A stretch of DNA of 64,000 nt from NCBI GenBank assembly GCA_030016635.1, contig JASEJQ010000003.1, positions 8,520 through 72,519 on the forward strand, given 5' to 3'. The notes below the pieces were generated by a model. It was not told where the DNA came from, did not search any database, and saw nothing but the letters and a program-made list of their open reading frames with translations. Shown here piece after piece: positions 1-64,000 of this stretch. Origin of the DNA: Thermoanaerobacteraceae bacterium. GTDB lineage: Bacteria; Bacillota; Thermoanaerobacteria; Thermoanaerobacterales; UBA4877. The position numbers were made by a program, and so were the translations under genes. Position 1 is the stretch's first letter. The number at the start of each line of letters is the position of its first letter.

Positions 1-434
1 CTCAAAAGAGCGGATACCTTGTCCTGGGCCAGGCCATAGGCATTATTGCCGTCCACTGAAACTATTCTGTCGCCCTTCCTTATACCAGCAACATCCGCCG
101 GCCCTCCTTCTATCACCGAAACAACCTTAATATATCCGTCCTCTTCAGAAATGATGAGCCCTACTCCGCTGTATTGCCCGCTGGTGTCCTCATTAAATTC
201 TTTCAGTTCCTCCTTGGTGAAATACTCACTGTAGGGGTCAACAGCCTGAAACATGCCTTTGAGTGCACCCTTTATCAGCTGTTCCTCAGTTACATCCCTC
301 ACCGTCGATGACAGTATGAATTGAAGCACAGAACTGAACATGTTTACATCGTAGGTCATTCCGGCATAAACCATAACGGGAGCTATGAGAAAGACCATTA
401 ATATAGTTAATATTATAATTTTTTTATATTTCAA
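1..434 (-). CDS. S41-family carboxyl-terminal processing peptidase, N-terminal part (gene continues beyond window start)
   Basis: Absent from the ORF track because it is partial and TTG-started. My minus-strand translation gives the signal peptide LKYKKIIILTILMVFLIAPVMVYAG, then ..LKGMFQAVDPYSEYFTKEELKEFNEDTSGQYSGVGLII..VIEGGPADVAGIRKGDRIVSVDG (tail-specific protease N-domain plus PDZ). A GGGGTGAG SD lies just upstream of the TTG at 432-434. Confidence 0.8.
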   Translation of the reverse strand, partial: MKYKKIIILTILMVFLIAPVMVYAGMTYDVNMFSSVLQFILSSTVRDVTEEQLIKGALKGMFQAVDPYSEYFTKEELKEFNEDTSGQYSGVGLIISEEDGYIKVVSVIEGGPADVAGIRKGDRIVSVDGNNAYGLAQDKVSALL

Positions 435-497
435 TGGATCTCACCCCTGTATAGTACCACTTATCTAACATTATATCATTAAACATTTGCATTGAAT

Positions 498-526
498 ACA
501 AAAAATAACCGGTATCCCCGGTTATT
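498..526 (-). terminator. Rho-independent terminator of the MBL-fold hydrolase gene
   Basis: Stem ATAACCGG (504-511) / CCGGTTAT (518-525) overlaps the stop codon and is followed on the minus strand by TTTTTTG. Confidence 0.65.
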
Positions 527-1172
527 TATTGTAGAAGTCCAGTACATATATACCTGTATCAAGTGGAAGATTTTCTGGTGTGACCTCCAGCTCGTCACTA
601 TTGAGTTTCTCACCCTTGCCATAAAGTTTCAGAAAATAATCTGCGGGCTTTATGGGAAGGTCGCCTGATGTCGTCTCCACAGCAAAGTGCATCGGGATGA
701 GGATTTTGGGGTTAATCCTCCTGACCTCTTTTGCCATCTGCTCAGGCTCCAGTGTAAAAAAGCCGCCCACAGGAGCAAAAAGGATATCTACCTCTTTTAT
801 CTTATCCAGAACATCATCACTTAGAGGTTCACCCAGGTCACCCAGATGACATATCTTAACCCCATCGATATTGTCCATCCAGAATATTATGTTTTTACCC
901 CTTTGTGTCCCTCCTTTGCTGTCATGGTTTACCTCATAGCCTTTTATATTCACGCCCTTTACATGGTGGTCTCCGGGCAGATCGACGACTGCCGCCCCTG
1001 GCCTTATGGCCCTCAGGTAGTTGTGGTCAAAGTGCTGATGAGATACTGTCACTATGTCTGCCTTTATTGATGGAAGGTCATACCCGACCGATGGATCATA
1101 AGGATCTGTAGCAATGGAAACATTTTTTCCGGTCAGCAAGAAACATGAGTGTCCATAATACTTGATTTTCAC
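522..1172 (-). CDS. Metallo-beta-lactamase-fold metal-dependent hydrolase (UPF0173-like)
   Basis: 216-aa ORF starting MKIKYYGHSCFLL, with HQHFDH (the HxHxDH zinc motif). Confidence 0.85.
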   Translation of the reverse strand: MKIKYYGHSCFLLTGKNVSIATDPYDPSVGYDLPSIKADIVTVSHQHFDHNYLRAIRPGAAVVDLPGDHHVKGVNIKGYEVNHDSKGGTQRGKNIIFWMDNIDGVKICHLGDLGEPLSDDVLDKIKEVDILFAPVGGFFTLEPEQMAKEVRRINPKILIPMHFAVETTSGDLPIKPADYFLKLYGKGEKLNSDELEVTPENLPLDTGIYVLDFYNK

Positions 1173-1203
1173 AGCACATCACCTCACATTACATATTATA
1201 CCA

Positions 1204-2370
1204 TTACTCATAATGTAATGCATCAATAGGATTTAGATTGGCAGCCCTGTTGGCAGGATAAACGCCGAACGCTATGCCAACCAGTAGGGCAAACCCAAAA
1301 GACACCCCAACTGTCAGAAGTGTTGTCTGAGTCGGGATATTCGCTACTGTAGAGAGTATCTTGGTTAAGACAAAGCCAACAATTACCCCGATTATCCCAC
1401 CTACACCCGAAAGTACAGAAGATTCAATTAGAAACTGTGTGAGTATGTCCCTCTTTTTTGCCCCAATGGCCTTTCTTATGCCTATCTCCCTGGTCCTTTC
1501 TGTCACGGTGACCAGCATGATGTTCATTATACCTATGCCTCCTACCAACAGAGATATACCTGCTATGCCGCCCAGCATCATACTCAAAACAGATGTCGAC
1601 TGCTTTACAGTATTTAGAAGTTCCGTCTGGTCAAAGACACTGTACGCATCCTCATCATCTTTGAAAAGACGCTTTAGGTCAGCCTCTAAATATGCCTTAG
1701 CAGCCTCTACATCATCAGGTGATGCAGCCTGTGCAGTTATGGACCTTACTCCTCCAGTTTGAAAAAGCCTTTGGGCAGTAGTTATAGGTACTATTACCAT
1801 ATCGTCCTGAGAGCCCATCATACTGCTTCCCTTAGACTTTAATAACCCCACAACAGTAAAGTTATTGCCACCTATCTTTATGGTCTCACCCACAGGGTTT
1901 AACATGCCCAGTTCTTTTGCTGCATCCGGACCTATCACAGCAACCCTGGCCCTGTTCTCCAGGTCAATTTCTGTTATAGCCTTCCCTGCTTCAAGCTCTC
2001 TATTATTTATAATAAAATAATCGGTATTTGTGCCTATTACACTGGTGTCATAGGTCTTGTTCATGAACTTTACTGTCATGCCGCTGTTGACTGTAGGGGC
2101 AATACCTGATATATATGGGTTTTTAAGTTCCAGGGCCTCCTCATAAGTCAAGGTGGTTTGTGTCCCTCTGCCCATTATGTTGACATTTAGGATATTTGAC
2201 CCCATGCCCTCCAACTGGCTGGTAACCTGAGAGGTAGCTCCAGAGGCAAATGAGACCAAAGCTATTACCGAGGCCACCCCTATTATTATGCCCAGCATGG
2301 TAAGAAAAGAGCGGAGCTTATTGTCAATAATTCCTCTAAGTGCCAGTTTTATAAGTTGATATAGATTCAT
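1204..2370 (-). CDS. ABC transporter permease, MacB/FtsX family
   Basis: 388 aa with an N-terminal TM segment, a large extracytoplasmic MacB-like domain and a C-terminal FtsX-type 3-TM bundle. Overlaps the upstream ATPase gene by 4 nt. Confidence 0.9.
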
Positions 2371-3044
2371 GCGACCACCTCGTCACTTAAAATCCTGCCG
2401 TCTAAAATGCGTACAATCCTCTTTGCTTCACTGGCTATGCTCATGTCGTGGGTTATGAGGATTACAGTCCTGCCTGCACTGTTTAGGTCTTTTAACATAT
2501 CCATAACCTCATGGGCAGAATGGCTATCTAAGTTACCCGTGGGTTCATCGGCCAGGATAATGTTGGGATCTCCCACAAGGGCCCTGGCTATGGCTACCCT
2601 CTGCTGCTGGCCGCCCGACATCTCTGTTGGCCTGTGGTTTGTCCTGTCGGCCAGGCCCACCTTTTCCAGCGCTACCTTTGCCCTTTCCCTTCTTTCATGG
2701 ACTGGCATACCCCTGTATATTAAAGGAAGCTCTACATTTTCCAGAGCGGTAAGCCTTGGTAAAAGATTAAACTCCTGAAATACAAACCCAATCTCCCTGT
2801 TTCTTATATCTGCCAGCTTATCCTGTTTAAGCTTGGAAACCTCACTGCCGTTTAGTATATAGGTGCCAGATGTAGGGGTGTCAAGACATCCCAAAAGATG
2901 CATAAAGGTCGACTTACCCGAACCGGATGGGCCTGTTATGGCCACGAACTCGCCCTCATCAATGTCTATGTCAACCCCATCCAGTGCCCTGACCTCTACC
3001 TTCCCCATGCGGTATATCTTGGTCATATTCTCGATGTGTATCAT
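2367..3044 (-). CDS. ABC transporter ATP-binding protein (MacB/LolD-like)
   Basis: Walker [10 protein letters not shown], signature MSGGQQQRV, Walker [12 protein letters not shown]. Start moved to MIHIENMTK (ATG 3042-3044) because GAGGTGA lies 5 nt upstream. The alternative ATG at 3059 overlaps the adaptor stop (ATGA). Confidence 0.9.
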
Positions 3045-3055
3045 ACAATCACCTC

Positions 3056-4618
3056 TCATCGGCCAGGCGTTACAGCTCTTGCCGCGCCACCTAGGCCACC
3101 TCCAGGACCCATCTGGAAACCACTGCTCCCGGAACTGACAGTAACCTCTACCTCATCACCTTCATTGAGCCCTGATATAACCTCTGCATAGTGTTCATTG
3201 GTAAGCCCTATCTCTACCTTCACAGGTTCGGTTGACCCAACCTTTGTAACGTAAGCCTGCCGTCCTTGATATTTTAACGCCTCTATTGGCACAAGAAGCA
3301 CATTATCCTTCTTTTCCAATACAATATCAGCGTTAACCGTCATGCCTGCCTTGAGCTCCGGAGTCTTATTCATGGTCACCTTTACGTCAAAGGTGGATAC
3401 ACCATTCTGTGCCTTACCCTCATCGGCTATATCCGATATTACACCTTTAAACATCTTGCCCTGCACAGCATCAGAAGTAACAATAACCTCATGGCCCTCT
3501 TTGAGCTTGCCAACATCCATTTCATCAACTGGTATGACAACATTCATTGAGCTGTAATCAACTATACGTGCATCTACAGTGTTGCTGCTTGTATCTAAAC
3601 TTGAAAGGTCATCTCCTACATTTACATTCTGCTCGACTATAGTTCCAGAAATCGGTGCATAGACATACAGGTCTTTTAATTCCTGCTGCTTGGACTCAAT
3701 GTCTGCCATGGCCTGCTCTATCTTCATCTTTTGCAGCTCTATCTGGTCGTCAATGCTGTCCGAGTGTATGGTCGCCAACAGCTGCCCCTTCTTTACTGTA
3801 TCATTTGCCTTTACATACAACTTCTCTATGTCACCGGCAAGCTCTGCCTTTACATTCTCTACGTCTGCCCTCTCTAACAGATTTGTGGTAAATGCCTGGA
3901 CGTTACCTGATGAAGTTATTATCGTGGCATTTACTTTTTCACCACCCTTTAAGCTGCCGGGATTTTTAACCTGTACCTCTACATTATATACAATCCCGCC
4001 TCCCGATGTGGGCTGTGGGCTGCTATCCACGCCTGTCACCGTACCTGTCAGGTTGGAAAGATACTCAGGCAGGAAAACATTCACCTTGTCTCCAACCTTT
4101 ACACTGCCAATCTGTGTCTGCGTTATACCAGCAGTGAACTTGAAATAGCTGTCAGACTCTATGGTTGCAATAACCGTACCCTTATTTACAGAGTCACCCT
4201 CCTTGACATTGATAGCTGTGATTCTCCCATCTATAGGTGAAGTTACTTTTTCCCCAGCCTTTTGTTTATTCAGATCTTTCATATCCATATTGAGCTGTTT
4301 TAGATTGAGCTCTGCCTGTCTGAGAGAGAGGGCTACATTATCGTCCTCTATCACATACAGGAGGTCCCCCTGCTTTACCACATCACCCTCATTGAAATTG
4401 ACCTGAACCAGCTTTCCGTTTCTCCTAAGCCTTATGGTCTCCTCATCAGCTGGCTCCAGTGTCCCCGAGCCGCTGATCCTGATTTCAATGGGCCCCCTTG
4501 TCACCTTTTGTGTAGCCGTAACCACACCCTGTTTTGGCGCACTATTTGCACCGGCAGAACACCCTGCCAGTGAAAATATCAAAATCAATACTGTTAATGT
4601 TAAAAAGAATCTCTTCAC
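3056..4618 (-). CDS. Efflux transporter periplasmic adaptor subunit (HlyD/MacA family), lipoprotein
   Basis: 520 aa with lipobox LAGCS, coiled-coil segments and barrel-sandwich/beta-barrel repeats. Translationally coupled to the ABC ATPase and permease genes. Confidence 0.85.
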
Positions 4619-4727
4619 ATATATCCCTCCTTGAGACTATTATATCAAAATATCAGATACAAAGAAGTTAATAAATTGTAAATTTTATAAAGATCCTTAT
4701 ATACGCAGCACGTCAGGAGGTGGTTCT

Positions 4728-4787
4728 ATGACAAAAATACTTATAGTGGATGAGGATATAGAAGAAACACTAATAACTTCAGAATAA
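4728..4787 (+). pseudogene. Remnant of a response-regulator gene (first 19 codons only)
   Basis: AGGAGGTGG SD then ATG: MTKILIVDEDIEETLITSE followed by TAA. MTKILIVDED is a typical receiver-domain N-terminus, but the ORF stops after 19 codons. Confidence 0.4.
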
Positions 4788-4811
4788 TAATTTGTATATC
4801 AGTACCTTCTA

Positions 4812-4849
4812 TAAAAAATAAATCCCCGGCAATTTCTCGCCAGGGATTT
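4812..4849 (-). terminator. Rho-independent terminator downstream of kamE
   Basis: Stem AAATCCCCGGC (4820-4830) / GCCAGGGATTT (4839-4849), followed on the minus strand by a TTTATTTTTT run. Confidence 0.8.
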
Positions 4850-4851
4850 AT

Positions 4852-5640
4852 TCATTTCTTTTCCTGCCTTATCATTTCCTTTACAATAAAGGCTGCCACG
4901 TCCTCTGCAAAGCTGCCAGACCCAAAACCTGCATCATAACCCAATTCTCTGGCAAGCTGGTGGGTTATGCGAGGGCCACCGCATACGAGGATAAAGTTGT
5001 CGCGTACCCACTGTGCCTCCATAAGTTCTACCATATTTTTAAGGTTTGATATGTGTACGTCTTTCTGGGTGACCACCTGGGATATCAGGATTGCATCTGC
5101 CTTAAGTTCTATGGCCTTAGCCAATAGCTCCTCATTCATGACCTGGCTGCCTAAGTTGTAAGCATCTATCATCTGATACCTTTCAAGGCCGTAGTGTCCT
5201 GCGTAGCCTTTCATATTCATTATGGCGTCTATGCCAACCGTGTGGGCATCTGTACCTGTACAGGCGCCGACAACAACAATCTTCCTCCCTATTTTTTCTC
5301 TTATTAAGGCATCTATCTCATCCATGGTCATTTCTTCTTTTTCTACCTCTTCCACATGGATGGATGTATAGTCCACGGTATGAGTTGTAGAGGCATAGGC
5401 TACAAAAAATGTATATCCAACGCCGAGGTCCTTTGAGCAGGTGATGTTTATGTCTTCAAAGCCCATACTGGATAGAAGCTCTCTGGCTGCCTCCAAAGCT
5501 TTAGCATCGCATGGAATCGGCAGTGTGAAAGAGAGCTGCATCTTTCCATCATTCATTGTGTCTCCGTATGGTTTTACCTTAGTAAGGTCCAAAGTCCTGT
5601 CGTATTCTTTCTTTCCCAGCGAATAAAGTCCCGAGCTCAT
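4852..5640 (-). CDS. kamE: Lysine 5,6-aminomutase beta subunit (B12-binding)
   Basis: 262 aa with the cobalamin-binding motif DAHTVG inside a Rossmann-like C-terminal half. Overlaps kamD by 4 nt. Confidence 0.9.
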   Translation of the reverse strand: MSSGLYSLGKKEYDRTLDLTKVKPYGDTMNDGKMQLSFTLPIPCDAKALEAARELLSSMGFEDINITCSKDLGVGYTFFVAYASTTHTVDYTSIHVEEVEKEEMTMDEIDALIREKIGRKIVVVGACTGTDAHTVGIDAIMNMKGYAGHYGLERYQMIDAYNLGSQVMNEELLAKAIELKADAILISQVVTQKDVHISNLKNMVELMEAQWVRDNFILVCGGPRITHQLARELGYDAGFGSGSFAEDVAAFIVKEMIRQEKK

Positions 5641-7193
5641 TCGTTTTCACCTCCCAGCATGAGAGGTATGAATGGGTTTATATACTTTTCATCCTTTACG
5701 AATACACCGTCCAAACCTTTACCACCGGTAAACGACCTCTTTACGTCGGCGAATATGCCATCCTCCAGGGATTTAAAGAGTCCCTTTGTCTCCATTTCTT
5801 TTAGCAGGGCCGCTGACTTGTTCAATACCTCTTTTGCCCTTGTCTCTATAATGCCGCCATTCTTAAACTCTATATCATCTCCAAGGTGCTTCATGTTATT
5901 GAATATATATTTTGCATTTTCAATGGACAGATACCTATCCTGAAGGAAGGGAGTGTGTATGGCCTCGGTGAGCATGCCAAGAAGCTGTATGCCCTGATGA
6001 GTCATGATGGCTGCTATATTAAACATGGCGTCCTGTATATGCCCCTTAAATATATTCCCCGTCATGTATTTGGTGGGTGGCATATACTTTATGGGGGCTT
6101 TAGGAAATATCTGTCTTATCATCTGAGCCTGCGCTACCTCATACAGAAACCCGTCGGTGAGGTCAGGATCCATCTCAAAGGCATGACCAAGGCCCATCTG
6201 CTCTGGTGGTATGCCTGCTGCTAAGGCAAACTGTTCGTTTATAAAGTCCGAGGCCAATACAGTATGGGCTGCTTCCACAGCGTCTGCTGTGGTGAGGTAG
6301 TTGTCCTCCCCTGTGTTTATGATAATTCCTGAAAAACCGTTTATCACCCTGGAGAAGAACTGGTCTACCAGCGTCCTCTGCATGTTTATATCCCTGAAGA
6401 GTATGCCGTAGAGGGCATCGTTGAGCATGACATCCAGCCTTTCTAAGGCTCCCATGGCTGCAATCTCCGGCATACAAAGACCTGATGCATAGTTTACCAG
6501 CCTTATATATCTGCCGAGCTCTTTTGATACATCGTCTAAGGCACTCCTCATTATCCTGAAATTTTCCTGGGTAGCAAATGTGCCGCCGAACCCTTCTGTG
6601 GTAGCACCGTAAGGGACATAGTCTAAAAGGCTCTGGCCTGTTGAGCGTATTACTGCAATTATGTCAGCCCCCTGGCGTGCTGCAGCCTGGGCCTGAACCA
6701 CATCCTCATATATATTGCCGGTGGCCACTATGACATAGAGGTACGGCTGCTGCCCTTCACCCAGTTCTTTTAACATCCTCTCACGGGTTTGCCTGTTTTC
6801 TTTTATCCTTTGCATGGCCGGCCTGGCCATCTCATTCGCTTTACCGATTATCTCATCATAAGGCGCACGAGGCATTTTAATTATATCCAGTTCGCCACGA
6901 GCTACCTTTTCAGCCACCTCCTGGGGAATAATATTTCTATTAAGGCAGGCATTGGCTACATAATAAGCGGCACCCAGAGGCAGGGCACTATTTCTTTTTA
7001 TTTCGTCCACAAGCACATTAGGAAGTGGCACTCCGTCATGGGTTACTCCATCCACGCCATAAAGTCTCAATATAGTCCTTTCTGTACTCACCGTTGCTCT
7101 TTTGTCCACAAACTCCTGCACATCATCCGCAATCTTCTTTGCCGATTCTCTGCAGGATGCAATAGTATTTTCATCAAGGTTTAAATGTGCCAC
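5637..7193 (-). CDS. kamD: Lysine 5,6-aminomutase alpha subunit
   Basis: 518 aa of the TIM-barrel KamD/OraS-type family, placed next to kamE and in a cluster with kamA and kdd. GTG start with AGGAAG SD. Confidence 0.9.
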   Translation of the reverse strand: MAHLNLDENTIASCRESAKKIADDVQEFVDKRATVSTERTILRLYGVDGVTHDGVPLPNVLVDEIKRNSALPLGAAYYVANACLNRNIIPQEVAEKVARGELDIIKMPRAPYDEIIGKANEMARPAMQRIKENRQTRERMLKELGEGQQPYLYVIVATGNIYEDVVQAQAAARQGADIIAVIRSTGQSLLDYVPYGATTEGFGGTFATQENFRIMRSALDDVSKELGRYIRLVNYASGLCMPEIAAMGALERLDVMLNDALYGILFRDINMQRTLVDQFFSRVINGFSGIIINTGEDNYLTTADAVEAAHTVLASDFINEQFALAAGIPPEQMGLGHAFEMDPDLTDGFLYEVAQAQMIRQIFPKAPIKYMPPTKYMTGNIFKGHIQDAMFNIAAIMTHQGIQLLGMLTEAIHTPFLQDRYLSIENAKYIFNNMKHLGDDIEFKNGGIIETRAKEVLNKSAALLKEMETKGLFKSLEDGIFADVKRSFTGGKGLDGVFVKDEKYINPFIPLMLGGENE

Positions 7194-7232
7194 GTCATCG
7201 CTTCCTTTCGATATAATGTTTTAACCATCTTT

Positions 7233-7576
7233 GATTTTAGTGTACAAAGCAGTATTCCACGAATGATAGCAACATCCATGCACCTGATCGCTTGTCTTGA
7301 TACTCTAATAATTCGTGGCTGCGTTTCGCCGGGTACGCCTCCATTCGGCGTCCTTGCCTCAAACTTAAGCTCATCCGGCGTCCATGCCGGATGCCCCGGC
7401 TGCACTTGTCACGAATTCAAGAGTATCATAGACTCTCTTTAACCGTCCATGCTTATTTTAAGCACAACCAATAATGAAAATAGGATGATGCGTTGTAAAT
7501 CTTACCATGAGTAGTCTATTTTCGTGTTAAGGTTGCATTTGATGCTCACTATCATTCTTCATAAGGGTTTTTACAG
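7233..7576 (+). repeat. Structured intergenic repeat, copy A (MITE-like; long-core variant with an extra 88-nt internal segment)
   Basis: Arms GAATGATAGCAACATCC (7261-) and GATGCTCACTATCATTC (-7557). Core GCCGGGTACGCCTCCATTCGGCGTCC...ATGCCGGATGCCCCGGC at 7328-7400. Bracketed by a perfect 13-nt direct repeat TTTAACCATCTTT (7220-7232 and 7577-7589). Confidence 0.85.
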
Positions 7577-7577
7577 T

Positions 7578-9158
7578 TTAACCATCTTTTGTTCCATCAG
7601 ATACCCGTTCAGTCAAGCCAGCCTGTATCTGACGAGCCCTTTCTATAATTGAAAAATCTATGCCCATAAGATATGCTATATTGATGGCATCCTGGGGCAC
7701 ATCACTATACCCTACATTCTCTAAACTATAGTCCATATATTGGCGTATTTTTTTTAGCCTGTCTTCCAAACTTAATTTTTCAATCTCTTCCAGGGACATA
7801 TCCTTTAAACCCCTAACCCGATAGTGCCCTATCCCTTCCACGTTCACTCCCTCATAGTGTGTAGTAATGAGTGTTACAGTGTCCATGTCTTTGAGATACT
7901 CTATAATACTTAATAAAAGGGCCCTTCCCTCCGGCGGGTTTGTACCCTGGGTCAGCTCATCTAAGAGGAGAAGTCCCCTATCCTTTTTGAGGTATGGGCT
8001 TAAACCGGCCATGGCATTTCCAAAGCTGGATAGTCCGTTTTCCGGGCTGTCACCTTCTCTGCTCAGATAGATATAGCTAAAGATAGGTACCTCAGCGTGT
8101 GCGGCGGGTACATAGAGGCCATATGAAGCCATCTTAGCTATAAGACCCACCATTTTCAATGTTACCGATTTGCCTCCCATATTAGCCCCGGTAAGTACTG
8201 TAACCCCTTTTTCGAGGGTAATGCTCACCGGCTGATACTTCATGCAGCGTTCTTCTAAAAAGCTCTTAATGTATGGGTGAAAGCCGTCCTTTATATGGAC
8301 AAACATATTGTCTGTTATCTCCGGCGGATTAAGCCCAAGCTTCACAGCCAAATTTGCCCTGGCCAGCAATAGGTCTATATGAGAAGCCGCTTTGAGGCTG
8401 TGCTGTATTTCATCCATGTGTTTCAATACCTCGTCGGTGAGGTGCTCCCTGACCTTAAGCTCTTCCTCCTCTTCCATGTTTTTGAGAACTATAAGTTCTT
8501 TTTCAGTCTTGATGTATTCATCCGACGGGTTAGCACTGATAGTAGCCCTGGTGAGTCCTTCTTTTAATAAATAAAAGCCATTGGGAATTGGTTCTCCTTT
8601 TCCGATATATGCCCTTCCGTCTGGAGATATTTCTAAACCTGTTGACTCTTTGAGCTCTTCAATTCGGTCTGCCATAATCCTATCCATGGTCTTTTTGAGT
8701 CTATCCATCTCTTTTCTTATCTCTTTAAGACGGCTGGAGTAGGAGCTGTATATAAAAAATGATGATGCCTCGCCCTCAATGTTTAAAAGGTTATATACCT
8801 CAGGGACGGGTTTTACAATATATTCCTCGGGGAGTTCTATATCCCTTATGGTGTTATATATCTTCTCAAATGTAAAAAGGTCATTCTTAAGCTCAAATAA
8901 CTCAACCTCTTTAAGCGGAAGACCCTTTTGTGCCCTGTCCAGAGAGCCGGTGATATCCTTTAACGACGAAAGATAATATGCCAGTTCCCTCCTCCATCTG
9001 TCGTCCCGGGAGAGCAACAGTCCTGTAAGCGAAAGGCATTGGCGCACATCATCCTCCTGGCCTGGCTCAAAGGGTGCCATGGCTCTTTTAAGCCTGTGCC
9101 CCCCAGGTGTGAGTACCTCTAAATTATCCATAATATACTCAAAGCCCAGTTCGTCCAT
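7578..9158 (-). CDS. MutS-domain-V-like ATPase embedded in the lysine aminomutase operon (no mismatch-binding domain evident)
   Basis: Walker A GANMGGKSVTLK and Walker B LLLLDELTQGTNPPEG match the MutS family ABC-ATPase domain. Start moved to MDELGFEY (ATG 9156-9158), 2 nt after the upstream stop. Confidence 0.8.
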   Translation of the reverse strand: MDELGFEYIMDNLEVLTPGGHRLKRAMAPFEPGQEDDVRQCLSLTGLLLSRDDRWRRELAYYLSSLKDITGSLDRAQKGLPLKEVELFELKNDLFTFEKIYNTIRDIELPEEYIVKPVPEVYNLLNIEGEASSFFIYSSYSSRLKEIRKEMDRLKKTMDRIMADRIEELKESTGLEISPDGRAYIGKGEPIPNGFYLLKEGLTRATISANPSDEYIKTEKELIVLKNMEEEEELKVREHLTDEVLKHMDEIQHSLKAASHIDLLLARANLAVKLGLNPPEITDNMFVHIKDGFHPYIKSFLEERCMKYQPVSITLEKGVTVLTGANMGGKSVTLKMVGLIAKMASYGLYVPAAHAEVPIFSYIYLSREGDSPENGLSSFGNAMAGLSPYLKKDRGLLLLDELTQGTNPPEGRALLLSIIEYLKDMDTVTLITTHYEGVNVEGIGHYRVRGLKDMSLEEIEKLSLEDRLKKIRQYMDYSLENVGYSDVPQDAINIAYLMGIDFSIIERARQIQAGLTERVSDGTKDG

Positions 9159-9160
9159 TT

Positions 9161-9925
9161 CTATACCTCCACAAGCGGCAACCCGGTAAAAATAAACCTG
9201 TCGGACACCACAACAAGGATGGGTGCCTTTCTGATACAGGCCAGGCCCACCTTCCCGTGTACTTCGAGCCATTCATCTCTTTCCAGGACAAAAGATGAGG
9301 GGTATTCTCCTATTACGGTTATATCGTTACGCCTGCTTAAAATATCCATTATAAGACCGAAGGTAATAGCTCCTTTAATAAAGACCGCCTCTGTATCCTC
9401 TTTTATCATGGCAGCTATGTCTCTACCCCTGCCCAGAGGTAAAAATTCAATAGGGGTTATTTCCTCTCCTATTATAGCTGATTTATCGTTATTTACGCCA
9501 ATCTCCGGTAAATTTAGTCTGGAGTAAAGATAATCATATTCTTCTTGATCTCTTACCGTAAGTGCTATCCCATCGCATACTTCAGGCGAGGTTGAGGCCA
9601 GGATATCAGAGACTATGATTGACCTCTCTGCACCAAGTTCAGGCATGGAAAGTGCCATTTCTCTGCATAATTTGAGCGAGGTTGGCCCTGATACGGTTGA
9701 TGGTGCATCAGTCCTTTTCTTTAATATATAGATGTCTGCCACCTTTTTTATAATTTCCTCTCTTCCCACATCGAAAAAAGAGGCAGTATAGAGGCTACCC
9801 TCCGGTATTGGAATAATCCTTCTGCCAGTCGCCGTAAAGGCGTCCCCCAGTATACCTGCAGCCTCACTCAATCCCCCTATAGCGGTTAATATCTTTACTC
9901 CCTGCAAAACCTCAGTCCTCAACAT
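9161..9925 (-). CDS. Hypothetical protein, partner of the MutS-like ATPase in the kam operon
   Basis: 254 aa from MLRTEVLQGVKIL (GGAGAAAGAAGGAGAA upstream). Overlaps the kamA 3' end by 14 nt. I recognise no motif. Confidence 0.6.
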   Translation of the reverse strand: MLRTEVLQGVKILTAIGGLSEAAGILGDAFTATGRRIIPIPEGSLYTASFFDVGREEIIKKVADIYILKKRTDAPSTVSGPTSLKLCREMALSMPELGAERSIIVSDILASTSPEVCDGIALTVRDQEEYDYLYSRLNLPEIGVNNDKSAIIGEEITPIEFLPLGRGRDIAAMIKEDTEAVFIKGAITFGLIMDILSRRNDITVIGEYPSSFVLERDEWLEVHGKVGLACIRKAPILVVVSDRFIFTGLPLVEV

Positions 9926-11171
9926 TTCTCCTTCTTTCTCTCCTGGGAAGCTCGTTTGGCTCGAGGCATACCTTATCACTGCCCTTACGAAGAAGCTCTG
10001 CCACACCGTCCGTGGCCTTTTCTTTCTGGCAGTCCTCACAGTTGCAATGGCTCACTTTATCCTCGGGCTCTATATATGTGGAAATGACACCCTCATAGTT
10101 TCTCAAGACGACCTTTGAATCGGACATTGATATGAGATACTGTGGCATTACGGGAATCTTACCCCCACCTCCTGGTGCATCTATCACATAGGTAGGTACA
10201 CAGTATCCAGATGTGTGGCCCCGGAGTCCCTCAATAATCTCAATGCCCTTTGCCACTGAGGTCCTGAAATGGCTTATACCCATAGAGAGGTCGCACTGGT
10301 ATAGATAGTATGGCCTCACTCTCATCTTAACCAGCTCATGTACAAGTCTGGTCTGTATATGGACGCAGTCGTTTACTCCCTTTAGAAGGACTGACTGATT
10401 ACCCAGAGGAATACCTGCATCTGCCAGCATAGCACATGCCCTCTTTGAATCCTCTGTAATCTCCTTATAATGGTTAAAGTGGGTATTCAACCATATAGGA
10501 TGATATTTCTTGAGCATATTAACCAGAGATGGGGTTATCCTCTGAGGGCACACCACTGGTGTCCTGCTTCCTATCCTTATTATCTCCACATGGTCTATCT
10601 CTCTTAGTTTTGCTATGATATATTCTAACCTATCGTCGGAAACCAAGAGGGCATCTCCACCGGAAAGCAGCACGTCCCTCACCTGGGGCGTCTCTCTTAT
10701 ATATTCTATGCATTTATCTATCCTGTCCATTGGCATGGCCTCATCGGTCTGCCCTGCAAACCTTCTTCTGGTGCAGTGGCGGCAGTACATGGAGCACTGG
10801 TCCGTAATGAGGAAAAGAACTCTATCCGGATATCTGTGTGTAAGTCCCGGGACAGGTGAGTCAACATCCTCATTTAATGGGTCTTCCATGTCTCCATGGC
10901 CCTTTACCAGTTCTAACGCTGTAGGCACGGCTTGCTTGCGTATTGGGTCGGCGGGATCATCAGGATCTATAAGGGTAGCATAGTATGGTGTTATGGCCAT
11001 ACGCAGAGTCTTTAAAGTATCTTTTATCCCTTCTTCTTCCTCTGGTGTCAGGTTTACCACATGTTTGAGCTCGTCTAAAGTGGTTATACGGTTTCTAACC
11101 TGCCAGTGCCAGTCGTTCCACTCTTCCTCTGTGACATCCTTCCACAGGTCTATATCCATGTATGAACGCAT
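9912..11171 (-). CDS. kamA: Lysine 2,3-aminomutase (radical SAM)
   Basis: 419 aa with the radical-SAM cluster motif CSMYCRHCTRR and the KamA-family C-terminal region. Confidence 0.95.
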   Translation of the reverse strand: MRSYMDIDLWKDVTEEEWNDWHWQVRNRITTLDELKHVVNLTPEEEEGIKDTLKTLRMAITPYYATLIDPDDPADPIRKQAVPTALELVKGHGDMEDPLNEDVDSPVPGLTHRYPDRVLFLITDQCSMYCRHCTRRRFAGQTDEAMPMDRIDKCIEYIRETPQVRDVLLSGGDALLVSDDRLEYIIAKLREIDHVEIIRIGSRTPVVCPQRITPSLVNMLKKYHPIWLNTHFNHYKEITEDSKRACAMLADAGIPLGNQSVLLKGVNDCVHIQTRLVHELVKMRVRPYYLYQCDLSMGISHFRTSVAKGIEIIEGLRGHTSGYCVPTYVIDAPGGGGKIPVMPQYLISMSDSKVVLRNYEGVISTYIEPEDKVSHCNCEDCQKEKATDGVAELLRKGSDKVCLEPNELPRRERRRNVED

Positions 11172-11226
11172 GAAATTACCTCCCTCTATAAATTAATAAT
11201 GAGATTTGTATTTAACTTATTGAGTA

Positions 11227-11257
11227 TGGCATATAACATCCAAAGGCATCCTTAAAG
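11227..11257 (-). repeat. Solo arm fragment of the repeat family, overlapping the kdd stop codon
   Basis: TGGCATATAACATCCAAAGGCATCCTTAAAG matches the arm of copies E and F (E: GGCATATAACATACAAAGGCAGCCTTAAAG). No core is present. Confidence 0.7.
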
Positions 11258-12283
11258 ATAGAGCTCTTCAAAAATCTTCCTAAGTGTCTCGCTCTCTCTT
11301 AATGTCTGAAGAGCAATCTCTGCATGTCCCTTTGTATAGCCGTTACCTATTATCATGTTTACGTCCTTGCCTACGCCCTCTGCGCCCAGAGCTGCCTTTG
11401 TAAAGCTGGTGGCCATGCTGAAGAAGTATATAAGGCCGTCATCTTTTGTGGCAAGTATGGAGGACATCTCTGTATCTGGCACATTTACACAGTTGATTGT
11501 GATATCAGCCAGACGCCCACCTGTGACCTTTTCCACCATTTTTAGAACCTCGGCTGGTTTTGTCGCATCGCCTTGCAGGACAATATCAGCAAATCCGGCG
11601 TCCTTAAGTCTCTTTAAGCTTTTATCGGAGTGGGCCATGGCTATGACCTTGCCGGTAATGCCTGCTCTTTTTTTGGCCTCGTAACAGACCAAAAGGCCGG
11701 ACTTTCCGCCTGCACCTATCACAAATACTGTGTCCCCAGGTTTTACAAGCTTAGCAGTCTGGGCTGGAGCCCCAGCCACGTCTAAGACAGCTAAGGCAAG
11801 GGTTTCTGGTATATCGTCAGGCAGTTTGGCGTATATGCCGCTCTCAAAGAGAATGGCCTGGCCTTCTATTTCTACCCTGTCCACTTCTTTAACTATCCTC
11901 TTTATTTTATGTATCTTTAGTGGTGTAAGGGATAACGATACCAGAGTGGCAATCTTATCTCCCATCTTAAGGTCTCTATCTACCAGGTCTGGCCCAATCT
12001 TATTCACCCTTCCCAGCAGCATTCCGCCAGAACCGGTGACAGGGTTTTGCATCTTGCCTCTTTCGGAAACTATATCCATTATCCTTTTTGCTATCTTATC
12101 CTCATCTCCCCCGCACTCCTCCTCTATCTGGGTGAAGCTGGCAGAGTCTATGTTTAGATAGTCCACATCAATGAGTATCTCGTTGTCATAGATATCCATG
12201 GTATTGTCTATCTTGAGTGCTGGCTGCGGCAGAGCCCCCTTTGGTTCTATTACCCTGTGCGTGCCGTATTTGTTTCCTTTCAT
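11252..12283 (-). CDS. kdd: L-erythro-3,5-diaminohexanoate dehydrogenase
   Basis: 343 aa with Rossmann motif VIGAGGKSG. First gene of the kam cluster, immediately upstream of kamA. Confidence 0.85.
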   Translation of the reverse strand: MKGNKYGTHRVIEPKGALPQPALKIDNTMDIYDNEILIDVDYLNIDSASFTQIEEECGGDEDKIAKRIMDIVSERGKMQNPVTGSGGMLLGRVNKIGPDLVDRDLKMGDKIATLVSLSLTPLKIHKIKRIVKEVDRVEIEGQAILFESGIYAKLPDDIPETLALAVLDVAGAPAQTAKLVKPGDTVFVIGAGGKSGLLVCYEAKKRAGITGKVIAMAHSDKSLKRLKDAGFADIVLQGDATKPAEVLKMVEKVTGGRLADITINCVNVPDTEMSSILATKDDGLIYFFSMATSFTKAALGAEGVGKDVNMIIGNGYTKGHAEIALQTLRESETLRKIFEELYL

Positions 12284-12375
12284 GTTGTAAGACCTCCTTA
12301 TATTGATTTTTTGTTATAACATTTTCAACATGACATATAACATCTATTTTTATATCTCAAGCCGAATTTATATAA

Positions 12376-12390
12376 GCAAGAATCATGCCA
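12376..12390 (-). promoter_or_regulatory. Sigma-54 (-24/-12) promoter of the kdd-kamA operon
   Basis: The minus strand reads TGGCAT-GATTC-TTGC(TT), matching the TGGCAY-N5-TTGCW consensus. It lies about 95 nt upstream of the kdd ATG and directly downstream of an EBP gene. Confidence 0.85.
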
Positions 12391-12416
12391 GACGTAAAAA
12401 GCCTATATTACAGGCA

Positions 12417-12453
12417 TAAAAAAATAGATGCTGCCCAAAAATAGGCAGTATCT
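12417..12453 (-). terminator. Hairpin plus U-tract at the EBP stop codon (terminator and/or EBP binding palindrome)
   Basis: Minus strand AGATACTGCC-tattttt-GGGCAGCATCT followed by ATTTTTTTAT. A second small hairpin GCCTG-taatat-AGGC plus TTTTT follows at 12401-12415. Confidence 0.65.
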
Positions 12454-13789
12454 ATTTCATACTGTATTTCTTTATTTTATTTTGAAGCGTCTGACGTGGT
12501 ATTTTAAGGAGCCGGGCCGCTCTGGATATATTGCCTCCGGCTGTATCAAGGGCTTCTCTTATTATCCGTTTTTCCTCTGATGCCAGCCTCTCATCAAGGG
12601 AAGCCAGGCCACTATCCTCATTTACCTTGAAGTATGGCGGCAGGTCTGAAATGGTGATATAATCACCGTTCATAAGGTTCATGCTGCCTTCTATCACATG
12701 CATTAGCTCCCGTACATTGCCAGGCCATGAATAGGTCAGAAAGAAGTCCTCCACTTCCGGGGCCAGGCCCTTGACATTTGTCCCCCAGCTTCTGTTAAGC
12801 TTATCTATATAAAATCTGGCAATGTAGAGTATATCCTCGCGCCTCTCCCTTAAAGGAGGTATATACAAAGTTACTGTATTCAACCTGTAGAAAAGGTCCC
12901 GCCTCATACGTCCCTCTTTCAGGACTGACTCAGGATTCTCATTCATGGATGCCATAATCCTGACATCAGTTCTTGTGAGCTTCACACTGCCCACACGCCT
13001 CACAGCGCCATCCTGCAGCACCCTCAGGAGTTTTACCTGTAGCTCTAACGGCATGGCATTTATCTCATCTAAGAGCAGCGTACCACCATCGGCCACCTCA
13101 AAAAGGCCAGGCCGGTCGTCCGCTCCTGTAAAGCTTCCTTTCACCGTGCCAAAAAGTATGCTCTCCAAAAGATTTGAAGGCAGGGCAGCACAGTTTTGAG
13201 CAATGAATGGCCCATTCTTCCTTGGCGACAGGTTGTGGATAGCCTGGATAAACATCTCCTTGCCTGTACCTGTCTCCCCATAAACCAGCACGCTGGAACT
13301 GGTCTTTGCTATCTTTACCGCTTTCTCCTTGACATCGTTTATCTCTCTGCTTACACCTATTATGTCATCGAGGGTGAACTCTGCGCCCTCTACAGTCCTT
13401 CCCCTGCCCTTGTGATACAGCCTGGCCTCCAACTCCAGTATCCTTTCAGAAAGATTTTTTATACGAGTGATATCCTGAGATACCTCTACCGCTCCTCCCG
13501 TGCTCAAAAGAGGATAACTGGAATTTACTGTAGTAATCTTTCTCCCCTTATAATTGATAAAGGACTGCTGTATATTTAAGACAGGCTGACCGGTCTTTAA
13601 TACCTGCAAGAGGGTGCTCTCATTCTCTTTTAGAGATGGATATACCTCCAAAAGGTGCTTACCCAGTACCTCCTCCCTGTCAAGCCCCTCCATATCTATT
13701 AACACCTGATTTATATATATAATCCTTCCATCCCTGTCTATTATCTGGACACCCTCATCCAGGTTGTCCAGGACCTCTCCCAGATCCAT
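12452..13789 (-). CDS. Sigma-54-dependent transcriptional activator (PAS - AAA+ - Fis-type HTH)
   Basis: Walker A GETGTGKE, GSFTGA (GAFTGA-loop variant), ESILFG, C-terminal HTH GGNISRAARLLKIPRQTLQNKIKKY. Confidence 0.9.
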   Translation of the reverse strand: MDLGEVLDNLDEGVQIIDRDGRIIYINQVLIDMEGLDREEVLGKHLLEVYPSLKENESTLLQVLKTGQPVLNIQQSFINYKGRKITTVNSSYPLLSTGGAVEVSQDITRIKNLSERILELEARLYHKGRGRTVEGAEFTLDDIIGVSREINDVKEKAVKIAKTSSSVLVYGETGTGKEMFIQAIHNLSPRKNGPFIAQNCAALPSNLLESILFGTVKGSFTGADDRPGLFEVADGGTLLLDEINAMPLELQVKLLRVLQDGAVRRVGSVKLTRTDVRIMASMNENPESVLKEGRMRRDLFYRLNTVTLYIPPLRERREDILYIARFYIDKLNRSWGTNVKGLAPEVEDFFLTYSWPGNVRELMHVIEGSMNLMNGDYITISDLPPYFKVNEDSGLASLDERLASEEKRIIREALDTAGGNISRAARLLKIPRQTLQNKIKKYSMK

Positions 13790-13847
13790 AATATCACCTG
13801 CTCAATTTTAGGCACTTAAGCCCGTTTTTGGGCTATTTGAGTCAGTT

Positions 13848-15530
13848 TTACATCTTTTCCGGTGCCCCGACACCCAGCACGCTTAGTGCATTGGCCAGTA
13901 CCTTCTTTGTGCTGTCAATCAAAACCAATCTGGCTTTCATTACACCCTCTTCCTCGCCTATCACCCTGCACTCAGTGTAGAAGGAGTGGAAAAGTGTGGC
14001 CAGATCCATGGCATAGTGTGTAAGTCTGTATGGTTCCAGTCTTAATGCGGCCTGGCCTATTTCCTCCGGATAGGAGGCCAGCTTTTCCATAAGGTCAAAC
14101 TCCACATTTTTATTCAGATGATTCAGTTCTACATCGGCTATATCCGGCACATTTATGCCTATAGATGAGGCATTTCTAAGTATGCTGCATATCCTGGCAT
14201 GCGCATACTGGGCATAAAACACGGGGTTTTCACTGCTTTCCTTAATGGCCAAGTCCATGTCAAATTCGAACTGAGAGTCGGCAGACCTCATGTTGAATAA
14301 AAACCTTACCGCGTCTTTGCCTACTGCATCTACCAGGTCACGCAGGGTAACCATGTTGCCCTTCCTCTTGGACATCCTGGCAAACTCACCGCCCATCTTG
14401 AGCCTGACCAGCTGCATAAGTATAACTGTAAGCCTATCAGGACTGATCCCCAGGGCCTCCATGGCGGCCTTCATCCTGCCCACATGCCCGGCGTGGTCTG
14501 CACCCCAGATATCAATCACCCTGTCAAAGCCCCTCTTTATGAACTTATTCCTGTGGTATGCTATGTCAGAAGCAAAATATGTAGGTATGCCGTTTGCCCT
14601 CACCAGCACATCGTCCTTATCGGCGCCAAACTCTGTCGCTTTGAACCAGACTGCGCCATCCTTCTCATATGTATGGCCATTTTTCTTGAGCTCCTCTATC
14701 ACGGCATTGACCTCGCCGCTTTCGTATAGCGAGCTCTCTCTAAACCAGACATCATAATGGATGCCATATGCCTCCAGGTCTTTCTTCATCCTTTCGATAT
14801 TTTTCTCCAGCGCCCATTCCCTTAGTACAAGCTGCCTCTCGTCAGAGCTCATAGAAAGGCATCCTTCCCCATTATCCTCTATATACTCCTTCATAAGCTC
14901 AACAAGGTCCTCACCATGATACCCATCCTGTGGAACGGCAGCATCCTGTCCTAATAACTGCAGGTACCTTGCCTCCAGAGATGCTCCAAACTTTTCTACC
15001 TGATTTCCTGCATCATTTATGTAAAATTCCCTTTCCACATAATATCCTGCTTTTTTCAGTACAGAGGCAAGCACATCGCCTATTGCCCCGCCCCTTGCAT
15101 TTCCGAGATGCATAGGCCCTGTCGGATTGGCAGAGACAAACTCAATCTGAATTTTCTGGTCTTTTCCTATGTCAAGGTTTCCATAGTCTTCTTCCATGGC
15201 ATTGATTTCCTTAAGCACATTATAAAGCCAGGTCCTGTCAAGTTTAAAGTTTATAAACCCTGGTCCTGCTATCTCGATAGAAGCTATATATTTCGTCAAA
15301 GGAAAATTTGACTTTATAAGCTCAGCCAGTTCCCTGGGCTTTTTGCCAAAAAGTTTGGATGAGGTCATGGCCACATTTGTAGCATAATCGCCAAAGCTCC
15401 TATCCTTTGGTACTTCCAGCTCAGGCATCGGCATATCATATGGATTTACTCCGGTCTCCGCGGCTATCTTCTCCAATGACGCCTTGATACCATCTTTAAT
15501 ATCCTTCTGTATCTTGAAAATACTGTACAT
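13848..15530 (-). CDS. argS: Arginine--tRNA ligase
   Basis: 560 aa, class I HIGH-type motif PTGPMHLGNARG and a KMSK-like MSKRKG. Confidence 0.95.
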   Translation of the reverse strand: MYSIFKIQKDIKDGIKASLEKIAAETGVNPYDMPMPELEVPKDRSFGDYATNVAMTSSKLFGKKPRELAELIKSNFPLTKYIASIEIAGPGFINFKLDRTWLYNVLKEINAMEEDYGNLDIGKDQKIQIEFVSANPTGPMHLGNARGGAIGDVLASVLKKAGYYVEREFYINDAGNQVEKFGASLEARYLQLLGQDAAVPQDGYHGEDLVELMKEYIEDNGEGCLSMSSDERQLVLREWALEKNIERMKKDLEAYGIHYDVWFRESSLYESGEVNAVIEELKKNGHTYEKDGAVWFKATEFGADKDDVLVRANGIPTYFASDIAYHRNKFIKRGFDRVIDIWGADHAGHVGRMKAAMEALGISPDRLTVILMQLVRLKMGGEFARMSKRKGNMVTLRDLVDAVGKDAVRFLFNMRSADSQFEFDMDLAIKESSENPVFYAQYAHARICSILRNASSIGINVPDIADVELNHLNKNVEFDLMEKLASYPEEIGQAALRLEPYRLTHYAMDLATLFHSFYTECRVIGEEEGVMKARLVLIDSTKKVLANALSVLGVGAPEKM

Positions 15531-15934
15531 CAGTTAACCTCCCTTATGGTCAATTTCAATTCATTGGTGCTTATATAGCTGTCATTCAGTATAAGATGAT
15601 ACCGTAAGTCTATCTCCCCACCTGTACTTTGTAAATCTATGTACATTTTCTTTCCAATCACACCCAGGTCAAAGACCCCGTCAGAGGTTATGTATGGGCT
15701 TACATTCTTCTTATCCCTTTCAAACACCAGCTTAGAATTGTACTTCCCGCTGCTGAACACTACCACCCTATCCCTCTCAATTTTCAGTGTGATAATGGTA
15801 TCTACGCCACTTTTGTAAACTATATAGTAGTTGCCCCTGTTCTTAAAAAGTTCAGCCTCCGTAATGAGTTCAACGGTTTCTTCACCATTGGGTGAGATTT
15901 GAATACCTTTGGCCTTTACCCACGCCTTTGTCAT
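15530..15934 (-). CDS. DUF1934 (YwiB-like) beta-barrel protein
   Basis: 134-aa ORF overlapping the argS start by 1 nt. This is the usual Firmicute ywiB-argS arrangement. Confidence 0.75.
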   Translation of the reverse strand: MTKAWVKAKGIQISPNGEETVELITEAELFKNRGNYYIVYKSGVDTIITLKIERDRVVVFSSGKYNSKLVFERDKKNVSPYITSDGVFDLGVIGKKMYIDLQSTGGEIDLRYHLILNDSYISTNELKLTIREVN

Positions 15935-16189
15935 TAAACCTCCCCCTTAACGTCTTTTTAATTAGATTATAGCACTTCTTTATGCAGGAGGATAATTGTT
16001 TATTTTACCTCACATTCTACCCTTTTCTATATAATATAACCCCATCCAGTCAAAAATAATATCCTGTATATAATACCATATCACCGGTAAAATTTCTATG
16101 ACCTAATAATTTTTCATTTTTATGTTTTAAATATGCATATGTTGGTATATAATATTAATAGAATATGTATTATGTGGAGGTAAATAATT

Positions 16190-16384
16190 ATGTTATCACC
16201 TCTATATTATTCGCTTTATATGCAGAATGAAAGCCTGAATGGCGCAAGAAACCTGCCATCATGCTGTACCTTTTGCGGGTATATGGCCAGGCCGTCATCT
16301 TCAGGTATGACATGCAGGGATTGTTCAGCTAATTATAATTATAAAAAAGCAGGGCCTATGACCCCACTTAAGATTATACTGTAA
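16190..16384 (+). CDS. Possible small Cys-rich protein (64 aa), unverified
   Basis: GGAGG lies 9 nt upstream of the ATG and a TATAAT-like box sits about 35 nt upstream. Contains CCxxC...CxxC. The ORF overlaps the arcC 3' end and its probable terminator, so it may be spurious. Confidence 0.25.
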   Translation: MLSPLYYSLYMQNESLNGARNLPSCCTFCGYMARPSSSGMTCRDCSANYNYKKAGPMTPLKIIL

Positions 16385-17318
16385 TTACAGTACCTGTCTT
16401 TCCTTCCATTGCTTCTTCTGCCTTCTCCAGAGAGGTTATTATAGCTTTGCGGTATGACCTGGATTTTGCAAATATCACAGCAGCCTGAACCTTCGGCAGC
16501 ATAGATCCAGGGGTAAATTGTCCCTCATTTATGTATTTCTCAGCTTCTTCAACACTCATATGGTCCAGGTCTTTTTGATTAGGTCTTTTGTAATTTATTG
16601 ACACCTTCTCCACAGCGGTCAGTATCAATAAAATATCTGCATCTATAAGTTCAGCCAGTTTTTCTGATGCCAGGTCTTTATCAATAACCGCTGCCACACC
16701 CTTAAGGCCGTCCTCATCCTCTATGACAGGCACTCCACCACCGCCACATGATATAACCACATGGCCGGCTTTTGTAAGAGTCCTTATTATATCATCTTCT
16801 ACTATCTTTTTGGGCATCGGCGATGGTACAACTCTCCTGTAACCCCTGCCCGCATCCTCTTTCATTATGTATCCATTTTCCTTAGCCAATTTCTCTGCAT
16901 CTTCCTTAGTAAAGAAAGACCCAATAGGCTTAGTTGGATTTAAAAATGCTGGATCTTCCTTATCCACAACTACCTGAGTGATGACTGTAGCAATAGATTT
17001 GTTAAGACCGCTTTTCCTCATCTCATCACCTATGGCCTGCTGGAGATGGTAGCCTATATATCCCTGGCTCATACTCCCACATTCAGGAAGCGGCATAACA
17101 GGATTGCCTGTTACCTTTGATGCAGTCTCATAGGTAGCTATTATCTGACCCACCTGCGGTCCGTTTCCGTGGGACACAATAACCTGATGCCCTTCTCTTA
17201 TAAGCCTTACAATAGCTCTGGCAGTAAGTCTGCTGGAGTCAAGCTGTCCCTCTGCCGATATATCCTTTGGGTCTGCCTGGAGGGCATTGCCCCCCAGTGC
17301 AACAACTATTCTCGCCAT
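16374..17318 (-). CDS. arcC: Carbamate kinase
   Basis: 314 aa starting MARIVVALGGNAL. Amino-acid kinase family, adjacent to arcB and arcA. Confidence 0.95.
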   Translation of the reverse strand: MARIVVALGGNALQADPKDISAEGQLDSSRLTARAIVRLIREGHQVIVSHGNGPQVGQIIATYETASKVTGNPVMPLPECGSMSQGYIGYHLQQAIGDEMRKSGLNKSIATVITQVVVDKEDPAFLNPTKPIGSFFTKEDAEKLAKENGYIMKEDAGRGYRRVVPSPMPKKIVEDDIIRTLTKAGHVVISCGGGGVPVIEDEDGLKGVAAVIDKDLASEKLAELIDADILLILTAVEKVSINYKRPNQKDLDHMSVEEAEKYINEGQFTPGSMLPKVQAAVIFAKSRSYRKAIITSLEKAEEAMEGKTGTVITV

Positions 17319-17336
17319 AATTTTCCCCCTTATCCT

Positions 17337-18311
17337 CTATGCCAATGTCGCAACCATAACAGCTTTTATTGTATGCATTCTATTCTCAGCCTGGTCGAAT
17401 ACTTTTGAATATTTGCTTTCAAATACCTCGTCAGTAACCTCCATAGCACCATAGTTCTTTGACATATCAGTATCATAATTGTGTATGGCAGGCAGGCAGT
17501 GCAGGAAAATTACGTCCTCTTTGCCAGTAGCCCTTATTAAATCCATATTTACCTGATATGGCTTTAACTGTTCTATCCTCTCCTGCAGTTTACTTTCTTC
17601 ACCCATGGATGCCCATACGTCGGTATATATGACATCAGAATCTTTAACCGCAGCCTTTGGGTCCTCTATAAGCTCTATAACAGCTCCTGTATTATTCGCT
17701 ATCTCCTTAGCTTTCTCCACCACAGAGTTCTCCGGCCATAGGGCCTTTGGCGCCCCAGCTACAAAATGCATGCCCATTACAGCGCAACCCAACATAAGAG
17801 AATTCCCCATGTTATTCCTAGCATCACCCATATATGTAAGTTTTATTCCTTTCAAATGGCCAAAATGCTCTTTTATTGTTAGAAAGTCAGCTAAAATCTG
17901 TGTTGGGTGTGAATAGTCAGTAAGCCCATTCCATACAGGTACACCGGCATATTTCGCCAGTGTTTCCACTGTTTCCTGCTTAAAACCCCTGAACTCTATA
18001 CCATCAAACATCCTTCCCAGCACCCGTGCAGTATCGGCTACTGTCTCTTTCTTGCCAAGCTGTATGTCGTCTTTGCCGAGATACTCTGGATGAGCTCCCT
18101 CATCTATGCAGGCTACTACAAAGGCACACCTTGTCCTGGTTGATGGCTTTTCAAATAAAAGAGCTATATTCTTTCCTTCTAATAGATTGCCCTTTATACC
18201 AGCCTTTTTTTTGGCTTTTAAAGTTGCAGACAGGTCTAAAAGATATTCCATTTCCTCCTTTGTAAGCTGTTCAACTGTTAAAAGTGATTTACCTCTCATG
18301 TTTACAGGCAT
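17337..18311 (-). CDS. arcB: Ornithine carbamoyltransferase (catabolic context)
   Basis: Motifs STRTR, HPTQ and HCLP; 324 aa. Confidence 0.95.
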
Positions 18312-18350
18312 TTAAATTCCTCCTTTAAAATTTTTATTTTAGCTTTAATG

Positions 18351-19568
18351 TTACCATGAAACAGACTCCCTTAGCAAAGGCATGCTCATACATCTTGGGC
18401 CTCCACGTCCCCTGGAAAGCTCTGAACTTGGTATAGTAATTACTTTTATGCCATTTTCTCTCAAGGCCCGGTTAGTTATATAATTCCTATCGTAGGTAAC
18501 AACCACGCCGGGGGCAATTGCCAGGGTGTTTGACCCATCATTCCACTGTTCTCTGCCCGAAGCTATTTTGTCACCATCTCCGCATTTTATAAGCTGAACC
18601 GATGATAGTCCCAACGATTCTTTCAATATATCATTTAGTGGCATTGCCTTATGCTCTATGTTTATATCATCCCCTGCACCCTTGGAAATTTCATATATGC
18701 TCAAAGGACCTTCTACTCCAGGATGAATGGTAAACTTATCATAATCAACCATTGTAAATACAGTATCCAGATGCATAAATGCTCTTGATTTTGGTATCTC
18801 AAACACAAGCACCTTTTCAAACGCTGATGCTTTAAATAGATTGCGCGCTGTTATCTCTATAGCCTGAGGCGTTGTCCTCTCGCTGCACCCAATTGCCACT
18901 ATCTTATCATTAAGTACCAGCTCATCTCCTCCCTCAATGCTAAATGGAATTGATCTATCATACCATATTTCCGGTTTATCCTTTTTAAACATAGGATGGT
19001 ATTCATATATATACTCTATAAAAAGGCTTTCTCTTCTCCTTGCTGCTGTAGCCATCCTGTTTATTGTAAGCCCCTTGCCTATGCATGCAGCTGGATCTCT
19101 CGTAAAATATAGATTCGGCATAGGATCTATATAGAAGGGATAATCATCTTCAATAATCCCTGCCAGTGTATAGTACCTCTTTACCTCAATCTCATCTTTT
19201 CTTACGCCCGACATGAACTTTAAAACCATATCTTTAGGACTCATACTTAAAAAAAACTCTTTTAAAGACTCTTTCAGTCCTTCCGAAGTCACGCCGCTTT
19301 CTTCAAAAAATTGGTCTAAAAATTTTTGAACTACATCAGTTTCATTAAGTATATCTGAAAACAGGTCCTCTATATATAATACCTCTGCTCCATTTTCCTT
19401 AAGTACAGAGGCAAATACATCATGCTCTCTCTGGGCAATTTCGAGGTATGGTATATCATCGAAAAGCAATTTGACAAGGTATTCCGGTATAAGGTTCTCC
19501 AACTCGCCATTTGGCCTATGCAAGAGCACCTTTTTAAGTTTTCCTATCTCCGAATTGATCTCTATCAT
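18351..19568 (-). CDS. arcA: Arginine deiminase
   Basis: Start moved to [19 protein letters not shown] (GGAGGG 6 nt upstream). The catalytic Cys lies in the C-terminal [10 protein letters not shown]. Confidence 0.95.
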
Positions 19569-19746
19569 TCTATCCCTCCTCATATACCCTACAATGGGCA
19601 TTATACATCAGATGCATATTGCAGACAACAGTTATTTAATCTATTAAAAAATAAATATAACCGTATAACGCCTATTATAGTCAATTTGCGTCAATTTTGA
19701 TAAATAATTTATTCTAAAGCTTTAAACATTACTTTTTCTTTCAAAT

Positions 19747-19817
19747 ACTCATATATTTATTCATATTAAATGTTTATTTAAGCAGCATTTATGCATATCA
19801 TGAATAAATATGCGTTG
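19747..19817. promoter_or_regulatory. Two ARG-box-like sites (putative ArgR/AhrC operators) upstream of arcABC
   Basis: 19800-19817 reads ATGAATAAATATGCGTTG. The reverse complement of 19747-19764 reads ATGAATAAATATATGAGT. Both resemble the Bacillus ARG box CATGAATAAAAATKCAAK. Confidence 0.5.
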
Positions 19818-19885
19818 CATTGATACAGGATAATTGTACCCCTTCATATGATATAGGTATATCACCGCTTAGTATCCTTATATTT

Positions 19886-19919
19886 AAAATAAAAATACAG
19901 CCGCATTTACTGGCGGCTG
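19886..19919 (-). terminator. Rho-independent terminator downstream of ddl
   Basis: Stem CAGCCGC (19898-19904) / GCGGCTG (19913-19919), followed on the minus strand by TATTTTTATTTT. Confidence 0.75.
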
Positions 19920-19924
19920 CAGAT

Positions 19925-20995
19925 TTAATACATATCTTGAAATCTTTCCAGTGAAAGGTTTATAAGTTCATCTAAGAGCTTTTCATAGCTCAGACCCGAT
20001 ATTTCCCACAGCTTCGGATACATACTCACATGCGTAAAACCTGGTATAGTGTTGAGTTCATTTACATATATCTTTCCCGTACCGTTTTCGTAAAAGAAGT
20101 CCACCCTGGCCATGCCCTGGCAGTCAATAGCTCTGTATGCCTTTATAGCCAGTTCTTTTATCTCTTCAATCTTATCCCCAGGAATGTCTGCAGGTATTAG
20201 AAGTCTGGTGGTCGTATCATAGTATTTCGCCTGATAGTCGTAAAACTCTCTTGTTGGTAGTATCTCACCAACGGTCGAAGCCCGGGGATTCTCGTTACCA
20301 AGAACAGAGCACTCCACATCCTTGCAGTCTACAGCTTTTTCAACAATTAGCTTCCTGTCATATCGTGCTGCCAGGTTCAGTGCCTCTGTAAGTTCTCGCC
20401 TATCGTGTACTTTGGTAATGCCTACGCTGGAACCCAAGTTTGCAGGTTTTACAAAGTTGGGATATCCCAGTTTCATTTCAATCTCTTCTATTATTTCCTC
20501 TCCCCGCCCGTACCACTGTTTCTTGGTAAACACAAGATACGGAGCCAGTGGAAGCCCAGCATGCTCAAGAAGTTTCTTGGTAAACACCTTATCCATACCG
20601 GTTGCTGATGATGTAACATTTGCTCCTACATATGGTATGTTCGCCAGCTCCAAAATGCCCTGTATTGTGCCATCCTCACCCCTTGGCCCATGGAGCACAG
20701 GAAAGACCACATCCAGGGGCATAAGCTTCATTTCTCCATCCACAAAGTATAAAAGCCCCTTATAAGATGGGTCAGGCGGCAATATCGCCTTATAAGAATT
20801 ATTTACCCAGTCTCCCTTTTGTATATCATCTATATCCCCTTTGTACAGATACCAGTGCCCCGTTTTAGTTATTCCGATAGGCACTATATCGTATTTTTGT
20901 TTATTCAGGTTTTTAATTACGGAAGCAGCAGACATCAGGGATACATCATGCTCGCCAGATTGCCCTCCAAATAAAACTCCAACTTTTAAAGGCAA
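19925..20995 (-). CDS. ddl: D-alanine--D-alanine ligase
   Basis: 356 aa with ATP-grasp fold; starts MPLKVGVLFGGQSGEHDVSLMSA and ends with the C-terminal EVNTIPGFT-like motif ELNTIPGFT. Confidence 0.95.
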   Translation of the reverse strand: MPLKVGVLFGGQSGEHDVSLMSAASVIKNLNKQKYDIVPIGITKTGHWYLYKGDIDDIQKGDWVNNSYKAILPPDPSYKGLLYFVDGEMKLMPLDVVFPVLHGPRGEDGTIQGILELANIPYVGANVTSSATGMDKVFTKKLLEHAGLPLAPYLVFTKKQWYGRGEEIIEEIEMKLGYPNFVKPANLGSSVGITKVHDRRELTEALNLAARYDRKLIVEKAVDCKDVECSVLGNENPRASTVGEILPTREFYDYQAKYYDTTTRLLIPADIPGDKIEEIKELAIKAYRAIDCQGMARVDFFYENGTGKIYVNELNTIPGFTHVSMYPKLWEISGLSYEKLLDELINLSLERFQDMY

Positions 20996-21085
20996 TTAAA
21001 ATCCCCCCCAATTTATTTCTCATAGATTTATTGTATTCTAAAACACGGGAAATAACCACACAATATATTGAAGCATCCTTCAAGA

Positions 21086-21997
21086 TTATTTATTTCTTAT
21101 ATCTTCTTCCGGTTCAATATGGATTGTAACATCGGTTATACCTGGATAGACTCTTTTCAAATTTTCCTCTATAATATCACTTATCTCATGGGCCCTTAAT
21201 ACGCTCATGTCTTCATTTACAAGCACATGGAGGTCTACCTTAATATCATCCTCTCTCCCTCTGGTCCTTATCTTATGACATGACCTTACACCATCTACAC
21301 TTTTTACCAGTTGTTCAATGCCTTCCTCATCAAGTACTACAGCATCAACAAGTATGCTTGTGCTTCTTGAAAATATCTCAAACGCAGCGCGGCCTATCAT
21401 AATGACAATAAATATTGAAACTATCACATCAGCAATCTGAACACCGTATCTTGCAAAGACAAGGCCGGCAATAACTGATAATGATACAAGGACATCACTG
21501 GCTGTATGGATTGAATCAGACTCTAAAAAATCGCTCTTTAGTTCTCTGGCTTTTTTCTTCTCAAAATTAGTAACAAATAGATTGACAGCAATAGTAATTA
21601 TCATAATCGCAAAACTGTATATATTGGCATTTACCTGTACCGGGTTTTTAATCCTCTCCACTGCACCGGCAATAACCTCATAACACACCAAAACCAGCAT
21701 GGCACCTATAATTAGAGTAACCATAGTCTCTATCTTTTTGTGTCCGTAAGGATGCTTTTCATCTGATGGCCTGTATGCAAAAGAAATGCCTATAAGCCCA
21801 ATGACATTACTGCTGGCATCGGTAAGAGAATGAAACCCGTCTGCTATCATGCTCATGGAGTTTATCAAATACCCTGTTGCAATTTTTAAAATGCATACAA
21901 GTATATTAAATATAAGTATTATAAGATTGACACGGAATATATTTTTATAGGTATCCATAAATGAATCCTCCTTAAAAATATAAAGCCCAGACCGCAT
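21086..21997 (-). CDS. Cation diffusion facilitator family transporter
   Basis: 303 aa with six TM segments, HSLTDA in TM2, and a C-terminal cytoplasmic domain. Confidence 0.85.
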   Translation of the reverse strand: MRSGLYIFKEDSFMDTYKNIFRVNLIILIFNILVCILKIATGYLINSMSMIADGFHSLTDASSNVIGLIGISFAYRPSDEKHPYGHKKIETMVTLIIGAMLVLVCYEVIAGAVERIKNPVQVNANIYSFAIMIITIAVNLFVTNFEKKKARELKSDFLESDSIHTASDVLVSLSVIAGLVFARYGVQIADVIVSIFIVIMIGRAAFEIFSRSTSILVDAVVLDEEGIEQLVKSVDGVRSCHKIRTRGREDDIKVDLHVLVNEDMSVLRAHEISDIIEENLKRVYPGITDVTIHIEPEEDIRNK

Positions 21998-22127
21998 GGT
22001 TCATGGCCTGGTCTCTTTCAATTGAAATTTTATTTAACACTATTATATGCGTATTTTGTTGTATATGCAACTATTTTTTCTTAATATTAATTATTATCAG
22101 TTGAGAATAAAAACCTTTAGCAATAAA

Positions 22128-22149
22128 GGTCGGGGATTATTCCCCGACC
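22128..22149 (-). terminator. Hairpin at the SASP gene stop codon
   Basis: GGTCGGGGA-ttatt-TCCCCGACC with the stop codon in the loop. The minus strand continues TTTATTGC. Confidence 0.55.
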
Positions 22150-22337
22150 TTAGGGCCACCATTATACTGCTGGGCAATGCTTTTTTCAGCTCTTTCTATG
22201 GCAAGCCTTACCAGGTTACCACAGTTTCTTGAAGAAACACTACCCCAGCCTTCTTTGGCTACTATATCATCTACACCTAATTCTCTGGCAAGTTCATACT
22301 TTAGTTCGTCAGACATTACACCGCGTCTTCGGGACAT
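22137..22337 (-). CDS. Alpha/beta-type small acid-soluble spore protein
   Basis: Contains ELKYELARELGV and GSVSSRNCGNLVRLAIERAE, the conserved SASP helices. Start set at MSRRRGV, with GAGGAG upstream. Confidence 0.85.
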   Translation of the reverse strand: MSRRRGVMSDELKYELARELGVDDIVAKEGWGSVSSRNCGNLVRLAIERAEKSIAQQYNGGPKVGE

Positions 22338-22433
22338 ATCTGACCATCTCCTCACCAGAATTTGAGGTTGCCCTCAGTTTCTATTATACCCCGAAGGCAA
22401 AAAATTATTGATAAAATCAACGTCGTTTACTGT

Positions 22434-23786
22434 TCACATGGTAAGTTTTCCTTCATCTGTTTCAATTACCTGTAGTATCTGCTCTTCATTTCCATTTTCT
22501 GCATTTATATATACGTAGTAGGTGTTGCCAGAATATTCTCCCATGAACTCATAGGTCAATGCCTCTTTGCCTCCCGGCAGGGGTATTACAGCCAGCCTGC
22601 TCTGTTTTATATCGAGGTTGAGGCTGATTTTATCTTCGGCCTGGCCCTTTGTTATCGCGGGCTTAACAGTGTTTCTCTCTGTATGAGACATATAATAATT
22701 CAGAGCATCAAATCCAAGGACGCTGCCATTATCGAGGGCCACTTTGACCTTTATAAGGTCCGGATAGTATATCACGTCGTCCTTCGTGTACGCATAATTT
22801 ATAACCACGGTATTGTCGTACTTCATGGAATAGGTAGGCATCATATTGTCATATCCATTTCTCTTCAAAAACCTGTCAGCATAATCCTCAGCCTGTTTCG
22901 TGGATAAATTTACCTTTCCTACATCCCTATTGTTCAACATCCATATTACATGTCCACCAGTCCCGCTTATATTCAGATAGTAGGTAGAACCCCCATTCCT
23001 GTCTCTTACCTCTATACCAAAGCCTTTCACTGGCTGGCCTACATAGCTGTATTGTCTAACGCTTTCTGCTGCCTCAAGTCCCAGAAAATCTATTGCTTTC
23101 TTTTCTGCAGCATCAAGGTTTACATCATTCCCTGTCACACCCTTAGGTGTTCTCTTTTCCAGGGCTGCTGAAAATGGTCCATCATATATAAGTGTAGGCA
23201 TATTTGTCATATTTTTTTCTATGTTTTCAAATTTGCTGCCTATAAGTTTATCTGAAATATTGTCCAATCTGGTTCCGCCTTTGCTTTTCAAATCGCTTAT
23301 GGTTATTGATCCAGAAACAAGATCATCCTGTAGTTTCTGCAGTTCTACAGAAACATCTCCTGCAATCTTATGGAGCTGGGCCAAATTTTTCCTGTCTGTA
23401 TCTGAAAATTTCTCGCCTCTTGCCCTTTTCTTTTGAAGGCTGTATGAATAGTCGCCCACCTGGTTTAAAAACTTCGACGTACTCTCCACTACGACGGATG
23501 GAACCGGCAACTGTGCAAGAGCTTCTATAGCTGTATATGCCCGCCTGTGTATATCTGTCAAGGTAAGGATATCCATATCTTCTTCCTCGGCAACCTGAAG
23601 TTTTGAAAGGCCCACCTGCATGTTCTCCATATTGTCCACAAGCTGATAAAAGGCCCTGTTGTACTGGCCATTTAAGTAACGGTAATAGAAGGTCTTCTGA
23701 TTGTACTGATATATTCCAAAAATACCTAGGCCAAGGACTGCAGCTACCATTACCAGGCTTATCAAATTCACCCTTTTAAATTTCAT
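22434..23786 (-). CDS. ypeB: Germination protein YpeB
   Basis: N-terminal TM segment and C-terminal PepSY repeats, immediately downstream of sleB. Start set at MKFKR (AAGGTGA SD). Confidence 0.85.
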   Translation of the reverse strand: MKFKRVNLISLVMVAAVLGLGIFGIYQYNQKTFYYRYLNGQYNRAFYQLVDNMENMQVGLSKLQVAEEEDMDILTLTDIHRRAYTAIEALAQLPVPSVVVESTSKFLNQVGDYSYSLQKKRARGEKFSDTDRKNLAQLHKIAGDVSVELQKLQDDLVSGSITISDLKSKGGTRLDNISDKLIGSKFENIEKNMTNMPTLIYDGPFSAALEKRTPKGVTGNDVNLDAAEKKAIDFLGLEAAESVRQYSYVGQPVKGFGIEVRDRNGGSTYYLNISGTGGHVIWMLNNRDVGKVNLSTKQAEDYADRFLKRNGYDNMMPTYSMKYDNTVVINYAYTKDDVIYYPDLIKVKVALDNGSVLGFDALNYYMSHTERNTVKPAITKGQAEDKISLNLDIKQSRLAVIPLPGGKEALTYEFMGEYSGNTYYVYINAENGNEEQILQVIETDEGKLTM

Positions 23787-23790
23787 ATAA

Positions 23791-24465
23791 TCACCTTGCA
23801 AACCTATGTTTACCTATTACAGTTATAACAGGTCTCGACCATATCCATCCGCTTGTACTTTTGGCAGGATTATAGTAGTATAACGCCCCACCGGAAGGGT
23901 CCCATCCGCTCAGAGCATCCCGTGCGGCCCTTAAGGACTCATCATCGGGGTTAAGCCAGATCTGCCCGTCAGCAACTGCCGTGAAAGCCCCAGGCTGAAA
24001 TATAACACCTGCAATAGAATTTGGGAATTTCGAACTTTTAACTCTGTTTAAAACAACGGCGCCTACGGCAACCTTGCCAATATATGGCTCTCCCCGTGCC
24101 TCACCATGTATCAGCCTGGCCAGAAGAGTATAGTCATCCCTGCTGGAAACACCCCTCGACGGAGTAGTGGTAGTAGCCGGGGTAATCCTCATGCCCAGGG
24201 CTCTTTTAGTGGCATTGCCTATAACACCATCAGGCGTAAGGCCATTCCTTTTTTGAAATTTTATGACGGCCTGATACATCTTGGCCCCATATGCACCATC
24301 CAGAGGCCCGGTATAGTATCCCCAATTTTTGAGCTTTCTCTGGGCCTCCAGTACCTCACTACCTTTAGAACCCCAGGAAAGGGCTGCACTGTACACCACG
24401 CTCTCAATGGATGCAGTCAACATTATAATTATCAATAAAAATATTCTCTTGTACTTTCTCTGCAT
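23791..24465 (-). CDS. sleB: Spore cortex-lytic enzyme SleB
   Basis: Signal peptide, PG-binding domain (LKNWGYYTGPLDGAYG), and a hydrolase-2 catalytic domain (LARLIHGEARGEPYIGKVAVGAVVLNR). Confidence 0.9.
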   Translation of the reverse strand: MQRKYKRIFLLIIIMLTASIESVVYSAALSWGSKGSEVLEAQRKLKNWGYYTGPLDGAYGAKMYQAVIKFQKRNGLTPDGVIGNATKRALGMRITPATTTTPSRGVSSRDDYTLLARLIHGEARGEPYIGKVAVGAVVLNRVKSSKFPNSIAGVIFQPGAFTAVADGQIWLNPDDESLRAARDALSGWDPSGGALYYYNPAKSTSGWIWSRPVITVIGKHRFAR

Positions 24466-24579
24466 GGGTATCCCCTTTCAATTTTCAAGAATATATCTAC
24501 ATACTCAGTCTAATCGTTATTTTTTGTATAAAGCAGGATTTTTATTCCGTATGGCGAATTTATATACTATATTAATTTA

Positions 24580-24607
24580 GTGAAATCATTTTCACCGTAC
24601 ATACGGT
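24580..24607. promoter_or_regulatory. Two overlapping palindromes upstream of the OppA-like gene (possible operator)
   Basis: GTGAAA-tcat-TTTCAC (24580-24595) and CACCGTA-ca-TACGGTG (24592-24607), 40-65 nt before the TTG start. Confidence 0.3.
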
Positions 24608-24646
24608 GTTAAAAATAAATAAAAAATTTTATGGGAGGGGTATAAT

Positions 24647-26293
24647 TTGAAAAAGCAAATGGCAGTTCTGGTAGCTGCATTGCTTGTCCTTAGCATGTTT
24701 TTATCGGCATGCAGCAGCCAGGATACCCAGCAGAGTCAGCAGCAAGTTCCAGCCGAGCAGCAAACTAGTGAACCGGTGGAGATAACGGCCAACCTGCAGA
24801 CTGAACCCAGAAGCATAGACCCGGCCAAAAACACTGCTATTGATGGTGGGACGGTGATATATCACATATTCGAGGGGCTTACACGTCTGGATAAGAATAA
24901 TAAAGCAGAGCCTGCAGTTGCAGAGAAATGGGATATTTCCAGTGATGGGCTTACCTATACATTCCACCTGAGGGACGGTGTAAAGTGGTCCGATGGAAAG
25001 CCAGTCACCGCTAAGGATTTTGAGTATGCATGGAAGAGGGTGTTAAACCCTGAAACCGGTTCAGAGTATGCATATCAGCTGTATTACATCAAAAACGGCG
25101 AAAAATACAACAATGGTGAAGCAAAGGTTGAGGATGTCGGTGTCACTGCAAAAGACGACAAGACCCTTGTGCTGACTTTAGAATCACCTACACCTTATAT
25201 ACTGGAGCTCCTGGCTTTCTTTACCTATATGCCGGTGAGGCAGGATATAATAGAGGCTCATCCTGAGGACTGGACACAAAGCCCGGAGACATATATAGGT
25301 AATGGAGCCTTTGTGATGACTGCATGGAATCACAATGACTCTATAGTCCTTGAGAAAAACCCCAACTATTGGGATCTACAGAGGATAAAACCGGATAAGA
25401 TAACCTTTTTAATGATCAATGATGCCAACACAGAGCTAGCTGAGTTTGAAAATGGCCGCCTTGACTTTGGAGATAACCCGCCAGCCAATGACTTCCCAAG
25501 ACTTAAGGAAATGGGAGTACTTCATATAGACCCCAGCCTGGCAACCTACGGATATGTGTATAATACAAAGAAGGCACCCTTTGATAACCCCAAGATAAGA
25601 AAGGCATTTTCTCTTGCCATTGACAGAAAGGCCATAGTAGAAACTCCTCCACCGGTCGGTCAGAGACCCGCAGGGGGATGGGTATCTCCTGGTATACCTG
25701 ATGCTGACCCCACAAAGGACTTCAGGGATGTAGGCGGAGACTATTATGATGTGAACAAGGCCAATATAGAAGAAGCAAAGAAGCTGCTTGCCGAAGCCGG
25801 GTACCCTGACGGTAAGGGCCTGCCTAAGATTACCCTGCTATATAATACCAGCGAGGGCCATAAACAGATAGCCGAAATCCTTCAGGAAATGTGGAAACAA
25901 AACCTGGGTGTAGAAGTAGAGCTGGCCAATGAAGAGTGGCAGGTGTTCTTAGATGACAGAGCTAACGGCAACTATCAGGTGGCAAGGCTGGGATGGTTTG
26001 CAGATTATATAGATCCAATGACCTTCCTGGATATGTTTACTACAGGCAGCGGCAATAACAATGCTGATTGGAGCAACAAAGAGTTTGATGAATTGATCGA
26101 CAAGGCCAAACGTACTACCAATGCAGTTGAAAGAATGCAGTATATGCATCAGGCAGAAAACATCCTGATGGATGAGATGGTCGTATTGCCTATATACTTC
26201 TACGTAAACTCTTATGTGGTAAGACCCAATCTGAAGGGTTACCACATAGACCCGTTAGGATATAATTACTTCCATGAGGCGTATAAGGAATAA
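24647..26293 (+). CDS. Peptide ABC transporter substrate-binding lipoprotein (family 5, OppA/DppA-like), paralog 1
   Basis: 548 aa, TTG start with GGGAGGGG SD, lipobox LSACS. No permease or ATPase genes are adjacent. Confidence 0.9.
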   Translation: MKKQMAVLVAALLVLSMFLSACSSQDTQQSQQQVPAEQQTSEPVEITANLQTEPRSIDPAKNTAIDGGTVIYHIFEGLTRLDKNNKAEPAVAEKWDISSDGLTYTFHLRDGVKWSDGKPVTAKDFEYAWKRVLNPETGSEYAYQLYYIKNGEKYNNGEAKVEDVGVTAKDDKTLVLTLESPTPYILELLAFFTYMPVRQDIIEAHPEDWTQSPETYIGNGAFVMTAWNHNDSIVLEKNPNYWDLQRIKPDKITFLMINDANTELAEFENGRLDFGDNPPANDFPRLKEMGVLHIDPSLATYGYVYNTKKAPFDNPKIRKAFSLAIDRKAIVETPPPVGQRPAGGWVSPGIPDADPTKDFRDVGGDYYDVNKANIEEAKKLLAEAGYPDGKGLPKITLLYNTSEGHKQIAEILQEMWKQNLGVEVELANEEWQVFLDDRANGNYQVARLGWFADYIDPMTFLDMFTTGSGNNNADWSNKEFDELIDKAKRTTNAVERMQYMHQAENILMDEMVVLPIYFYVNSYVVRPNLKGYHIDPLGYNYFHEAYKE

Positions 26294-26339
26294 GGAGACA
26301 TACCTCGTCAAGTAAAGAAATGAGATGTATAAAGCAAAG

Positions 26340-26369
26340 AAAAACTCCGGAGCTTACTCCGGAGTTTTT
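26340..26369. terminator. Bidirectional terminator between the convergent OppA-like gene and spoIIR
   Basis: AAAAACTCCGGAG-ctta-CTCCGGAGTTTTT; overlaps the last codons of spoIIR. Confidence 0.8.
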
Positions 26370-27010
26370 CTTTGAAACGCTAGTTTAAATGTGTTTGATA
26401 CCCTGCTTGCTATATCCTCAATTATCTCAACACTCTTCAGCTTAATCGGCGGTTTGTTAGAGGATATTTCCTCAATTTCCTTCTCTGTAAGAACCTTTGA
26501 AAGTTCATCTTTTGTGTTGTCTCTGGCCTGGCCATGAGAGGTATCTACAAAACACAAAGGAGGAAAGAGTACACACCACCAGTTTTTCCCTTCACCGTCT
26601 CCCATGACCACACGGAGTGCATCGTATTCGCCTGCCGGGAGGGTGATAGAACCATATGACTTAATAGGAAATTCAAACCTGCCCATGGTCACCTTGACAG
26701 GATAATTATAGCCTTCACTTTGTACTACTTCTTCCGCTTTTTGCTGTATATCATCCAGTTTGCTGCTAATCAGTCTTTGAGCATCTTCCTTGCTATCTGC
26801 GCTGGCAAGATACTGGTTGAGATAACCTATTACCTCATCCCTTACCTTTAGCTTTAACTGCTGGTCGTCCACATCATCGCTGTTGGCTATAACGTGAAAT
26901 CTCAGCAGTTTATATGACAGGTCTTCCTGCAGATCTTTTTCCGGTAAAATGTATCCTGTCAATAAAACAACTATCATTATGGCAACCAATATCGTAGCGG
27001 TCCATTTCAT
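26354..27010 (-). CDS. spoIIR: Stage II sporulation protein R
   Basis: 218 aa with a signal anchor and the characteristic LRFHVIANSD motif. Confidence 0.9.
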   Translation of the reverse strand: MKWTATILVAIMIVVLLTGYILPEKDLQEDLSYKLLRFHVIANSDDVDDQQLKLKVRDEVIGYLNQYLASADSKEDAQRLISSKLDDIQQKAEEVVQSEGYNYPVKVTMGRFEFPIKSYGSITLPAGEYDALRVVMGDGEGKNWWCVLFPPLCFVDTSHGQARDNTKDELSKVLTEKEIEEISSNKPPIKLKSVEIIEDIASRVSNTFKLAFQRKTPE

Positions 27011-27086
27011 AGAAAAACCCCCACCTTTCTTTGCTAATTAGAATTATTTACAGCAGGTAGGGATTTTATACATATATTGAAACATT

Positions 27087-27821
27087 TTATAACAATATTC
27101 TTTTCGCCATATAAAGGTCTTCAGGTTTATCTACGTCATTGCCAATCTCGGCATATTCGGAGATTATCGCTCTGGCAGTTATTTTAAGCATATCCGAAGC
27201 CTTTTTCTCCACCATTCTTATAGTAAGGGATTTGAATAAAAACGCTAAAATCAGGCCTGGCCCGAGCACGGAAGCAATCTTAGCCGGGTTCTTTCGATTT
27301 GCAATAACATGGCGCGGTACCGGCATACATTGTTCAAATATCCTGGGATTGACATAAAAAATATTGCCACCTGTAAAGGTGCCATCCTTCAAAGTCACAT
27401 ATGTCCTTTTTGCGCCTGGAAATCTTTCCTCACATATTCGCTTTTCTACTATTGGATAGCAGAAATCAGCTCCAATCTCTTCAGATTTTCTTATAAAATC
27501 TATTATGGCCTCTGAAGTGATATATGGTATATCACCTGTCATTATAAGAATGCGCCTATCATTTATAAACCTGCTTATACCCTTTGTGAGGTTATCCAGT
27601 ATATCTGTCCCGCCTTCAATAAATTCAAGCCCATTTTTAGAGCAGAATTCACTACTGTCACTGTTGCCTACAACAAGGATTTTATCAATCATGCCGGTCC
27701 CTTCAGCGGCATCTACCACATAGGCAAGCATGGGTTTCCCATTTATATCTACCAGCGACTTACCAGGTATCTTTTCTACCTCACCACTCCCTGCCAGAAT
27801 TACCGCATTTAACATTCTCAT
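27087..27821 (-). CDS. MobA-like NTP-transferase domain protein
   Basis: N-terminal LNAVILAGSG nucleotide-binding loop; 244 aa. Confidence 0.7.
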   Translation of the reverse strand: MRMLNAVILAGSGEVEKIPGKSLVDINGKPMLAYVVDAAEGTGMIDKILVVGNSDSSEFCSKNGLEFIEGGTDILDNLTKGISRFINDRRILIMTGDIPYITSEAIIDFIRKSEEIGADFCYPIVEKRICEERFPGAKRTYVTLKDGTFTGGNIFYVNPRIFEQCMPVPRHVIANRKNPAKIASVLGPGLILAFLFKSLTIRMVEKKASDMLKITARAIISEYAEIGNDVDKPEDLYMAKRILL

Positions 27822-27834
27822 CCACCCTCAACTA

Positions 27835-28506
27835 TTATATTTTGCTGAGCGACCTCATAAAGTCCTCCTGGGCCGATTCTAAGTGCCTTTCAGCTGCTTT
27901 TCTTGCAGTCTCAGGGGTCCGTTTCTTTATAGCTTCAACTATTTTTTCATGTTCAGGTATAAGTTTATTGGGTCTCTTGTAGGTTTCAAGGTACCTTATC
28001 CTGAACCTCTTTAGCTGCTCCTGAAGATTATTATTAATCTGTATGAGCCTATCATTCCTGGTTGTTTGGAATATGAGATTGTGAAACTCTGTATCTGCTT
28101 CTATTATACCATTTTCATCACTTTTATCTACACATTCCCTGAATTTTTCCATGATATTGGTAAGCATATGCAGCTCCTCATTGGACATTCGCTCAGCAGC
28201 AAGGGATGCGGCCAGGCCTTCCAGGGCTGTCCTGACTTCAAAAACCTCAAGGATATCTTTCTGCGAAAGGTCTGAAACATAGGCGCCCTTCCTCGGCACC
28301 ATGATAACAAGTCCTTCCAGCTCCAGTTTCCTGATAGCCTCCCTTATAGGCGTACGGCTGACCCCCAGCTTCGAGGCCAGCTGTACCTCCATGAGCCTCT
28401 CGCCAGGCTTAAATTCGCCCGATATTATACTTTCTTTCATATACTCAAAAACCAGGTCTCTTAAAGGTTTATATGTCTCTATCGGATTAAAATTATCCAT
28501 ATCCAT
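27835..28506 (-). CDS. GntR family transcriptional regulator (FadR/FCD subfamily)
   Basis: Winged HTH LASKLGVSRTPIREAIRKLELEGLV plus an all-helical C-terminal domain. Confidence 0.9.
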   Translation of the reverse strand: MDMDNFNPIETYKPLRDLVFEYMKESIISGEFKPGERLMEVQLASKLGVSRTPIREAIRKLELEGLVIMVPRKGAYVSDLSQKDILEVFEVRTALEGLAASLAAERMSNEELHMLTNIMEKFRECVDKSDENGIIEADTEFHNLIFQTTRNDRLIQINNNLQEQLKRFRIRYLETYKRPNKLIPEHEKIVEAIKKRTPETARKAAERHLESAQEDFMRSLSKI

Positions 28507-28511
28507 CCCAC

Positions 28512-29336
28512 CTAAATTGTTTTAGTATAATAGACAAAAGGATATTTGAACTTTAACCTTCTGTAAGCACTCATCAAAACATCCCAATCATGGAATATGC
28601 CGAAAACCGCCGAACCGCTGCCGGTCATCATGGCCTTTGCAGCACCATTCTCCATAAGGTCCTTTTTTATATTTTCAAGAGATGGAAGCACCTTAAATGC
28701 TGCAGTTTCCAGTGCATTGTCCATAAAACATGCCAGCTTTGGCAATTCACCAGAATGGCAATTTTCCAGGAACCCTTTTATGTCTCCGTGATTGTAGTGC
28801 ATCTCATCAAGTATACTGTATATTTTTTTAGTCGAAATTGATTCCTTTGGCTTTATAATCAAGATGTTCATTGAAATAGGGGCTAATGGTGTTAAAATTT
28901 CACCTCTGCCTTCTGCCAGCGCCATGCCTCCTTTTATAAAGAAAGGTACATCGCTGCCTACTAAGGCCGCAATCTGCAAAAGTTCCTCTTCAGTTTTATT
29001 AAGGCGCCACAGTCTGTTTAAACCCACGAGAACCCGGGCCGCATCAGAACTCCCACCCCCCATGCCGGAGCCAATAGGAATATGCTTTTTTATCTGTATA
29101 TGGGCGCCCAGATTATCTCTTTTGTCTTTCAGAACACATGCTGCTTTGTAGGCCAGATTTAATTCTTTAGGCATACCCATCATCTCCACCTCGATGCCTC
29201 CCAAGGCTGGCCTGATATATACCGTATCATGTAGACCTATGGTATGCATTACTGTCACTATATCATGATATCCGTCATCACGCAGCCTGAGGACATCAAG
29301 GAAAAGGTTTATCTTGGCATTTGCTTTTAAAAACAT
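28512..29336 (-). CDS. ispE: 4-diphosphocytidyl-2-C-methyl-D-erythritol kinase
   Basis: GHMP kinase motif PIGSGMGGGSSDAA; starts MFLKANAKINLFLDV. Confidence 0.95.
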   Translation of the reverse strand: MFLKANAKINLFLDVLRLRDDGYHDIVTVMHTIGLHDTVYIRPALGGIEVEMMGMPKELNLAYKAACVLKDKRDNLGAHIQIKKHIPIGSGMGGGSSDAARVLVGLNRLWRLNKTEEELLQIAALVGSDVPFFIKGGMALAEGRGEILTPLAPISMNILIIKPKESISTKKIYSILDEMHYNHGDIKGFLENCHSGELPKLACFMDNALETAAFKVLPSLENIKKDLMENGAAKAMMTGSGSAVFGIFHDWDVLMSAYRRLKFKYPFVYYTKTI

Positions 29337-29412
29337 CCGGCACCTCTTTTATGTGAAAAAATTGTTATACTCATTACAATTATAAACTTTTAATAGGGGC
29401 ATGTAAATAGTG

Positions 29413-29435
29413 AAAAAGCCGTCCATGTGGACGGC
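29413..29435 (-). terminator. Rho-independent terminator of the tdh-kbl unit (located after repeat copy B)
   Basis: GCCGTCCA-ca-TGGACGGC followed on the minus strand by TTTTTC. Confidence 0.7.
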
Positions 29436-29457
29436 ATACACTTTAACCTCATATGAT

Positions 29458-29727
29458 TACACTGCATAAAGTAGACAGAGTCGGCATGTAAAGGCCGGAG
29501 GCACCTTAAAGTAAGGCTTAGCCGCTCTTAGTCTCGAAACAAGTGAGGCAGGGGCATCCGGCATGGACGCCGAATGGAGGCGCACCCTGCCGAGCGAAGA
29601 AGCGAGAATTAGAGCAGCTTGCCGAATGATCAGGTGCCAAGGCTTTTGCTGCTGGCTAAACAATGACTCTCTTTAAGGCCACATTTGACGCTGTATGTCA
29701 TGCTCAAATGGGCTCTCACACTCAAAT
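29458..29727. repeat. Structured intergenic repeat, copy B (short core, inverted relative to its arms)
   Basis: The outer arms are oriented as in copy C (TACACTGCATAAAG...GGCATG...; ...CTCTCTTTAAGGCCACATTTGACGCTGTATGTCATGCTC). The core at 29547-29591 is the reverse complement (GGCAGGGGCATCCGGCATGGACGCCGAATGGAGGCGCACCCTGCC). Bracketed by CT(C/T)ATATGAT. Confidence 0.8.
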
Positions 29728-29728
29728 C

Positions 29729-30907
29729 TTATATGATATTTAACCTTTTACCGACCCTTTCAAATGCCTTTAGTGCAAAGTCAAGATCCTCTTTTGTATG
29801 GTCAGCAGTAACTATTGTCCTGACCCTGGCTCTCCCCATAGGCACAGTAGGATATACTATGCTCTGGGCAAAAACCCCCTCTTCAAAAAGATTGTCGCTC
29901 AGAGCATTTGCCAGCTTGCTGTCGCCTACAATGACAGGTGTAATTGGGGTCTCACTATTTCCTGTATTAAAGCCCATCTCTTTAAGCGCTGCCTTAAAAT
30001 ACCTGGTGTTGTCCCAAAGCTTGTCTGTGTATGATGTATCTGACGAGAGGATATCTATGGCAGCTATACAGGCTGCAGCAACTCCCGGTGTAGGAGCAGT
30101 GCTGAAAAGCAGCGGCCTGCCCCTCTGAATAAGGTAATCTTTCAGTTCCTTCCTGCCTGCCACATATCCGCCGACCACACCGATGGCCTTTGATAATGTA
30201 CCTATCTGAACATCAACCCTGCCGTGAAGATTAAAGTGGTCAACAGAGCCTCTTCCGCTTCTTCCCAGCACACCGCTGGCATGGGCGTCGTCTACATATG
30301 TTATGGCACCATATTTTTCAGCAAGCTCAACAATCTCAGGAAGCCTGGCTATGTCGCCGTCCATGCTGAATACTCCGTCCGTTATAATCATCTTATGATT
30401 GTAGCCGGTACAGGACTTTAAGACCTCCTCTAAGTCCTTCATGTCACTGTGCTTATACCGTTTGACCTCTGCCTTGCTAAGTCTGCAGCCGTCAATTATG
30501 CTTGCATGGTTCAGCTCATCGGATATTATGACATCCCCTTCATCTACAAGCGCAGGTATAGTTCCCATGTTTGCAGTAAATCCTGACTGAAAGACAAGCA
30601 CCGCTTCTGCTCCTTTAAACTCAGCCAGTTTTCTCTCCAGTTCTTCATGGATGCTCATATTGCCTATGATGGTCCTTACCGCGCCTGCACCTGCCCCATA
30701 TTTCTTTGTGGCTTCAATAGCAGCCTCTTTTAGTTTGGGGTGATTGGCCAGGCCGAGGTAGTTGTTTGACGACAGGTTTATGACCTCTTTGCCGTTTATG
30801 ACTGCTCTGGCACCCTGAGGGCTGCCCAACACCTTCAGGTCATGATAAAGGCCTTGTTCTTTTAGCTCAGCAATCCTTTCCTTTAAAAATTCAAGCTGGT
30901 TTGCCAT
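29729..30907 (-). CDS. kbl: Glycine C-acetyltransferase (2-amino-3-ketobutyrate CoA ligase)
   Basis: PLP-dependent alpha-oxoamine synthase family with Lys motif GTLSKAIG. Start set at [10 protein letters not shown] (GGGAGGGA SD). Confidence 0.9.
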
Positions 30908-30936
30908 ATGTATCCCTCCCTGATTATAATTTTGAT

Positions 30937-31160
30937 TCCAGTACATAACCTATAAAGCATGGCATATAACATACAAAGGCAGCCTTAAAGCGAGTCTATG
31001 ATACTCTTAATGAGTGGCAAATGTAGCCGGGGCATCCGGCATGGACGCCACATGGAGGCGTACCCGGCGAAATGCAGACACGAATCGTAGAGTATCAAGA
31101 TGAACGCTCAGGTACCAGGATGTTATTGAAATGCATGAAGTGCTTAATGCACCTGAAACC
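30937..31160 (-). repeat. Structured intergenic repeat, copy E (short core), between tdh and kbl
   Basis: Plus strand: GGCATATAACATACAAAGGCAGCCTTAAAGCGAGTCTATGATACTCTTAATGAGTGGC..., then the core at 31026-31068 GCCGGGGCATCCGGCATGGACGCCACATGGAGGCGTACCCGGC. Confidence 0.8.
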
Positions 31161-31182
31161 AATATTAATTATAGTATTAACT

Positions 31183-32223
31183 CTATGGTATCAGTACCAC
31201 CTTGCCGCAATTTCCCTCTACCATAAGGTCCAATCCCTTTTTATAGTCCTCCAGTGGCAATCTATGGGTGATGATAGGAGAAACATCAATCTTGCCCGAA
31301 TCCAGCAGCGCCCTGACTGTATACCATGTCTCCCAGAGCTTTCTCCCGGTAACGCCAATTATAGTTATTCCCTTAAAGACCATGTCATTGCCCCAGTCAA
31401 ATGTGATATTGCCGTCCGGCACACCTAAGGCTACAAGCACACCACCTGAACGCAGTGCCTTTAAAGATTGGTTTATAGCTGTATTGTTGCCAGACATCTC
31501 CAGGACAACATCTACACCTATCCCCCCTGTAACCTTATGAATCTCTGAAATTACATCCTGCTTTGCTGGATTTATAGCCAGATCAGAGCCCATCTTAACA
31601 GATAAATCCCTTCTGTACTCATTTACCTCACTGGTAAATACCGCAACAGCTCCAGCTGCTTTTGCCACCTGTATGGCTAAAAGTCCTATAGGCCCGCAAC
31701 CAGTTATTAAAACCGTTTTCCCAACCAGGTCAGTGGACAGTGCTGTATGAACCGCATTACCCAGGGGTTCCTGTATAGATGCTACATCTGCAGGAAGTGA
31801 TGGGTCATTCTTCCATGCGTTTACTGCCGGTATCCTTACATATTCTGCAAAACAGCCGTCCATATCTACGCCCAGTATAGAAAGGTCCTGGCAAACATCG
31901 GCATGGCCAGTCCTGCACTGGTAGCATTTCCCACATACCACGTGGGTCTCTGCAGATACATAATCACCTATTTTTATATCGTCAACATCTTTGCCTACCT
32001 CAACCACTTCGCCGCTAAACTCATGACCCATGGTCTGAGGTGGGTTTATCTTGGCCTTTGCCCAGTCATTCCATACATATATGTGGGCATCGGTACCGCA
32101 TATAGAAGTAGCCTTTACTCTTACCAGTATATCCTTTGGACCAGGCTCCGGTACTGCAATCTCCACCAGGTCTGCTCCAGGGGCTGGTGTCAGTTTTCTC
32201 ACAGCCTTCATGGTTCCCTTCAT
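31183..32223 (-). CDS. tdh: L-threonine 3-dehydrogenase (zinc-dependent MDR family)
   Basis: 346 aa with GHEFSGEV and a structural zinc Cys cluster CGKCYQC. Sits upstream of kbl. Confidence 0.9.
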   Translation of the reverse strand: MKGTMKAVRKLTPAPGADLVEIAVPEPGPKDILVRVKATSICGTDAHIYVWNDWAKAKINPPQTMGHEFSGEVVEVGKDVDDIKIGDYVSAETHVVCGKCYQCRTGHADVCQDLSILGVDMDGCFAEYVRIPAVNAWKNDPSLPADVASIQEPLGNAVHTALSTDLVGKTVLITGCGPIGLLAIQVAKAAGAVAVFTSEVNEYRRDLSVKMGSDLAINPAKQDVISEIHKVTGGIGVDVVLEMSGNNTAINQSLKALRSGGVLVALGVPDGNITFDWGNDMVFKGITIIGVTGRKLWETWYTVRALLDSGKIDVSPIITHRLPLEDYKKGLDLMVEGNCGKVVLIP

Positions 32224-32289
32224 TTAATCCACCCCATATATTATATTTTATTCTACCCTTATTTTAAACCTTTTAAAAATTTATGTAAA

Positions 32290-32328
32290 GACAAAAATGC
32301 TGCTTTTGTCCGCACTATATGGACAAAA
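32290..32328. promoter_or_regulatory. Triple GACAAAA/TTTTGTC repeat upstream of tdh (possible operator)
   Basis: GACAAAA (32290-32296), TTTTGTC (32304-32310) and GGACAAAA (32321-32328) form two overlapping inverted repeats 70-105 nt upstream of the tdh ATG. Confidence 0.3.
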
Positions 32329-32336
32329 ATATTATG

Positions 32337-32367
32337 AAAAAACGGCTTGAAAACAAGCCGTTTTTTT
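32337..32367. terminator. Terminator downstream of OppA-like paralog 2
   Basis: AAAAAACGGCTTG-aaaa-CAAGCCGTTTTTT, a perfect 13-bp stem with T-runs on both strands. Confidence 0.85.
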
Positions 32368-32391
32368 GTAGAACCTTACTTGCAGTTCTTA

Positions 32392-34038
32392 TTACTCCGC
32401 AAAATATGCATGATGGAAATATATATATCCAAGCGGGTCAACAACATAACCCTGCAGCTTCGGGTCAACAATCACATAGTTGATATAGAAGTATATGGGC
32501 ATCACCACAGCATCATCCATAAGTATATCTTCAGCCTTGTGGAGATACTGCATCCTCTCTTCAGGTGTCTTTGCAGTCTTAGACTTCTTTATCATTTCAT
32601 CAAACTGAGGATTGGAATACTGTGCGTCATTATTGCCCATACCAGTCTGCAGCATATCCAGGAATCCCATGGGGTCTATATAGTCGGATACCCAGCCCCA
32701 TCTGGCTATTTGATAATCATGGGTCTGCCTCCTGGTAGCCAAAAATACCTGCCATTCCTGATTGGCTATTTTAACATCTACGCCCAGATTTTGTTTCCAC
32801 ATCTCCTGAAGCGCTTCTGCTATGGCCTTGTGGCTCTCGCTGGTATTGTAAAGCAGCGTTACTTCAGGCAGGCCTTTGCCATCAGGATAACCTGCTTCGG
32901 CAAGGAGTTTTTTAGCCTCCTCAATATTTGCCTTTGTCGGGTCAAAGTAGTCGCCGCCTACTTTCCTGAAGTCTTCACCCGGCTTTGCATCAGGCATGCC
33001 ATATGGTACCCATGCCGCTGCTAATGGCTGACCACCTTTTACTATCTGGTCTACTATAGCCTTCCTGTCTATAGCCAGAGAAAATGCCTTCCTTACCTTC
33101 GGGTTATCAAACGGCGCCCTCTTTGTATTAAATACATATGCATAGGTAGAGAGGAGCGGATATTCCTTGAGCACACCCTCCTGCTTTAATCTTTCCAGCT
33201 CTGTGGAAGGTGGATTATCGCCAAAATCCAGTGCTCCTGTCTCAAATGTGGAAAGTTCAGTAGCAGCTTCAGAAATCATTGTAAATACAAGTTTATCAGG
33301 CTTTATATCATTAGCATTCCAGTAGTTCTCATTTTTTACCAATACTATGGAATCATTGTGGTTCCATTCAGCCAACTTAAAGGCACCGTTGCCTATATAG
33401 GTTTCAGGATTCTGTGCCCAGTCATCTGGATGGGCCTCTACGATGTCCTTTCTAACCGGCATATAGGTCATAAAGGCAAAAAGCTCCATAATAAACGGTG
33501 TAGGGTTCTCCAGTGTAACCTCTAAGGTCTTTTCATCAATTACTTTTATACCAAGGTCCTCTGCCTTTGCCTCTCCCAGATTGAATTTCTCAGCATTTTT
33601 GATGAAATAAAGCTGATAAGCATAGCTGGATGCGGTCTTCGGGTCTAAAGCCCTCGTCCATGCATAGGCAAAGTCTTCTGCAGTCACCGGTTTGCCGTCA
33701 GACCACTTTGCATCCCTTAAATGGAATGTGATCTTAAGCCCATCATCAGACATTTCCCATTTTTCTGCAATACCGGGTTTTGCCTTTGAGTTCTCATCCA
33801 GGGTGGTCAGACCTTCAAAGACGTGTAAAATAACCTCAGCCCCATCAAGAGCACTGTTGAGTGCAGGGTCTATAGTCTGTGGCTCTGTCCCCATGTTATA
33901 ACGTATGACCACCTCTTCTGGACTGCTGTTATTCTGTCCCTGGTTTTGCGGGCTTTGCTGCTGTCCGCCTGAGCTGCAGCCTGCGACCATTGATAATACC
34001 ATCAAAATGGCCAGGCCGATAGTCAAAATTCTCTTCAT
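32392..34038 (-). CDS. Peptide ABC transporter substrate-binding lipoprotein (OppA/DppA-like), paralog 2
   Basis: 548 aa, lipobox VAGCS. Collinear with paralog 1, for example the shared block EAKKLLAEAGYPDGKGLP. No transporter genes are adjacent. Confidence 0.9.
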   Translation of the reverse strand: MKRILTIGLAILMVLSMVAGCSSGGQQQSPQNQGQNNSSPEEVVIRYNMGTEPQTIDPALNSALDGAEVILHVFEGLTTLDENSKAKPGIAEKWEMSDDGLKITFHLRDAKWSDGKPVTAEDFAYAWTRALDPKTASSYAYQLYFIKNAEKFNLGEAKAEDLGIKVIDEKTLEVTLENPTPFIMELFAFMTYMPVRKDIVEAHPDDWAQNPETYIGNGAFKLAEWNHNDSIVLVKNENYWNANDIKPDKLVFTMISEAATELSTFETGALDFGDNPPSTELERLKQEGVLKEYPLLSTYAYVFNTKRAPFDNPKVRKAFSLAIDRKAIVDQIVKGGQPLAAAWVPYGMPDAKPGEDFRKVGGDYFDPTKANIEEAKKLLAEAGYPDGKGLPEVTLLYNTSESHKAIAEALQEMWKQNLGVDVKIANQEWQVFLATRRQTHDYQIARWGWVSDYIDPMGFLDMLQTGMGNNDAQYSNPQFDEMIKKSKTAKTPEERMQYLHKAEDILMDDAVVMPIYFYINYVIVDPKLQGYVVDPLGYIYFHHAYFAE

Positions 34039-34121
34039 TTGTCCCCCATTCCCTCCTTTTTATTTTTAAAGATAATATTATTCTACATTAAAACCCCTGT
34101 ATACACAACAGTTAAATTTAA

Positions 34122-35642
34122 CTACTTCTTAATTTCTTTCAATATCAGCAGTTTATCCCCCTCCTCAAGATTATCATCCGTCAATTCGTTTATTACCTTT
34201 ATCCGATCCACAGTAGTCCTGTACCTTTTAGCAACATCCCACAGAGTCTCGCCCTTTTCAGCCACATATATCGTAATGCCAGCCATCTCAGGCAGCGCTT
34301 CCCCTTCAACCTCTTCTACGGACGAAAGGTATGTGAGTTTATTCTCCCTGTAGGCCCTGAGATTGCAATCAATGGTGTACCTGACATCCACCGCGTTTCC
34401 ATTCAAGGTATATGACAGGTGTGATACATTAAACCTCACATCGATATTGTTATCCTTTCTAAGGTCATCTGCATCAACAACGTGCCTAAATGGAATCTCT
34501 ACCATGTCATATTTTATGCCTGACTCTGCTGCATAATATACGCTCATAGGAAGTACACCCTCTATGTATAGCTTATTATCGGAAAGTTCATATTCTCCCG
34601 GCTGGGCCTGGCCTTTTATTAAAAGAATATGTTGTGCATCATCTGACAACTCAACTGTCTCCTTAAGGCTAATCTGGCTCCCTGATCTGTATACCTCGTT
34701 CAATAATGTAAATCTCTCTATATTTCCCTTAAGATTCCTAGTAATGCTGTATGCGTCCTTAACTATCGTTTTTCCGTCTTCTTCAAATACCTTTACCCTA
34801 ACATCGAGTACAGCCTCAACGCTTATTGTACTGCTGTCTTTTGGCTCTGCACTGACCTCTTCAACAACGCACTCCACCTCAGGGTACATATAGGCTTGAA
34901 CATCGGCTACATCCACATAATGAGTAAAATTGATATCTGTGCTGTAAGAATCGTATTCTATATCCTCAGTGTCTTTCATATATATAACGTCTATATTTAG
35001 CGTACCCTCTACAAGGACCTTGTTATCCGAGATTTGTGGCTCAACTTTAGCTATAGCAGCAGAGACATACAATATATCGCGTATGCCCGCATCTTCTCCT
35101 GGACTTACATCTTCTCTTACAATTGTCTCCGACGAACCATCACCGGCAAGGAACTTTACCTTTATATCCTCCTTCTTGCTCATTGCATCATCCAGATCTA
35201 TTGCTGTAATGGCCTCTACTCTTTCTCTTTTACTTAAAAAGATATCCAGGTTAACCATATGCTTGAGTTGCAATTTTCTGCTGTTTAACACCTCATAATC
35301 GGTATGTTCCACATATCCCCTTACTTCTGCTTCGGCCTCCTCATCAACATCTGCAACATCAAAATAGTGGCTGAACTCTTTCACTGCTGTAATGCCGGCA
35401 ACAGGCCTGTCCGTCTGGGTAGTGGCATACAAAATACGGGACAGCATCCTTCCCTCCACAAGAACCCTCCCTGCTGTAACCTCGCTCCCGTCAATTATAA
35501 GTTCTGAATCAATGCCTATTATTTCCTCAACATCAGGCTTTACATCCGGTACAAGTATATCACCTGTCACCATTGTCTGCGTACTCAGTCTTCTTATCAG
35601 TCTATCCAGGTTAATTACATCCTTGATAACATCTATAGACAT
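34122..35642 (-). CDS. DUF3794-repeat protein with C-terminal LysM domain (spore-associated type)
   Basis: Start moved to MSIDVIKDV (GGGAGGGA SD). C-terminal LysM ITIYVAEKGETLWDVAKRYRTTVDRIKVINEL. Confidence 0.75.
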   Translation of the reverse strand: MSIDVIKDVINLDRLIRRLSTQTMVTGDILVPDVKPDVEEIIGIDSELIIDGSEVTAGRVLVEGRMLSRILYATTQTDRPVAGITAVKEFSHYFDVADVDEEAEAEVRGYVEHTDYEVLNSRKLQLKHMVNLDIFLSKRERVEAITAIDLDDAMSKKEDIKVKFLAGDGSSETIVREDVSPGEDAGIRDILYVSAAIAKVEPQISDNKVLVEGTLNIDVIYMKDTEDIEYDSYSTDINFTHYVDVADVQAYMYPEVECVVEEVSAEPKDSSTISVEAVLDVRVKVFEEDGKTIVKDAYSITRNLKGNIERFTLLNEVYRSGSQISLKETVELSDDAQHILLIKGQAQPGEYELSDNKLYIEGVLPMSVYYAAESGIKYDMVEIPFRHVVDADDLRKDNNIDVRFNVSHLSYTLNGNAVDVRYTIDCNLRAYRENKLTYLSSVEEVEGEALPEMAGITIYVAEKGETLWDVAKRYRTTVDRIKVINELTDDNLEEGDKLLILKEIKK

Positions 35643-35740
35643 AAAAATTCCCTCCCACGTATTTCTCATTAATATATAGATATAATGCATAGGAGGAAAA
35701 TATGATAAAAATTTAAAAAACCGAGCCTCAACCCGGTTTT

Positions 35741-36001
35741 TTAAACACACTTTTTATTTAAATTGCTGCACAGGCTAAGTTCTACGGTCTCAGTCAAAAT
35801 GTCGGAGTAGCTGTAAGAAATACGCCTAACGGAGTTATCCATTTCTATCTTAACTATAAAAATGCTGGGATAAGTCTCTTCAATAATTCCTTCTCTTACA
35901 ATAGTCTTCTTCCGTCCTCCGTTAGTCTTAAGTCTGACCCTTTCGCCAATATGCCTGTCGATGACCTTTTTAATCTCAACCAAGGCATTTTTATCAGGCA
36001 A
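35741..36001 (-). CDS. veg: Veg protein
   Basis: A TTG start at 35999-36001 (GAGGGGTGG SD 5 nt upstream) gives 86 aa. Motifs LKTNGGRKKT and ISYSYSDILTETVEL match the Veg family. Confidence 0.85.
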   Translation of the reverse strand: MPDKNALVEIKKVIDRHIGERVRLKTNGGRKKTIVREGIIEETYPSIFIVKIEMDNSVRRISYSYSDILTETVELSLCSNLNKKCV

Positions 36002-36182
36002 GTCTACCACCCCTCTACGTATCTTCATAAATATTTTAACATTTTGGGTGGTTATTGTCAAGGTTAATATTATATACCCATATAAAAAACTTGTCAATCG
36101 CCATTTATTAATATTTTTCCAGCATCTTCTTCTATAATTATAACAAATCTTTAATTATCTTTAATTTTTTACATATCTCATT

Positions 36183-37034
36183 TCATTTTTTATTGTATCC
36201 AGGCAACCCCTCTCTGTATTTGCCCCTGGTGTTGAGGCCTCCCATACCATCTTTGCCGGTAATAGTACTTTCAAGAACCTCCGAAGCATAAATAATGTTT
36301 TCTATATCAGTATACGCAATTTTTTCACATATAAGCACAGGGTCGAGGCAGTGTATAAGCACTCTCTGTGGCGAACTGGCATAATTTGCGCCTGCCTCCA
36401 TCAAAGCTTCATAGAATGACTGACATGCCCCTGCAACAATTACCAGGTCATCTAAGGACGGCTCATATTCTCTTGCGTTTTTAACAGCTTCAACAAAGTA
36501 CATGGAATTTTTGTAGTTTGCGGGGTCCAATCTATCTACCGCACCCTTTTTCATTGCATCATGCCCTGTTATCACCAGTATATCCGGCTTATACCTGGTT
36601 AATAGTTCCTTGACAACCTTTGGCTGCTTTTCTTCTTTTACCTCAACACCTACCACATCTATATTGAGTCCATGATAAACTTCAAGGCAGTCTTTTAAAT
36701 AGTCCAGGTCTCCGTCCAGATGAAGTACCCTGCCAGGTCTTTTCAATATATTATTCGTACTCCTGAAGCCATTATAATCCGAATTGGACTTTCTTTCTTT
36801 TTTTATTTGGATCATTATCTTTTCCAAAACATCATCGTAACATTTTGTAAACTGTTTTATCCTTGTTTTTTCTACAGGCACCAGATCGTCCTCATAGGCA
36901 TCCGCTTCTATCCTTACACATCTGCCCTTTATATTATATACTACTTTTCCTCCCTGATACCTGTAACCGCAAACCATAAAAAGTATATCATTGCCATAGG
37001 ATTTTCTTACAACCATGTCTCCAATCTTAAGCAT
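36183..37034 (-). CDS. yabG: Sporulation-specific peptidase YabG
   Basis: Start set at MLKIGDMVVRKSYGNDILF, as in the Bacillus YabG N-terminus, with GGGGGTG SD. The ORF track start at 37055 is the alternative. Confidence 0.85.
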   Translation of the reverse strand: MLKIGDMVVRKSYGNDILFMVCGYRYQGGKVVYNIKGRCVRIEADAYEDDLVPVEKTRIKQFTKCYDDVLEKIMIQIKKERKSNSDYNGFRSTNNILKRPGRVLHLDGDLDYLKDCLEVYHGLNIDVVGVEVKEEKQPKVVKELLTRYKPDILVITGHDAMKKGAVDRLDPANYKNSMYFVEAVKNAREYEPSLDDLVIVAGACQSFYEALMEAGANYASSPQRVLIHCLDPVLICEKIAYTDIENIIYASEVLESTITGKDGMGGLNTRGKYREGLPGYNKK

Positions 37035-37200
37035 GTTGTCTTGCACCCCCTTCATATATGCCTATGATATAATATGTAAATATATATTTTTACGTTCTTT
37101 TTCTAATCAGTTCAATTAATAGCATTACTGATGAATATTTTTCATAAAAGGAAAAATAATAACGATAAGTTTAAATGTACAAATAAAGGAGGTTACTAAC

Positions 37201-37755
37201 TTGAAGGCTACTGGCATTGTAAGAAGAATTGACGATCTGGGCAGGGTAGTAATACCCAAAGAAATAAGGCGCACCTTAAGAATCAGAGAGGGTGACCCCC
37301 TGGAAATATTCACTGATAGAGAAGGAGAAATCATACTGAAAAAATACTCACCCATAGGAGAACTGAGCGATTTTGCTCAGCAGTATTCTGACACCCTATA
37401 CCAATCAACGAAGCATACAGTACTGGTAACAGATGGAGATACAATCATAGCTGTTTCAGGTGGTGTCAAAAAAGATTATCTTGATAAACCTATAAGCCCA
37501 GAACTGGAAAAAATGATGGAGGTAAAAAAGACAGTAACTTTAGGAAAAGGAGGTGAAGGTAACACAATACCACTTTACGATGGAGAACCTGAAAAAACTG
37601 CCGTATCCCAGGTAATAACTCCCATTATCTCCAGAGGAGACTGCATTGGTGCTGTCATCATAACCAGCAAAGATGAAAACGTACAGCTCAACGAAACTGA
37701 TGTAAAGCTGGCAGAGACTGCAGCATCTTTCCTGGGTAAGCAGATGGAAGATTAA
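37201..37755 (+). CDS. spoVT: Stage V sporulation protein T (AbrB-family regulator)
   Basis: TTG start after AAAGGAGG. SpoVT/AbrB swapped-hairpin motif KATGIVRRIDDLGRVVIPKEIRRTLRI plus a GAF-like C-terminal domain. Confidence 0.95.
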   Translation: MKATGIVRRIDDLGRVVIPKEIRRTLRIREGDPLEIFTDREGEIILKKYSPIGELSDFAQQYSDTLYQSTKHTVLVTDGDTIIAVSGGVKKDYLDKPISPELEKMMEVKKTVTLGKGGEGNTIPLYDGEPEKTAVSQVITPIISRGDCIGAVIITSKDENVQLNETDVKLAETAASFLGKQMED

Positions 37756-37760
37756 ATTAT

Positions 37761-37786
37761 GACCCACCCTCTGGTGGGCCTTTTTA
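37761..37786 (+). terminator. Rho-independent terminator of spoVT
   Basis: CCCACC-ctct-GGTGGG followed by CCTTTTTAT. Confidence 0.7.
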
Positions 37787-37798
37787 TAAGCATTGGTA

Positions 37799-38404
37799 TT
37801 ATATATCCGAGAGGGTTAAAAAATTGAGGAGTATCCTCGCCGTAAGTCCCCAGATAACATAGTCATTGTATATATAGAAATGCTCTGGATACTGTGAAGT
37901 ACGCCATTTGTAATTGTCACCATTGGGAATAAGACGATAGGGAAAGTCTGCTGATGGCACTACTTTTACCGATACATAATATGTATTGGGTTTGTTCTTC
38001 ACGAAATAGTCCATCGGGACATAAAAGACTTCTTTTACCTCATCAGTATTTGGCCTGATAGCATCAGGGGTTAATATTTTGCCCACATAAGGATAAATTA
38101 TTAAATTAAAAGGTGTAATAACTACATCCAAAGGGGCTATTAGCTGTATATCATCGCGTGAAAGGCCAAGTTCTTCTATGGTCTCACGCACAGCCGTTTC
38201 CATGCTGTCCTGATCGCTCTCCTCCATACCGCCACCTGGAAAACTAATCTCTCCCGGCTGCCTCTTTATGGTGTCAGACCTGACCTCAAAAAGTATGTGG
38301 TCTACTCCGTCAATATTTACAATGGGTACAGTTACAGCTGATCTGAAATACCTATCATAATCCATGATTTTGGGCTTTCTGCCGGCCAACTTCATGTAGT
38401 CCAT
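37799..38404 (-). CDS. NUDIX hydrolase (CoA pyrophosphatase-like)
   Basis: Nudix box GGGMEESDQDSMETAVRETIEELGL. Confidence 0.85.
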   Translation of the reverse strand: MDYMKLAGRKPKIMDYDRYFRSAVTVPIVNIDGVDHILFEVRSDTIKRQPGEISFPGGGMEESDQDSMETAVRETIEELGLSRDDIQLIAPLDVVITPFNLIIYPYVGKILTPDAIRPNTDEVKEVFYVPMDYFVKNKPNTYYVSVKVVPSADFPYRLIPNGDNYKWRTSQYPEHFYIYNDYVIWGLTARILLNFLTLSDI

Positions 38405-38491
38405 ATAATACCCCCGATATTTATAATGTTACTATAATGGTATCATGAAGTTTTAATATATTCAATGGCCGTCTAATTTTCTACTAACTTG

Positions 38492-38520
38492 CAAAATAAT
38501 CCCCTCCAAAGAGGGGATTA
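38492..38520 (-). terminator. Terminator downstream of OppA-like paralog 3
   Basis: TAATCCCCTC-caaa-GAGGGGATTA followed on the minus strand by TTATTTTG. Confidence 0.7.
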
Positions 38521-38523
38521 TCA

Positions 38524-40170
38524 TCATTCCCAGTAGGCATATCTGAAGAATTTAAACTCCAGCGGTGTGGCGATGTAACCCTTCAGGCCTGGCCTTACCA
38601 CCAGGTTTTCCGTATAAAAGTATATGGGTCCTACAGGAAACTCCTTCATGAGGAGTTCATCAGCCTTATGCATAGCCTCCATTCTCATTTTCTGGTCAGA
38701 CTGCGTCCTTGCAATATTTATATACTCATCATATCCTTTGTTGCTCCAGTGCGGGTTATTATTGGCATTATCTGAAGACAGCAGTTCAAGCATACCCAGT
38801 GGGTCAATATAGTCAGCTATATACCCGTCCCTGGCTATGTCATAATTCCCCTGCCTTCTGGTATCCAAAAATACATTCCATTCCTCCTGTTTTAGCTCAA
38901 TATCTATGCCAAGATTTTGCTTCCACATCTGCTGAATTGCTTCACCTATCTGCTTGTGTGTCTCGCTGGTATTAAAGGTATAGGTAAGTTTTGGGAATCC
39001 CTTCCCGTCGGGATAACCGGCTTCTTTCAGTAATTCTTTGGCTTTCTCTACGTTTGCCTTAGTTGGGTCATAAAAATCCCCACCCACTTTCCTGAAATCC
39101 TGAGAAGAATCAGCATCAGGAAGACCATATGGTACAAAAGCACCGGCGGGAATCTGGCCACCCTTAGTAATATTTTCCACTATTGCTTTTCTGTCAATGG
39201 CTAAGGTCAAAGCCTCCCTTACCCTCGGGTCATCCAGTGGCTTTTTGCTCACATTGTAGCTTAAATAATAAGTCCCTATTGTAGGTACTGTTATTAAATA
39301 GCCTTCTTCTTTCAGCCTTGCAAGTTCCTGAGCTGGTGGGTTGTCTATAAAGTCCACCTGGCCTGACTCAAAAGCAGAAAGAGATGTATTCTCATCAACA
39401 ATTTCAGTAAAAATTAATTTGTTCAGCTTAACATTTTGAGCATCCCAGTAGTTAGGGTTTTTTACAAATTCAATAGTATCATTGTGCACCCATTTTACCA
39501 TCTGGAAGGGGCCATTGCCTATATATGTCTCTGGGTGCATAGCCCATCCCTCCGGATCTTTCTCAACCATGTCCTGCCTCACCGGTACCAGTTCATGCCT
39601 GGAAAATATCTGAAGTATATATGCGGTTGGTGCCTTTAAGGTTACCTCCAATGTCTTATCGTCAACTGCCTTTATACCCACATCCTCCCAATTTGCCTTG
39701 CCGTTATAGTATTCTTCTGCATTTTTTACATAAAACAGATTATAGGCGTAGTGTGCACCTACATTAGGGTCCAATGTCCTCTTCCATGAATATACAAAAT
39801 CATCTGCAGTCACAGGCTTGCCGTCATACCAGTTTGCGTTTTCCCTTATATGGAATGTCCAAACAAGTCCATCCTGAGATACGTCCCATTTCTCTGCAAT
39901 GGCGGGCTCAATAACATTCTTCTCATCATGCCTCACCAATGCCTCAAAGTTGTTGTATATTACCTGATCTCCCGGTATCTCACTACAGAATGCCGGGTCT
40001 ACACTCTGAGGTTCAGCCCCTAAATTATAAATGAGTGTATCTTTATCCTTCGGAGTCTCCTGGGCCTCCTGAGGTTTTTCTTCCTGCGCTGTCTGCTGAT
40101 TTGCAGAACATCCTGTTATAAGGGTAAAAGCAAGAATCGCTGTTAATAAAAATATTAATATCCTCCTCAT
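38524..40170 (-). CDS. Peptide ABC transporter substrate-binding lipoprotein (OppA/DppA-like), paralog 3
   Basis: 548 aa, lipobox ITGCS. Collinear with paralogs 1 and 2 (KAKELLKEAGYPDGKGFP). Confidence 0.9.
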   Translation of the reverse strand: MRRILIFLLTAILAFTLITGCSANQQTAQEEKPQEAQETPKDKDTLIYNLGAEPQSVDPAFCSEIPGDQVIYNNFEALVRHDEKNVIEPAIAEKWDVSQDGLVWTFHIRENANWYDGKPVTADDFVYSWKRTLDPNVGAHYAYNLFYVKNAEEYYNGKANWEDVGIKAVDDKTLEVTLKAPTAYILQIFSRHELVPVRQDMVEKDPEGWAMHPETYIGNGPFQMVKWVHNDTIEFVKNPNYWDAQNVKLNKLIFTEIVDENTSLSAFESGQVDFIDNPPAQELARLKEEGYLITVPTIGTYYLSYNVSKKPLDDPRVREALTLAIDRKAIVENITKGGQIPAGAFVPYGLPDADSSQDFRKVGGDFYDPTKANVEKAKELLKEAGYPDGKGFPKLTYTFNTSETHKQIGEAIQQMWKQNLGIDIELKQEEWNVFLDTRRQGNYDIARDGYIADYIDPLGMLELLSSDNANNNPHWSNKGYDEYINIARTQSDQKMRMEAMHKADELLMKEFPVGPIYFYTENLVVRPGLKGYIATPLEFKFFRYAYWE

Positions 40171-40195
40171 TAAATTTCCCCTCCCTAATATTATT

Positions 40196-40453
40196 AATTA
40201 CACTGAAAGAAGTCTATATTGGCATGCCAACGGCATCCATGTGCCTGATCGTTTGTCCTGATACTCTAATATTTGCCGCTGCATTTCGCAGGGTACGCCT
40301 CCATTCGGCGTCCATGCCTCAGGTCGGCTCATCCGATATCCATGCCGGATGTCCCTGCTCCATTTGTTGCAAATCCAAGAGTATCATGGACTCTCTTTAA
40401 GGCCACATTTGATGCTGTATGTCATGCTCAAATTGGGTTTTTACACCCAAACC
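40196..40453 (+). repeat. Structured intergenic repeat, copy C (long core), between iadA and OppA-like paralog 3
   Basis: Arms GGCATGCCAACGGCATCCATGTGCC / GGCCACATTTGATGCTGTATGTCATGCTC. The core at 40288-40358 has closing helix GCAGGG...CCCTGC. Confidence 0.8.
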
Positions 40454-40454
40454 A

Positions 40455-41615
40455 TTATTCAAATGTTCCCTTAATAATGGCCTGGCCTTTATCCACCATT
40501 AACCTACCTTTTGCAAACACCATTTCAATACCCATATTCTCATCCATAACTACAATATCCGCATCACTTCCTACTGCTATATATCCTTTTTGCGGATAGT
40601 TCTTGAGTCTTTTGGCCACATTGGATGTAACAACACTGGCAGCCTTATCTATACCTATTTCCCTTGCAAGGTCTTTAAATTCCTCATAGAGTGTATGGGG
40701 GTCTGCCACCAGAAGCCCTTTTATCTCTCCTTTCTCATTGAATAGCGGCATACTCCCGTTACCATCAGAACTCATTGTAATGTTTTCCAGAGGCACCCCG
40801 CCTTCTATACACATCCTTATTGCCTCCGATGGTTTTATTGATTTATCCACGTCTGCCTTTGGGGAAACTCCCGAGGTAATATCTATATATCCACCCATTC
40901 TCCCCCACCTGATGCCATCCTCTAAGAGTTCCCTCCGCCTATTTATATGGGTGGGCACAAACTGGGTAATGGGTATCTCTGTACTCTCAACTATTTCAAA
41001 TAGCATGGAGAGCATACCATTACCGTTCCCAACGTGCAAATGCACTACACCGGCCTTTCCTGAAAGCATACCACCCACCCTTGCCTCCGCTGCTACTCTC
41101 TTTAGTTCATCAATAGTTGGTTGAGATGAGCGATGATCTGATATAGCTATCTCACCGGCACCAATCACCTTATCAATAAGTATTATGTCATTTCTTATAC
41201 TCCCGGTAATCGTACATGTAGGCAACTGATAGCACCCTGAATAAATATAGGTGGATATGCCCTCTGCCTCCAATCCCCTTGCCCTGGCAAGGAGACTTTC
41301 CACATGCCTTGTGGTACCATCTGTACCTAAAAGTCCTGCTACAGTGGTGATGCCTGAGGTAGTAAGTTTAGATAGCATTACCTCTGGTGTCCTGGATGTA
41401 TAGCCAGCTTCCCCGCCTCCCCCTATTATATGTACATGCTGGTCTATGAACCCCGGAAGGGCTAACTTCCCGTTCAAAACATACTCTTCTATTGCCAGCC
41501 CTGAAATGTTTATATCTTTTTCAACCATGGCAATTCTATCCCCGGCAATGAGTATGTCTTTTATACCCATGTCTTCTGGAGCAAAAACGTGAGCATTTTT
41601 TAGCAATTTAAACAT
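40455..41615 (-). CDS. iadA: Beta-aspartyl (isoaspartyl) dipeptidase
   Basis: 386-aa amidohydrolase-fold protein with metal motif GFIDQHVHIIGGGGE. Confidence 0.85.
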   Translation of the reverse strand: MFKLLKNAHVFAPEDMGIKDILIAGDRIAMVEKDINISGLAIEEYVLNGKLALPGFIDQHVHIIGGGGEAGYTSRTPEVMLSKLTTSGITTVAGLLGTDGTTRHVESLLARARGLEAEGISTYIYSGCYQLPTCTITGSIRNDIILIDKVIGAGEIAISDHRSSQPTIDELKRVAAEARVGGMLSGKAGVVHLHVGNGNGMLSMLFEIVESTEIPITQFVPTHINRRRELLEDGIRWGRMGGYIDITSGVSPKADVDKSIKPSEAIRMCIEGGVPLENITMSSDGNGSMPLFNEKGEIKGLLVADPHTLYEEFKDLAREIGIDKAASVVTSNVAKRLKNYPQKGYIAVGSDADIVVMDENMGIEMVFAKGRLMVDKGQAIIKGTFE

Positions 41616-41698
41616 CTTATGCAGCTCCTTCTAAGCCAAAACTTTAATCAATGGTTATGTTCCCTCCTTTCTATAAAACTTTTGCCATTATAATATAA

Positions 41699-41713
41699 GC
41701 AAATTTCATGCCA
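41699..41713 (-). promoter_or_regulatory. Sigma-54 (-24/-12) promoter upstream of iadA
   Basis: The minus strand reads TGGCAT-GAAAT-TTGC(TT), about 85 nt upstream of the iadA ATG. Confidence 0.8.
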
Positions 41714-41736
41714 AGTGAAATTGCCTGATATTCCAT

Positions 41737-41779
41737 ACTTTAATGGGGTGAAATTCAATCCATTTCACCCCATTAAAGT
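41737..41779. promoter_or_regulatory. Perfect 18-bp inverted repeat overlapping the EBP stop codon (candidate enhancer site and/or terminator)
   Basis: ACTTTAATGGGGTGAAAT-tcaatcc-ATTTCACCCCATTAAAGT. No U-tract follows on the minus strand. Centred about 70 nt upstream of the predicted sigma-54 start site. Confidence 0.5.
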
Positions 41780-43740
41780 TTAGTCTCCAAATATTCTAAT
41801 CCTTTTCCAGTTATCTTTGTACCTTCAATTCCTTTATTTATTTCAATAAGTCCCATATTTTTAAGTCTATCTATTATATGCCTTAACCTGTATTCACTTA
41901 TCTGGATTCCACTATCCGAGAGTTCTTTATAGAGAGTCCTTCTGCCCATGGGTCTTTCTTTGAGAAAATTCAATATGCGTATGGAGTCTGCATAGATGCT
42001 CTCCCTGTTTAATCTGTTGTCAATGTCTATATTTCTTACCCCCAAGGAACCTGTATATTGAGGTATGTCATCAATCCTGACCAGTTCATCCTCCTTTACT
42101 GTACAGAGGTATTCTACTACATTTTCCAGTTCTCTGACGTTACCCGGCCATGAGTATTCCTCAAAGAATTTCATCGCCTCTTCGCTTATTTTAAGTTGTC
42201 TCCCCTGCTTTTTCATGAAGTATCTCATCAATGGTATTATATCCTCCACCCTTTCTCTTAGAGGTGGTATTCTCACCGGGAGGACATTTAGCCTGTAGTA
42301 CAGGTCCTCTCTGAATCTGCCATCTTCTACCAGCTTCGCCAGGTCCTTATTTGTTGCTGCCATTACCCTGACATTTATAGGTATTACCTTTGTACCTCCA
42401 ACCTTTCTTATCTGTCTCTCCTGGAGTACACGAAGCAGCCTGGCCTGAAGCTCCATTGGCGCATCGCCTATTTCGTCTAAGAATATAGTTCCACCATGGG
42501 CTTCTTCAAAAAGCCCTATTTTACCTCCCTTTCTGGCCCCTGTAAATGCACCTTCCTCATAGCCGAATAGTTCGCTTTCCAGGAGGTTTGACGGGATTGA
42601 TGCGAAATTTACCGCCACAAAAGGCATGTCCTTCCTCTTAGAAAGATTATGTATGGCCTGAGCGAGAAGTTCTTTCCCCGTACCTGATTCACCAGTGATG
42701 AGTACTGTGGAATCACTCTTCGCTATCTTTTTTGCCAGATTAACGGTCTTTGACATTCCCCTGCTCTCCATTATTATATCAGTAGTGCTATATCGGGCTA
42801 TATTTCCATGCTCAGTAAGCTTCAATCTGAGCTTTCTTTCCAGTTCCCTGACCTCCGATACATCCTTTATGACATAAAGATAGTCCTGTCCCATATCTTT
42901 CTTTGTCACAACCAATTCTCTGTTGTTTATATTATAGATACCGGCATCGGCCAGACCACCCTTTATACCATATTTAGCTGCTATCTTACCTATTGTAATA
43001 TTAGAATTTGATACAAGCCCGATAAATTCTTCTGCCCTTGGATTCACGAGCTTAATCTTTCCATTTTTATCTGCGGCAACTACCCCTTCATCTATGGAAT
43101 TTAATATTGTCTCCAACTGTTCTTTTACCCTTTTCTGTATATCGGCATAATATTTCGCTTCTTTTGTGAGTTCGATTATATCACTTATGTATTTTACGGA
43201 TATCATATTGCTTTTTATATTTAATAGATTAAAATGTTCCAATATCTCATAGATAGTGGATAGGTCCAGTGTCCTCACTCCTATATCTATGAAACTTTCA
43301 ATTCCATATGGTACAAGTTGTGGTTCTCCAGGGGTTACCACATAGTCATACTCTTTATCCACTTCATAGCCAGGCCAATACGGGATAAAATCCAGATAAC
43401 CAAATCCAAGGTTTCTTAAAAGCTCTATGGTCTCCATTGTAGACCTTTCAAGGTCATTTACTAAAAGGACCCTGCTGCCTGGCGGTATAGTAAAGATTCC
43501 TCCCAATTCCTTATAGTTAACAGCTCTTCTGGCTACGATGAAAGGTGTACCAGCTTCAATATGGCCTACTGCTGCATCATAAACAGCATCACTGCTGATC
43601 AGAACAAGGTCGTCCCGCACTATATCTGGTATCCCCTTCTCTACAGACAGTCCTTTTATCTCGATAGAGTCCCCTATTAAATCTCTTATCTGTGAAATCA
43701 ATATCCTCAATGTATTTTCGCCCTGACTTACCACAGTCAC
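41773..43740 (-). CDS. Sigma-54-dependent transcriptional activator with atypical architecture (N-terminal sensor - PAS - AAA+ - C-terminal winged-helix-like domain)
   Basis: GESGTGKE, ESELFGYEEGAFTGA. There is no Fis-type HTH; the C-terminus reads RRTLYKELSDSGIQISEYRLRHIIDRLKNMGLIEI. GTG start. Confidence 0.85.
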   Translation of the reverse strand: MTVVSQGENTLRILISQIRDLIGDSIEIKGLSVEKGIPDIVRDDLVLISSDAVYDAAVGHIEAGTPFIVARRAVNYKELGGIFTIPPGSRVLLVNDLERSTMETIELLRNLGFGYLDFIPYWPGYEVDKEYDYVVTPGEPQLVPYGIESFIDIGVRTLDLSTIYEILEHFNLLNIKSNMISVKYISDIIELTKEAKYYADIQKRVKEQLETILNSIDEGVVAADKNGKIKLVNPRAEEFIGLVSNSNITIGKIAAKYGIKGGLADAGIYNINNRELVVTKKDMGQDYLYVIKDVSEVRELERKLRLKLTEHGNIARYSTTDIIMESRGMSKTVNLAKKIAKSDSTVLITGESGTGKELLAQAIHNLSKRKDMPFVAVNFASIPSNLLESELFGYEEGAFTGARKGGKIGLFEEAHGGTIFLDEIGDAPMELQARLLRVLQERQIRKVGGTKVIPINVRVMAATNKDLAKLVEDGRFREDLYYRLNVLPVRIPPLRERVEDIIPLMRYFMKKQGRQLKISEEAMKFFEEYSWPGNVRELENVVEYLCTVKEDELVRIDDIPQYTGSLGVRNIDIDNRLNRESIYADSIRILNFLKERPMGRRTLYKELSDSGIQISEYRLRHIIDRLKNMGLIEINKGIEGTKITGKGLEYLETKL

Positions 43741-43760
43741 CCCACGGCAATCCCTCCTTT

Positions 43761-43787
43761 ATAAAAAGGCTACCATTAAGGTAGCCT
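43761..43787 (-). terminator. Rho-independent terminator of the prsA-like gene
   Basis: AGGCTACC-ttaat-GGTAGCCT followed on the minus strand by TTTTTAT. Confidence 0.75.
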
Positions 43788-44772
43788 ACATATTCTCCGG
43801 ATATTTTTTTATCTCAGCGCCGGTCTTCCACTCATCAACAAGCTGGCTGAATTTCTCATCCCTCTTATTGGAAAGCACCATGCTATTTATCTCATCCTTT
43901 ACCTCATCAAAGGGCTTAACGGGATTTATCTTCTTGTCAAATACTTTTATGATATGGTATCCGTCGCTTGCCTTTATGAGGCTGGATATATCTCCTGGCT
44001 CTAAAGCAAAAGCAGCAATACTTATTTCCTCTGGCTGCTCGTAATAGGTGAATTCACCCAGGTTTCCGCCATCGTCTTTTGTTGCCTCATCTTCAGAATA
44101 CTGCTTTGCCAGTGCAGCAAAGTCCTCTCCTGCCTTTGCCTTGTTCAATACCTCATCGGCCTTGGCCTTGTCCTTTATAAGGATGTGGGCAGCCTTTACA
44201 GTATCGGGCTGAGTTTTGTAGTCTGTCTGATGCTGGTTGAAATACTGCCTTACCTCTTCATCTGTTACCTTCACATCGGCTGTAGCCTTTTCCCACAGCT
44301 TATACTGGAGAAGCTGAACCTTCATGAGGTTGGTATAAAACTCCTCTGATACATTTTGACTCTTAAGGTATTCCTTAAACTTCTCATCGCCGCCAAAGGC
44401 CGTCTTGACAGAATCAATGTGGGATTTCAGCTCATCCTGAAACTCCTTGGAACTCACATTTATATCATTCTTTTTTGCCTGCTGATTTAATATGGTTTCA
44501 TATATCATCTCGTCAAGGACATTCTCTTTGAGTATATCTATCATCTTTTTTCCCTGTGACTCTGTTTCCCAGTACTTCTCATCCACATTGGGCTGAGCCT
44601 CGTATGACTTTTTGTAATTTTCTACGGTCTTATCAAAGTCCGATTTCTTTATATCCTCACCATTTACTGTGGCCACAACCTTATCCTGCGGCTGGTTTGA
44701 ACATGCAGCTGTGCCAACAACCATAACAAAAACCATAAGCAACAAGATTATTTTTTTTCTCAATACCACCAC
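43786..44772 (-). CDS. prsA: Peptidyl-prolyl isomerase lipoprotein (PrsA/SurA-like, parvulin domain)
   Basis: Lipobox TAACS, a SurA-N-like region and a PPIC rotamase domain (AAHILIKDKAKADEV...GGNLGEF). Confidence 0.85.
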   Translation of the reverse strand: MVVLRKKIILLLMVFVMVVGTAACSNQPQDKVVATVNGEDIKKSDFDKTVENYKKSYEAQPNVDEKYWETESQGKKMIDILKENVLDEMIYETILNQQAKKNDINVSSKEFQDELKSHIDSVKTAFGGDEKFKEYLKSQNVSEEFYTNLMKVQLLQYKLWEKATADVKVTDEEVRQYFNQHQTDYKTQPDTVKAAHILIKDKAKADEVLNKAKAGEDFAALAKQYSEDEATKDDGGNLGEFTYYEQPEEISIAAFALEPGDISSLIKASDGYHIIKVFDKKINPVKPFDEVKDEINSMVLSNKRDEKFSQLVDEWKTGAEIKKYPENM

Positions 44773-44803
44773 TCCCCATTAGTAATGTCTCTATTATACA
44801 CCA

Positions 44804-47800
44804 TCATACTACAACCTTCAAATCATCAATTTCCTTCATTGTCTTTAAAAAATCCTCAAGGCCGCTTAAAACCTCATCTTCGCGCCTGTTTTTCAGTTTC
44901 AATGTAAAATATGGAGGTACAGTGGCAGAGTAGAGGACATTTTCGCATCTTTTCATAACCTCTCCTATAAACCCTATGTCAGACCCTTTACTCTCCTGTA
45001 TTGTTACAATTATGCTGTCTCCCTTCTGTTCTATTGAAGGTATCTTAAGTGACTTTGCAATAGATTTCATATATGCAATCCGAATAAGGTTTAATACGGG
45101 TACCGGTATGTCGCCAAATCGATCTATAAGCTCTTCCTGCACATCAGCCATATCCTCTGAATTCTCTATGGAAGCCATCTTTTTGTACATTTCAATGCGC
45201 AATGCCTCATCCTCTATATATTCACTGTCTATATAGGCATTTACGTCAAGGTCTATGGTAGTGTCTACCTGCTCCTCCACCTTTTCGCCCTTGAGTTTTC
45301 TTATAGCCTCCTCCATCATCTTAAAGTAAAGGTCGTAACCCACAGCCATCATGTGTCCGTGCTGTTCTGGACCTAAGAGGTTTCCTGCACCCCTTATCTC
45401 TAAGTCTCTCATAGCCAGCTTAAAGCCTGAACCAAACTCTGTAAACTCTTTTATCGCCTTCAGTCTTTTTTCTGCCTCTTCAGAGAGCACCTTATCCTTT
45501 TCGTAGGTAAAGTAGGCATAGGCCAGACGGTTGGATCGGCCCACCCTGCCCCTTAGCTGATAAAGCTGGGCCAGGCCCATCCTATCTGCATCCTTTACAA
45601 TGATCGTATTTACGTTTGGAATATCCAGACCTGTCTCTATTATTGTCGTACAGACCAGCACATCGTACTGCCTATCATAAAATGCCTTCATTACCTTCTC
45701 CAGTTCCCTCTCTGACATCTTTCCATGTGCGACACATATCCTGGACTCCGGAACCAGTGTCTGCAGCCTTGCAGCCATCTTCGCAATATCGTAAACCCTG
45801 TTGTATAGAAAATACACCTGTCCGCCCCTGCCTATCTCTTTTAATATAGCATCCCTCACCACCTCATCATTATACTCCAGTACATAGGTCTGCACAGGGT
45901 ATCTCTCTTCCGGTGGCGTTTCAATTACGCTCATGTCCCTGAGGCCAATCAAAGACATATGCATTGTCCTGGGTATAGGCGTGGCTGAAAGTGTAAGGAC
46001 ATCCACATTTTTAGACATCTTCTTTAGAAGTTCCTTATGCTTTACCCCAAACCTCTGCTCCTCATCTATAATGAGAAGGCCAAGGTCTTTAAACTTTATA
46101 TCCTTCTGCAACAACCTGTGAGTGCCTATGACTATATCAACCTCTCCTGTCTTCAACTTTTTGAGTGTCTCCTTCTGCTGCTGAGGCGTCCTGAAGCGGC
46201 TCAGCATATCTATAGTGACAGGGAAATCCTTAAACCTCTCAGTGAAGTTATTGTAATGCTGCTCTGCCAGAATTGTGGTGGGGCACAGGTATGCCACCTG
46301 CTTGCCGTCCATCACTGCTTTAAAGGCAGCCCTTATGGCCACCTCTGTCTTGCCGTATCCCACATCTCCACAGAGGAGCCTATCCATGGGCCTGGTCTTT
46401 TCCATGTCTGCCTTAACTTCCTCAATGGAACGCAGCTGGTCCGGGGTTTCTTCATAGGGAAACCTTTCCTCAAACTCCTTTTGCCATGGTGTATCCGCAG
46501 AAAAGGCATGGCCTTCAATGGTCTGGCGGACAGCGTAAAGTTCCACCAGTTCTTTTGCCATTTCCTCAATGCCCTGCCTGACCTTAGCCCTTGTCTTCTG
46601 CCATTCGCTTCCACCAAGTTTATTTACCTTGGGTGATTTCCCCTCTTCTCCCACATATTTCTGCACCAGGTCCATCTGGTCCACAGGGATATACAGCTTA
46701 TCTGACCCTGCATATTCCAGATTAAGATAGTCCCTTGTCACTCCGTCTACCTTCATGGTCACAATTCCCAAAAATTTCCCTATGCCATGGTTCTCATGCA
46801 CCACATAGTCTCCCGGCTCTAAATCTGCAAGCTCCAACTTTTTCATCTCCGACTTTCTGGAGGACAGGGTCTTCTGCCTAGCCACACCAAAAAGCTCACT
46901 ATCGGATACTAAGGCAAAGCCGGACTCCGGTATTTCAAAACCCTCTGTTACGCTGCCAGGTAATATATTTATATCGTTTACCTTTATATTATCTATATCC
47001 TCTGTAAAATAAGCAAAAATCCCAAATTCATTCAGACTTTTTACCAGAGACTGTCCCCTTTCCACTGTACTGGTGAGCAGGACTACTGTATATGCTTTAT
47101 TCCTCCATGACTTCAATTCATCCTTTATAAGCTCCGGCTTACTGTGAAACGGATGCATACCTTTTACCACAAAGTCAGCAGCAGCCCTGGGACTTATCAG
47201 AGAATTTCTGGGAAACACTGATGAAATTATTAAGGTCCTCTTTTCAGCCGAGGAAAGTATTTCATTAAAATTAGCCATCAGCCTGGCCTGGCCAGGAAGT
47301 GCCTCACCTCTTGCCAGAAAATCGGTAACTGCTTCATTAAAACTCTTAAGTTCCAGCTCGGCCTTTTCCGAAAGCCTTGACGGTTCTATAAACACCACAA
47401 GGGCATCTTCATTCAGATAATCTATAAGGGTATAGGTCTTACTGTAGAAATAAGGCATATACTGCTCTATACCTTCAAAATAGGTATTTAAATTGAAATT
47501 TATTAGCCTCTCCTCCACCTTTTCCCTCAGTCTGTCCTGCACATTTGGGAGTTTAATCCTTCCCATCTGAGTAGAAAGGTCATATGATATTTCCTTATAT
47601 GCCCTTTTAAAGTCATCCGGTCCAGCCATCAGTTCTCTTGCAGGGGTTATGTGAAACTCTCTTATCTCATCGGTAGAGCGCTGTGAAAGGGGATCAAAGT
47701 ATCTTATAGAGTCCACCTCAATATCAAAGAACTCTATACGAACCGCCTGCTTTGTATCCATTGGATAAAGGTCCACTATGTCTCCCCTTACAGAAAACTG

Positions 47801-48310
47801 CCCTCTACCCTCCACCAGTGACTCTCTCTCATAGCCCAGGTATATCAGCCTGTCTATAAGTTCATTCATATCTATGGAGTCCCCCACTGAAATGCTAAAG
47901 CACGCCTCAGCATACACCTCTGGGGGTATCATCCTCTGCATTAGCGACTCCATTGATGCGCACACCACTACATCCTGCCCCTCTATAACCGGGCTTAATG
48001 TATTTAACCTCTTAGCAGTTATATCCAGGCTGCTTGCCTCGACAGAATAAAATATAAAATCCTTTTTGGGAAAAAGATATGCTGTTTTATCCTTTAAATA
48101 AAAGAGGAGGTCCTCATAGATTTTTCTCATTTCATTCTCATTCTCAGTAACTATAAGAACCTGCCTCTTAAATTCTTTGTATAATGCTGCTATCAGTGGT
48201 ACAGCCTGGGCAGGCGTAAGCCCTGATACAGCTATGGGTTTTTGGCCGGAATCAACTGCATCTTTTAATTTCTCGTAGGAATAAAGCTGCGAAAACGGAT
48301 TAAATGCCAA
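44804..48310 (-). CDS. mfd: Transcription-repair coupling factor
   Basis: 1168 aa with UvrB-homology, CarD/RNAP-interaction, DEAD/DEAH helicase (GDVGYGKTEVA, DEEQRFG) and TRCF C-terminal domains. Confidence 0.97.
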   Translation of the reverse strand: MAFNPFSQLYSYEKLKDAVDSGQKPIAVSGLTPAQAVPLIAALYKEFKRQVLIVTENENEMRKIYEDLLFYLKDKTAYLFPKKDFIFYSVEASSLDITAKRLNTLSPVIEGQDVVVCASMESLMQRMIPPEVYAEACFSISVGDSIDMNELIDRLIYLGYERESLVEGRGQFSVRGDIVDLYPMDTKQAVRIEFFDIEVDSIRYFDPLSQRSTDEIREFHITPARELMAGPDDFKRAYKEISYDLSTQMGRIKLPNVQDRLREKVEERLINFNLNTYFEGIEQYMPYFYSKTYTLIDYLNEDALVVFIEPSRLSEKAELELKSFNEAVTDFLARGEALPGQARLMANFNEILSSAEKRTLIISSVFPRNSLISPRAAADFVVKGMHPFHSKPELIKDELKSWRNKAYTVVLLTSTVERGQSLVKSLNEFGIFAYFTEDIDNIKVNDINILPGSVTEGFEIPESGFALVSDSELFGVARQKTLSSRKSEMKKLELADLEPGDYVVHENHGIGKFLGIVTMKVDGVTRDYLNLEYAGSDKLYIPVDQMDLVQKYVGEEGKSPKVNKLGGSEWQKTRAKVRQGIEEMAKELVELYAVRQTIEGHAFSADTPWQKEFEERFPYEETPDQLRSIEEVKADMEKTRPMDRLLCGDVGYGKTEVAIRAAFKAVMDGKQVAYLCPTTILAEQHYNNFTERFKDFPVTIDMLSRFRTPQQQKETLKKLKTGEVDIVIGTHRLLQKDIKFKDLGLLIIDEEQRFGVKHKELLKKMSKNVDVLTLSATPIPRTMHMSLIGLRDMSVIETPPEERYPVQTYVLEYNDEVVRDAILKEIGRGGQVYFLYNRVYDIAKMAARLQTLVPESRICVAHGKMSERELEKVMKAFYDRQYDVLVCTTIIETGLDIPNVNTIIVKDADRMGLAQLYQLRGRVGRSNRLAYAYFTYEKDKVLSEEAEKRLKAIKEFTEFGSGFKLAMRDLEIRGAGNLLGPEQHGHMMAVGYDLYFKMMEEAIRKLKGEKVEEQVDTTIDLDVNAYIDSEYIEDEALRIEMYKKMASIENSEDMADVQEELIDRFGDIPVPVLNLIRIAYMKSIAKSLKIPSIEQKGDSIIVTIQESKGSDIGFIGEVMKRCENVLYSATVPPYFTLKLKNRREDEVLSGLEDFLKTMKEIDDLKVVV

Positions 48311-48322
48311 ACTACCACCTCG

Positions 48323-48877
48323 CTAATCAGGGTTGTATCGGTTCATCGCCGTGTCAATCCCATCTTTTACTATACATTCCACAGAATCTGCAGCCTTTTT
48401 TATGCTATCTTTCATGACAGCCATTTCTTCCTCCGTAAATCTGCCAAGCACATGGGATACCATGTCATACTGTGGAGAGTCTATGCCGATCCTCACACGG
48501 GGAAAATCTTCACTATTAATATTATATATTATGGACTTCATTCCGTTGTGTCCACCGTCACTGCCCTTTTTCCTTATACGTATTTTCCCCAGAGGCAGAT
48601 TTATGTCATCGCATATCACAATTATATCCTGAGGCGATAGCTTATAAAAGCTCACCGTATCAAGCACACAGTGTCCGGAATTATTCACATAGGTCAATGG
48701 TTTTACCAGCAGTACCTTCTCATTGCCTATTATTGTCTCACCGATAAGTCCTTTAAACTTTTCCTTAAAACTTACATTATATCTCGCTGTAAGTTCATCT
48801 ACAACCATAAAGCCTATGTTGTGTCTTGTCATGGCATACTCTCTGCCAGGGTTTCCTATACCTACAACAATCCTCAT
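48323..48877 (-). CDS. pth: Peptidyl-tRNA hydrolase
   Basis: Start moved to MRIVVGIGNPGREY (GGAGGTG SD). The longer track ORF runs into repeat copy D. Confidence 0.95.
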   Translation of the reverse strand: MRIVVGIGNPGREYAMTRHNIGFMVVDELTARYNVSFKEKFKGLIGETIIGNEKVLLVKPLTYVNNSGHCVLDTVSFYKLSPQDIIVICDDINLPLGKIRIRKKGSDGGHNGMKSIIYNINSEDFPRVRIGIDSPQYDMVSHVLGRFTEEEMAVMKDSIKKAADSVECIVKDGIDTAMNRYNPD

Positions 48878-48935
48878 TGGTACACCTCCAGATATAATTA
48901 TACACCAAAAGTCTATAGATTTAACCATGGAAATG

Positions 48936-49190
48936 ATTTTTGTATAAGAAGTCTGTTTGCGAATGATAGTGGCACCCATGCACCTGAACACTCGTCTTGA
49001 TACGCTAATAATTCGTGGCTGTATTCCGCCGGGTACGCCTCCATTCGGCGTCCTTGCCTCAGGGTCGGCCTCTTAAGTCCATGCCAGATGCCCCGGCTAC
49101 ACTTGCCACTCATTAAGAGTATCATAAACTCTCTTTAAGGCTGCATTTGGTGCTCACTATCATTCTTCATAGGGGTATTTACAGTACAAT
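48936..49190 (+). repeat. Structured intergenic repeat, copy D (long core), upstream of pth
   Basis: Arms GAATGATAGTGGCACCCATGCACC / GGCTGCATTTGGTGCTCACTATCATTC. Core at 49028-49097. Bracketed by a perfect 10-nt repeat CATGGAAATG (48926-48935 and 49191-49200). Confidence 0.85.
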
Positions 49191-49256
49191 CATGGAAATG
49201 TTAACATAACATCAATTATAGAAATACTTTTTACAATCTGGTATAATTGAGAAAAA

Positions 49257-49352
49257 GGCAGAGTAGGCATCACGCGTCAAGTGTCAGGAGATGGGAAGTG
49301 GCTCCTGAACGAAAGGTTTCGCCCTGCGGTGTTGATGCCGCATTCCGCTGCC
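49257..49352 (+). promoter_or_regulatory. THF (tetrahydrofolate) riboswitch aptamer
   Basis: GGCAGAGUAGGCAUCACGCGUCAAGUGU...AUGGGAAGU...AACGAAAG...GCGGUGUUGAUGCCGCAUUCCGCUGCC aligns block by block with the known folT-motif aptamer (GAGUAG / GCGUNAAGUGU / AUGGGA / ACGAA / GCGGUG / GCAUCCGCU). It sits upstream of an ECF folate S-component and is preceded by TGgTATAAT (49239-49247). Confidence 0.9.
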
Positions 49353-49360
49353 ACATTAAA

Positions 49361-49422
49361 GACACCTTTCTCTTTAGTGTGGCAACGTCAGATTGCCTGT
49401 AACTAAAGAGAAAGGAGGTGTC
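49361..49422 (+). promoter_or_regulatory. Riboswitch expression platform: SD-sequestering helix
   Basis: GACACCTTTCTCTTTAGT (49361-49378) is complementary to ACTAAAGAGAAAGGAGGTGTC (49402-49422), which contains the folT SD. The alternative pairing is CCACATTAAAG / CTTTAGTGTGG. Confidence 0.7.
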
Positions 49423-49425
49423 AGT

Positions 49426-49959
49426 ATGAATCAGCATGCACTATCTGCAAAAAGCATTGCCTATGCAGGGTTATTCATAGCCTTGAGTATTGTCCTTACA
49501 AGGACCATGAGCTTTATGATAACTGTAGGTGGTATACAGGGCGTTAGGATAGGTTTGGGCGGAATGCCTATCATTCTCTCAGGCATTGTCTTAGGGCCTG
49601 GCCTGGGTGCTTTAGTAGGTGCAGCATCTGATGTCATAGGGTATATACTCTTCCCAAATGGCCCATACTTCCCTGGTTTCACGCTTACAGCAGCCCTCTC
49701 AGGTGCATTGCCAGCGATACTTCTCAGGTTTATAGACAGAAAGAGGTCTTTCCCTCTTATAAAAATTCTCATTGTCATAGCAATATCAGACATTATTACA
49801 TCCATCTTTTTAGATACCTACTGGCTGGTCATCATGTATCACAAGGCCATTGCGGTACTTCTCCCACCAAGGATAACTGCACGGGTGATCATGATACCTG
49901 TCAACTCTTACCTGATATATTCGTTGCTCAGATATGTACCAGGACTGAAAACGAGATAA
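49426..49959 (+). CDS. folT: ECF transporter S component, folate family
   Basis: Start at MNQHALSAKSIAYAGLFIALSIVL (GGAGG 7 nt upstream). Six TM segments and THF riboswitch context. Confidence 0.85.
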   Translation: MNQHALSAKSIAYAGLFIALSIVLTRTMSFMITVGGIQGVRIGLGGMPIILSGIVLGPGLGALVGAASDVIGYILFPNGPYFPGFTLTAALSGALPAILLRFIDRKRSFPLIKILIVIAISDIITSIFLDTYWLVIMYHKAIAVLLPPRITARVIMIPVNSYLIYSLLRYVPGLKTR

Positions 49960-49999
49960 ATTAAAGGACTGCCAATGACTTCAGGCAGTCCTTTAATTT
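49958..49999. terminator. Bidirectional terminator between convergent folT and the EBP gene
   Basis: AAATTAAAGGACTGCC-aatgacttca-GGCAGTCCTTTAATTT, a 16-bp stem. Confidence 0.8.
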
Positions 50000-52062
50000 A
50001 TCTCTATATTATATTTTTCTATCTTCTCGTACAGTGTAGACCTGCTTATGTTGAGCATCTTCGCAGTCTTATATTTATTCCCTTTGTTCATCTTCAAATA
50101 TCTCTCCAGCACTTCTCGTTCAGTCTGCTCCAGTACATCCTTGAGGTCATTGGGCATAAAGTTCTTCCTGGGGTTAACCTTTTGAATGATATATGGCGGT
50201 AGGTGCCTTTCTTCCACTATATACCCGTATTCCACCATATCGATAGCCCTCTCTAGGACATTCTCCAGCTCTCTGATGTTGCCCGGCCAGCTATAACTCT
50301 TTAATATTGTCATAGCCTCATCGGATATCTTATCCACATGTTTGCCCATATTTTTTGATATCTTATGCAGGAGATGTTTTACTAATACATCTATGTCTTC
50401 CTTCTTTTCCTTGAGAGGCGTTATGTTTATATTTATAACATTGAGCCTGTAGTAAAGGTCTTCACGGAATTCACCATTTTTCACCATTAGTTCAAGATTT
50501 TTATTGGTTGCTGCTATAATCCTTACATCAACCTTTATAGTCTTTATTCCGCCAACTCTTTCAATCTCTTTTTCCTGTATAGCCCTCAAGAGCTTGGCCT
50601 GCATATATACAGGCATGTCGCCGATTTCATCAAGGAATATGGTGCCGTGATTGGCCATTTCAAACTTCCCAGGTTTGCCTCCGCGCTTGGCACCGGTAAA
50701 TGCCCCCTCCTCGTAGCCAAACAGTTCCGATTCCAAAAGTTCAGCTGGTATAGCAGCGCAGTTTACCTTTATATATGGGCCGTCCGCCCGCTGACCGGTA
50801 TAGTGGATTGCCTTGGCAAAAAGTTCCTTGCCCGTCCCGGTCTCACCGGTTATGAGCACATTGGATGTGGTCATGGCTGCCCTTGAGGCATAATACTTGG
50901 CCTGTTCAATGGCAGGGCTTACACCAATTATGTCATCAAAGGAAAATTTATCCTCATGGAGTTTCTTTTTGTACTGCTCCAGTTCCCTCTCCAGCTGCTT
51001 TGTCTTATTCATCAGGTTATCCAGTTCGTAAATATCCCTGAACATCACAACCCCTACCGCACCTACAATCTCTCCATCCTGTTTTATGGGTACCCTCTTG
51101 ACAATAGTGGTATGGCCTCTTATCACCTGAGCCTCACCAATCTCAGGGATGCCTGTCTTTGTCACGATGTGCATCCTGGTGTTGTCAATCACCTCTGTTA
51201 CATGTTTGCCGATGGCCTCATCCCCTACACCGAGAAATTCTTGGTATGTCTTATTGAGCTTGGTTATATACCCACCCTTGTCCACGACAACTATCCCGTC
51301 ATAGGTGGATTCCATAATGGTTTCTAATAGCTCAAGGGAGCTCTGTGCTTTAGATAGTTCTTTAATAATGCCATTCAGGTCAGTCATATCCTGAAATACA
51401 GCAATGGCGCCTATTATTTTATCATCCTTTATTATTGGGCACCTGTTTATCAAAAGTTCCCTGTTCCTTATTGTAGCCCTCACGTTTACTTGCGGCAGAC
51501 CATTTATTAAAACATCAAAAAGTCCGCTTTCAGGGAGCACCTCTTTTATATGTTTCCCTAAGCAGTACATAGAATTCAACTTCAAAAGCCTCTCGGCAGA
51601 GTGGTTCATATGATCTATTATGCCCTTATCATTGATCGATATTATTGAGTTATATGAGGCTTCCACTATGGCATCCAGTCTTTCAAGCCTTTCATGCAAA
51701 ACCTCCAGGAGTTTTTGCTGTACATCTATCATCCTTACCAGGCCAATAAAGCCATCCTTTTTATCAACCACTACAAGTTCTGATTCATTATGGTTTATAA
51801 CCTTTAATATATCTGTATCAGTGTAAACCACATTAAAATTATTTGTCGAGTATGGGATTACAGAGTCAGCAGGGTCATAAAACCCATGGGATTTTATTAA
51901 GAATTCTTTGACAGAAAACACCCCTATCAGTTTTCCCTCATGCAACACAGGGATAGTATTAATGCTGTTTTGAGCAGCCATCTCCAGGGCTTCCCCTATA
52001 GTGGTCTTTTCATCAACGTATAACTTAATGACTTTAACATCACTTATCGTAGGGCTTTCCAT
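49993..52062 (-). CDS. Sigma-54-dependent transcriptional activator (CBS pair - 2x PAS - AAA+ - Fis-type HTH)
   Basis: GETGTGKE, ESELFGYEEGAFTGA, C-terminal HTH KYKTAKMLNISRSTLYEKIEKY. CBS-like N-terminus (NTIPVLHEGKLIGVFS). Confidence 0.9.
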   Translation of the reverse strand: MESPTISDVKVIKLYVDEKTTIGEALEMAAQNSINTIPVLHEGKLIGVFSVKEFLIKSHGFYDPADSVIPYSTNNFNVVYTDTDILKVINHNESELVVVDKKDGFIGLVRMIDVQQKLLEVLHERLERLDAIVEASYNSIISINDKGIIDHMNHSAERLLKLNSMYCLGKHIKEVLPESGLFDVLINGLPQVNVRATIRNRELLINRCPIIKDDKIIGAIAVFQDMTDLNGIIKELSKAQSSLELLETIMESTYDGIVVVDKGGYITKLNKTYQEFLGVGDEAIGKHVTEVIDNTRMHIVTKTGIPEIGEAQVIRGHTTIVKRVPIKQDGEIVGAVGVVMFRDIYELDNLMNKTKQLERELEQYKKKLHEDKFSFDDIIGVSPAIEQAKYYASRAAMTTSNVLITGETGTGKELFAKAIHYTGQRADGPYIKVNCAAIPAELLESELFGYEEGAFTGAKRGGKPGKFEMANHGTIFLDEIGDMPVYMQAKLLRAIQEKEIERVGGIKTIKVDVRIIAATNKNLELMVKNGEFREDLYYRLNVININITPLKEKKEDIDVLVKHLLHKISKNMGKHVDKISDEAMTILKSYSWPGNIRELENVLERAIDMVEYGYIVEERHLPPYIIQKVNPRKNFMPNDLKDVLEQTEREVLERYLKMNKGNKYKTAKMLNISRSTLYEKIEKYNIEIN

Positions 52063-52156
52063 TTTCTTACCACCCGTTTAACCTCTTATATATATTTTAC
52101 AACAAAAGACCGGTACTTACAGCATTAACTTTATAATATACCACTTCATCTGGTAG

Positions 52157-52199
52157 ATAATATAAAACAAGGGCTATCGGTTAAATCCAATAACCCTTG
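52157..52199 (-). terminator. Terminator of the CoA-transferase/thiolase/MaoC/GntP operon
   Basis: Minus strand CAAGGGUUAUUGG-auuuaa-CCGAUAGCCCUUG (13 bp with two G-U pairs) followed by UUUUAUAUUAU. Confidence 0.65.
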
Positions 52200-52211
52200 A
52201 GGAGTCTGCAT

Positions 52212-53507
52212 TTAGAAATTTATTCCCAGTGTGCTCAAAAGTACAAGTATAAAACTGGTTGCTACTGGTATCACCAAGGATACAACAGCTATATCCTTGT
52301 ATGAGTCCTTATGGGTAAGGCCTGCCACCGCTAACAGCGTAAGCACAGCTCCGTTATGCGGAAGTGTATCCAACCCACCGGATGAGACACTGGCTATCCT
52401 GTGCAAAACTGCCGGGTCAACTCCTGTAGCTAAAAGTTGTTTAGACAATGCTTCTAAGGCTATGCTCATACCGCCTGATGCAGAGCCCGTGGCACCTGCA
52501 AGCACGTTAACTGATATGGCATCCATTAACGCTCCATTCCCAAGCGAAAGGCTTGACATGACATTTACTAACTGCTGGAACCCTGGTACTGCTTTGACAA
52601 CACTTCCAAAGCCGACAGCGATTGCTGTATTCATTATAGCTATGAGTGAACCATTGGCACCATCATTGAGCGTCTTTAAAAATGTTGCTTTAAGTTGAGG
52701 CAAAAGTAGCAGGGCTGCAAGCAATATGCCTATAGTCAAGGATATTACGATGTTCAATTTAACAACGTTGAGCAATACTATGATGAGTACCATGGGTATC
52801 AATGCTGTATACGGAGAGGGGAGTCCCTCTTCCTTCTCCAGCCTCTTCATCATCTCAGCGTCCCTTGGGCCGGGTACAAAGTGCTCACCATTCTTTCTAG
52901 CGATATTTGCCTGCCAGGTCATATACCAGATGCCGCCGCCAGCTATAAGTATGGTTGCTATTATTCCCAGTACGGGGGCTGCTGTGGGTGTGGTGCCAAA
53001 ATACTTGGTAGGTATTATGTTTTGAATCTGTGGTGTACCAGGAACTGCTGTCATTGTAAATGTAAATGCACCCAGTGCTATACATCCACCCAGTAGTCTC
53101 CTGGGGAGGTCTACCTCCTTAAAGAGTGCTGCACCTATGGGATATACGGCAAAGACCACCACAAAGAGGCTTATCCCGCCATAGGTCAGGATGGCTGTAG
53201 CCGCTACTAAAGCTATTATAGCATACTGCTTTCCTATGAGCTTTACTATCCAGCGGGCAACCGATGCGGCAGCACCTGTGTCGTCCATAATTTTCCCAAA
53301 CAGTGCACCTAAGAAGAATGTCGGAAACCAGGATGTAAAATATCCACCGGCACCCTGCATGAATGTGGTAGCATAAGCGTCATATAGAGGTATCCCACCT
53401 GTGAGGGCTACAAATAATGCCATTATGGGTGCGGCTATTAATATGCTTACGCCTCTGTAGCATAGATACATGAGCAGAGCAAGACCTACTATAATTCCCC
53501 AGAGCAT
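52212..53507 (-). CDS. GntP-family organic-acid permease
   Basis: 431-aa polytopic protein. FGKIMDDTGAAASVARWIV resembles the GntP-family signature region. Confidence 0.75.
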   Translation of the reverse strand: MLWGIIVGLALLMYLCYRGVSILIAAPIMALFVALTGGIPLYDAYATTFMQGAGGYFTSWFPTFFLGALFGKIMDDTGAAASVARWIVKLIGKQYAIIALVAATAILTYGGISLFVVVFAVYPIGAALFKEVDLPRRLLGGCIALGAFTFTMTAVPGTPQIQNIIPTKYFGTTPTAAPVLGIIATILIAGGGIWYMTWQANIARKNGEHFVPGPRDAEMMKRLEKEEGLPSPYTALIPMVLIIVLLNVVKLNIVISLTIGILLAALLLLPQLKATFLKTLNDGANGSLIAIMNTAIAVGFGSVVKAVPGFQQLVNVMSSLSLGNGALMDAISVNVLAGATGSASGGMSIALEALSKQLLATGVDPAVLHRIASVSSGGLDTLPHNGAVLTLLAVAGLTHKDSYKDIAVVSLVIPVATSFILVLLSTLGINF

Positions 53508-53525
53508 ATTATTCCTCCTTCTTAT

Positions 53526-53948
53526 TTAATTTTTTGGTGCAAGAACAACTGCTTTACCATCAAGTACAACTTCATCGTTTTGATTCTTACATGTGGTCTT
53601 TAAAACCACCCTGTTTTTTTCTTTAATCACCTCCTCCACCTCTACCTCAGCATGGATTGTGTCTCCTATCCTGACCGGCCTTTGAAACTTGAGTTCCTGA
53701 GACAGATAAATGGTGCCTGGCCCGGGAAGCTTCATCCCCAGCACCTGGGATATGAGCCCTGCCGTAAGCATTCCATGGGCTATCCTGCCTTTAAACATCG
53801 TACCCTCTGCATATGCCTGGTTTATGTGGGCAGGATTGAAGTCACCTGTAATACCTGCATAAAGATAGACATCTGTTTCTGTTATAGTCTTCTCGGTAAA
53901 ATCCTTATCACCTACATTAATTTCCTCAATGGTTTTGCCTATTATCAT
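53526..53948 (-). CDS. MaoC-like (R)-specific enoyl-CoA hydratase (hot-dog fold)
   Basis: 140 aa with hydratase motif YAGITGDFNPAHINQAYA....GRIAHGML. Confidence 0.85.
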   Translation of the reverse strand: MIIGKTIEEINVGDKDFTEKTITETDVYLYAGITGDFNPAHINQAYAEGTMFKGRIAHGMLTAGLISQVLGMKLPGPGTIYLSQELKFQRPVRIGDTIHAEVEVEEVIKEKNRVVLKTTCKNQNDEVVLDGKAVVLAPKN

Positions 53949-53964
53949 TCAAAACACCTCACTA

Positions 53965-55143
53965 TCAAATATTTTCTATAACAGTGGACATTGAAGGCCC
54001 ACCACCTGCACAGAGTGCAGCTACTCCGTATCTACCATTTCTCCTCTTGAGTTCATATATGAGGGATACTATTATCCTTACACCGGTACATCCTACAGGA
54101 TGACCTAATGAGATACCGGAACCGTTTATATTTACTCTCTCCATATCCAGCTTTAGTTCTCTATTTACTGCAAGAAACTGAGCTGCAAAGGCCTCATTTA
54201 TTTCAAAGCAATCTATGTCACCCGGTCTAAGGTTAGCCTGCCTTATTGATTCCGGTATGCCGTAGGCAGGCCCTATACCCATAAACTCAGGGGCTACACC
54301 ATAAGAGGTCGATGAAAGTACCCTGGCAAGAGGCTTCATACCCATCTCCCTGGCCCTGCTCTCAGCCATCAGTACAACAGCTGCGGCCCCGTCGTTTATT
54401 CCCGAGGCATTGCCGGCTGTAACTGTCCCACCCTCCTTAAAAGCGGGTTTTAGCTTCGATAGGCTCTCCATGGTTGTATCTTCTCTCGGGTGTTCATCGG
54501 TATCAATTATACTTATGCCTTTTTTAGTCTTTATCTCGACCGGGACTATTTCTTCCTTAAATTTTCCCTCTCTTATTGCCTTTGCCGCTCTTCGATGGCT
54601 CAAAAGCGCCAGCTCATCCTGCTCCTCTCTTGTTATGTGGTATAACTCGGCTAAGTTCTCCGCAGTTACCCCCATGTGGTAACCGAAGAATGCATCGTTT
54701 AACGCATCAAAAAGCAGAGCATCCTCCAGTTGGACGGGGCCAAGCTTATATCCATTCCTGACATTCATCAGCAAATACGGGACATTGGACATGCTCTCCA
54801 TGCCTACAACAAGGCAGGTCTCTTTCCTCCCTGTCATTATCTCCAGTGAGGCCAGTTCCACAGCCCTCATACTGCTGGCACACTGCTGGTCTACCGTCAC
54901 GGCTGCCCCTTTTTCAGGTATCCCGCACTTTATCTGTATCTGCCTTGCAGGGTTCCCCTTCACCCCTTCCTTATATACCATGCCGGCAAATACCTCATCA
55001 ATATCTTCTTTTGCTATACCTGCTCTCTCTATGGCAGCATTGGCAACAATCACACCCAGGTCAACAGCAGATAATAGCTTGAACGATCCTAAGAAATCCC
55101 CTATGGGAGTCCTTACGGCACTTACTATTACAACATTTTCCAT
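53965..55143 (-). CDS. Acetyl-CoA C-acetyltransferase (thiolase II)
   Basis: 392 aa with active-site Cys in [11 protein letters not shown] and C-terminal [17 protein letters not shown] and AALCAGGG. Confidence 0.95.
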
Positions 55144-55182
55144 TATTGTATATCCTCCGAATTTGCTTAAAAAATATAGATA

Positions 55183-56724
55183 TTATAACCCCATCTTTCC
55201 TTCTTTGAATATCCTGTCATCCATTGTCTTTAATTCCTGTGATATTATAGGCTTAAACTCCATCTGCCCGAGTATATCTTTCTCCAGATCCACACCCGGG
55301 GCTATCTCTGTAAGCATAAGTCCTTCTTTCACCAGTTTGAATACAGCCCTTTCAGTGATGTAATAGACCTCCTGATCCATTTCCCTTGCATATAAGCCGC
55401 TGAATGTAATCTGTTCTACCTTCTTTATGAACTTTTTAATGCTGCCCTCTTTTACTATAGTCAATTTTCCATCCTCAACCTTTAACTCCCCGCCTCCAGC
55501 GGTAAAGGTGCCACAGAATATGACCTTCTTGGCATTTTGGGATATATTTATGAAGCCTCCGCACCCGGCTATTCTTGGCCCAAATTTGCTCACATTGATG
55601 TTGCCCTCCTCATCGGCCTGGGCCAGGCCCAAAAATGCTATATCTATTCCACCACCGTCATAAAAGTCAAATTGATATGGCTGATCCACTATAGCGTCAG
55701 GATTAGTAGAAACACCAAAGCTCAGACCGCCAGCCGGTACACCGCCTATGGGCCCCGCCTCCACCGTAAGCCTCATACCGGAGCTTATACCTTCTTCTGC
55801 TGCTACAATGCTTACCCCTTCAGGCATACCTATGCCCAGGTTTATGATTGCACCCTGCTTAAGCTCCATGGCACAGCGCCTTGCTATCACCTTGCGCTCA
55901 TCCAGCGACAACGGCTTTACTGCACTCAGCGGTACCTTTACTTCTCCAGAATATGCCGGATTATACTGTTCTCCAAATGTCTGCCAGTGGTTTTCGGGAG
56001 TTGCCACAACCACATAGTCAACAAGTATGCCAGGTATTACCACTTCCCGGGGGCTTAAAGATCCAGCACTTACTACCTTTTCAACCTGAACAATCACTTT
56101 GCCACCAGAGTTCTTTGCCGCCTGGGCTATTGAGAGCGCCTCTAAGGTAACACCTTCTTTTCTCATGGATATGTTTCCATTCTCGTCTGCATAGGTACCC
56201 CTTATAAAGGCATAGTCTATGGGAAACGTCCTGTATAACAGCCTTTCATTCCCTTTAATATCTATGACCTCTACAATGTCTTCCTTTGTGATGCTGTTGA
56301 GCTTCCCACCCTCTACCCTTGGGTCTACAAAGGTCTTAAGCCCTACATGGGTGATTGTGCCTACCTTTTTTGCTGCAATATCCCTGAAAAGATGTGCTAT
56401 CACACCCTGAGGCAGGTTATATGCCTCAATCTTGTTCTCCACAGCCATCTTGCCAAGTTTAGGGGCAAGATTCCAGTGCCCGCCGATTACCCTTTTTACA
56501 AGCCCGTCATGGGCCAGGTGATTCATCCCTTTCTCCTTGCCGTCACCCTGCCCTGCCGCATATACAAGGGTCAATCCCACCGGTGAGCCTGACTCCAGAA
56601 AACGCTTTTCCAGTGCCGATGTCAATTCCTCGGGATGGCCACACCCCACAAATCCATCTATGGCTAAAGTTGAATAGTCTTTTATAATGCCCATTGCCTC
56701 TATTGCATTTACGAATTTTGCCAT
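55183..56724 (-). CDS. Acyl-CoA:acetate/3-ketoacid CoA-transferase (fused single-chain, YdiF-like)
   Basis: 513 aa. The N-terminus [34 protein letters not shown] and the overall length fit family I CoA-transferases with fused alpha/beta halves. Confidence 0.85.
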
Positions 56725-56756
56725 TTTTATCCTCCTTCCTTTTTACTACATATAAA

Positions 56757-56771
56757 GCAAAAAGCGTGCCA
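56757..56771 (-). promoter_or_regulatory. Sigma-54 (-24/-12) promoter of the CoA-transferase operon
   Basis: The minus strand reads TGGCAC-GCTTT-TTGC(TT). The GGAAGGAGG SD and the ATG follow within about 35 nt. Confidence 0.85.
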
Positions 56772-56798
56772 TATTAACATATTGTTAATATGGCACGC
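56764..56798 (-). terminator. Hairpin plus T-tract downstream of htrA, with its 3' arm overlapping the -24 element
   Basis: GCGTGCCATATTAACA-ata-TGTTAATATGGCACGC (16-bp perfect arms) followed on the minus strand by TTTTTGCTTT. Confidence 0.65.
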
Positions 56799-56945
56799 TT
56801 TGGAGAACTATAGAATAAATAGTGTACAGAGCGAGAACATATTTATGGTACTTGCATGTACATAGTAAATACATGTGTACGGAATCCATACAATGATTGA
56901 ATTGTGAAATAATTAACTATACAAATAAAATGAGGTGCCTCTATT

Positions 56946-58115
56946 TCAACTACCCATAGAGGATGCTAATTTAACCTTAAGGTTCATATTTTTGCCATTT
57001 CTCACTATTGTGACTGTGATTGTATCCCCTACCTTGTGCTGGTATATAATCTGCTGCAGTTCATCCAGTTTTGTCACCTTCTTGTTATCCACTGTTGTTA
57101 TGACATCACCCGGCATAATGCCTGCGGCTTCAGCCGGTCCACCCGGCTGCACCTGTGCTACATAAAGCCCTACAGGTATGTTGTATGTCTTGGCATCATC
57201 CTCACTTATCTCCTGCACCGCCACGCCCATCATGGGTCTTTCAACGTACCCATTCTTTATCAGCTGGTCTATTATCGGCCTGGCCGTGTTTATAGGTATT
57301 GCAAATCCCATACCTTCCACAGGTGTGCCTGATGTGCCAAACCCGAATATATCAAAAAAATCACTGCTGCCGCCTGTTGATACTAGTTTTGCGCTGGTTA
57401 TACCTATGACCTCACCCCTGCTGTTTACCAGAGGCCCTCCACTGTTGCCGGGGTTTATGGCTGCATCGGTCTGTATGAGCTTGAGGTTTGTATCGCCCAC
57501 ATTCAGTGTCCTGTTAAGACCGCTTATTATACCAGCCGTAACCGTTCCTGAGTACTGTTCGCCCAGGGGATTCCCTATTGCAATGGCCAGCTCGCCCACC
57601 TTTATCTTATCTGAATCCCCAAGTGTGGCCACAGGAAGGTTTGGCTCGTCTATCTTCAGGACCGCCAGGTCTGTCTTTGGGTCAGTGCCTATGAGTTTCG
57701 CCACTACCTTCTTCCCATTGTTAAGCCCTACCTCAATCCTCCTGGCACCTTCCACAACATGATTGTTTGTTACTATATACCCGTTCTTGTCAAATATGAC
57801 GCCGCTGCCGCTTCCCCGTTCCATATATCTTATCTGAAAGTTATTATTTACAGGGGCCATGTTGCTTACGCTGACCACCGCCGGACTGACCTTCTCCGCA
57901 ACGCTGGATATGAGGCTGGAAAAGTTGTCCTGTGGTATGGTCACTTCTGGTGCTGCCATGGCCGAGTCGTAGTTTCTTGGGACTGCATATGTCACAATAA
58001 GGCCTCCCAGCATGGCAGACACTATGGCAACCACCACAATGACAGCCCAGGGAAATCTGTCTTTCCTTTTTGTTTCGCTGTCAATCACCTGGAATATATC
58101 ATCCTTATTATCCAT
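56946..58115 (-). CDS. htrA: HtrA/DegP-family serine protease with PDZ domain
   Basis: N-terminal TM anchor, catalytic TNNHV / DLAVLK / GNSGGPL triad context, and a C-terminal PDZ domain. Confidence 0.9.
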   Translation of the reverse strand: MDNKDDIFQVIDSETKRKDRFPWAVIVVVAIVSAMLGGLIVTYAVPRNYDSAMAAPEVTIPQDNFSSLISSVAEKVSPAVVSVSNMAPVNNNFQIRYMERGSGSGVIFDKNGYIVTNNHVVEGARRIEVGLNNGKKVVAKLIGTDPKTDLAVLKIDEPNLPVATLGDSDKIKVGELAIAIGNPLGEQYSGTVTAGIISGLNRTLNVGDTNLKLIQTDAAINPGNSGGPLVNSRGEVIGITSAKLVSTGGSSDFFDIFGFGTSGTPVEGMGFAIPINTARPIIDQLIKNGYVERPMMGVAVQEISEDDAKTYNIPVGLYVAQVQPGGPAEAAGIMPGDVITTVDNKKVTKLDELQQIIYQHKVGDTITVTIVRNGKNMNLKVKLASSMGS

Positions 58116-58251
58116 TATATCACCTCCGAAATTTTTAATAGAGGAGGGGGCAAAGCCCCCAGGGGGATAGCATAGTGTGACCTACGCTTCAATTATTATT
58201 TTAGCAGTTAATTTTTAAGAATCTGTGAACAAAATATTAAATAAATGTAAC

Positions 58252-58280
58252 AAAAAAGGGGGTAGGAAAGATTACCCCTT
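58252..58280 (-). terminator. Terminator of bcd-etfBA
   Basis: Minus strand AAGGGGTA-atctttcc-TACCCCCTT followed by TTTTTTG. The stop codon lies in the stem. Confidence 0.7.
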
Positions 58281-59252
58281 AATCATACTTAACAGTGCAG
58301 GTAATATTTCTTTATAATCTGCCACTATCCTTATATCAGCCACATCAAATATGGGTGCATTTTCGTCCTTATTTATGGCAATCACCAGACCAGAGTCCTT
58401 CATGCCTGTAATGTGATGCGATGAGCCAGAGACTGCAATGCCTATATATACCTTAGGCTTTATTGTCTTTCCACTGGTGCCCACCATGTGCGCCTCATCT
58501 GACCAGCCCTTATCCACTATGGGCCTGGTGCAGCCCAGGGCACCATTTAGTAGTCTTGATAATTCCTTTAAATTTTCCCAGTCTTCCCTTGTTTCTATGC
58601 CGCCTCCGCCTACAACCACGACCTCTGCGTCCTCTAAGGGCATCCCCTCCGGCTTTACCTCTTCAAACCCCAGAGGTGTAACCCTTGGGGCAATATAGTC
58701 CAGCTCTGAGGTGTCCAGATGGACAATGCTTCCATTCCTCAAATTTTCCTTAAGTTCAAAGGTGCCCGGTCTTACTGTGGACATCTGCGGGCGGCTGTGG
58801 GGTGTCAGTATCTCCGCCGCTACCCTACTGCCAAAGGATGGCACCACCTGGACAAGGTTCCCGGCATGGTCAATCTTATAGTCTATCACATGGGCGGCCA
58901 GGCCGGTTTTGAGGTAGGCCGCCACCTCAGGCGCAAACATAGACCCCATAGCAGTGGCACCTATAATGAAGGCATATGGTTTTATGTTTTCTACAAGGCT
59001 CACGGCCATTCTGGAAAAATAAGCACCGGTATAGTATCGAAAGCTTTCATCTATGCCGGCATATACACGGTCAGCACCGTATTTAAAGAGCATATCAAAA
59101 CCATCGGCTCTATCCGTAAGTACCATGGCATAAAGGCCACCACTCATCTCATCGGCCAGGCCCCTTGCCTTAGATAGTATCTCCAGGCCGACCTTGAGGG
59201 GATGCCCATCCTTGAATTCTGTAAATACCAGTATATCTTCGTGATCCCTCAT
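58272..59252 (-). CDS. etfA: Electron transfer flavoprotein alpha subunit
   Basis: 326 aa with the C-terminal FAD-binding region PKVYIGIAVSGSSHHITGMKDSGLVIAINKD. Confidence 0.9.
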   Translation of the reverse strand: MRDHEDILVFTEFKDGHPLKVGLEILSKARGLADEMSGGLYAMVLTDRADGFDMLFKYGADRVYAGIDESFRYYTGAYFSRMAVSLVENIKPYAFIIGATAMGSMFAPEVAAYLKTGLAAHVIDYKIDHAGNLVQVVPSFGSRVAAEILTPHSRPQMSTVRPGTFELKENLRNGSIVHLDTSELDYIAPRVTPLGFEEVKPEGMPLEDAEVVVVGGGGIETREDWENLKELSRLLNGALGCTRPIVDKGWSDEAHMVGTSGKTIKPKVYIGIAVSGSSHHITGMKDSGLVIAINKDENAPIFDVADIRIVADYKEILPALLSMIKG

Positions 59253-60052
59253 ATCATCCCCTCCTTTATTACCCCGGCTTTTCTGAGTCCCTCTATTATC
59301 CCTTCTGCTATCTCCCCAGGACTGCCTGTGATGGTCTCGCCCTTTCTGCCTATATCCGGCACCACAATCCTGCCTGCCCTCGTGGGCGACCCATTAAGGC
59401 CAATCCTGTCAAGGTCAACGGAAATGTCACCTACCCTGATTATAGAGACCTTTTTGCTCTTCGCTGCCATAATCCCTTTAATCCCTATATATCGTGGAGT
59501 ATTTATCCCTCTCTTTACTGCAAAGACAACGGGAGGGGTTACCTCATACTCAACCCTTCCCTCCTCAACGTCGCACCAGACTCTAAAGCTCTCACCATAT
59601 TCCATCCTTATAATGCCTGCAAGAGAGGGCATGGACAGCCACACCCCCACCTGAGGCGGCACCTGGCTGGTAGAGCCATCTGCACTCTCATTGCCAGCCA
59701 GAATAATATCAAATGGCCCAAACTGCTCAATGGCTTTGGCAAGGGTATAGGATGTGGCCAAGGTGTCTGCCCCTGCAAAGGCCCTGTCAGATAAGAGGTA
59801 TGCCTCATCGGCGCCCATGGCCAGGCCGTCCTTCAAAATACCCCCAGCATCATCGGGGGCCATGGAGAATATGACCACCTCTCCGCCCATCTTCTCCTTT
59901 ATCCTTATAGCCTCCTCCAGGGCATGCCTGTCAGTGGGGTTCATCACCACTGGTATACCAGCCCTGGTGAGTATCCCCCTCACTGGGTCAATGCTTATCC
60001 TGTTGTAGTATTCCGGGTCAGGTACCGGTTTTACCAGACAAGCTATCCTCAA
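59249..60052 (-). CDS. etfB: Electron transfer flavoprotein beta subunit
   Basis: 267 aa starting MRIACLVKPVPD. Overlaps etfA by 4 nt. Confidence 0.9.
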   Translation of the reverse strand: MRIACLVKPVPDPEYYNRISIDPVRGILTRAGIPVVMNPTDRHALEEAIRIKEKMGGEVVIFSMAPDDAGGILKDGLAMGADEAYLLSDRAFAGADTLATSYTLAKAIEQFGPFDIILAGNESADGSTSQVPPQVGVWLSMPSLAGIIRMEYGESFRVWCDVEEGRVEYEVTPPVVFAVKRGINTPRYIGIKGIMAAKSKKVSIIRVGDISVDLDRIGLNGSPTRAGRIVVPDIGRKGETITGSPGEIAEGIIEGLRKAGVIKEGMI

Positions 60053-60062
60053 CTATATCACC

Positions 60063-61211
60063 TCAGAAGTTTTTTATTGTGTCCCCACCAATCACTATCT
60101 CCATAATCTGGGAAGTACCTCCAGCAGATATAGTAGACATGGCATCTCTCAAATACCTGCCCACAGGATACTGGTTTATCACACCATATCCGCCCATAAG
60201 CTCTATTGTCCTTTGAGCAGCCTTGACCGCTGCTTCAGTGTTATGAAGTTTTGCCATGGAGCTCTCTACATCACAGCGTACGCCTTCGTCCTTAAGGGTG
60301 GTTGCCCTGTAGGTGAGAAGCTTACCTATCTCATAGTACATCCTGTTCTCTGCTATCATGAACTGAATGGCCTGCAGGTTTGTAAGGGGCTTCCCATAGA
60401 GCTCCCTTTCCTTTGCAAATTTTAGTCCCTCCTCAAGACAACCCCTGATTATCCCCAAACCAATAGCCGACATGCCCGACCTTCCCACCTCACCAATGGT
60501 AGCTAAGACTATTTTCTGTCCCTCTCCTCTACCACCAAGCACTGCTTCTTCGCCAACCTTAAGGTCAGTAATATTAAGGTCTCCAGTAGAAGATGACCTG
60601 AGGCCCAATTTATCCTCCTTATGGCCAATACCAAAGCCCGGTGTCTCTTTTTTTACAATAAAGGCGGTAAGTTCTGGCCTGCCCTTCTCATTCACCCCTG
60701 TCTTAGTCAGCAGCAAGGTGACATCAGCTATGTCGTAATTAGTGATGAAGCACTTTTTGCCGTTTATTACCCATTTGCCGTCTTTAAACTCTGCTGTTGT
60801 CTGTTGATTGACAAGGTCTGAGCCTCCAGAAGGTTCTGTGCTGGCCAGGCCGCCTATATATTCCCCGGTGGCCAGCTTTGGCAGATATTTTTTCTTTTGC
60901 TCCTCAGTACCATAATTCAGGATAGGTGCTACCACTAAGGAGTGGGTCATAACCGCTATACCCAGACCAGCAGAATAACGGGATACCTCCTCAATTATGA
61001 CAGCCCTGGCTGTATATCCCATGCCTGTCCCACCGTACTCCTCAGGCACTATCGTCCCTAAAAATCCCAGCTCACCCATCTCTTTTATCACTTCTACGGG
61101 GCAATAGTCCTTCTCGTCCCACTCTGCAGCATGAGGGGCTATCTCCTTTTCTGCAAACTCCCTTACTGCCCTCCTCAGCATCTCCTGTTCCTCAGAAAAT
61201 TTAAAATCCAT
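60063..61211 (-). CDS. bcd: Acyl-CoA dehydrogenase (butyryl-CoA dehydrogenase type)
   Basis: Start moved to MDFKFSEEQEMLRR (GGAGGTG SD). Typical ACAD N/M/C domains. Followed by etfB and etfA. Confidence 0.9.
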   Translation of the reverse strand: MDFKFSEEQEMLRRAVREFAEKEIAPHAAEWDEKDYCPVEVIKEMGELGFLGTIVPEEYGGTGMGYTARAVIIEEVSRYSAGLGIAVMTHSLVVAPILNYGTEEQKKKYLPKLATGEYIGGLASTEPSGGSDLVNQQTTAEFKDGKWVINGKKCFITNYDIADVTLLLTKTGVNEKGRPELTAFIVKKETPGFGIGHKEDKLGLRSSSTGDLNITDLKVGEEAVLGGRGEGQKIVLATIGEVGRSGMSAIGLGIIRGCLEEGLKFAKERELYGKPLTNLQAIQFMIAENRMYYEIGKLLTYRATTLKDEGVRCDVESSMAKLHNTEAAVKAAQRTIELMGGYGVINQYPVGRYLRDAMSTISAGGTSQIMEIVIGGDTIKNF

Positions 61212-61238
61212 TTTTAAACACCTCCGGTTATTTATATA

Positions 61239-61253
61239 GCAAAAATCATGCCA
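61239..61253 (-). promoter_or_regulatory. Sigma-54 (-24/-12) promoter of bcd-etfBA
   Basis: The minus strand reads TGGCAT-GATTT-TTGC(TA), starting 2 nt after the histidine kinase stop codon and about 28 nt upstream of the bcd ATG. Confidence 0.8.
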
Positions 61254-61254
61254 A

Positions 61255-62664
61255 TTATACCGCTTTAAGTGTAAAGACAAACTCTGTACCCTCACTCACT
61301 TTACTCCTAACCTCTATGGCCTCGCCGTGCTGGTCTATTATAGACTTAACAATGGATAGGCCCAGGCCGCTGGATGTATCCGTCCTGGCCTTATCTCCCT
61401 TATAAAACCTTTCAAAAATATATGGCAGGTCCTCTTCCTTTATGCCAGCGCCATTATCCCTTACCGATACATATGCCTTGCCATCTCTTTTAAATGTCCT
61501 TATCCATATGGTGCCGCCCTCCCTACAATACTTTATGGCATTGTCCAGGAGGTTATACACCACCTGCTCCATCCTATCCCTATCGGCATATACCATCAGG
61601 TTATCATCCTCAAACTCAGGAATAAACTCTATATTTTTCTCATTGAGCCTGTACTCCAGCTTAATTACGGTCAGCCTTATGACCTCATTTATATCAAACT
61701 CCACCATGTTAAGAGATATCTGTCCAGACTGTATCTGGGTAAGGTCAAGGAGGTCATTTATCAGGGTTGTCAGCCTTCTGGACTCCTGCAGAACTACATT
61801 CAGATATTTTTCCCTGTCCTTCTCATCAATTGTCCCATCAAGGATTCCTGTTATATAACCCCTTATAGAGGTAAGGGGAGAACGCAGCTCATGGGAAACA
61901 TTGGCCACAAAGCTCCTCCTCATTTCCTCCAGGTTTCCCAAATCTCTGGCCATGAGATTTAATGCATGGGCCAGCTGTCCAATCTCGTCATCCCTTTTTT
62001 CATCAAGCTTCACATCAAAATTGCCAGAAGATATTTTGGTTGCGGCCTGGCTCATCTCCACCAGCGGTATGGAAATCTTTCTTCTTGACGCAAAGTATAT
62101 AAGGACAGCTGCAATAAACACAGAAATAATTGCAGAAATTATAACTAAGTGAAAGGCACCCATCATGGTGCGGTTTATGTTATATATGGGCGCATGCATG
62201 AATATGGCACCAGTTATACCATTTTCAGTTGTTATAGGTATACCAACCGTCAGCATAGGAGTAGAAAACCTGCCGCCAAAGTAACCTTTTTTAATCACGG
62301 TCTGCCCGTTCAAGACATTTCTTATCTCATCCTCTGTCAGCCTTATACCGCCAAATCTCTGCCCTATAGGACCTGTTTCTGTAAAAATTACACCCCTGGA
62401 GTCAACAACCCACACCCTGGCATCTGTTGTACGGTCAATGCTCTGCAGCTCGTAGGTGAGGACATCATTGCTTATTATATGCTTGCTGTAGTCATTTAAA
62501 AGCAGGTTTATTTCTCTTGCCCTGTCCAGGAGCATAGCCTCAGTCTCATTATAGAAATAGTTCTGTAAAAGCTGATAAAGCATTATGGATAATATGGCCA
62601 TGGTAATGAAAAGTATTACAGCATAAGTCCTTATAAGGTGATAAAATAACCTGCCCCGCTTCAT
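61255..62664 (-). CDS. Sensor histidine kinase (2 TM, HAMP, HisKA, HATPase_c)
   Basis: H-box SHELRSPLTSIRGY, N-box LLDNAIKY, G-boxes DNGAGI and GLGLSIV. Confidence 0.9.
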   Translation of the reverse strand: MKRGRLFYHLIRTYAVILFITMAILSIMLYQLLQNYFYNETEAMLLDRAREINLLLNDYSKHIISNDVLTYELQSIDRTTDARVWVVDSRGVIFTETGPIGQRFGGIRLTEDEIRNVLNGQTVIKKGYFGGRFSTPMLTVGIPITTENGITGAIFMHAPIYNINRTMMGAFHLVIISAIISVFIAAVLIYFASRRKISIPLVEMSQAATKISSGNFDVKLDEKRDDEIGQLAHALNLMARDLGNLEEMRRSFVANVSHELRSPLTSIRGYITGILDGTIDEKDREKYLNVVLQESRRLTTLINDLLDLTQIQSGQISLNMVEFDINEVIRLTVIKLEYRLNEKNIEFIPEFEDDNLMVYADRDRMEQVVYNLLDNAIKYCREGGTIWIRTFKRDGKAYVSVRDNGAGIKEEDLPYIFERFYKGDKARTDTSSGLGLSIVKSIIDQHGEAIEVRSKVSEGTEFVFTLKAV

Positions 62665-63332
62665 GATTTCACCTCAAATTTATACCCCACACCCCATACG
62701 GTTTTCAGAGCATACGCTTTTGTATCTGGTATCTTCTCTCTGAGTCTTTTTATATGGACATCCACTGTCCTGGAATCCCCGTAAAACTCATAGCCCCACA
62801 CGATATCCATGAGCTGTTCTCTGGTAAACACCTGGTTGGGATGGGTGGCAAGAAAATGTAAAAGCTCCAGCTCCTTGGGAGCGACCTTAACCTCTTCGCC
62901 ATCTACCAGTAATCTGTATTGAGTCTTATTTACTGTAAGTCCAGGATAGGATACCACCTCTTCTGACACCTTCGGCTCATATCTCCTCAAGACAGCCTTT
63001 ACCCTGGCCACCAGTTCCTTGGGCTCAAAGGGTTTTACTATATAATCGTCGGCGCCGGTCTCCAAACCCATGGCCTTATCCAGCGTCTCTCCCTTAGCTG
63101 TGAGCATGATTATAGGCACATCTGAAATCCTTCTCACTTCTCTGCAAAAGGACATACCATCAAGGCCAGGCAGCATCAGGTCCAGTATAATGAGATCGGG
63201 CATGGCAGCCTCAAAATCCCTCAATGCCTCCGACCCATCTACCTCTTTTATTATCTCAAACCCTTCCTTTTCCAGATATATAGACACCAGTTCCAGTATA
63301 TTCTTGTCGTCATCCACCACCATGACCTTCAT
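62661..63332 (-). CDS. OmpR/PhoB-family response regulator
   Basis: Start moved to MKVMVVDDDKNILELV. Receiver domain plus winged-helix trans_reg_C (TVWGVGYKF). The longer track ORF is read-through of repeat copy F. Confidence 0.9.
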   Translation of the reverse strand: MKVMVVDDDKNILELVSIYLEKEGFEIIKEVDGSEALRDFEAAMPDLIILDLMLPGLDGMSFCREVRRISDVPIIMLTAKGETLDKAMGLETGADDYIVKPFEPKELVARVKAVLRRYEPKVSEEVVSYPGLTVNKTQYRLLVDGEEVKVAPKELELLHFLATHPNQVFTREQLMDIVWGYEFYGDSRTVDVHIKRLREKIPDTKAYALKTVWGVGYKFEVKS

Positions 63333-63380
63333 TCCATTTCCCCCCGCCTTCTGCTTCATAGATATGATTATTTTGCTAAA

Positions 63381-63702
63381 CTTACTTAAGCGTGGCATAT
63401 AACACCCTGTGACACAGATAGCGTCTTTGTGAACCAGGAAGCTCAAACTCTCCACATGGCATATAACATCCTCGCACCTGGGCGTTCGTCTTGATGCAAC
63501 AAGGTCAAGGGACACTCCTCTACTTCGATGAGGGGCTATGCAGATGAGAAATGTCCCTATTCCACTCGCTGTCTGCATTTCGCCGGGTACGCCTCCATGC
63601 GGCGTCCATGCCTACGGTTCGTCTCCATTTGCCACTCATCAAGAGTATCATAGACTCACTTTAAGAATGCCTTTGGATGTTATATGCCACACTCCAGTAA
63701 AG
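63381..63702 (+). repeat. Structured intergenic repeat, copy F (composite: extra inverted arm, about 70-nt internal insertion, truncated core)
   Basis: The outer ~27-nt arms CTTACTTAAGCGTGGCATATAACACCC (63381-63407) and GGATGTTATATGCCACACTCCAGTAAAG (63675-63702) are inverted repeats. A second TGGCATATAACATCC lies at 63467-63481. The core starts at 63582 (GCCGGGTACGCCTCCATGCGGCGTCCATGCC) but lacks the closing CCCGGC. Confidence 0.75.
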
Positions 63703-63726
63703 ATTATTCAATAGGACTTATCCTTA

Positions 63727-63750
63727 TAAAAAAGGCGGCATAATGCCACC
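63727..63750 (-). terminator. Rho-independent terminator of prs
   Basis: Minus strand GGTGGCA-tta-TGCCGCC followed by TTTTTTAT. Confidence 0.75.
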
Positions 63751-63757
63751 CTCTCAC

Positions 63758-64000
63758 TCAGTTAAATAATGTACTCACAGATAAATGCTCATATATCCTC
63801 CTTATGGCCTCGGCAAACAGCGGGGCTACGCTTACAGTCTGTATCTTGGATATATGCTTGTCCTTTGACATAGGTATGGTATCTGTGATAAGAATCTCCT
63901 TTATAGGCGATTTATCCAGCCTATCTATGGCCGGACCAGAAAGCACTGCATGGGTGCAGCAGGCATAGACCTCACTGGCACCTTTATCCATCAGAGCTTG
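63758..64000 (-). CDS. prs: Ribose-phosphate diphosphokinase, C-terminal part (gene continues beyond window end)
   Basis: C-terminal sequence ...VYACCTHAVLSGPAIDRLDKSPIKEILITDTIP...VSVAPLFAEAIRRIYEHLSVSTLF is typical of PRPP synthetase. Confidence 0.9.
   Translation of the reverse strand, partial: QALMDKGASEVYACCTHAVLSGPAIDRLDKSPIKEILITDTIPMSKDKHISKIQTVSVAPLFAEAIRRIYEHLSVSTLFN

Follow-up and report, generated by a model that had tools for sequence, protein, structure and literature searches.

The kamC-kamD spacer of a lysine-fermentation operon is probably a small mobile hairpin element with a TwoAYGGAY RNA core

Introduction

In the Thermoanaerobacteraceae bacterium studied here, the genes of lysine fermentation form an otherwise compact operon, read in the order kdd-kamA-kamC-kamD-kamE on the transcript, in which 384 nt separate kamC from kamD; the same spacer measures 29 and 95 nt in distant kam operons. 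What fills this gap, and by what route did it arrive? A first-pass annotation of the 64-kb stretch of DNA analysed here (the window) had described a repeat, copy A, in this spacer, bracketed by a perfect 13-nt sequence, and had read the bracket as a target-site duplication and the repeat as the product of real transposition. MITEs are non-autonomous elements that are moved in trans by a transposase encoded elsewhere. We consider it likely that the kamC-kamD spacer is one copy of a small, non-coding, hairpin-forming element of this type with a TwoAYGGAY core, so that the gap is explained as the insertion of a mobile element at the kamC stop codon.

Results

Both genes that border the spacer lie on the minus strand. 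kamC (7578..9158) encodes the lysine 5,6-aminomutase reactivase ATPase ("MutS-like"); its longest open reading frame extends to 9272, and the likely start is MDELGF at 9158. The product matches NCBIfam NF052383 (479 bits) and Pfam MutS_V, has a 100% match in a 526-aa protein from a Thermoanaerobacteraceae MAG, and ends in KDG followed by the stop codon at 7578-7580. kamD (5637..7193; NF052384, 923 bits) encodes the alpha subunit of lysine 5,6-aminomutase and starts with GTG behind the ribosome-binding site GAAAGGAAG. The 64-kb window contains the bracketing 13-mer, TTTAACCATCTTT, at exactly two places, both on the plus strand, 7220-7232 and 7577-7589, with 344 nt (7233-7576) between them; as the first-pass annotation had noticed, the right copy holds the KamC codons K-D-G and the stop. 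When the element and one repeat copy are taken out, 27 nt remain from the kamC stop to the kamD GTG, in line with the earlier estimate of about 30 nt. The operon has a sigma-54 promoter, TGGCATGATTCTTGCT, upstream of kdd. Scans for promoters and terminators across 7100-7700 gave nothing above chance. The motif TGGCATATAACAT in an arm of the element was considered as a sigma-54 promoter and rejected, because its -12 element is ATCC, not TTGC; the real sigma-54 promoters of the window are located elsewhere.

Copy A lies on the minus strand, in sense orientation within the kam operon, and alignments and nhmmer searches describe it as a long imperfect hairpin. It spans 7236..7582 (347 nt) when set in register with its sister copies D and F, or 7233-7576 (344 nt) if the 13-mers are counted as the duplication. 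Its fold has a free energy of -111 kcal/mol (z = -5.6). At its center, a feature that had escaped the first-pass annotation, cmscan found the TwoAYGGAY RNA (RF01731) at 7285..7442 on the minus strand, as a full-length model match of 56.9 bits against an Rfam gathering score of 43 bits. This core consists of a long closing stem and two hairpins with the loops AUGGAC and AAGGAC, the second of which has A at a Y position. The 5' arm further contains an 88-nt segment (7443..7530), set between a TTAA (7439-7442) and its own terminal TTAA (7527-7530), that is missing from the five other copies. Thus, the earlier description of this segment as an insertion flanked by TTAA on both sides is upheld; it may be a nested transposon, but no second match turned up in the window or in any of the relatives' loci compared.

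Searches with nhmmer, read against the map of open reading frames, revealed at least six copies of the repeat family and two fragments in the window, all of them intergenic, the copies being about 230-350 nt long. Copy D (48936..49190, minus strand, 255 nt) lies just upstream of the pth promoter and is bracketed by CATGGAAATG at 48926-35 and 49191-200, identical at 10/10 positions. Copy F (29458..29727, plus strand, 270 nt), which is copy B of the first-pass annotation, is situated between the kbl stop and the kbl terminator; its brackets, CTCATATGAT and CTTATATGAT (29448-57 and 29728-37), agree at 9/10 positions and take in the kbl stop (29729-31). Copy F is a one-hairpin variant whose core is flipped relative to its termini, with nhmmer matches on both strands. 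Copy C (40199..40452, minus strand) occupies the iadA-oppA spacer in sense orientation and has a weak bracket of TATTATTAAT and CATTATTCAA (40189-98 and 40453-62; 7/10) that contains the iadA stop. These three brackets, as well as the TTTAACC at the left flanks of A, D and F, had all been reported in the first-pass annotation and were found again here. Its count of four copies was too low, since six full copies are present. Of the additional two, copy G (about 30935..31165, plus strand; nhmmer 200 bits) is a one-hairpin variant in the tdh-kbl spacer, antisense to the genes, with no clear duplication, and copy E (about 63438..63711, minus strand; nhmmer 172 bits) is a one-hairpin variant carrying an extra internal hairpin in the spacer between prs and a response-regulator gene, where no duplication was identified. 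A solo 5' arm of the E/G subtype (11208..11261, plus strand; nhmmer E = 6e-8) lies in the kdd-kamA spacer; BLAST aligned it with E at 94% identity (36 nt) and with G at 87% (45 nt), and the kdd stop falls in its CCTTAAAG end. The termini have the same chromosomal orientation in five of the six copies.

Comparison with relatives argues that these repeats are insertions. In syntenic relatives, copies D, E, F and G are missing. The D site of L015 is empty and reads ..TTAACATTTCCGTGGTTAAACC.., with the promoter conserved, where the window has TTAACATTTCCATG, the 255 nt of the element and CATTTCCATGGTTAAATC. Empty sites for F were found in L010, L011 and L008, and the kbl-ispE spacer measures 392 nt in the window compared to 113, 113 and 174 nt in relatives. 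Likewise, the tdh-kbl spacer that holds G is about 270 nt long in the window and 65, 82 and 45 nt in three relatives, and the spacer from prs to the response-regulator gene, which holds E, is about 420 nt long compared to 108 nt in L013 and L014. At both D and F, a 10-bp sequence is single in the empty sites of relatives, and in the window it stands at either end of the element (10/10 and 9/10). Since relatives keep empty sites for the sister copies, the conclusion that the family truly moves, as a transposed element that duplicates its target, holds, with mobility shown for those copies. About 100 kb of relatives' DNA contained no copies of the family except in L001. The roughly 190 extra nt at the pth-upstream site of L013 were tried as a family member and rejected, with no alignment above shuffles and no Rfam hit.

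The RNA motif is unevenly retained within the family. Copy C carries a second core at the Rfam level (40246-40400), and cmscan matched the cores of A and C in full length on the minus strand at 56.9 and 54.5 bits; the model had no match in D, E, F or G, and for D, F and G none even at E <= 10. Both loops of C, AUGGAU and AUGGAC, fit AYGGAY, while only one hairpin, with the loop AUGGAC, is present in each of E, F and G, and one loop of D reads AAGGAC; altogether, one hairpin is lost and the model match is gone in four of the six copies. The hairpins fold with z-scores of -4.6 to -5.6. In a consensus fold of the six copies, 19 of 48 pairs show compensatory changes; between subtypes, such changes preserve the long stem. 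The two strands give folds of about the same quality: the Rfam strand is more stable by 3-15 kcal/mol in five copies and less stable in one, and when strand asymmetry was measured as G-U pairs against A-C mismatches, G-U pairs were not clearly in excess on the sense strand. Over its full length, the element is an imperfect palindrome with a weak end-to-end inverted match (terminal inverted repeats roughly TGTA-A-AAA), and conservation climbs toward the center, from 35-50% identity between copies in the terminal 25-30 nt to 74-84% in the core.

To look for the element beyond the window, the core pattern GGACGCNNNATGGAGGCGYACCC was searched in several collections. It gave only chance matches, at one locus in species-representative genomes and at five loci in JGI metagenomes; the loci inspected are GC-rich and unlike the element, and one stands beside an Alpha_RBS hit (rpoA region). 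The pattern was absent from viral contigs, and BLAST of the core against plasmids and phages returned no match. Because the pattern gave chance matches only, this subfamily of the element is essentially unsampled in those collections.

Copy A differs from its sister copies in having no empty site among the relatives examined, where the first-pass annotation had expected the 13-mer to occur once. The only close relative (L001; KamC 72%) instead has a decayed or diverged copy at the same kamC-kamD junction. Its 3' junction lies 38 nt from the kamD start, compared to 39 nt in the window, and a 58-nt core is 86% identical to that of A; the remainder of the L001 copy does not align, and the 88-nt insert and the 5' arm of A have no significant match in it. 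Both spacers are exactly 384 nt long, and they were tried as collinear orthologues and rejected: aligned without gaps they show no more than background identity, and their cores sit about 60 nt out of step, which makes the equal length a coincidence. With a decayed copy in L001 at this junction, either the insertion of A is old or the junction is a hotspot. For its part, the empty kamC-kamD site is expected to read ..ACAAAAGATGGTTAAAACATTATATCG...

Given the diverged copy in the same spacer of L001, copy A could have been kept in the operon for a long time, and perhaps have a function there, instead of having jumped in recently. A stronger form of this idea, which we regard as possible but not favored, supposes that the kam operon by now keeps copy A as a functional RNA module, a putative site of CsrA-type binding or of processing, that uncouples kamDE from the upstream genes and whose mobile origin is secondary. 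The conserved 58-nt core shared with L001 is consistent with it, and so is the confinement of the Rfam-level two-hairpin fold to A and C, both sense-oriented inside sigma-54 operons, where D, F and G, sited elsewhere or antisense, fall outside the model. Read-through across the element is plausible as well, because no intrinsic terminator lies within it, and the GGA loops fit a CsrA-binding motif that is put forward, as a hypothesis only, in PMC4333381. On the other hand, the comparison is one of n = 2, the strands fold about equally and G-U pairs are not clearly in excess on the sense strand, and gene conversion from other copies could account for the conserved core. We retain the reading of copy A as a MITE-type insertion, and as such it is an ordinary insertion event.

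How long is the duplication that this insertion left? The hexamer GTTAAA adjoins the duplication at A (7220..7225, as TTTAAC on the plus strand, next to the left duplication copy), at D (48920-25) and at F (29442-47), TTTAAC occurring 33 times on the plus strand of the 64 kb. The first-pass annotation had cautioned that the shared TTTAACC might be either target preference or element sequence. The D empty sites of L015 and L013 already contain GTTAAA, and because GGTTAAA stands next to the single bracket copy there, the comparison shows that TTTAAC is target flank and not element. In register, the termini of A, D, F and C align without gaps, and the duplications score 10/10 in D, 9/10 in F, 8/10 in A and 7/10 in C. 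For A, the left duplication copy is then CATCTTTGAT (7226..7235), which is non-coding and on the kamD side, and the right one is CATCTTTTGT (7583..7592), which is coding, on the kamC side, and encodes the T K D of KamC; the two are identical at 8/10 positions, in a register that rests on homology with only two well-defined sister copies. The true duplication of A would according to this register measure 10 bp, in step with D and F. The perfect 13-mer would consist of 7 nt of duplication and 6 nt in which A's terminal hexamer happens to equal the target flank TTTAAC, where other copies have TCAAAT, TACAAT and CCAAAC at that position. The left 13-mer indeed begins with those 6 nt of flank.

That the element is exactly the 344 nt of 7233-7576, and that transposition produced a 13-bp duplication, is in our judgment rather unlikely. 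Its appeal is plain, since the repeat is perfect over 13/13 positions and unique in the window; when 20,000 random pairs of 30-nt windows lying 200-360 nt from each other were drawn from the same 64 kb, 0.13% had an exact word of >=10 nt in common and about 0.02% one of >=13 nt. Some transposase families, moreover, give duplications of variable length. However, empty sites fix the boundaries of D and F, and both carry 10-bp duplications; with the 13-bp boundaries, A would be 6 nt too short at its right end and 3 nt too long at its left end relative to D, F and C, whereas the 10-bp register aligns all termini gap-free and places the 6 nt of the right copy opposite the terminal hexamers of the other copies. 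An empty site reading ..GATGGTTAAAAC.. would fit either length. The first-pass claim therefore survives for the family, through the D and F empty sites, with a duplication of A that is probably 10 bp and not 13; the possibility it had raised, that the bracket is part of the element termini, applies to 6 nt of A's 13-mer.

Two further explanations fare worse. Spread through an RNA intermediate, as a SINE-like retro-insertion in which the mobilizing enzyme recognizes the structured core, is very improbable. The center is indeed better conserved than the ends, the core is a recognized structured RNA, and the apparent bracket lengths run from 10 to 13 nt; yet a reverse transcriptase, a 3' tail of any kind, A-rich or other, and a series of 5' truncations are all missing, the duplications are a constant 10 bp once in register, and the flipped core of F inside unflipped termini points to recombination at the DNA level. 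That the bracket is no duplication at all is hardly credible. It would then be terminal sequence of the element or a preferred recombination core, as in site-specific integration or in palindrome-associated elements of the IS200/IS605 type, which insert beside a short target and leave it unduplicated. For this speak the TTTAAC found again at the left flanks of A, D and F, the similar hexamer at the end of the element and the shared orientation of the termini in five of six copies; however, the 10-bp brackets are wholly different between copies (CATGGAAATG, CTCATATGAT and CATCTTTGAT) and those of D and F are each single in relatives' empty sites, which marks them as duplicated host sequence rather than element sequence.

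Discussion

Our data favor the kamC-kamD spacer as a copy of a MITE-type element, and the following course of events can be proposed. A transposase would make a 10-bp staggered cut beside GTTAAA. About 29 of the 51 open reading frames of the window were scanned and no transposase was found among them; most of the others are syntenic with housekeeping genes of L008 and L013. Copy A is presumably older than D and F and probably common to the L001 lineage. Because A is sense-oriented inside the sigma-54-driven kam transcript, the kamC-kamD stretch of the kam mRNA would contain a long hairpin with two GGA loops, and this hairpin may serve as a putative CsrA-type binding site or as a site of processing or stability control.

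Bacterial MITEs include Correia, RUP and MIC231. Like them, the present element is small, non-coding, multi-copy and intergenic and forms a long hairpin; its target duplication also has a fixed length, its insertions lie at gene ends and promoters, and no transposase is nearby. With 10 bp, the duplication is toward the upper end of the range; this length is seen in IS4/IS231-type and ISAs1-type elements. Unlike a classical MITE, the element has weak terminal inverted repeats, and its termini are the least conserved part and its center the most. Hairpin intergenic repeats, an orientation bias and a short adjoining target motif are also features of REP/REPIN sequences and of IS200/IS605 palindromic elements. 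REP/REPIN and IS200/IS605 palindrome-associated elements, however, insert without duplicating their target, in contrast to the 10-bp host duplications found here at D and F.

With regard to the TwoAYGGAY RNA, A and C resemble the description of the motif in their GGA hexaloops and very long closing stem. The original description and its supplement (Weinberg et al. 2010, PMC2864571) give P1 stems of about 24 bp and call P1 often very large. The accompanying alignment file names the record of Psychromonas ingrahamii 21 times, and the five copies from this genome that were compared share extended flanks (PMC2864571). The motif occurs in Clostridia, and in at least this one seed genome it is present as multiple copies with conserved flanks. 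The published descriptions consulted present it as a candidate small RNA or CsrA-binding RNA and leave mobility unmentioned. Here, unlike in those descriptions, it forms the core of a 230-350-nt unit with target-site duplications and verified empty sites.

It is tempting to generalize, and we do so with considerable doubt: TwoAYGGAY, an orphan RNA motif for 16 years, might as a rule form the transcribed center of a family of mobile elements. Of these, the host would preserve sense-oriented operon copies, such as A in the kam operon and C in iadA-oppA, with both GGA hairpins intact as protein-binding or processing modules, and transposition would thereby bring new operons under a CsrA-type post-transcriptional circuit.

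At the least, an orphan Rfam motif for which only a role as CsrA sponge had been proposed is now linked to mobile DNA with verified empty sites. A genome with several scattered matches to TwoAYGGAY does not necessarily have several small-RNA genes, and part of the covariation in the long P1 stem may come from maintenance of a palindrome at the DNA level. If only sense-oriented operon copies keep both hairpins, the RNA would have been co-opted by the host.

The kamC-kamD junction

The 13-mer TTTAACCATCTTT occurs exactly twice in the window, at 7220-7232 and 7577-7589, both on the plus strand and 344 nt apart, bracketing hairpin repeat copy A within the kam operon. The genes of this operon (kamC, kamD, kamE, kamA, and kdd) all lie on the minus strand; kamC (7578..9158/9272), which the first-pass annotation had called MutS-like, encodes the reactivase ATPase of lysine 5,6-aminomutase (NF052383, 479 bits; Pfam MutS_V), and kamD (5637..7193) begins with GTG. 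KamC ends in T-K-D-G-stop, its stop codon (7578-7580) lying inside the right 13-mer, and 27 nt separate this stop from the kamD GTG once the element and one repeat copy are subtracted; in distant kam operons, the kamC-kamD spacers are just 29 and 95 nt. Under a null built from pairs of 30-nt windows, 200 to 360 nt apart, drawn from the window itself, the chance of an exact shared word is ∼0.02% for at least 13 nt and 0.13% for at least 10 nt. The first-pass annotation was correct about the bracket, the KamC codons and stop in its right copy, and a separation of about 30 nt without the element; the brackets of its copies B (copy F here), C, and D, the TTTAACC flank common to A, B, and D, and an 88-nt extra segment in copy A also match its description. 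Past ..IERAR (window 7578-7620), the KamC tail is 10 to 11 residues longer than in the homologues of L001 (a related locus from Logan SRR15070234; KamC 72% identical), Gudongella, and Caloranaerobacter, and the tail adjoining the insertion site is evolutionarily labile.

The hairpin repeat family

BLAST, a repeat search, and an nhmmer profile identified six full copies in the window, rather than the four initially counted: A (7.2-7.6 kb), F (29458-29727), G (about 30935-31165), C (40199-40452), D (48936-49190), and E (about 63438-63711). The 80-nt kdd-kamA spacer is taken up largely by a lone 5′ arm of E/G type (11208-11261, plus strand), which runs antisense to the operon; the kdd stop codon falls within the CCTTAAAG end of this arm, the remnant of a further insertion into the kam operon. 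Pairwise identity between copies increases inward, from 35 to 50% at the ends to 74 to 84% in the closing stem and core. Every copy folds as a single long imperfect hairpin (−111 kcal/mol and z = −5.6 for copy A, with the opposite strand almost as stable), and 19 of the 48 pairs in the consensus fold of the six copies show compensatory changes.

In Rfam, the centers of copies A (7285-7442; 56.9 bits) and C (40246-40400; 54.5 bits) match the TwoAYGGAY RNA (RF01731; gathering score, 43) on the minus strand, the same strand as the genes. Copies D, E, F, and G gave no TwoAYGGAY match, even under permissive settings; the first hairpin of D is degenerate, and E, F, and G lack one of the two hairpins, apparently through deletion between them. 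The termini of copy F are oriented as in A, C, and D with its asymmetric core reversed, and an additional 5′ arm in inverted orientation (29622-29716) has 90% identity to the arm of copy C; recombination between the inverted arms within the element seems to have flipped the center of F. Copy E (∼63500-63560) and the L001 copy (∼3850-3905) have in common an extra internal hairpin (GGGACATT..GTGTCCC) on the 3′ strand of the long stem, absent from the other copies, which is a subtype older than the split of the two lineages. No second copy of the 88-nt insert of A (7443-7530) was present in the window or the retrieved loci; the insert holds one promoter-like site (TTTACA-17-CATTAT, minus strand, 7499-7471), at chance level.

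Empty sites in close relatives

Close relatives with conserved gene order were found via Kbl and Pth homologues. Relative to the window proteins, Kbl is 94% identical in L010 and Pth 82% in L015 (both Logan SRR15070234), Kbl 92% in L011 (Logan SRR23823812), Pth 80% in L012 (JGI 2044078008), and Kbl 88% in L008 and Pth 76% in L013 (both GCA_036771835.1). On the gene strand, the copy F site reads ..AATATCATATAAG / 270 nt / ATCATATGAG GTTAAAGTGTATGCCG (terminator) in the window, and the empty site reads ..GGTATAATATAAT TTGATAATGTGTATGCCG in L011 and similarly in L010; where relatives have 113, 113, and 174 nt between kbl and ispE, the window has 392 nt. Insertion of F thus duplicated 10 bp (9/10 matching), including the kbl stop. 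For copy D, comparison of the window (..GTTAACATTTCCATG / 255 nt / CATTTCCATG GTTAAATCTATAGACTTTTGGTGTATAAT) with the empty site of L015 (..ATTAACATTTCCGTGGTTAAACCAGTTGACTTTTGGTGTATAAT) likewise gives a 10-bp duplication, with 10/10 matching. The unoccupied D site already contains GTTAAA, which therefore belongs to the target flank rather than to the element; this resolves the early caveat that part of the bracket could be target preference or element sequence. TTTAAC occurs 33 times on the plus strand of the window and lies directly beside the duplication in all three defined insertions, which points to target preference.

Copies G and E are also absent from relatives, with exact boundaries that could not be aligned: the tdh-kbl spacer is ∼270 nt in the window versus 45 to 82 nt, and that from prs to the response regulator is ∼420 nt versus 108 nt. 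Apart from L001, no family copy was found in ∼100 kb of relatives' DNA. Altogether, the empty sites and duplicated host sequence indicate that the family moves, or formerly moved in this lineage, and that its insertion duplicates 10 bp of the target.

Several neighboring features were also observed. Exactly at the pth-upstream position of copy D, L013 carries ∼190 extra nt (9757-9943), which lie between ..TTAACA and ATTTCCCATGGTTAAA, end in AGACTTCTTA as copy D does, and have neither significant similarity to the family nor an Rfam match; L015, a closer relative than L013, is empty there. This position may be an insertion hotspot. A THF (tetrahydrofolate) riboswitch (49257-49352, plus strand; 78.5 bits), conserved in L013 and L015, precedes the gene for an ECF-transporter S component (folT-like, 49393-49959), and copy D lies between the riboswitch and the pth promoter. 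Three 548-aa ORFs (24647-26293, plus; 32392-34038, minus; 38524-40170, minus) look like oppA paralogues: DNA repeats of 71 to 78% connect the first with the second and the second with the third, the last encodes an OppA-type substrate-binding protein, and an SBP_bac_5 domain is present in the syntenic genes of L008/L013.

Length and age of the copy A insertion

On the plus strand, the left ends read TTTAAC / CATCTTTGAT / TTTAGTGTACAAAG in A, TTTAAC / CATGGAAATG / ATTTTTGTATAAGA in D, and TTTAAC / CTCATATGAT / TACACTGCATAAAG in F, and the left termini of these elements align without gaps (nnnnnTGnAnAA). On the right, the sequences are GGGTTTTTACAGTTTAAC / CATCTTTTGT in A, GGGCTCTCACACTCAAAT / CTTATATGAT in F, GGGTTTTTACACCCAAAC / CATTATTCAA in C, and GGGGTATTTACAGTACAAT / CATGGAAATG in D. 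In register with its sister copies, A spans 7236-7582 between duplicates at 7226-7235 and 7583-7592 (8/10), and the bracket of C is 7/10. By this register, the duplication at A is probably 10 bp.

The empty kamC-kamD site predicted in relatives was not found; among the close relatives only L001 has a kam operon, and its kamC-kamD spacer holds a decayed copy. Over 58 nt of core (GCAAGGACGCAGAATGGAGGCGCACCCGACGAAATGCAGCCAC), this copy shares 86% identity with A; its 5′ part does not align to A, and, as in copy E, the 3′ arm contains an additional hairpin. From the 3′ junction to the kamD GTG there are 38 nt in L001 and 39 nt in the window, and the same register gives a 7/10 bracket (AGCTTAGCTA / ATCTTTGCTG) spanning the L001 kamC stop. 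Both kamC-kamD spacers are 384 nt, a likeness that is coincidental. The kamD-adjoining flank is ∼70% identical between the two (by eye from the alignment), so that an 8/10 bracket in A is roughly as expected of an insertion predating the lineage split. On balance, we favor a single shared ancient insertion, with some reservation; the differing architecture of the two copies and the longer KamC tail of the window speak for independent insertions at a hotspot.

Under the shared 10-bp register, the perfect 13-mer would join the initial 7 nt of the duplication to 6 nt at which the terminal hexamer of A, TTTAAC, coincides with the target flank TTTAAC. A literal 13-bp duplication, as the exact match was first read, is unlikely given the sister copies, and the KamC reading frame and stop are unaffected under either reading. 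Transposition itself, which that match had been taken to signify, holds for the family by the D and F empty sites and is probable for A; the length is better read as 10 bp plus coincidence of terminus and flank.

Mechanism and relation to known systems

Host sequence was duplicated on insertion, and the best-supported reading of mobility is that a transposase acts in trans on a non-autonomous DNA element; the enzyme would cut AT-rich intergenic DNA next to GTTAAA with a 10-bp stagger. We infer the enzyme class; no transposase was found among the window ORFs scanned. The element fits the working definition of a MITE except in two respects: the terminal inverted repeats are weak, and conservation is higher at the center than at the ends. 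REPINs and IS200/IS605 derivatives insert without target duplication, and the duplications at the empty sites rule out such an identity.

Copy A lies in sense orientation within the transcript from a sigma-54 promoter (TGGCATGATTCTTGCT, 12375-12390, minus strand) upstream of kdd and contains no intrinsic terminator; the kam mRNA should therefore carry the long hairpin with two GGA loops between kamC and kamD. The full TwoAYGGAY fold is kept only in A and C, both in sense orientation between cotranscribed genes of sigma-54 operons, and is degenerate in younger or differently placed copies; with n = 2, this retention is suggestive of relevance. Perfect promoter matches (TGGCA-N6-TTGCT, minus strand) number four, the others lying upstream of iadA (41698-41713), a CoA-transferase/thiolase cluster (56756-56771), and an acyl-CoA dehydrogenase/ETF cluster (61238-61253). 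Three sigma-54 activators are encoded at 12452-13789, 41773-43740, and 49993-52062, and the lysine and butyrate fermentation genes of the window appear to be under sigma-54 control.

TwoAYGGAY was described as a candidate RNA whose P1 stem is often very long (Weinberg 2010, PMC2864571), and CsrA binding was later proposed (PMC4333381); the accessible portions of this literature contain no statement of mobility. In its seed alignment (Additional file 4, TwoAYGGAY.sto; PMC2864571), the Psychromonas ingrahamii record NC_008709.1 is named 21 times; the five copies compared share conserved sequence far beyond the motif, and reiterated GUAACACGCCGUCAGGGCGGAAGACCAAC modules lie downstream. There too, TwoAYGGAY is part of a larger repeated unit, and these extended flanks fit a repeat-element nature of the family. 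Insertion at the kam operon is ordinary biology; what is modestly new is the link of an orphan RNA motif to a mobile element with verified empty sites.

Follow-up and report, generated by a model that had tools for sequence, protein, structure and literature searches.

Lysine fermentation is one of the chief ways in which bacteria of guts, sediments and digesters turn protein into butyrate and ammonia. The enzymes have been identified, but we know of essentially no description of how anaerobes regulate the pathway. The window analyzed here, a 64,000-nucleotide stretch of DNA from a Thermoanaerobacteraceae bacterium, holds genes of this pathway together with several apparent sigma-54 promoters and three activator genes (EBP1 to EBP3). 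It thereby raises the question of whether these elements form one lysine regulon or several unrelated units. The reading that we regard as probable is that the window contains four separate sigma-54 units rather than one split lysine regulon, with EBP1, EBP2 and EBP3 switching on units 1, 2 and 3 via nearby palindromic enhancers.

The motif TGGCAY-N5-TTGCW had exactly four matches in the window, at 12375-12390, 41698-41713, 56756-56771 and 61238-61253. All four are intergenic, lie on the minus strand (as do the operons, genes and palindromes of the four units) and point at the next gene, and in each the GG and GC doublets are exactly 10 bp apart within TGGCAC-N5-TTGCW. The predicted leaders of promoters 1 to 4 are about 81, 72, 21 and 16 nt, so that the original prediction of four exact sites on one strand, at sensible distances from start codons (16-81 nt), held. 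The number expected by chance was 0.32, and none of 100 dinucleotide-preserving shuffles yielded four matches. A looser scan allowing up to two mismatches gave 36 matches against 33 expected, which is no enrichment; the exact set alone therefore stands out, and we claim no further promoters. Sites were conserved at orthologous positions in 41 of 80 kdd loci, in eight CoA-transferase loci, in L164-170 and in L171 (comparison loci carry the prefix L). These data support the view that the four sites, predicted from sequence, behave as real sigma-54 promoters; the transcription starts and operon extents given for the four units are likewise predictions. The arginine deiminase operon at 16374-19601 showed no sigma-54 promoter motif, and the suggestion that amino acid fermentation in this organism is largely a sigma-54 regulon reached too far from a single window.

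It could be argued that the motifs are fortuitous or vestigial, the operons being read from sigma-70 promoters while the EBPs have targets elsewhere or survive as relics. The window contains no rpoN gene, and the motif of promoter 3 overlaps a terminator-like hairpin and T-tract, as this reading would allow. We nevertheless consider it highly improbable, given the shuffling result, the intergenic position and correct orientation and spacing of all four sites, their retention at the same position in relatives while the flanks diverge, and the full set of catalytic and sigma-54-contact motifs in all three EBPs. An RpoN-box scan of 2.39 Mb (the window and the loci obtained) found rpoN only in L042, where it adjoins an EBP and kam genes and the promoter is a variant, TTGGTATGAAAGTTGCAT. 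This neighborhood and the three intact EBPs point indirectly to an rpoN gene in the genome under study, whose presence we infer.

As originally predicted, the window encodes three EBPs, found as intact open reading frames at 12452-13789, 41773-43740 and 49993-52062. Each contains a Sigma54_activat domain (PF00158, E values of 1e-62 to 1e-72), with Walker A (GETGTGKE/GESGTGKE), Walker B (LLLDEI/IFLDEI), a GSFTGA/GAFTGA loop (G[AS]FTGA) and an arginine finger, R(R/E)DL(F/Y)YR. Judged by these residues, the three proteins are intact, every catalytic and sigma-54-contact motif being kept. Pfam searches also placed a C-terminal DNA-binding domain and an N-terminal sensory domain in each, the winged-helix matches of EBP2 being weak. 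The best NCBIfam model for all three was PrdR (386, 375 and 544 bits), far below its cutoff of 795, and we therefore rejected their identification as PrdR. In the proposed mechanism, RNA polymerase with sigma-54 would sit on the -24 GG/-12 GC element as a closed complex; it would fire only upon ATP hydrolysis by the matching AAA+ activator, itself attached to a palindromic enhancer close by. Which EBP binds which palindrome, and which ligands induce, are predictions in what follows.

Promoter 1 (TGGCATGATTCTTGCT, 12375..12390; GG at 12389-12388 and GC at 12377-12376) is predicted to drive kdd-kamA-(kamB slot)-kamC-kamD-kamE, the upper-pathway operon of lysine fermentation (4852..12283). Pfam and NCBIfam identified kdd (11252-12283; NF052381, 282 bits against a cutoff of 200), kamA (9912-11171), kamC (7578-9272; NF052383, 479 bits against a cutoff of 300), kamD (5637-7193) and kamE (4852-5640). 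The kamB slot is occupied by a divergent open reading frame of at most 292 amino acids that ends at 9161 and matches KamB with 26 bits; a tblastn search of the window with the KamB of L001 gave no match. No terminator was found in the kamC-kamD gap. The same six-gene unit occurs in L001 and L007, where the operon likewise stops at kamE. The gene set for anaerobic lysine fermentation (Kreimeyer et al. 2007), which reportedly includes kamA, kamD/kamE, kdd, kce and kal, is represented here by kamA, kamD/kamE and kdd. Kdd is linked to crotonyl-CoA by two steps, those of the 3-keto-5-aminohexanoate cleavage enzyme (kce) and the 3-aminobutyryl-CoA ammonia-lyase (kal). The scan, which covered open reading frames of at least 100 amino acids taken as genes in the window, revealed neither a BKACE-type nor a Kal-type protein; kce and kal may lie elsewhere in the genome.

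Upstream of this operon lies the gene for EBP1 (12452..13789), a KamR-like protein of 445 amino acids with the Pfam architecture PAS-AAA+(GSFTGA)-HTH_8. About 30 loci have an EBP1 ortholog (47-53% identity) next to their kam promoter. In the 41 motif-bearing kdd loci of other genomes, the promoter motif either precedes kdd by 50-100 nt or heads the operon, and over the 1.28 Mb of kdd loci it was strongly biased in strand (41 on the coding strand versus 4 on the other). Most of these 41 loci also carry an EBP1 ortholog and a conserved palindrome, TGCC-N8-GGCA. In the window, this palindrome (AAATAGATnCTGCC-N8-GGCAGnATCTATTT, 12422..12457, with the core TGCCTATTTTTGGGCA at 12432-12447) is the candidate EBP1 binding site. 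With at most one mismatch, TGCC-N8-GGCA was present in 22 of 31 EBP1-type upstream regions, where about 9% would be expected (background of 0.41 per kb). The site lies at -57 here, about 50 nt from the -24 element, and at -88 to -125 in most relatives. A second EBP1-type site, TGCCTAAAATTGAGCA (13799..13814), is found 10 nt ahead of the EBP1 start codon, with one core mismatch and the spacer AAAATT, as in the consensus; its position over the ribosome-binding region of EBP1 suggests possible autoregulation. EBP1-type palindromes occur only around EBP1/kdd and were not seen at sites 2 to 4. The only other exact TGCC-N8-GGCA core, at 54801, was discounted: it falls within the coding sequence of the thiolase, its spacer is atypical, and its occurrence agrees with chance. 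Sigma-54 control of the kam operon, as first proposed, is thus strongly backed by a promoter, an EBP and an upstream palindrome conserved across many genomes. EBP1 (PAS-AAA-Fis), bound to TGCC-N8-GGCA, would turn on the kdd-kamA-kamC-kamDE genes for the upper half of the anaerobic lysine pathway, its PAS domain presumably sensing lysine or a pathway intermediate.

Promoter 2 (TGGCATGAAATTTGCT, 41698..41713) is predicted to drive a unit (38524..41615) consisting of iadA, encoding a beta-aspartyl peptidase (40455-41615; TIGR01975, 539 bits against a cutoff of 331), and a gene assigned by domain search to a peptide-type solute-binding protein (SBP_bac_5, 38524-40170). The adjacent EBP2 (41773..43740, 655 amino acids) has an unassigned N-terminal region, PAS_8, AAA+ (GAFTGA) and a winged-helix-like C terminus, with weak CggR_N/HTH_12 matches and no Fis-type HTH; its family is widespread, and PF21715 is usual in members. 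A perfect 18-nt palindrome, AATGGGG..CCCCATT (41737..41779), overlaps the EBP2 stop codon and is the candidate EBP2 binding site. The 18-mer TTGGCATGAAATTTGCTT at promoter 2 is identical in the syntenic relatives L164-166, promoter 2 and the palindrome being identical in relatives at 72% identity. At 45% identity, EBP2-like genes are followed by variants of the promoter motif, in the order EBP, promoter, transporter, amidohydrolase; an amidohydrolase gene adjoins the EBP2-like gene in L164-170, and AATGGG/CCCATT half-sites were seen again upstream in L164 and L169. Binding of the EBP2 winged-helix domain to AATGGGG..CCCCATT would activate iadA and the peptide-binding protein for the use of isoaspartyl dipeptides.

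Promoter 3 (TGGCACGCTTTTTGCT, 56756..56771) is predicted to drive a CoA-transferase-thiolase-maoC-gntP operon (52212..56724), in which domain and family searches identified a FadX-like CoA-transferase (55183-56724), a thiolase (53965-55143), a MaoC hydratase (53526-53948) and a GntP-family permease (52212-53507), with a terminator 3' of gntP at 52168-52199. NCBIfam groups the MaoC protein with enoyl-CoA hydratases, and we therefore rejected its identification as Kal. The motif was also found directly 5' of orthologous CoA-transferases in L085, L087, L088, L089, L092, L095, L096 and L106. EBP3 (49993..52062, 689 amino acids; CBS-PAS-PAS-AAA+(GAFTGA)-HTH_8) forms a separate unit downstream of the operon. 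The proposal that the three EBPs adjoin three of the promoters was thus borne out for EBP1 and EBP2 but not for EBP3, which lies 4.7 kb from promoter 3, beyond the gntP terminator. In about 25 of 80 metagenome loci, an EBP3-like gene of 45-50% identity neighbors the CoA-transferase gene, and the order EBP3-like gene, promoter, CoA-transferase(-gntP/thl) recurs in such loci. The closest named homologs (Crassaminicella and others, 48-54% identity) instead adjoin feoAB without a CoA-transferase, so that at about 50% identity the target is not carried by orthology and the pairing of EBP3 with this operon rests on adjacency and the metagenome loci. The candidate EBP3 enhancer is a cluster of three TGT-N9-GTACA sites of the TGT-N11-ACA class (56823..56892), at -68, -102 and -121 from the -24 element and the sole such cluster in the window. 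From these sites, EBP3 (CBS-PAS-PAS) would activate the CoA-transferase-thiolase-MaoC-permease operon. A perfect 19-nt inverted repeat (56761..56801), terminator-like as RNA, holds the -24 element of promoter 3 in its 3' arm and has a T-tract. The CoA-transferase/EBP3 block is absent from the otherwise syntenic relatives L164-166 and, by sequence comparison, is an indel versus a close relative.

The position of these palindromes invites another reading, in which the promoters are real while the palindromes 5' of sites 1 to 3 are just terminators or insulators and the enhancers lie elsewhere, for example in the EBP coding sequences. The candidate EBP1 site is also a terminator-like hairpin 3' of EBP1, followed by T7 (-22.8 kcal/mol, z = -5.6), and so is possibly a terminator only. 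The EBP2 palindrome (-28.8 kcal/mol) and the inverted repeat at promoter 3 (-27.9 kcal/mol, z = -7.9) fold strongly as well, the three together spanning -22.8 to -28.9 kcal/mol and z scores of -5.6 to -7.9. Two of the three are followed by T-runs, and for all three the distance to the -24 element is 45-57 nt, versus the 100-250 bp typical of Clostridiales (PMC6615313). Against this, the 22 upstream regions with the TGCC-N8-GGCA core include loci with a divergent EBP, where there is nothing to terminate (L009, L011, L014, L032, L036, L056 and L062-066), the EBP2 half-sites recur in distant EBP2-type loci, and the EBP2 palindrome lacks a T-run. A role in termination or insulation only is hence unlikely in our view. 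We lean, by a small measure, toward a dedicated sigma-54 lysine fermentation regulon, with a KamR-like PAS-AAA-Fis activator and a TGCC-N8-GGCA enhancer, in Clostridia, Tissierellia, Halanaerobiales and, with a different EBP, Spirochaetia. In this genome, the enhancer palindromes may also serve to terminate the activator genes, in which case activator, terminator/enhancer, promoter and operon would make up compact, self-insulated units that move as blocks.

Promoter 4 (TGGCATGATTTTTGCT, 61238..61253) begins 2 nt past the stop codon of a histidine kinase gene and is predicted to drive the bcd-etfB-etfA operon (58272..61211), encoding an acyl-CoA dehydrogenase (60063-61211), EtfB (59249-60052) and EtfA (58272-59252). 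Its sequence TTGGCACGATTTTTGCTATATAA is kept in L171, whose Bcd is 86% identical, despite differing intergenic flanks. Promoter 4 has no adjacent EBP and no recognizable upstream site: no TGT-N10-12-ACA lies within 300 nt, the only one being at -306, inside the kinase gene, and no obvious site of this kind was seen near the bcd promoter of L171. The bcd-etfBA operon would accordingly combine a conserved sigma-54 promoter with an activator other than an adjacent EBP.

Whether at least three sigma-54 units share the lysine pathway between them, as originally proposed, depends on how units 1, 3 and 4 are related. The lower steps of lysine fermentation include butyryl-CoA dehydrogenase/Etf, CoA-transferase and thiolase, all encoded in units 3 and 4, and bcd-etf, thiolase or CoA-transferase genes adjoin kam genes in L005, L018, L039, L069, L070 and L079. 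The three units could thus form one lysine-to-butyrate regulon under a common signal. Neither kce nor kal was found among the scanned open reading frames of the window, however, and sites 3 and 4 lack the EBP1-type palindrome, site 3 having its own EBP and a different class of enhancer; the upstream motifs of sites 1 to 3 are three different ones. The kam-adjoining CoA-transferases elsewhere are just 26-30% identical to that of unit 3, and the CoA-transferase/EBP3 block is missing from syntenic relatives. Moreover, CoA-transferase and bcd-etf operons are generic butyrate or short-chain acyl-CoA modules, and FadX-like cotX-gntT and bcd-etf operons are sigma-54 dependent in saccharolytic clostridia too (PMC6615313). 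A single regulon is therefore quite unlikely, and the split-pathway proposal is not supported; we retain four independent units.

These units would govern lysine fermentation, the use of isoaspartyl peptides and butyrate-type acyl-CoA metabolism, extending a known clostridial regulatory theme. No description of a sigma-54 regulon of the lysine fermentation operon was found in the searchable literature, and this link seems to be new. The conserved activator, enhancer motif and promoter provide a testable handle on the timing of lysine pathway expression and a sequence signature for spotting the regulon in metagenomes, and the EBP1 system is a candidate lysine- or beta-lysine-responsive switch. 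Since the findings fit the established sigma-54 control of amino acid and butyrate catabolism in clostridia, they refine this picture rather than overturn it.

In Clostridiales, the OrdR, PrdR and LeuR systems each pair a Stickland or amino acid catabolic operon with its own EBP and sigma-54 promoter, usually adjacent (PMC6615313). The window shows the same pairing of dedicated EBP and promoter, with different targets, namely, lysine, isoaspartyl peptides and acyl-CoA. Unit 2 resembles the XcyR/YpdR regulons, in which sigma-54 controls peptidase and peptide transport genes (PMC6615313, Table 1), but its targets are iadA and SBP_bac_5, and EBP2 has a winged-helix-like C terminus instead of a Fis-type HTH. 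In Clostridium, CrbR, XcgR, XcaA and YctR act through sigma-54 promoters and TGT-N10-12-ACA enhancers to drive cotX-gntT, thl, maoC and bcd-etfAB (Nie, Dong and Yang 2019, PMC6615313); the EBPs that run these butyrate/short-chain acyl-CoA regulons are one-component regulators with PAS domains. Units 3 and 4 share gene content with the CrbR/XcgR-type regulons, and unit 3 also shares their enhancer class, multiple TGT-N10-12-ACA sites being found upstream of promoter 3 but not of promoter 4. The likeness is one of gene content and enhancer class: unlike in the Clostridium regulons, CoA-transferase-thl-maoC-gntP forms one operon here, bcd-etfBA stands alone behind a histidine kinase gene, and EBP3 is placed downstream of its operon. 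The text and supplement of that study make no mention of lysine or aminomutase. For lysine, the system to compare is that of Bacillus thuringiensis HD73, where KamR and sigma-54 control kamA (Zhang et al. 2014, cited in PMC4428206) and, according to the latter source, kamA promoter activity is lost in sigL and kamR mutants. The same source describes KamR as a PAS-AAA-HTH protein, its gene directly preceding the -24/-12 promoter (TTGGCATAACTATTGCT) of lysine 2,3-aminomutase and reading in the same direction; we liken EBP1 to KamR on the grounds of this architecture and gene arrangement. As outlined in PMC4428206, the B. thuringiensis unit comprises kamA and a single small gene, its kam locus being linked to sporulation and transcribed by sigma-K as well; unit 1 instead carries the fermentative set, kdd-kamA-kamC-kamDE, of strict anaerobes.

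The 64-kb window contained exactly four matches to TGGCAY-N5-TTGCW, all on the minus strand, at 12375-12390, 41698-41713, 56756-56771 and 61238-61253 (promoters 1 to 4, with predicted leaders of about 81, 72, 21 and 16 nt, respectively), and each copy lay between genes and was directed at the next one. By chance, 0.32 matches were expected, and 0 of 100 dinucleotide-preserving shuffles reached four. Since the number of matches with up to two mismatches (36) was close to expectation (33), only the exact set is distinctive. The predicted set of four sigma-54 motifs ahead of genes was thus recovered and, judged from sequence, all four promoters are very probably functional.

Pfam and NCBIfam scans identified the genes of the four units behind these promoters. 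Unit 1 begins with Kdd (NF052381, 282 bits against a cut-off of 200) and KamA; the KamB slot then holds a divergent ORF, followed by KamC (NF052383, 479 bits against a cut-off of 300), KamD and KamE. Unit 2 encodes IadA (TIGR01975, 539 bits) together with a binding protein of the SBP_bac_5 family; unit 3 combines a FadX-like fused CoA-transferase and a thiolase with a hydratase (MaoC) and a permease of the GntP family; and unit 4 encodes an acyl-CoA dehydrogenase, EtfB and EtfA. The ORF in the slot of KamB, a reactivase subunit (9161-10039), is shorter than in relatives and divergent, matching KamB with only 26 bits, and tblastn with KamB of L001, the closest kdd locus, gave no match in the window; KamC is intact. 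Three genes encode enhancer-binding proteins (EBPs): EBP1 (12452-13789; PAS-AAA-HTH_8), EBP2 (41773-43740; PAS_8, with a winged-helix-like C terminus in place of the Fis HTH) and EBP3 (49993-52062; CBS-PAS-PAS-AAA-HTH_8). All three carry a Sigma54_activat domain, and in each the Walker A and B motifs, G[AS]FTGA and the arginine finger are intact. The original prediction had placed each next to a promoter; the coordinates held, but EBP3 lies 4.7 kb downstream of its presumed promoter 3, after a terminator-like hairpin (52168-52199) behind gntP.

A Kdd search with one genome per species returned 80 loci, the best match being 77% identical, so that the window's own species lies outside this set. 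Of the 80, 41 contained the exact promoter pattern, in nearly all cases as a single coding-strand match (41 coding-strand versus 4 opposite-strand matches in 1.28 Mb), located 50 to 100 nt 5' of kdd or heading a rearranged operon. Promoter-bearing loci included those of Caloramator, Thermobrachium, Fervidicella, Sedimentibacter, Dethiosulfatibacter, Tissierellia and Halanaerobiales, and in about 30 of the 41 an EBP1 orthologue (47 to 53% identity) adjoined the promoter. In Spirochaetia and one Halobacteroidaceae locus, another, EBP3-like activator replaced the EBP1 type, and within the kdd set neither promoter nor EBP was found in Peptostreptococcaceae, Filifactoraceae, several Clostridium species and Syntrophomonadaceae. 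A palindrome, TGCC-N8-GGCA (typically TGCCnAAAATTnGGCA), preceded the promoter in 22 of 31 EBP1-type regions (up to one mismatch), against about 9% of regions expected from a background of 0.41 per kb. Its window copy (12432-12447) sits 57 nt upstream of the -24 element of promoter 1, and a second EBP1-type copy, TGCCTAAAATTGAGCA (13799-13814), overlaps the EBP1 ribosome-binding region. This recurrence of promoter, EBP and palindrome makes the predicted sigma-54 control of the lysine operon well supported at the level of comparative sequence. In a Halobacteroidaceae MAG (L042, about 5700-7140), rpoN, identified with its RpoN box ARRTVAKYR, lies immediately 5' of an EBP3-like activator and kdd-kamC-kamDE; the kam promoter there is a variant, TTGGTATGAAAGTTGCAT, and GATACA-N4-TGTATC palindromes are also present. 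Just 5' of the EBP1 orthologue, L001 carries a Clostridiales-2 sRNA motif (8205-8286; RF02937, 77 bits).

At site 2, the 18-mer TTGGCATGAAATTTGCTT, a palindrome, iadA and the binding protein were all kept in three syntenic contigs (EBP2 72% identical). Behind EBP2-like genes of 45% identity, in Thermovenabulum and others, came a sigma-54 motif and then a transporter and an amidohydrolase. AATGGG/CCCATT half-sites occurred in the upstream regions of L164 and L169. Syntenic relatives (L164, 17602) have an extra sigma-54 motif, GTGGCACGAAATTTGCTT, ahead of an SBP_bac_5 gene behind sipL, which the equivalent gap of the window (34039-34121) lacks.

Upstream of promoter 3, three TGT-N9-GTACA sites, the sole such cluster in the window, lie 68 to 121 nt 5' of the -24 element and fall in the TGT-N10-12-ACA class reported for CrbR, XcgR and related EBPs (Nie et al., PMC6615313). 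Among 80 metagenome loci with an orthologous CoA-transferase, the promoter was directly upstream in 8 and an EBP3-like gene adjacent in about 25, and the order EBP, promoter, CoA-transferase, gntP recurred in several; the closest named EBP3 homologues adjoin feoAB instead. A perfect 19-bp inverted repeat (56761-56801, -27.9 kcal/mol), followed by TTTTTGCTTT, includes the -24 element in its 3' arm. This repeat, not seen at the orthologous CoA-transferase loci, might act as terminator, operator or insulator. The whole CoA-transferase/EBP3 block including promoter 3 (49993-56945) is missing between htrA and an ECF S-component gene in the otherwise syntenic L164-166 (compared with L164, 1-1000); the block is thus an indel and may have been gained as a cassette. 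A THF riboswitch (49257-49352, plus strand, 78.5 bits), kept in L164, precedes the neighboring S-component gene (49393-49959), whose product is presumably a folate transporter.

At site 4, the order histidine kinase, TTGGCACGATTTTTGCTATATAA, bcd-etfBA was kept in a contig encoding an 86% identical Bcd, where the kinase-bcd intergenic region is 195 nt long versus almost none in the window. In more distant Bcd relatives, bcd lay within other operons without a sigma-54 motif, and neither an enhancer nor a cognate EBP was found for site 4.

The upstream palindromes also fold into strong hairpins, so they may serve as terminators, enhancers or both. The TwoAYGGAY RNA motif (RF01731; gathering score, 43) occurs twice, at 7285-7442 (56.9 bits) and 40246-40400 (54.5 bits), both on the minus strand and about 84% identical to each other. 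Each copy occupies an intergenic gap within a sigma-54 operon, kamC/kamD and iadA/SBP, respectively. In seven related loci, L001, L007 and the syntenic L164 among them, neither copy was found; the two resemble structured elements that were inserted sporadically.

These data did not support a lysine pathway split over three sigma-54 units, because kce and kal were absent among the window ORFs of at least 100 aa taken as genes, and the six-gene kdd-to-kamE operon is also the complete unit in L001 and L007. In addition, the upstream motifs of sites 1 to 3 are of three different kinds, the EBP1-type site was not found at sites 2 to 4, no enhancer was found at site 4, and the CoA-transferase/EBP3 block is missing in syntenic relatives. 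The broader proposal that amino acid fermentation is largely a sigma-54 regulon exceeds the data, since the arginine deiminase operon of the window (arcA, ornithine carbamoyltransferase and carbamate kinase; 16374-19601, minus strand) has no sigma-54 motif upstream.

Sigma-54 regulons reconstructed in 57 Clostridiales by Nie et al. in 2019 cover cotX-gntT, thl, maoC and bcd-etfAB as well as ornithine, proline and leucine catabolism, with lysine and aminomutase unmentioned in text and supplement (PMC6615313). In Bacillus thuringiensis HD73, KamR, a PAS-type EBP encoded next to kamA, activates the sigma-54 promoter from which kamA is transcribed (PMC4428206), and lysine 2,3-aminomutase figures in a 2025 survey among the COGs linked to sigma-54 in Bacilli (PMC12316311). 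In the searchable literature, we found no paper combining "lysine fermentation" with "sigma-54." Given the published Clostridiales regulons, the KamR/kamA precedent and this search, units 3 and 4 are of kinds already known, and unit 1 newly adds a fermentative lysine operon to a known kind of sigma-54 control.

Follow-up and report, generated by a model that had tools for sequence, protein, structure and literature searches.

The original description of the TwoAYGGAY motif, in 2010, drew on human-gut metagenomes, Clostridiales and a gamma-proteobacterium and gave it a closing P1 stem that is frequently very large (for example, 24 base pairs) and very small in some members (PMC2864571, Additional file). 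Its loops strongly match the CsrA-binding motif according to the RMfam paper (PMC4333381), and Rfam places the family in clan CL00106, that of Csr-Rsm protein binding. It has been an orphan since 2010, with a CsrA sponge as its sole functional idea, and a 2025 preprint still terms it little explored. Several copies in Psychromonas ingrahamii are embedded in larger repeated blocks in the published alignment. In the papers naming the motif that we covered, we found no description of it as mobile, and no target-site duplications, empty sites or copy-specific arms.

CsrB/RsmZ sponges are like TwoAYGGAY in presenting GGA motifs in hairpin loops and in belonging to the same Rfam clan; they are encoded by single-copy genes, each having a promoter and a terminator of its own, and carry ~5-22 GGA sites. 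Among small mobile repeats, Correia/NEMIS, ERIC and RUP elements are palindromic over their full length and, once co-transcribed, form RNA hairpins; their ends are the conserved part, and their duplications are short (~2 bp, TA, for Correia). The IS4 family makes duplications of 9-13 bp and has ends that begin with CTG or CAT. attC sites and REP/REPIN elements are structure-recognised single-strand substrates, which are not known to leave a duplication of 10-13 bp.

We analysed a stretch of 64,000 nucleotides from a Thermoanaerobacteraceae bacterium (GCA_030016635.1, JASEJQ010000003.1:8520-72519), referred to here as the window, in which a repeat search grouped six copies (A-F) of an element of 230-345 nt (Table 1). 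An nhmmer model of the copies recovered six full copies in the 64 kb (E 1e-55 to 1e-79) and, beyond them, only a solo arm, an extra inverted arm and a partial arm; all of these arm fragments keep the same, 5'-type end, and the solo arm ends abruptly at CCTTAAAG. A sequence-only reading of the window had placed six copies and a solo arm at these positions, as a structured, multi-copy, non-coding repeat family, and both searches bear this out, as does our finding no conserved ORF. It had also called all of them intergenic; the solo arm is not wholly so, as the kdd ORF has its stop codon (11252-11254) inside it. Copy E is inverted, as had been seen, and the core of copy B, too, runs opposite to that of A, C, D and F. 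The 14-mer TCCATGCCGGATGC occurs six times in the window with two mismatches or fewer, against 0.33 expected; one of the six occurrences, at 20592, lies outside every copy, and copy F is unmatched.

Table 1. Element copies, arm fragments and flanking repeats in the 64-kb window
Feature	Position	Strand	Form or sequence	nhmmer match	Surroundings or agreement
Copy A	7233-7576	-	long-core form, TwoAYGGAY fold intact	7222-7588, E 2.8e-75	between kamC and lysine 5,6-aminomutase alpha gene
Duplication at A	left 7220-7232, right 7577-7589		TTTAACCATCTTT		13/13 exact
Insert nested in A	7443-7530		88 nt; alignment gap		flanked by TTAA, 7439-7442 and 7527-7530
Solo 5'-type arm	11216-11261	+		E 6.6e-08, model positions 28-73	
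Copy B	29458-29727	+	short-core form	29449-29694, E 3.1e-55	between kbl stop codon and kbl terminator
Duplication at B	left 29448-29457, right 29728-29737		left CTCATATGAT, right CTTATATGAT		9/10
Extra inverted arm of B	29621-29731			E 1.8e-09	
Copy E	30937-31160	+	short-core form	30928-31183, E 1.8e-67	in tdh-kbl spacer
Copy C	40198-40453	-	long-core form, TwoAYGGAY fold intact	40186-40458, E 4.5e-76	between iadA and oppA
Flanking repeats of C	40190-40197, 40454-40461		ATTATTAA, ATTATTCA		7/8; ATTATTCA overlaps iadA stop codon
Copy D	48936-49190	-	long-core form, hairpin 1 degenerate	48917-49197, E 2.6e-79	between pth promoter and divergent THF-riboswitch/folT promoter
Duplication at D	left 48926-48935, right 49191-49200		CATGGAAATG		10/10 exact
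Copy F	63381-63702	-	composite	63411-63716, E 5e-56	
Partial arm of F	63361-63407			found by nhmmer	

The conserved centre of these elements is the catalogued TwoAYGGAY motif. In a cmscan search against Rfam 15, copies A and C matched RF01731 over the complete model (positions 1-168 of 168) at 7285-7442 (minus strand, 56.9 bits) and 40246-40400 (minus strand, 54.5 bits), above the gathering score of 43 bits. The sequence-only reading had called the repeat unclassified and not any Rfam family, and had itself named a match to an Rfam model as the finding that decides against novelty; the search came out positive for RF01731, and the elements are not a new class. The motif runs on the strand opposite to that of the earlier reading, whose TCCATGCC is read here as GGCAUGGA, the AYGGAY loop, and the P1 sequence GAUACUCUU/AGAGUAUC is common to the copies and the Rfam consensus. 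The AYGGAY loops are AUGGAU and AUGGAC in copy C, and AUGGAC and AAGGAC in copy A, where one Y has become A; in longer form, the loops that these two copies display are CAUGGAC/CAUGGAU and CAAGGAC/CAUGGAC, and a third GGA lies in GAAUGGAGG. Copies D, B and E gave no RF01731 match even at E<=10 when scanned as short stretches (331 nt for D), and none reaching E<=1 was seen for copy F in the scan of the whole window. A single loop is left in B, E and F through a 30-nt deletion, and the first hairpin of D is broken. These four are sequence homologues whose fold has decayed or lost ~30 nt, and their failure to match the model implies that individual copies are decaying.

The elements are thus a divergent, visibly mobile branch of an orphan family. 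A long variable closing stem, multiple copies and a host among the Clostridia fit the published description of TwoAYGGAY (PMC2864571), and the reported variation of the P1 stem means that variable arms, the most striking feature of the sequence-only reading, were already hinted at in 2010. The differences are those of a separate branch: scores of ~55 bits against 137-159 bits for Agathobacter rectalis, a GC-rich closing helix (CCGGGG/CCCGGC), the third GGA loop, AT-rich arms shared between copies, short-core derivatives, clear target-site duplications and empty sites. A string search for this sub-branch gave no match in the portion of the gapped Weinberg 2010 alignment that it covered.

In predicted folds every copy forms one long rod (-67 to -121 kcal/mol), with the long helix and the core that had been described. 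The division into short-core (B, E) and long-core (A, C, D) forms is also seen in the alignment, where the short form lacks ~30 nt between two GGCAWGGACGCC direct repeats; a deletion between these repeats would leave the short form and remove one of the two loop-bearing hairpins. The hairpin loop variants tccattc, tccatgt and tccatgc are all present in the sequences, and the compensatory change proposed for the closing helix is real (columns 50/118 of the alignment, where A, D and E have CCGGG/CCCGG and B and C have CAGGG/CCCTG), counting as a single event since B and C have the same arm type. Over the window copies, paired positions covary, with 11 of 35 consensus pairs changed on both sides. 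G-U pairs number 40 in the sense folds and 39 in the antisense folds; with these equal counts the arms give no evidence of selection on a single strand at the RNA level, and they behave as DNA-level or strand-neutral repeats.

Conservation is distributed unevenly along the element. Mean pairwise identity is 0.92 in the core's 3' half of 27 nt (GGACGCCGAATGGAGGCGTACCCGGCG), 0.84 in the 5' inner arm (TTAAAGAGAGTCTATGATACTCTT), 0.71 in the 3' inner arm and 0.45-0.58 in the outer arms and termini, the lowest of all segments. Segment by segment, these values agree with the earlier view of a MITE-like but atypical element, whose interior is better conserved than its arms. The core had been called nearly identical in all copies; this is true of its 27-nt 3' half but not of its 5' half, which has many indels and shows gaps in roughly every second pair of copies, hairpin 1 being mutated in copy D and the closing helix of copy F being without its 5' side. 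There are indeed three arm types (GAATGATAGTGAGCATC, GCATGACATACAGCATC and GCATGGCATATAACATC), which change together on both sides, both arms within each copy being of the same type; they had been called divergent but are recognisably homologous.

Host DNA is duplicated on either side of copies A, D and B. Exact repeats flank A and D, and that of D can be extended to 12 of 13 positions with one mismatch (48923-48935 and 49188-49200). In 3000 random pairs of 30-nt windows, an exact repeat of at least 10 was found in 2 and one of at least 11 in 0. The repeat at C is not significant alone and is backed by an empty site, and those at E and F do not rise above background. The duplicated sequence belongs to the host and not to the element, since the repeat of A includes the kamC stop codon (7578-7580), that of B is confirmed as host sequence by comparison with an empty site, and GTTAAAT at D is matched in Calorimonas. 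The apparent length of the duplication varies (10 or 13, ~7-8 at C), and the choice between 10 and 13 bp is ambiguous because the element's own end also begins with RTT. At three of the six sites (A, D and B) the distal repeat is followed by GTTAAA (TTTAAC on the other strand), in a fixed orientation relative to the element ends, and this hexamer has a host counterpart in relatives at B and D; as it aligns there with host sequence, it reflects a target preference and is not part of the element. GTTAAA resembles the GTTRRRY of integron cassettes and attC sites, a suggestive likeness that we set aside, as the copies are dispersed and have duplications. Casposon-like integration was likewise rejected, the long duplication being its sole hint.

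Contigs of relatives whose flanking proteins are 77-94% identical (88-94% for Kbl in L004-L007) are collinear with the window but without elements at B, C, D and E. The tdh-kbl spacer, which holds copy E, measures 275 nt in the window and 45-82 nt in L004-L007, and the kbl-ispE spacer, which holds copy B, 392 nt against 113-174 nt in the same relatives. Between iadA and oppA, where copy C lies, 284 nt in the window compare with 25 nt in Calorimonas adulescens L255 and 18 nt in L258, a Logan contig; the pth promoter region of C. adulescens L255 is also without a copy, leaving site D empty. At site B the junctions can be read off the empty site: the sequence of the host is TAA-ATATCATATRAG-GTTAAAGTGTATGCC, and the element sits between two copies of ATCATATRAG, of which L006 and L007 have a single one. 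Target-site duplications together with absence from close relatives indicate that the copies arrived by insertion and not by segmental duplication. They are insertions, and recent ones. Six copies in these 64 kb stand against none in 21 kb of a relative with 88% identity and none in 21 kb of Calorimonas, and this is a lineage-specific burst in a sub-branch represented by one genome window.

Taken with the conserved interior, these observations are probably best explained by a non-autonomous palindromic mobile TwoAYGGAY element of ~250 nt that requires its core in cis. Its interior would consist of two hairpins showing the A-Y/A-GGA-Y loops, closed by the long P1 helix. The element encodes no protein; in this lineage it has inserted into short, AT-rich spacers between genes of housekeeping operons, duplicating about 10-13 bp of host DNA, and an enzyme whose gene lies elsewhere in the genome would have mobilised it in trans. 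This enzyme would need the short termini (CTGTAAAAACC...GGTTTTTACAG), paired arms and/or the folded core, and not the arm sequence, which would explain how lineages keep the core while their arms diverge in step.

The state of the duplications bears on this point. As they are nearly intact, little neutral change seems to have taken place since insertion, so that the 45-58% identity of the outer arms would reflect divergence among source lineages. Since those lineages kept the core, what propagation needs, or what is selected, appears to be the core together with paired arms, whatever the sequence of these, which argues against a single transposase that reads arm sequence. This leaves three options: an enzyme that reads termini or structure, a useful RNA captured repeatedly by different elements, or a host-selected RNA that is also mobile. 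Conservation of the core from Clostridia to Psychromonas argues that the RNA itself is under selection and is not explained by purely selfish DNA. The family of the mobilising enzyme is a guess, and we hold any particular enzyme to be far less probable than the mobile element as such. An autonomous partner or a mobilising gene was found neither in the window nor in the plasmid and phage collections.

The family was also looked for beyond the window. A blastn search with the Rfam consensus returned one record, an A. rectalis 'plasmid' carrying ribosomal-protein and rpoBC operons, with four canonical TwoAYGGAY copies (267-274 nt each) and, next to an IS607/TnpB element, a fragment. Among the four copies, core identity is 80-92%. 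The outer arms measure 45-53 nt, with 93-100% self-complementarity and a GC content of 60-75% in a region that is otherwise AT-rich, and have no detectable similarity between copies or to anything else in the 248 kb, a more extreme form of what the 2010 description hints at. Acquisition of the arms from elsewhere in that genome was therefore rejected, as they match only themselves. In a joint alignment of window copies A, C and D with the four A. rectalis copies, 19 of 34 pairs are changed on both sides and the loop motifs are invariant. A conserved core between arms that vary freely but stay paired is therefore a property of the family and not specific to the window, and what selection preserves is the core and the complementarity of the arms, not what the arms read. 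The four A. rectalis copies have no significant flanking duplication, so that mobility with target-site duplication may be a property of the sub-branch, or those copies may be old. The ~7 nt at the extreme ends are alike between the two organisms (CTGTAAA/GTGTAAA here, GCGTAAG/CTGCAAG in A. rectalis), although this likeness is weak.

Pattern searches of larger collections gave nothing comparable. A 21-base core pattern had two matches in the genome set and one in the metagenome set, all by chance and with no Rfam match. Among viral contigs, a shorter core pattern had seven chance matches and an arm pattern none; two gapped P1-helix patterns each hit more than 120 loci, as expected of a weak pattern with an estimated ~200 chance matches, and nhmmer found no family member in 2.1 Mb. 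A blastn search of plasmids and phages with copy C gave no match.

The combination of terminal inverted repeats, long duplications, presence/absence polymorphism and a small, non-coding, multi-copy nature is that of MITEs, and the CTGT... termini and the length of the duplications recall the IS4 family. A classical MITE derived from one DDE insertion sequence of this kind, with TwoAYGGAY as a passenger from the parent's untranslated region, is nevertheless very improbable: the termini and outer arms, which a transposase would read, are the least conserved segments, neither the window nor the phage and plasmid collections yielded an insertion sequence that has these ends, and one cognate transposase cannot explain the same core between unrelated arms in a single genome. 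Like Correia/NEMIS, ERIC and RUP elements, the window copies are numerous, small, non-coding, intergenic, often in operons and rod-like, with target-site duplications and internal-deletion variants. Unlike them, they have an interior conserved across bacterial classes, free arms and duplications of ~10-13 bp, and we saw no sequence similarity to these families, which were compared by their general features.

Another reading is mobilisation by recognition of structure, in which a protein would act on a folded single strand of DNA or RNA whose paired arms bring the two short termini together beside the core, in a manner similar to the recognition of integron attC sites and of IS200/IS605 or REP hairpins; one possibility is that an RNA intermediate is copied back into DNA. 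Arms that in A. rectalis are unrelated in sequence yet nearly perfectly self-complementary speak for it, as do the three window arm types that change together on both sides, the fragments that all keep the 5'-type end, the variable length of the duplication and the asymmetric target TTTAAC with its fixed orientation and, weakly, the terminal ~7 nt shared between organisms. The window elements also resemble attC and REP/REPIN in that pairing is conserved, arm sequence is free, only short terminal motifs are kept and copies are multiple. Yet the loop or spacer of attC and REP/REPIN is variable where the window elements have a conserved structured core, the combination of conserved interior and variable arms being the reverse of REPIN, and the duplications set them apart from REP/REPIN and IS200/IS605: neither attC with IntI, nor IS200/IS605, nor REP with RAYT is known to make duplications of 10-13 bp. 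No IntI or RAYT gene was seen near any copy, and within the window the copies have no linked gene for a reverse transcriptase, HUH or tyrosine recombinase. An RNA stage would further be expected to leave an asymmetry between G-U and A-C pairs, which is absent here (40 against 39) and slight in A. rectalis (15 against 10). Template-switch 'quasipalindrome' correction can also keep arms perfect, with no need of a special enzyme. On balance we consider mobilisation of this kind unlikely.

The same doubt attaches to its extension to the whole family, a speculative idea to which we give a low probability. TwoAYGGAY would then be the working part of widespread structure-recognised palindromic mobile elements and not of sRNA genes, and the substrate would be the core, the paired stem and a terminus of ~7 nt. 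The arms would drift or be replaced, kept perfect by hairpin-templated correction, while the enzyme, of a family never tied to MITEs and maybe acting on an ssDNA or RNA intermediate, would make long staggered cuts next to TTTAAC.

The surroundings of the copies bear on whether they act as genes. Nearly all window genes lie on the minus strand, and they include those of lysine fermentation (kamA, kamC, aminomutase subunits, kdd) and of the arginine deiminase pathway, mfd, pth, folT and butyrate genes. Among 40 ORFs of the window compared with Pfam and NCBIfam, all were housekeeping and none encoded a transposase, integrase or reverse transcriptase. In the four regions scanned (A, B/E, C and D), no intrinsic terminator lies inside the copies, and promoter searches gave only 9-of-12 matches, at or near the expectation from shuffled sequence, none of them convincing. 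A sigma-54 promoter in the TGGCAT arms was considered and dropped on account of its poor -12 element. From their orientation, four of the six copies, namely A, C, D and F, would be transcribed in the TwoAYGGAY sense with the mRNA of the host operon, and B and E antisense to it.

The published idea for the family would make the copies dispersed genes of trans-acting sRNAs that sequester CsrA, multiplied as dosage duplicates, the arms serving only as a stabilising stem. The GGA loops of A and C and the third GGA agree with the reported match to the CsrA-binding motif, the loops are invariant relative to A. rectalis, and the copies are co-oriented with neighbouring genes at four of four sites there and four of six here. 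But neither a convincing promoter of their own nor an intrinsic terminator was found in the copy regions scanned, two copies run antisense to the surrounding transcription, and four of the six have lost the two-hairpin fold, which maintained genes would be expected to keep. Target-site duplications bound the copies and close relatives are without them, pointing to insertion where dosage duplicates call for segmental duplication, and in the literature CsrA binding stands as a published hypothesis. Where CsrB/RsmZ sponges are genes with many sites, the window copies are inserted repeats with two or three GGA sites and no transcription signals of their own. We therefore think it improbable that the copies are sponge genes. 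CsrA sponging is compatible with a mobile element, as a possible side effect at the RNA level, for which the support is the GGA loops.

In the mobile-element reading that we favour, a transcribed copy would form a rod-shaped hairpin, which might undergo processing or be bound by a protein that recognises GGA, such as CsrA. The copies sit inside operons of lysine fermentation, threonine degradation and peptide uptake and beside a THF riboswitch promoter, and hairpins of 230-345 nt at these positions likely affect mRNA processing.

For a motif with the history of TwoAYGGAY, the window provides unusually clean evidence of family members as inserted, decaying mobile DNA, based on exact duplications of 10-13 bp that include host stop codons and on four empty sites. 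The evidence of mobility for this divergent branch and the copy-specific arms may be new. The first question about the motif accordingly shifts, beyond titration of CsrA, to what moves the element and what recognises its core. We regard the result as a solid annotation and a modest lead on an orphan motif.

Some copies are rearranged. The 88-nt insert nested in copy A has no second copy in the window by blastn. In copy B, the core and the outer ends, which are C-like, run in opposite directions: a blastn comparison with C aligns the interior in plus/minus orientation and the right arm, 90% identical to that of C, in plus/plus orientation, and the right arm (29621-29731) repeats the 5'-type arm in reverse complement. 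Such a layout would result if the arms recombined or if templates were switched between them. Copy F lacks the 5' half of the core and carries a hairpin insert of ~60 nt (about 63500-63565), and its arm motif TGGCATATAACA is present twice, at 63394-63407 and 63457-63468.

Copies A and B of the element, the ~250-nt palindromic mobile repeat with a TwoAYGGAY RNA core between long inverted arms, depart from its usual internal layout. In copy B (window 29458-29727), the core is inverted relative to the copy's own outer ends when copy C is taken as the reference, and the arms are symmetric, with the 5' type found on both sides. This flipped core and arm symmetry point to an event between the arms, either inversion or template switching, as the origin of the present layout. 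Copy A carries a unique insert bounded by TTAA on either side (see table); it may be a tiny second insertion, unrelated to the element, that landed within it.

The kdd ORF ends within the solo arm, a single 5'-type arm, which contains its final two codons and its stop codon (window 11252-11261, CCTTAAAG); the frame may thus owe its present end to this fragment of the element. In the kdd 5' leader (window 12312-12361), CATGACATATAACATC closely resembles the arm motif CATGGCATATAACATCC and could represent one more eroded solo arm; it fell under the nhmmer threshold when the window was searched with the element profile. The sigma-54-type promoter upstream of the kdd/lysine-fermentation operon adjoins a sigma-54 activator gene (12452-13789), and two further sigma-54 activators are encoded in the window (41773-43740 and 49993-52062). 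In the 88% relative, the empty tdh-kbl spacer (contig L004, 9955-10000) contains TTACAGTATGGCATGATCAGG, which resembles a fusion of the element terminus (TTTACAG), the arm motif TATGGCAT and the inner arm (GATCAGG); it could be either the footprint of an old copy or a chance likeness.

Copy D is situated within the divergent pth/folT promoter region, ~65 nt upstream of a THF riboswitch. The long 71–78% repeats I1, I2, D3 and D9 of the window repeat scan correspond to three SBP_bac_5/OppA-like paralogues and bear no relation to the element. Weak, sub-threshold Rfam matches to ohsC_RNA and BSnc120 (26289-26431) fall on a strong hairpin, with a GC stem and a T-run, that separates convergent genes and is most simply a bidirectional terminator.

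Features of the window and of the Agathobacter rectalis region (L262)
Feature	Position	Strand	Remark
Insert in copy A	7443-7530		88 nt
Sigma-54-type promoter	12376-12391	-	CTGGCATGATTCTTGCT (TGGCAT-N5-TTGC)
Oligopeptide-binding gene	24647-26293	+	SBP_bac_5/OppA-like
Oligopeptide-binding gene	32392-34038	-	SBP_bac_5/OppA-like
Oligopeptide-binding gene	38524-40170	-	SBP_bac_5/OppA-like
THF (tetrahydrofolate) riboswitch	49257-49352	+	RF01831, 78.5 bits
Folate-family ECF transporter S component (FolT) ORF	49393-49959	+	downstream of THF riboswitch
Truncated TwoAYGGAY copy, A. rectalis	L262 ~42125-42184 = NZ_CP143948.1 141124-141183		adjoins CDS 139200-140946

In A. rectalis, an IS607-family transposase/TnpB pair lies directly beside the truncated TwoAYGGAY copy, with matches to RAGATH-18 (68.8 bits) and to the ZMP/ZTP riboswitch (57 bits) close by. 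NZ_CP143948.1 is labelled a plasmid, yet it carries ribosomal-protein and rpoBC operons.
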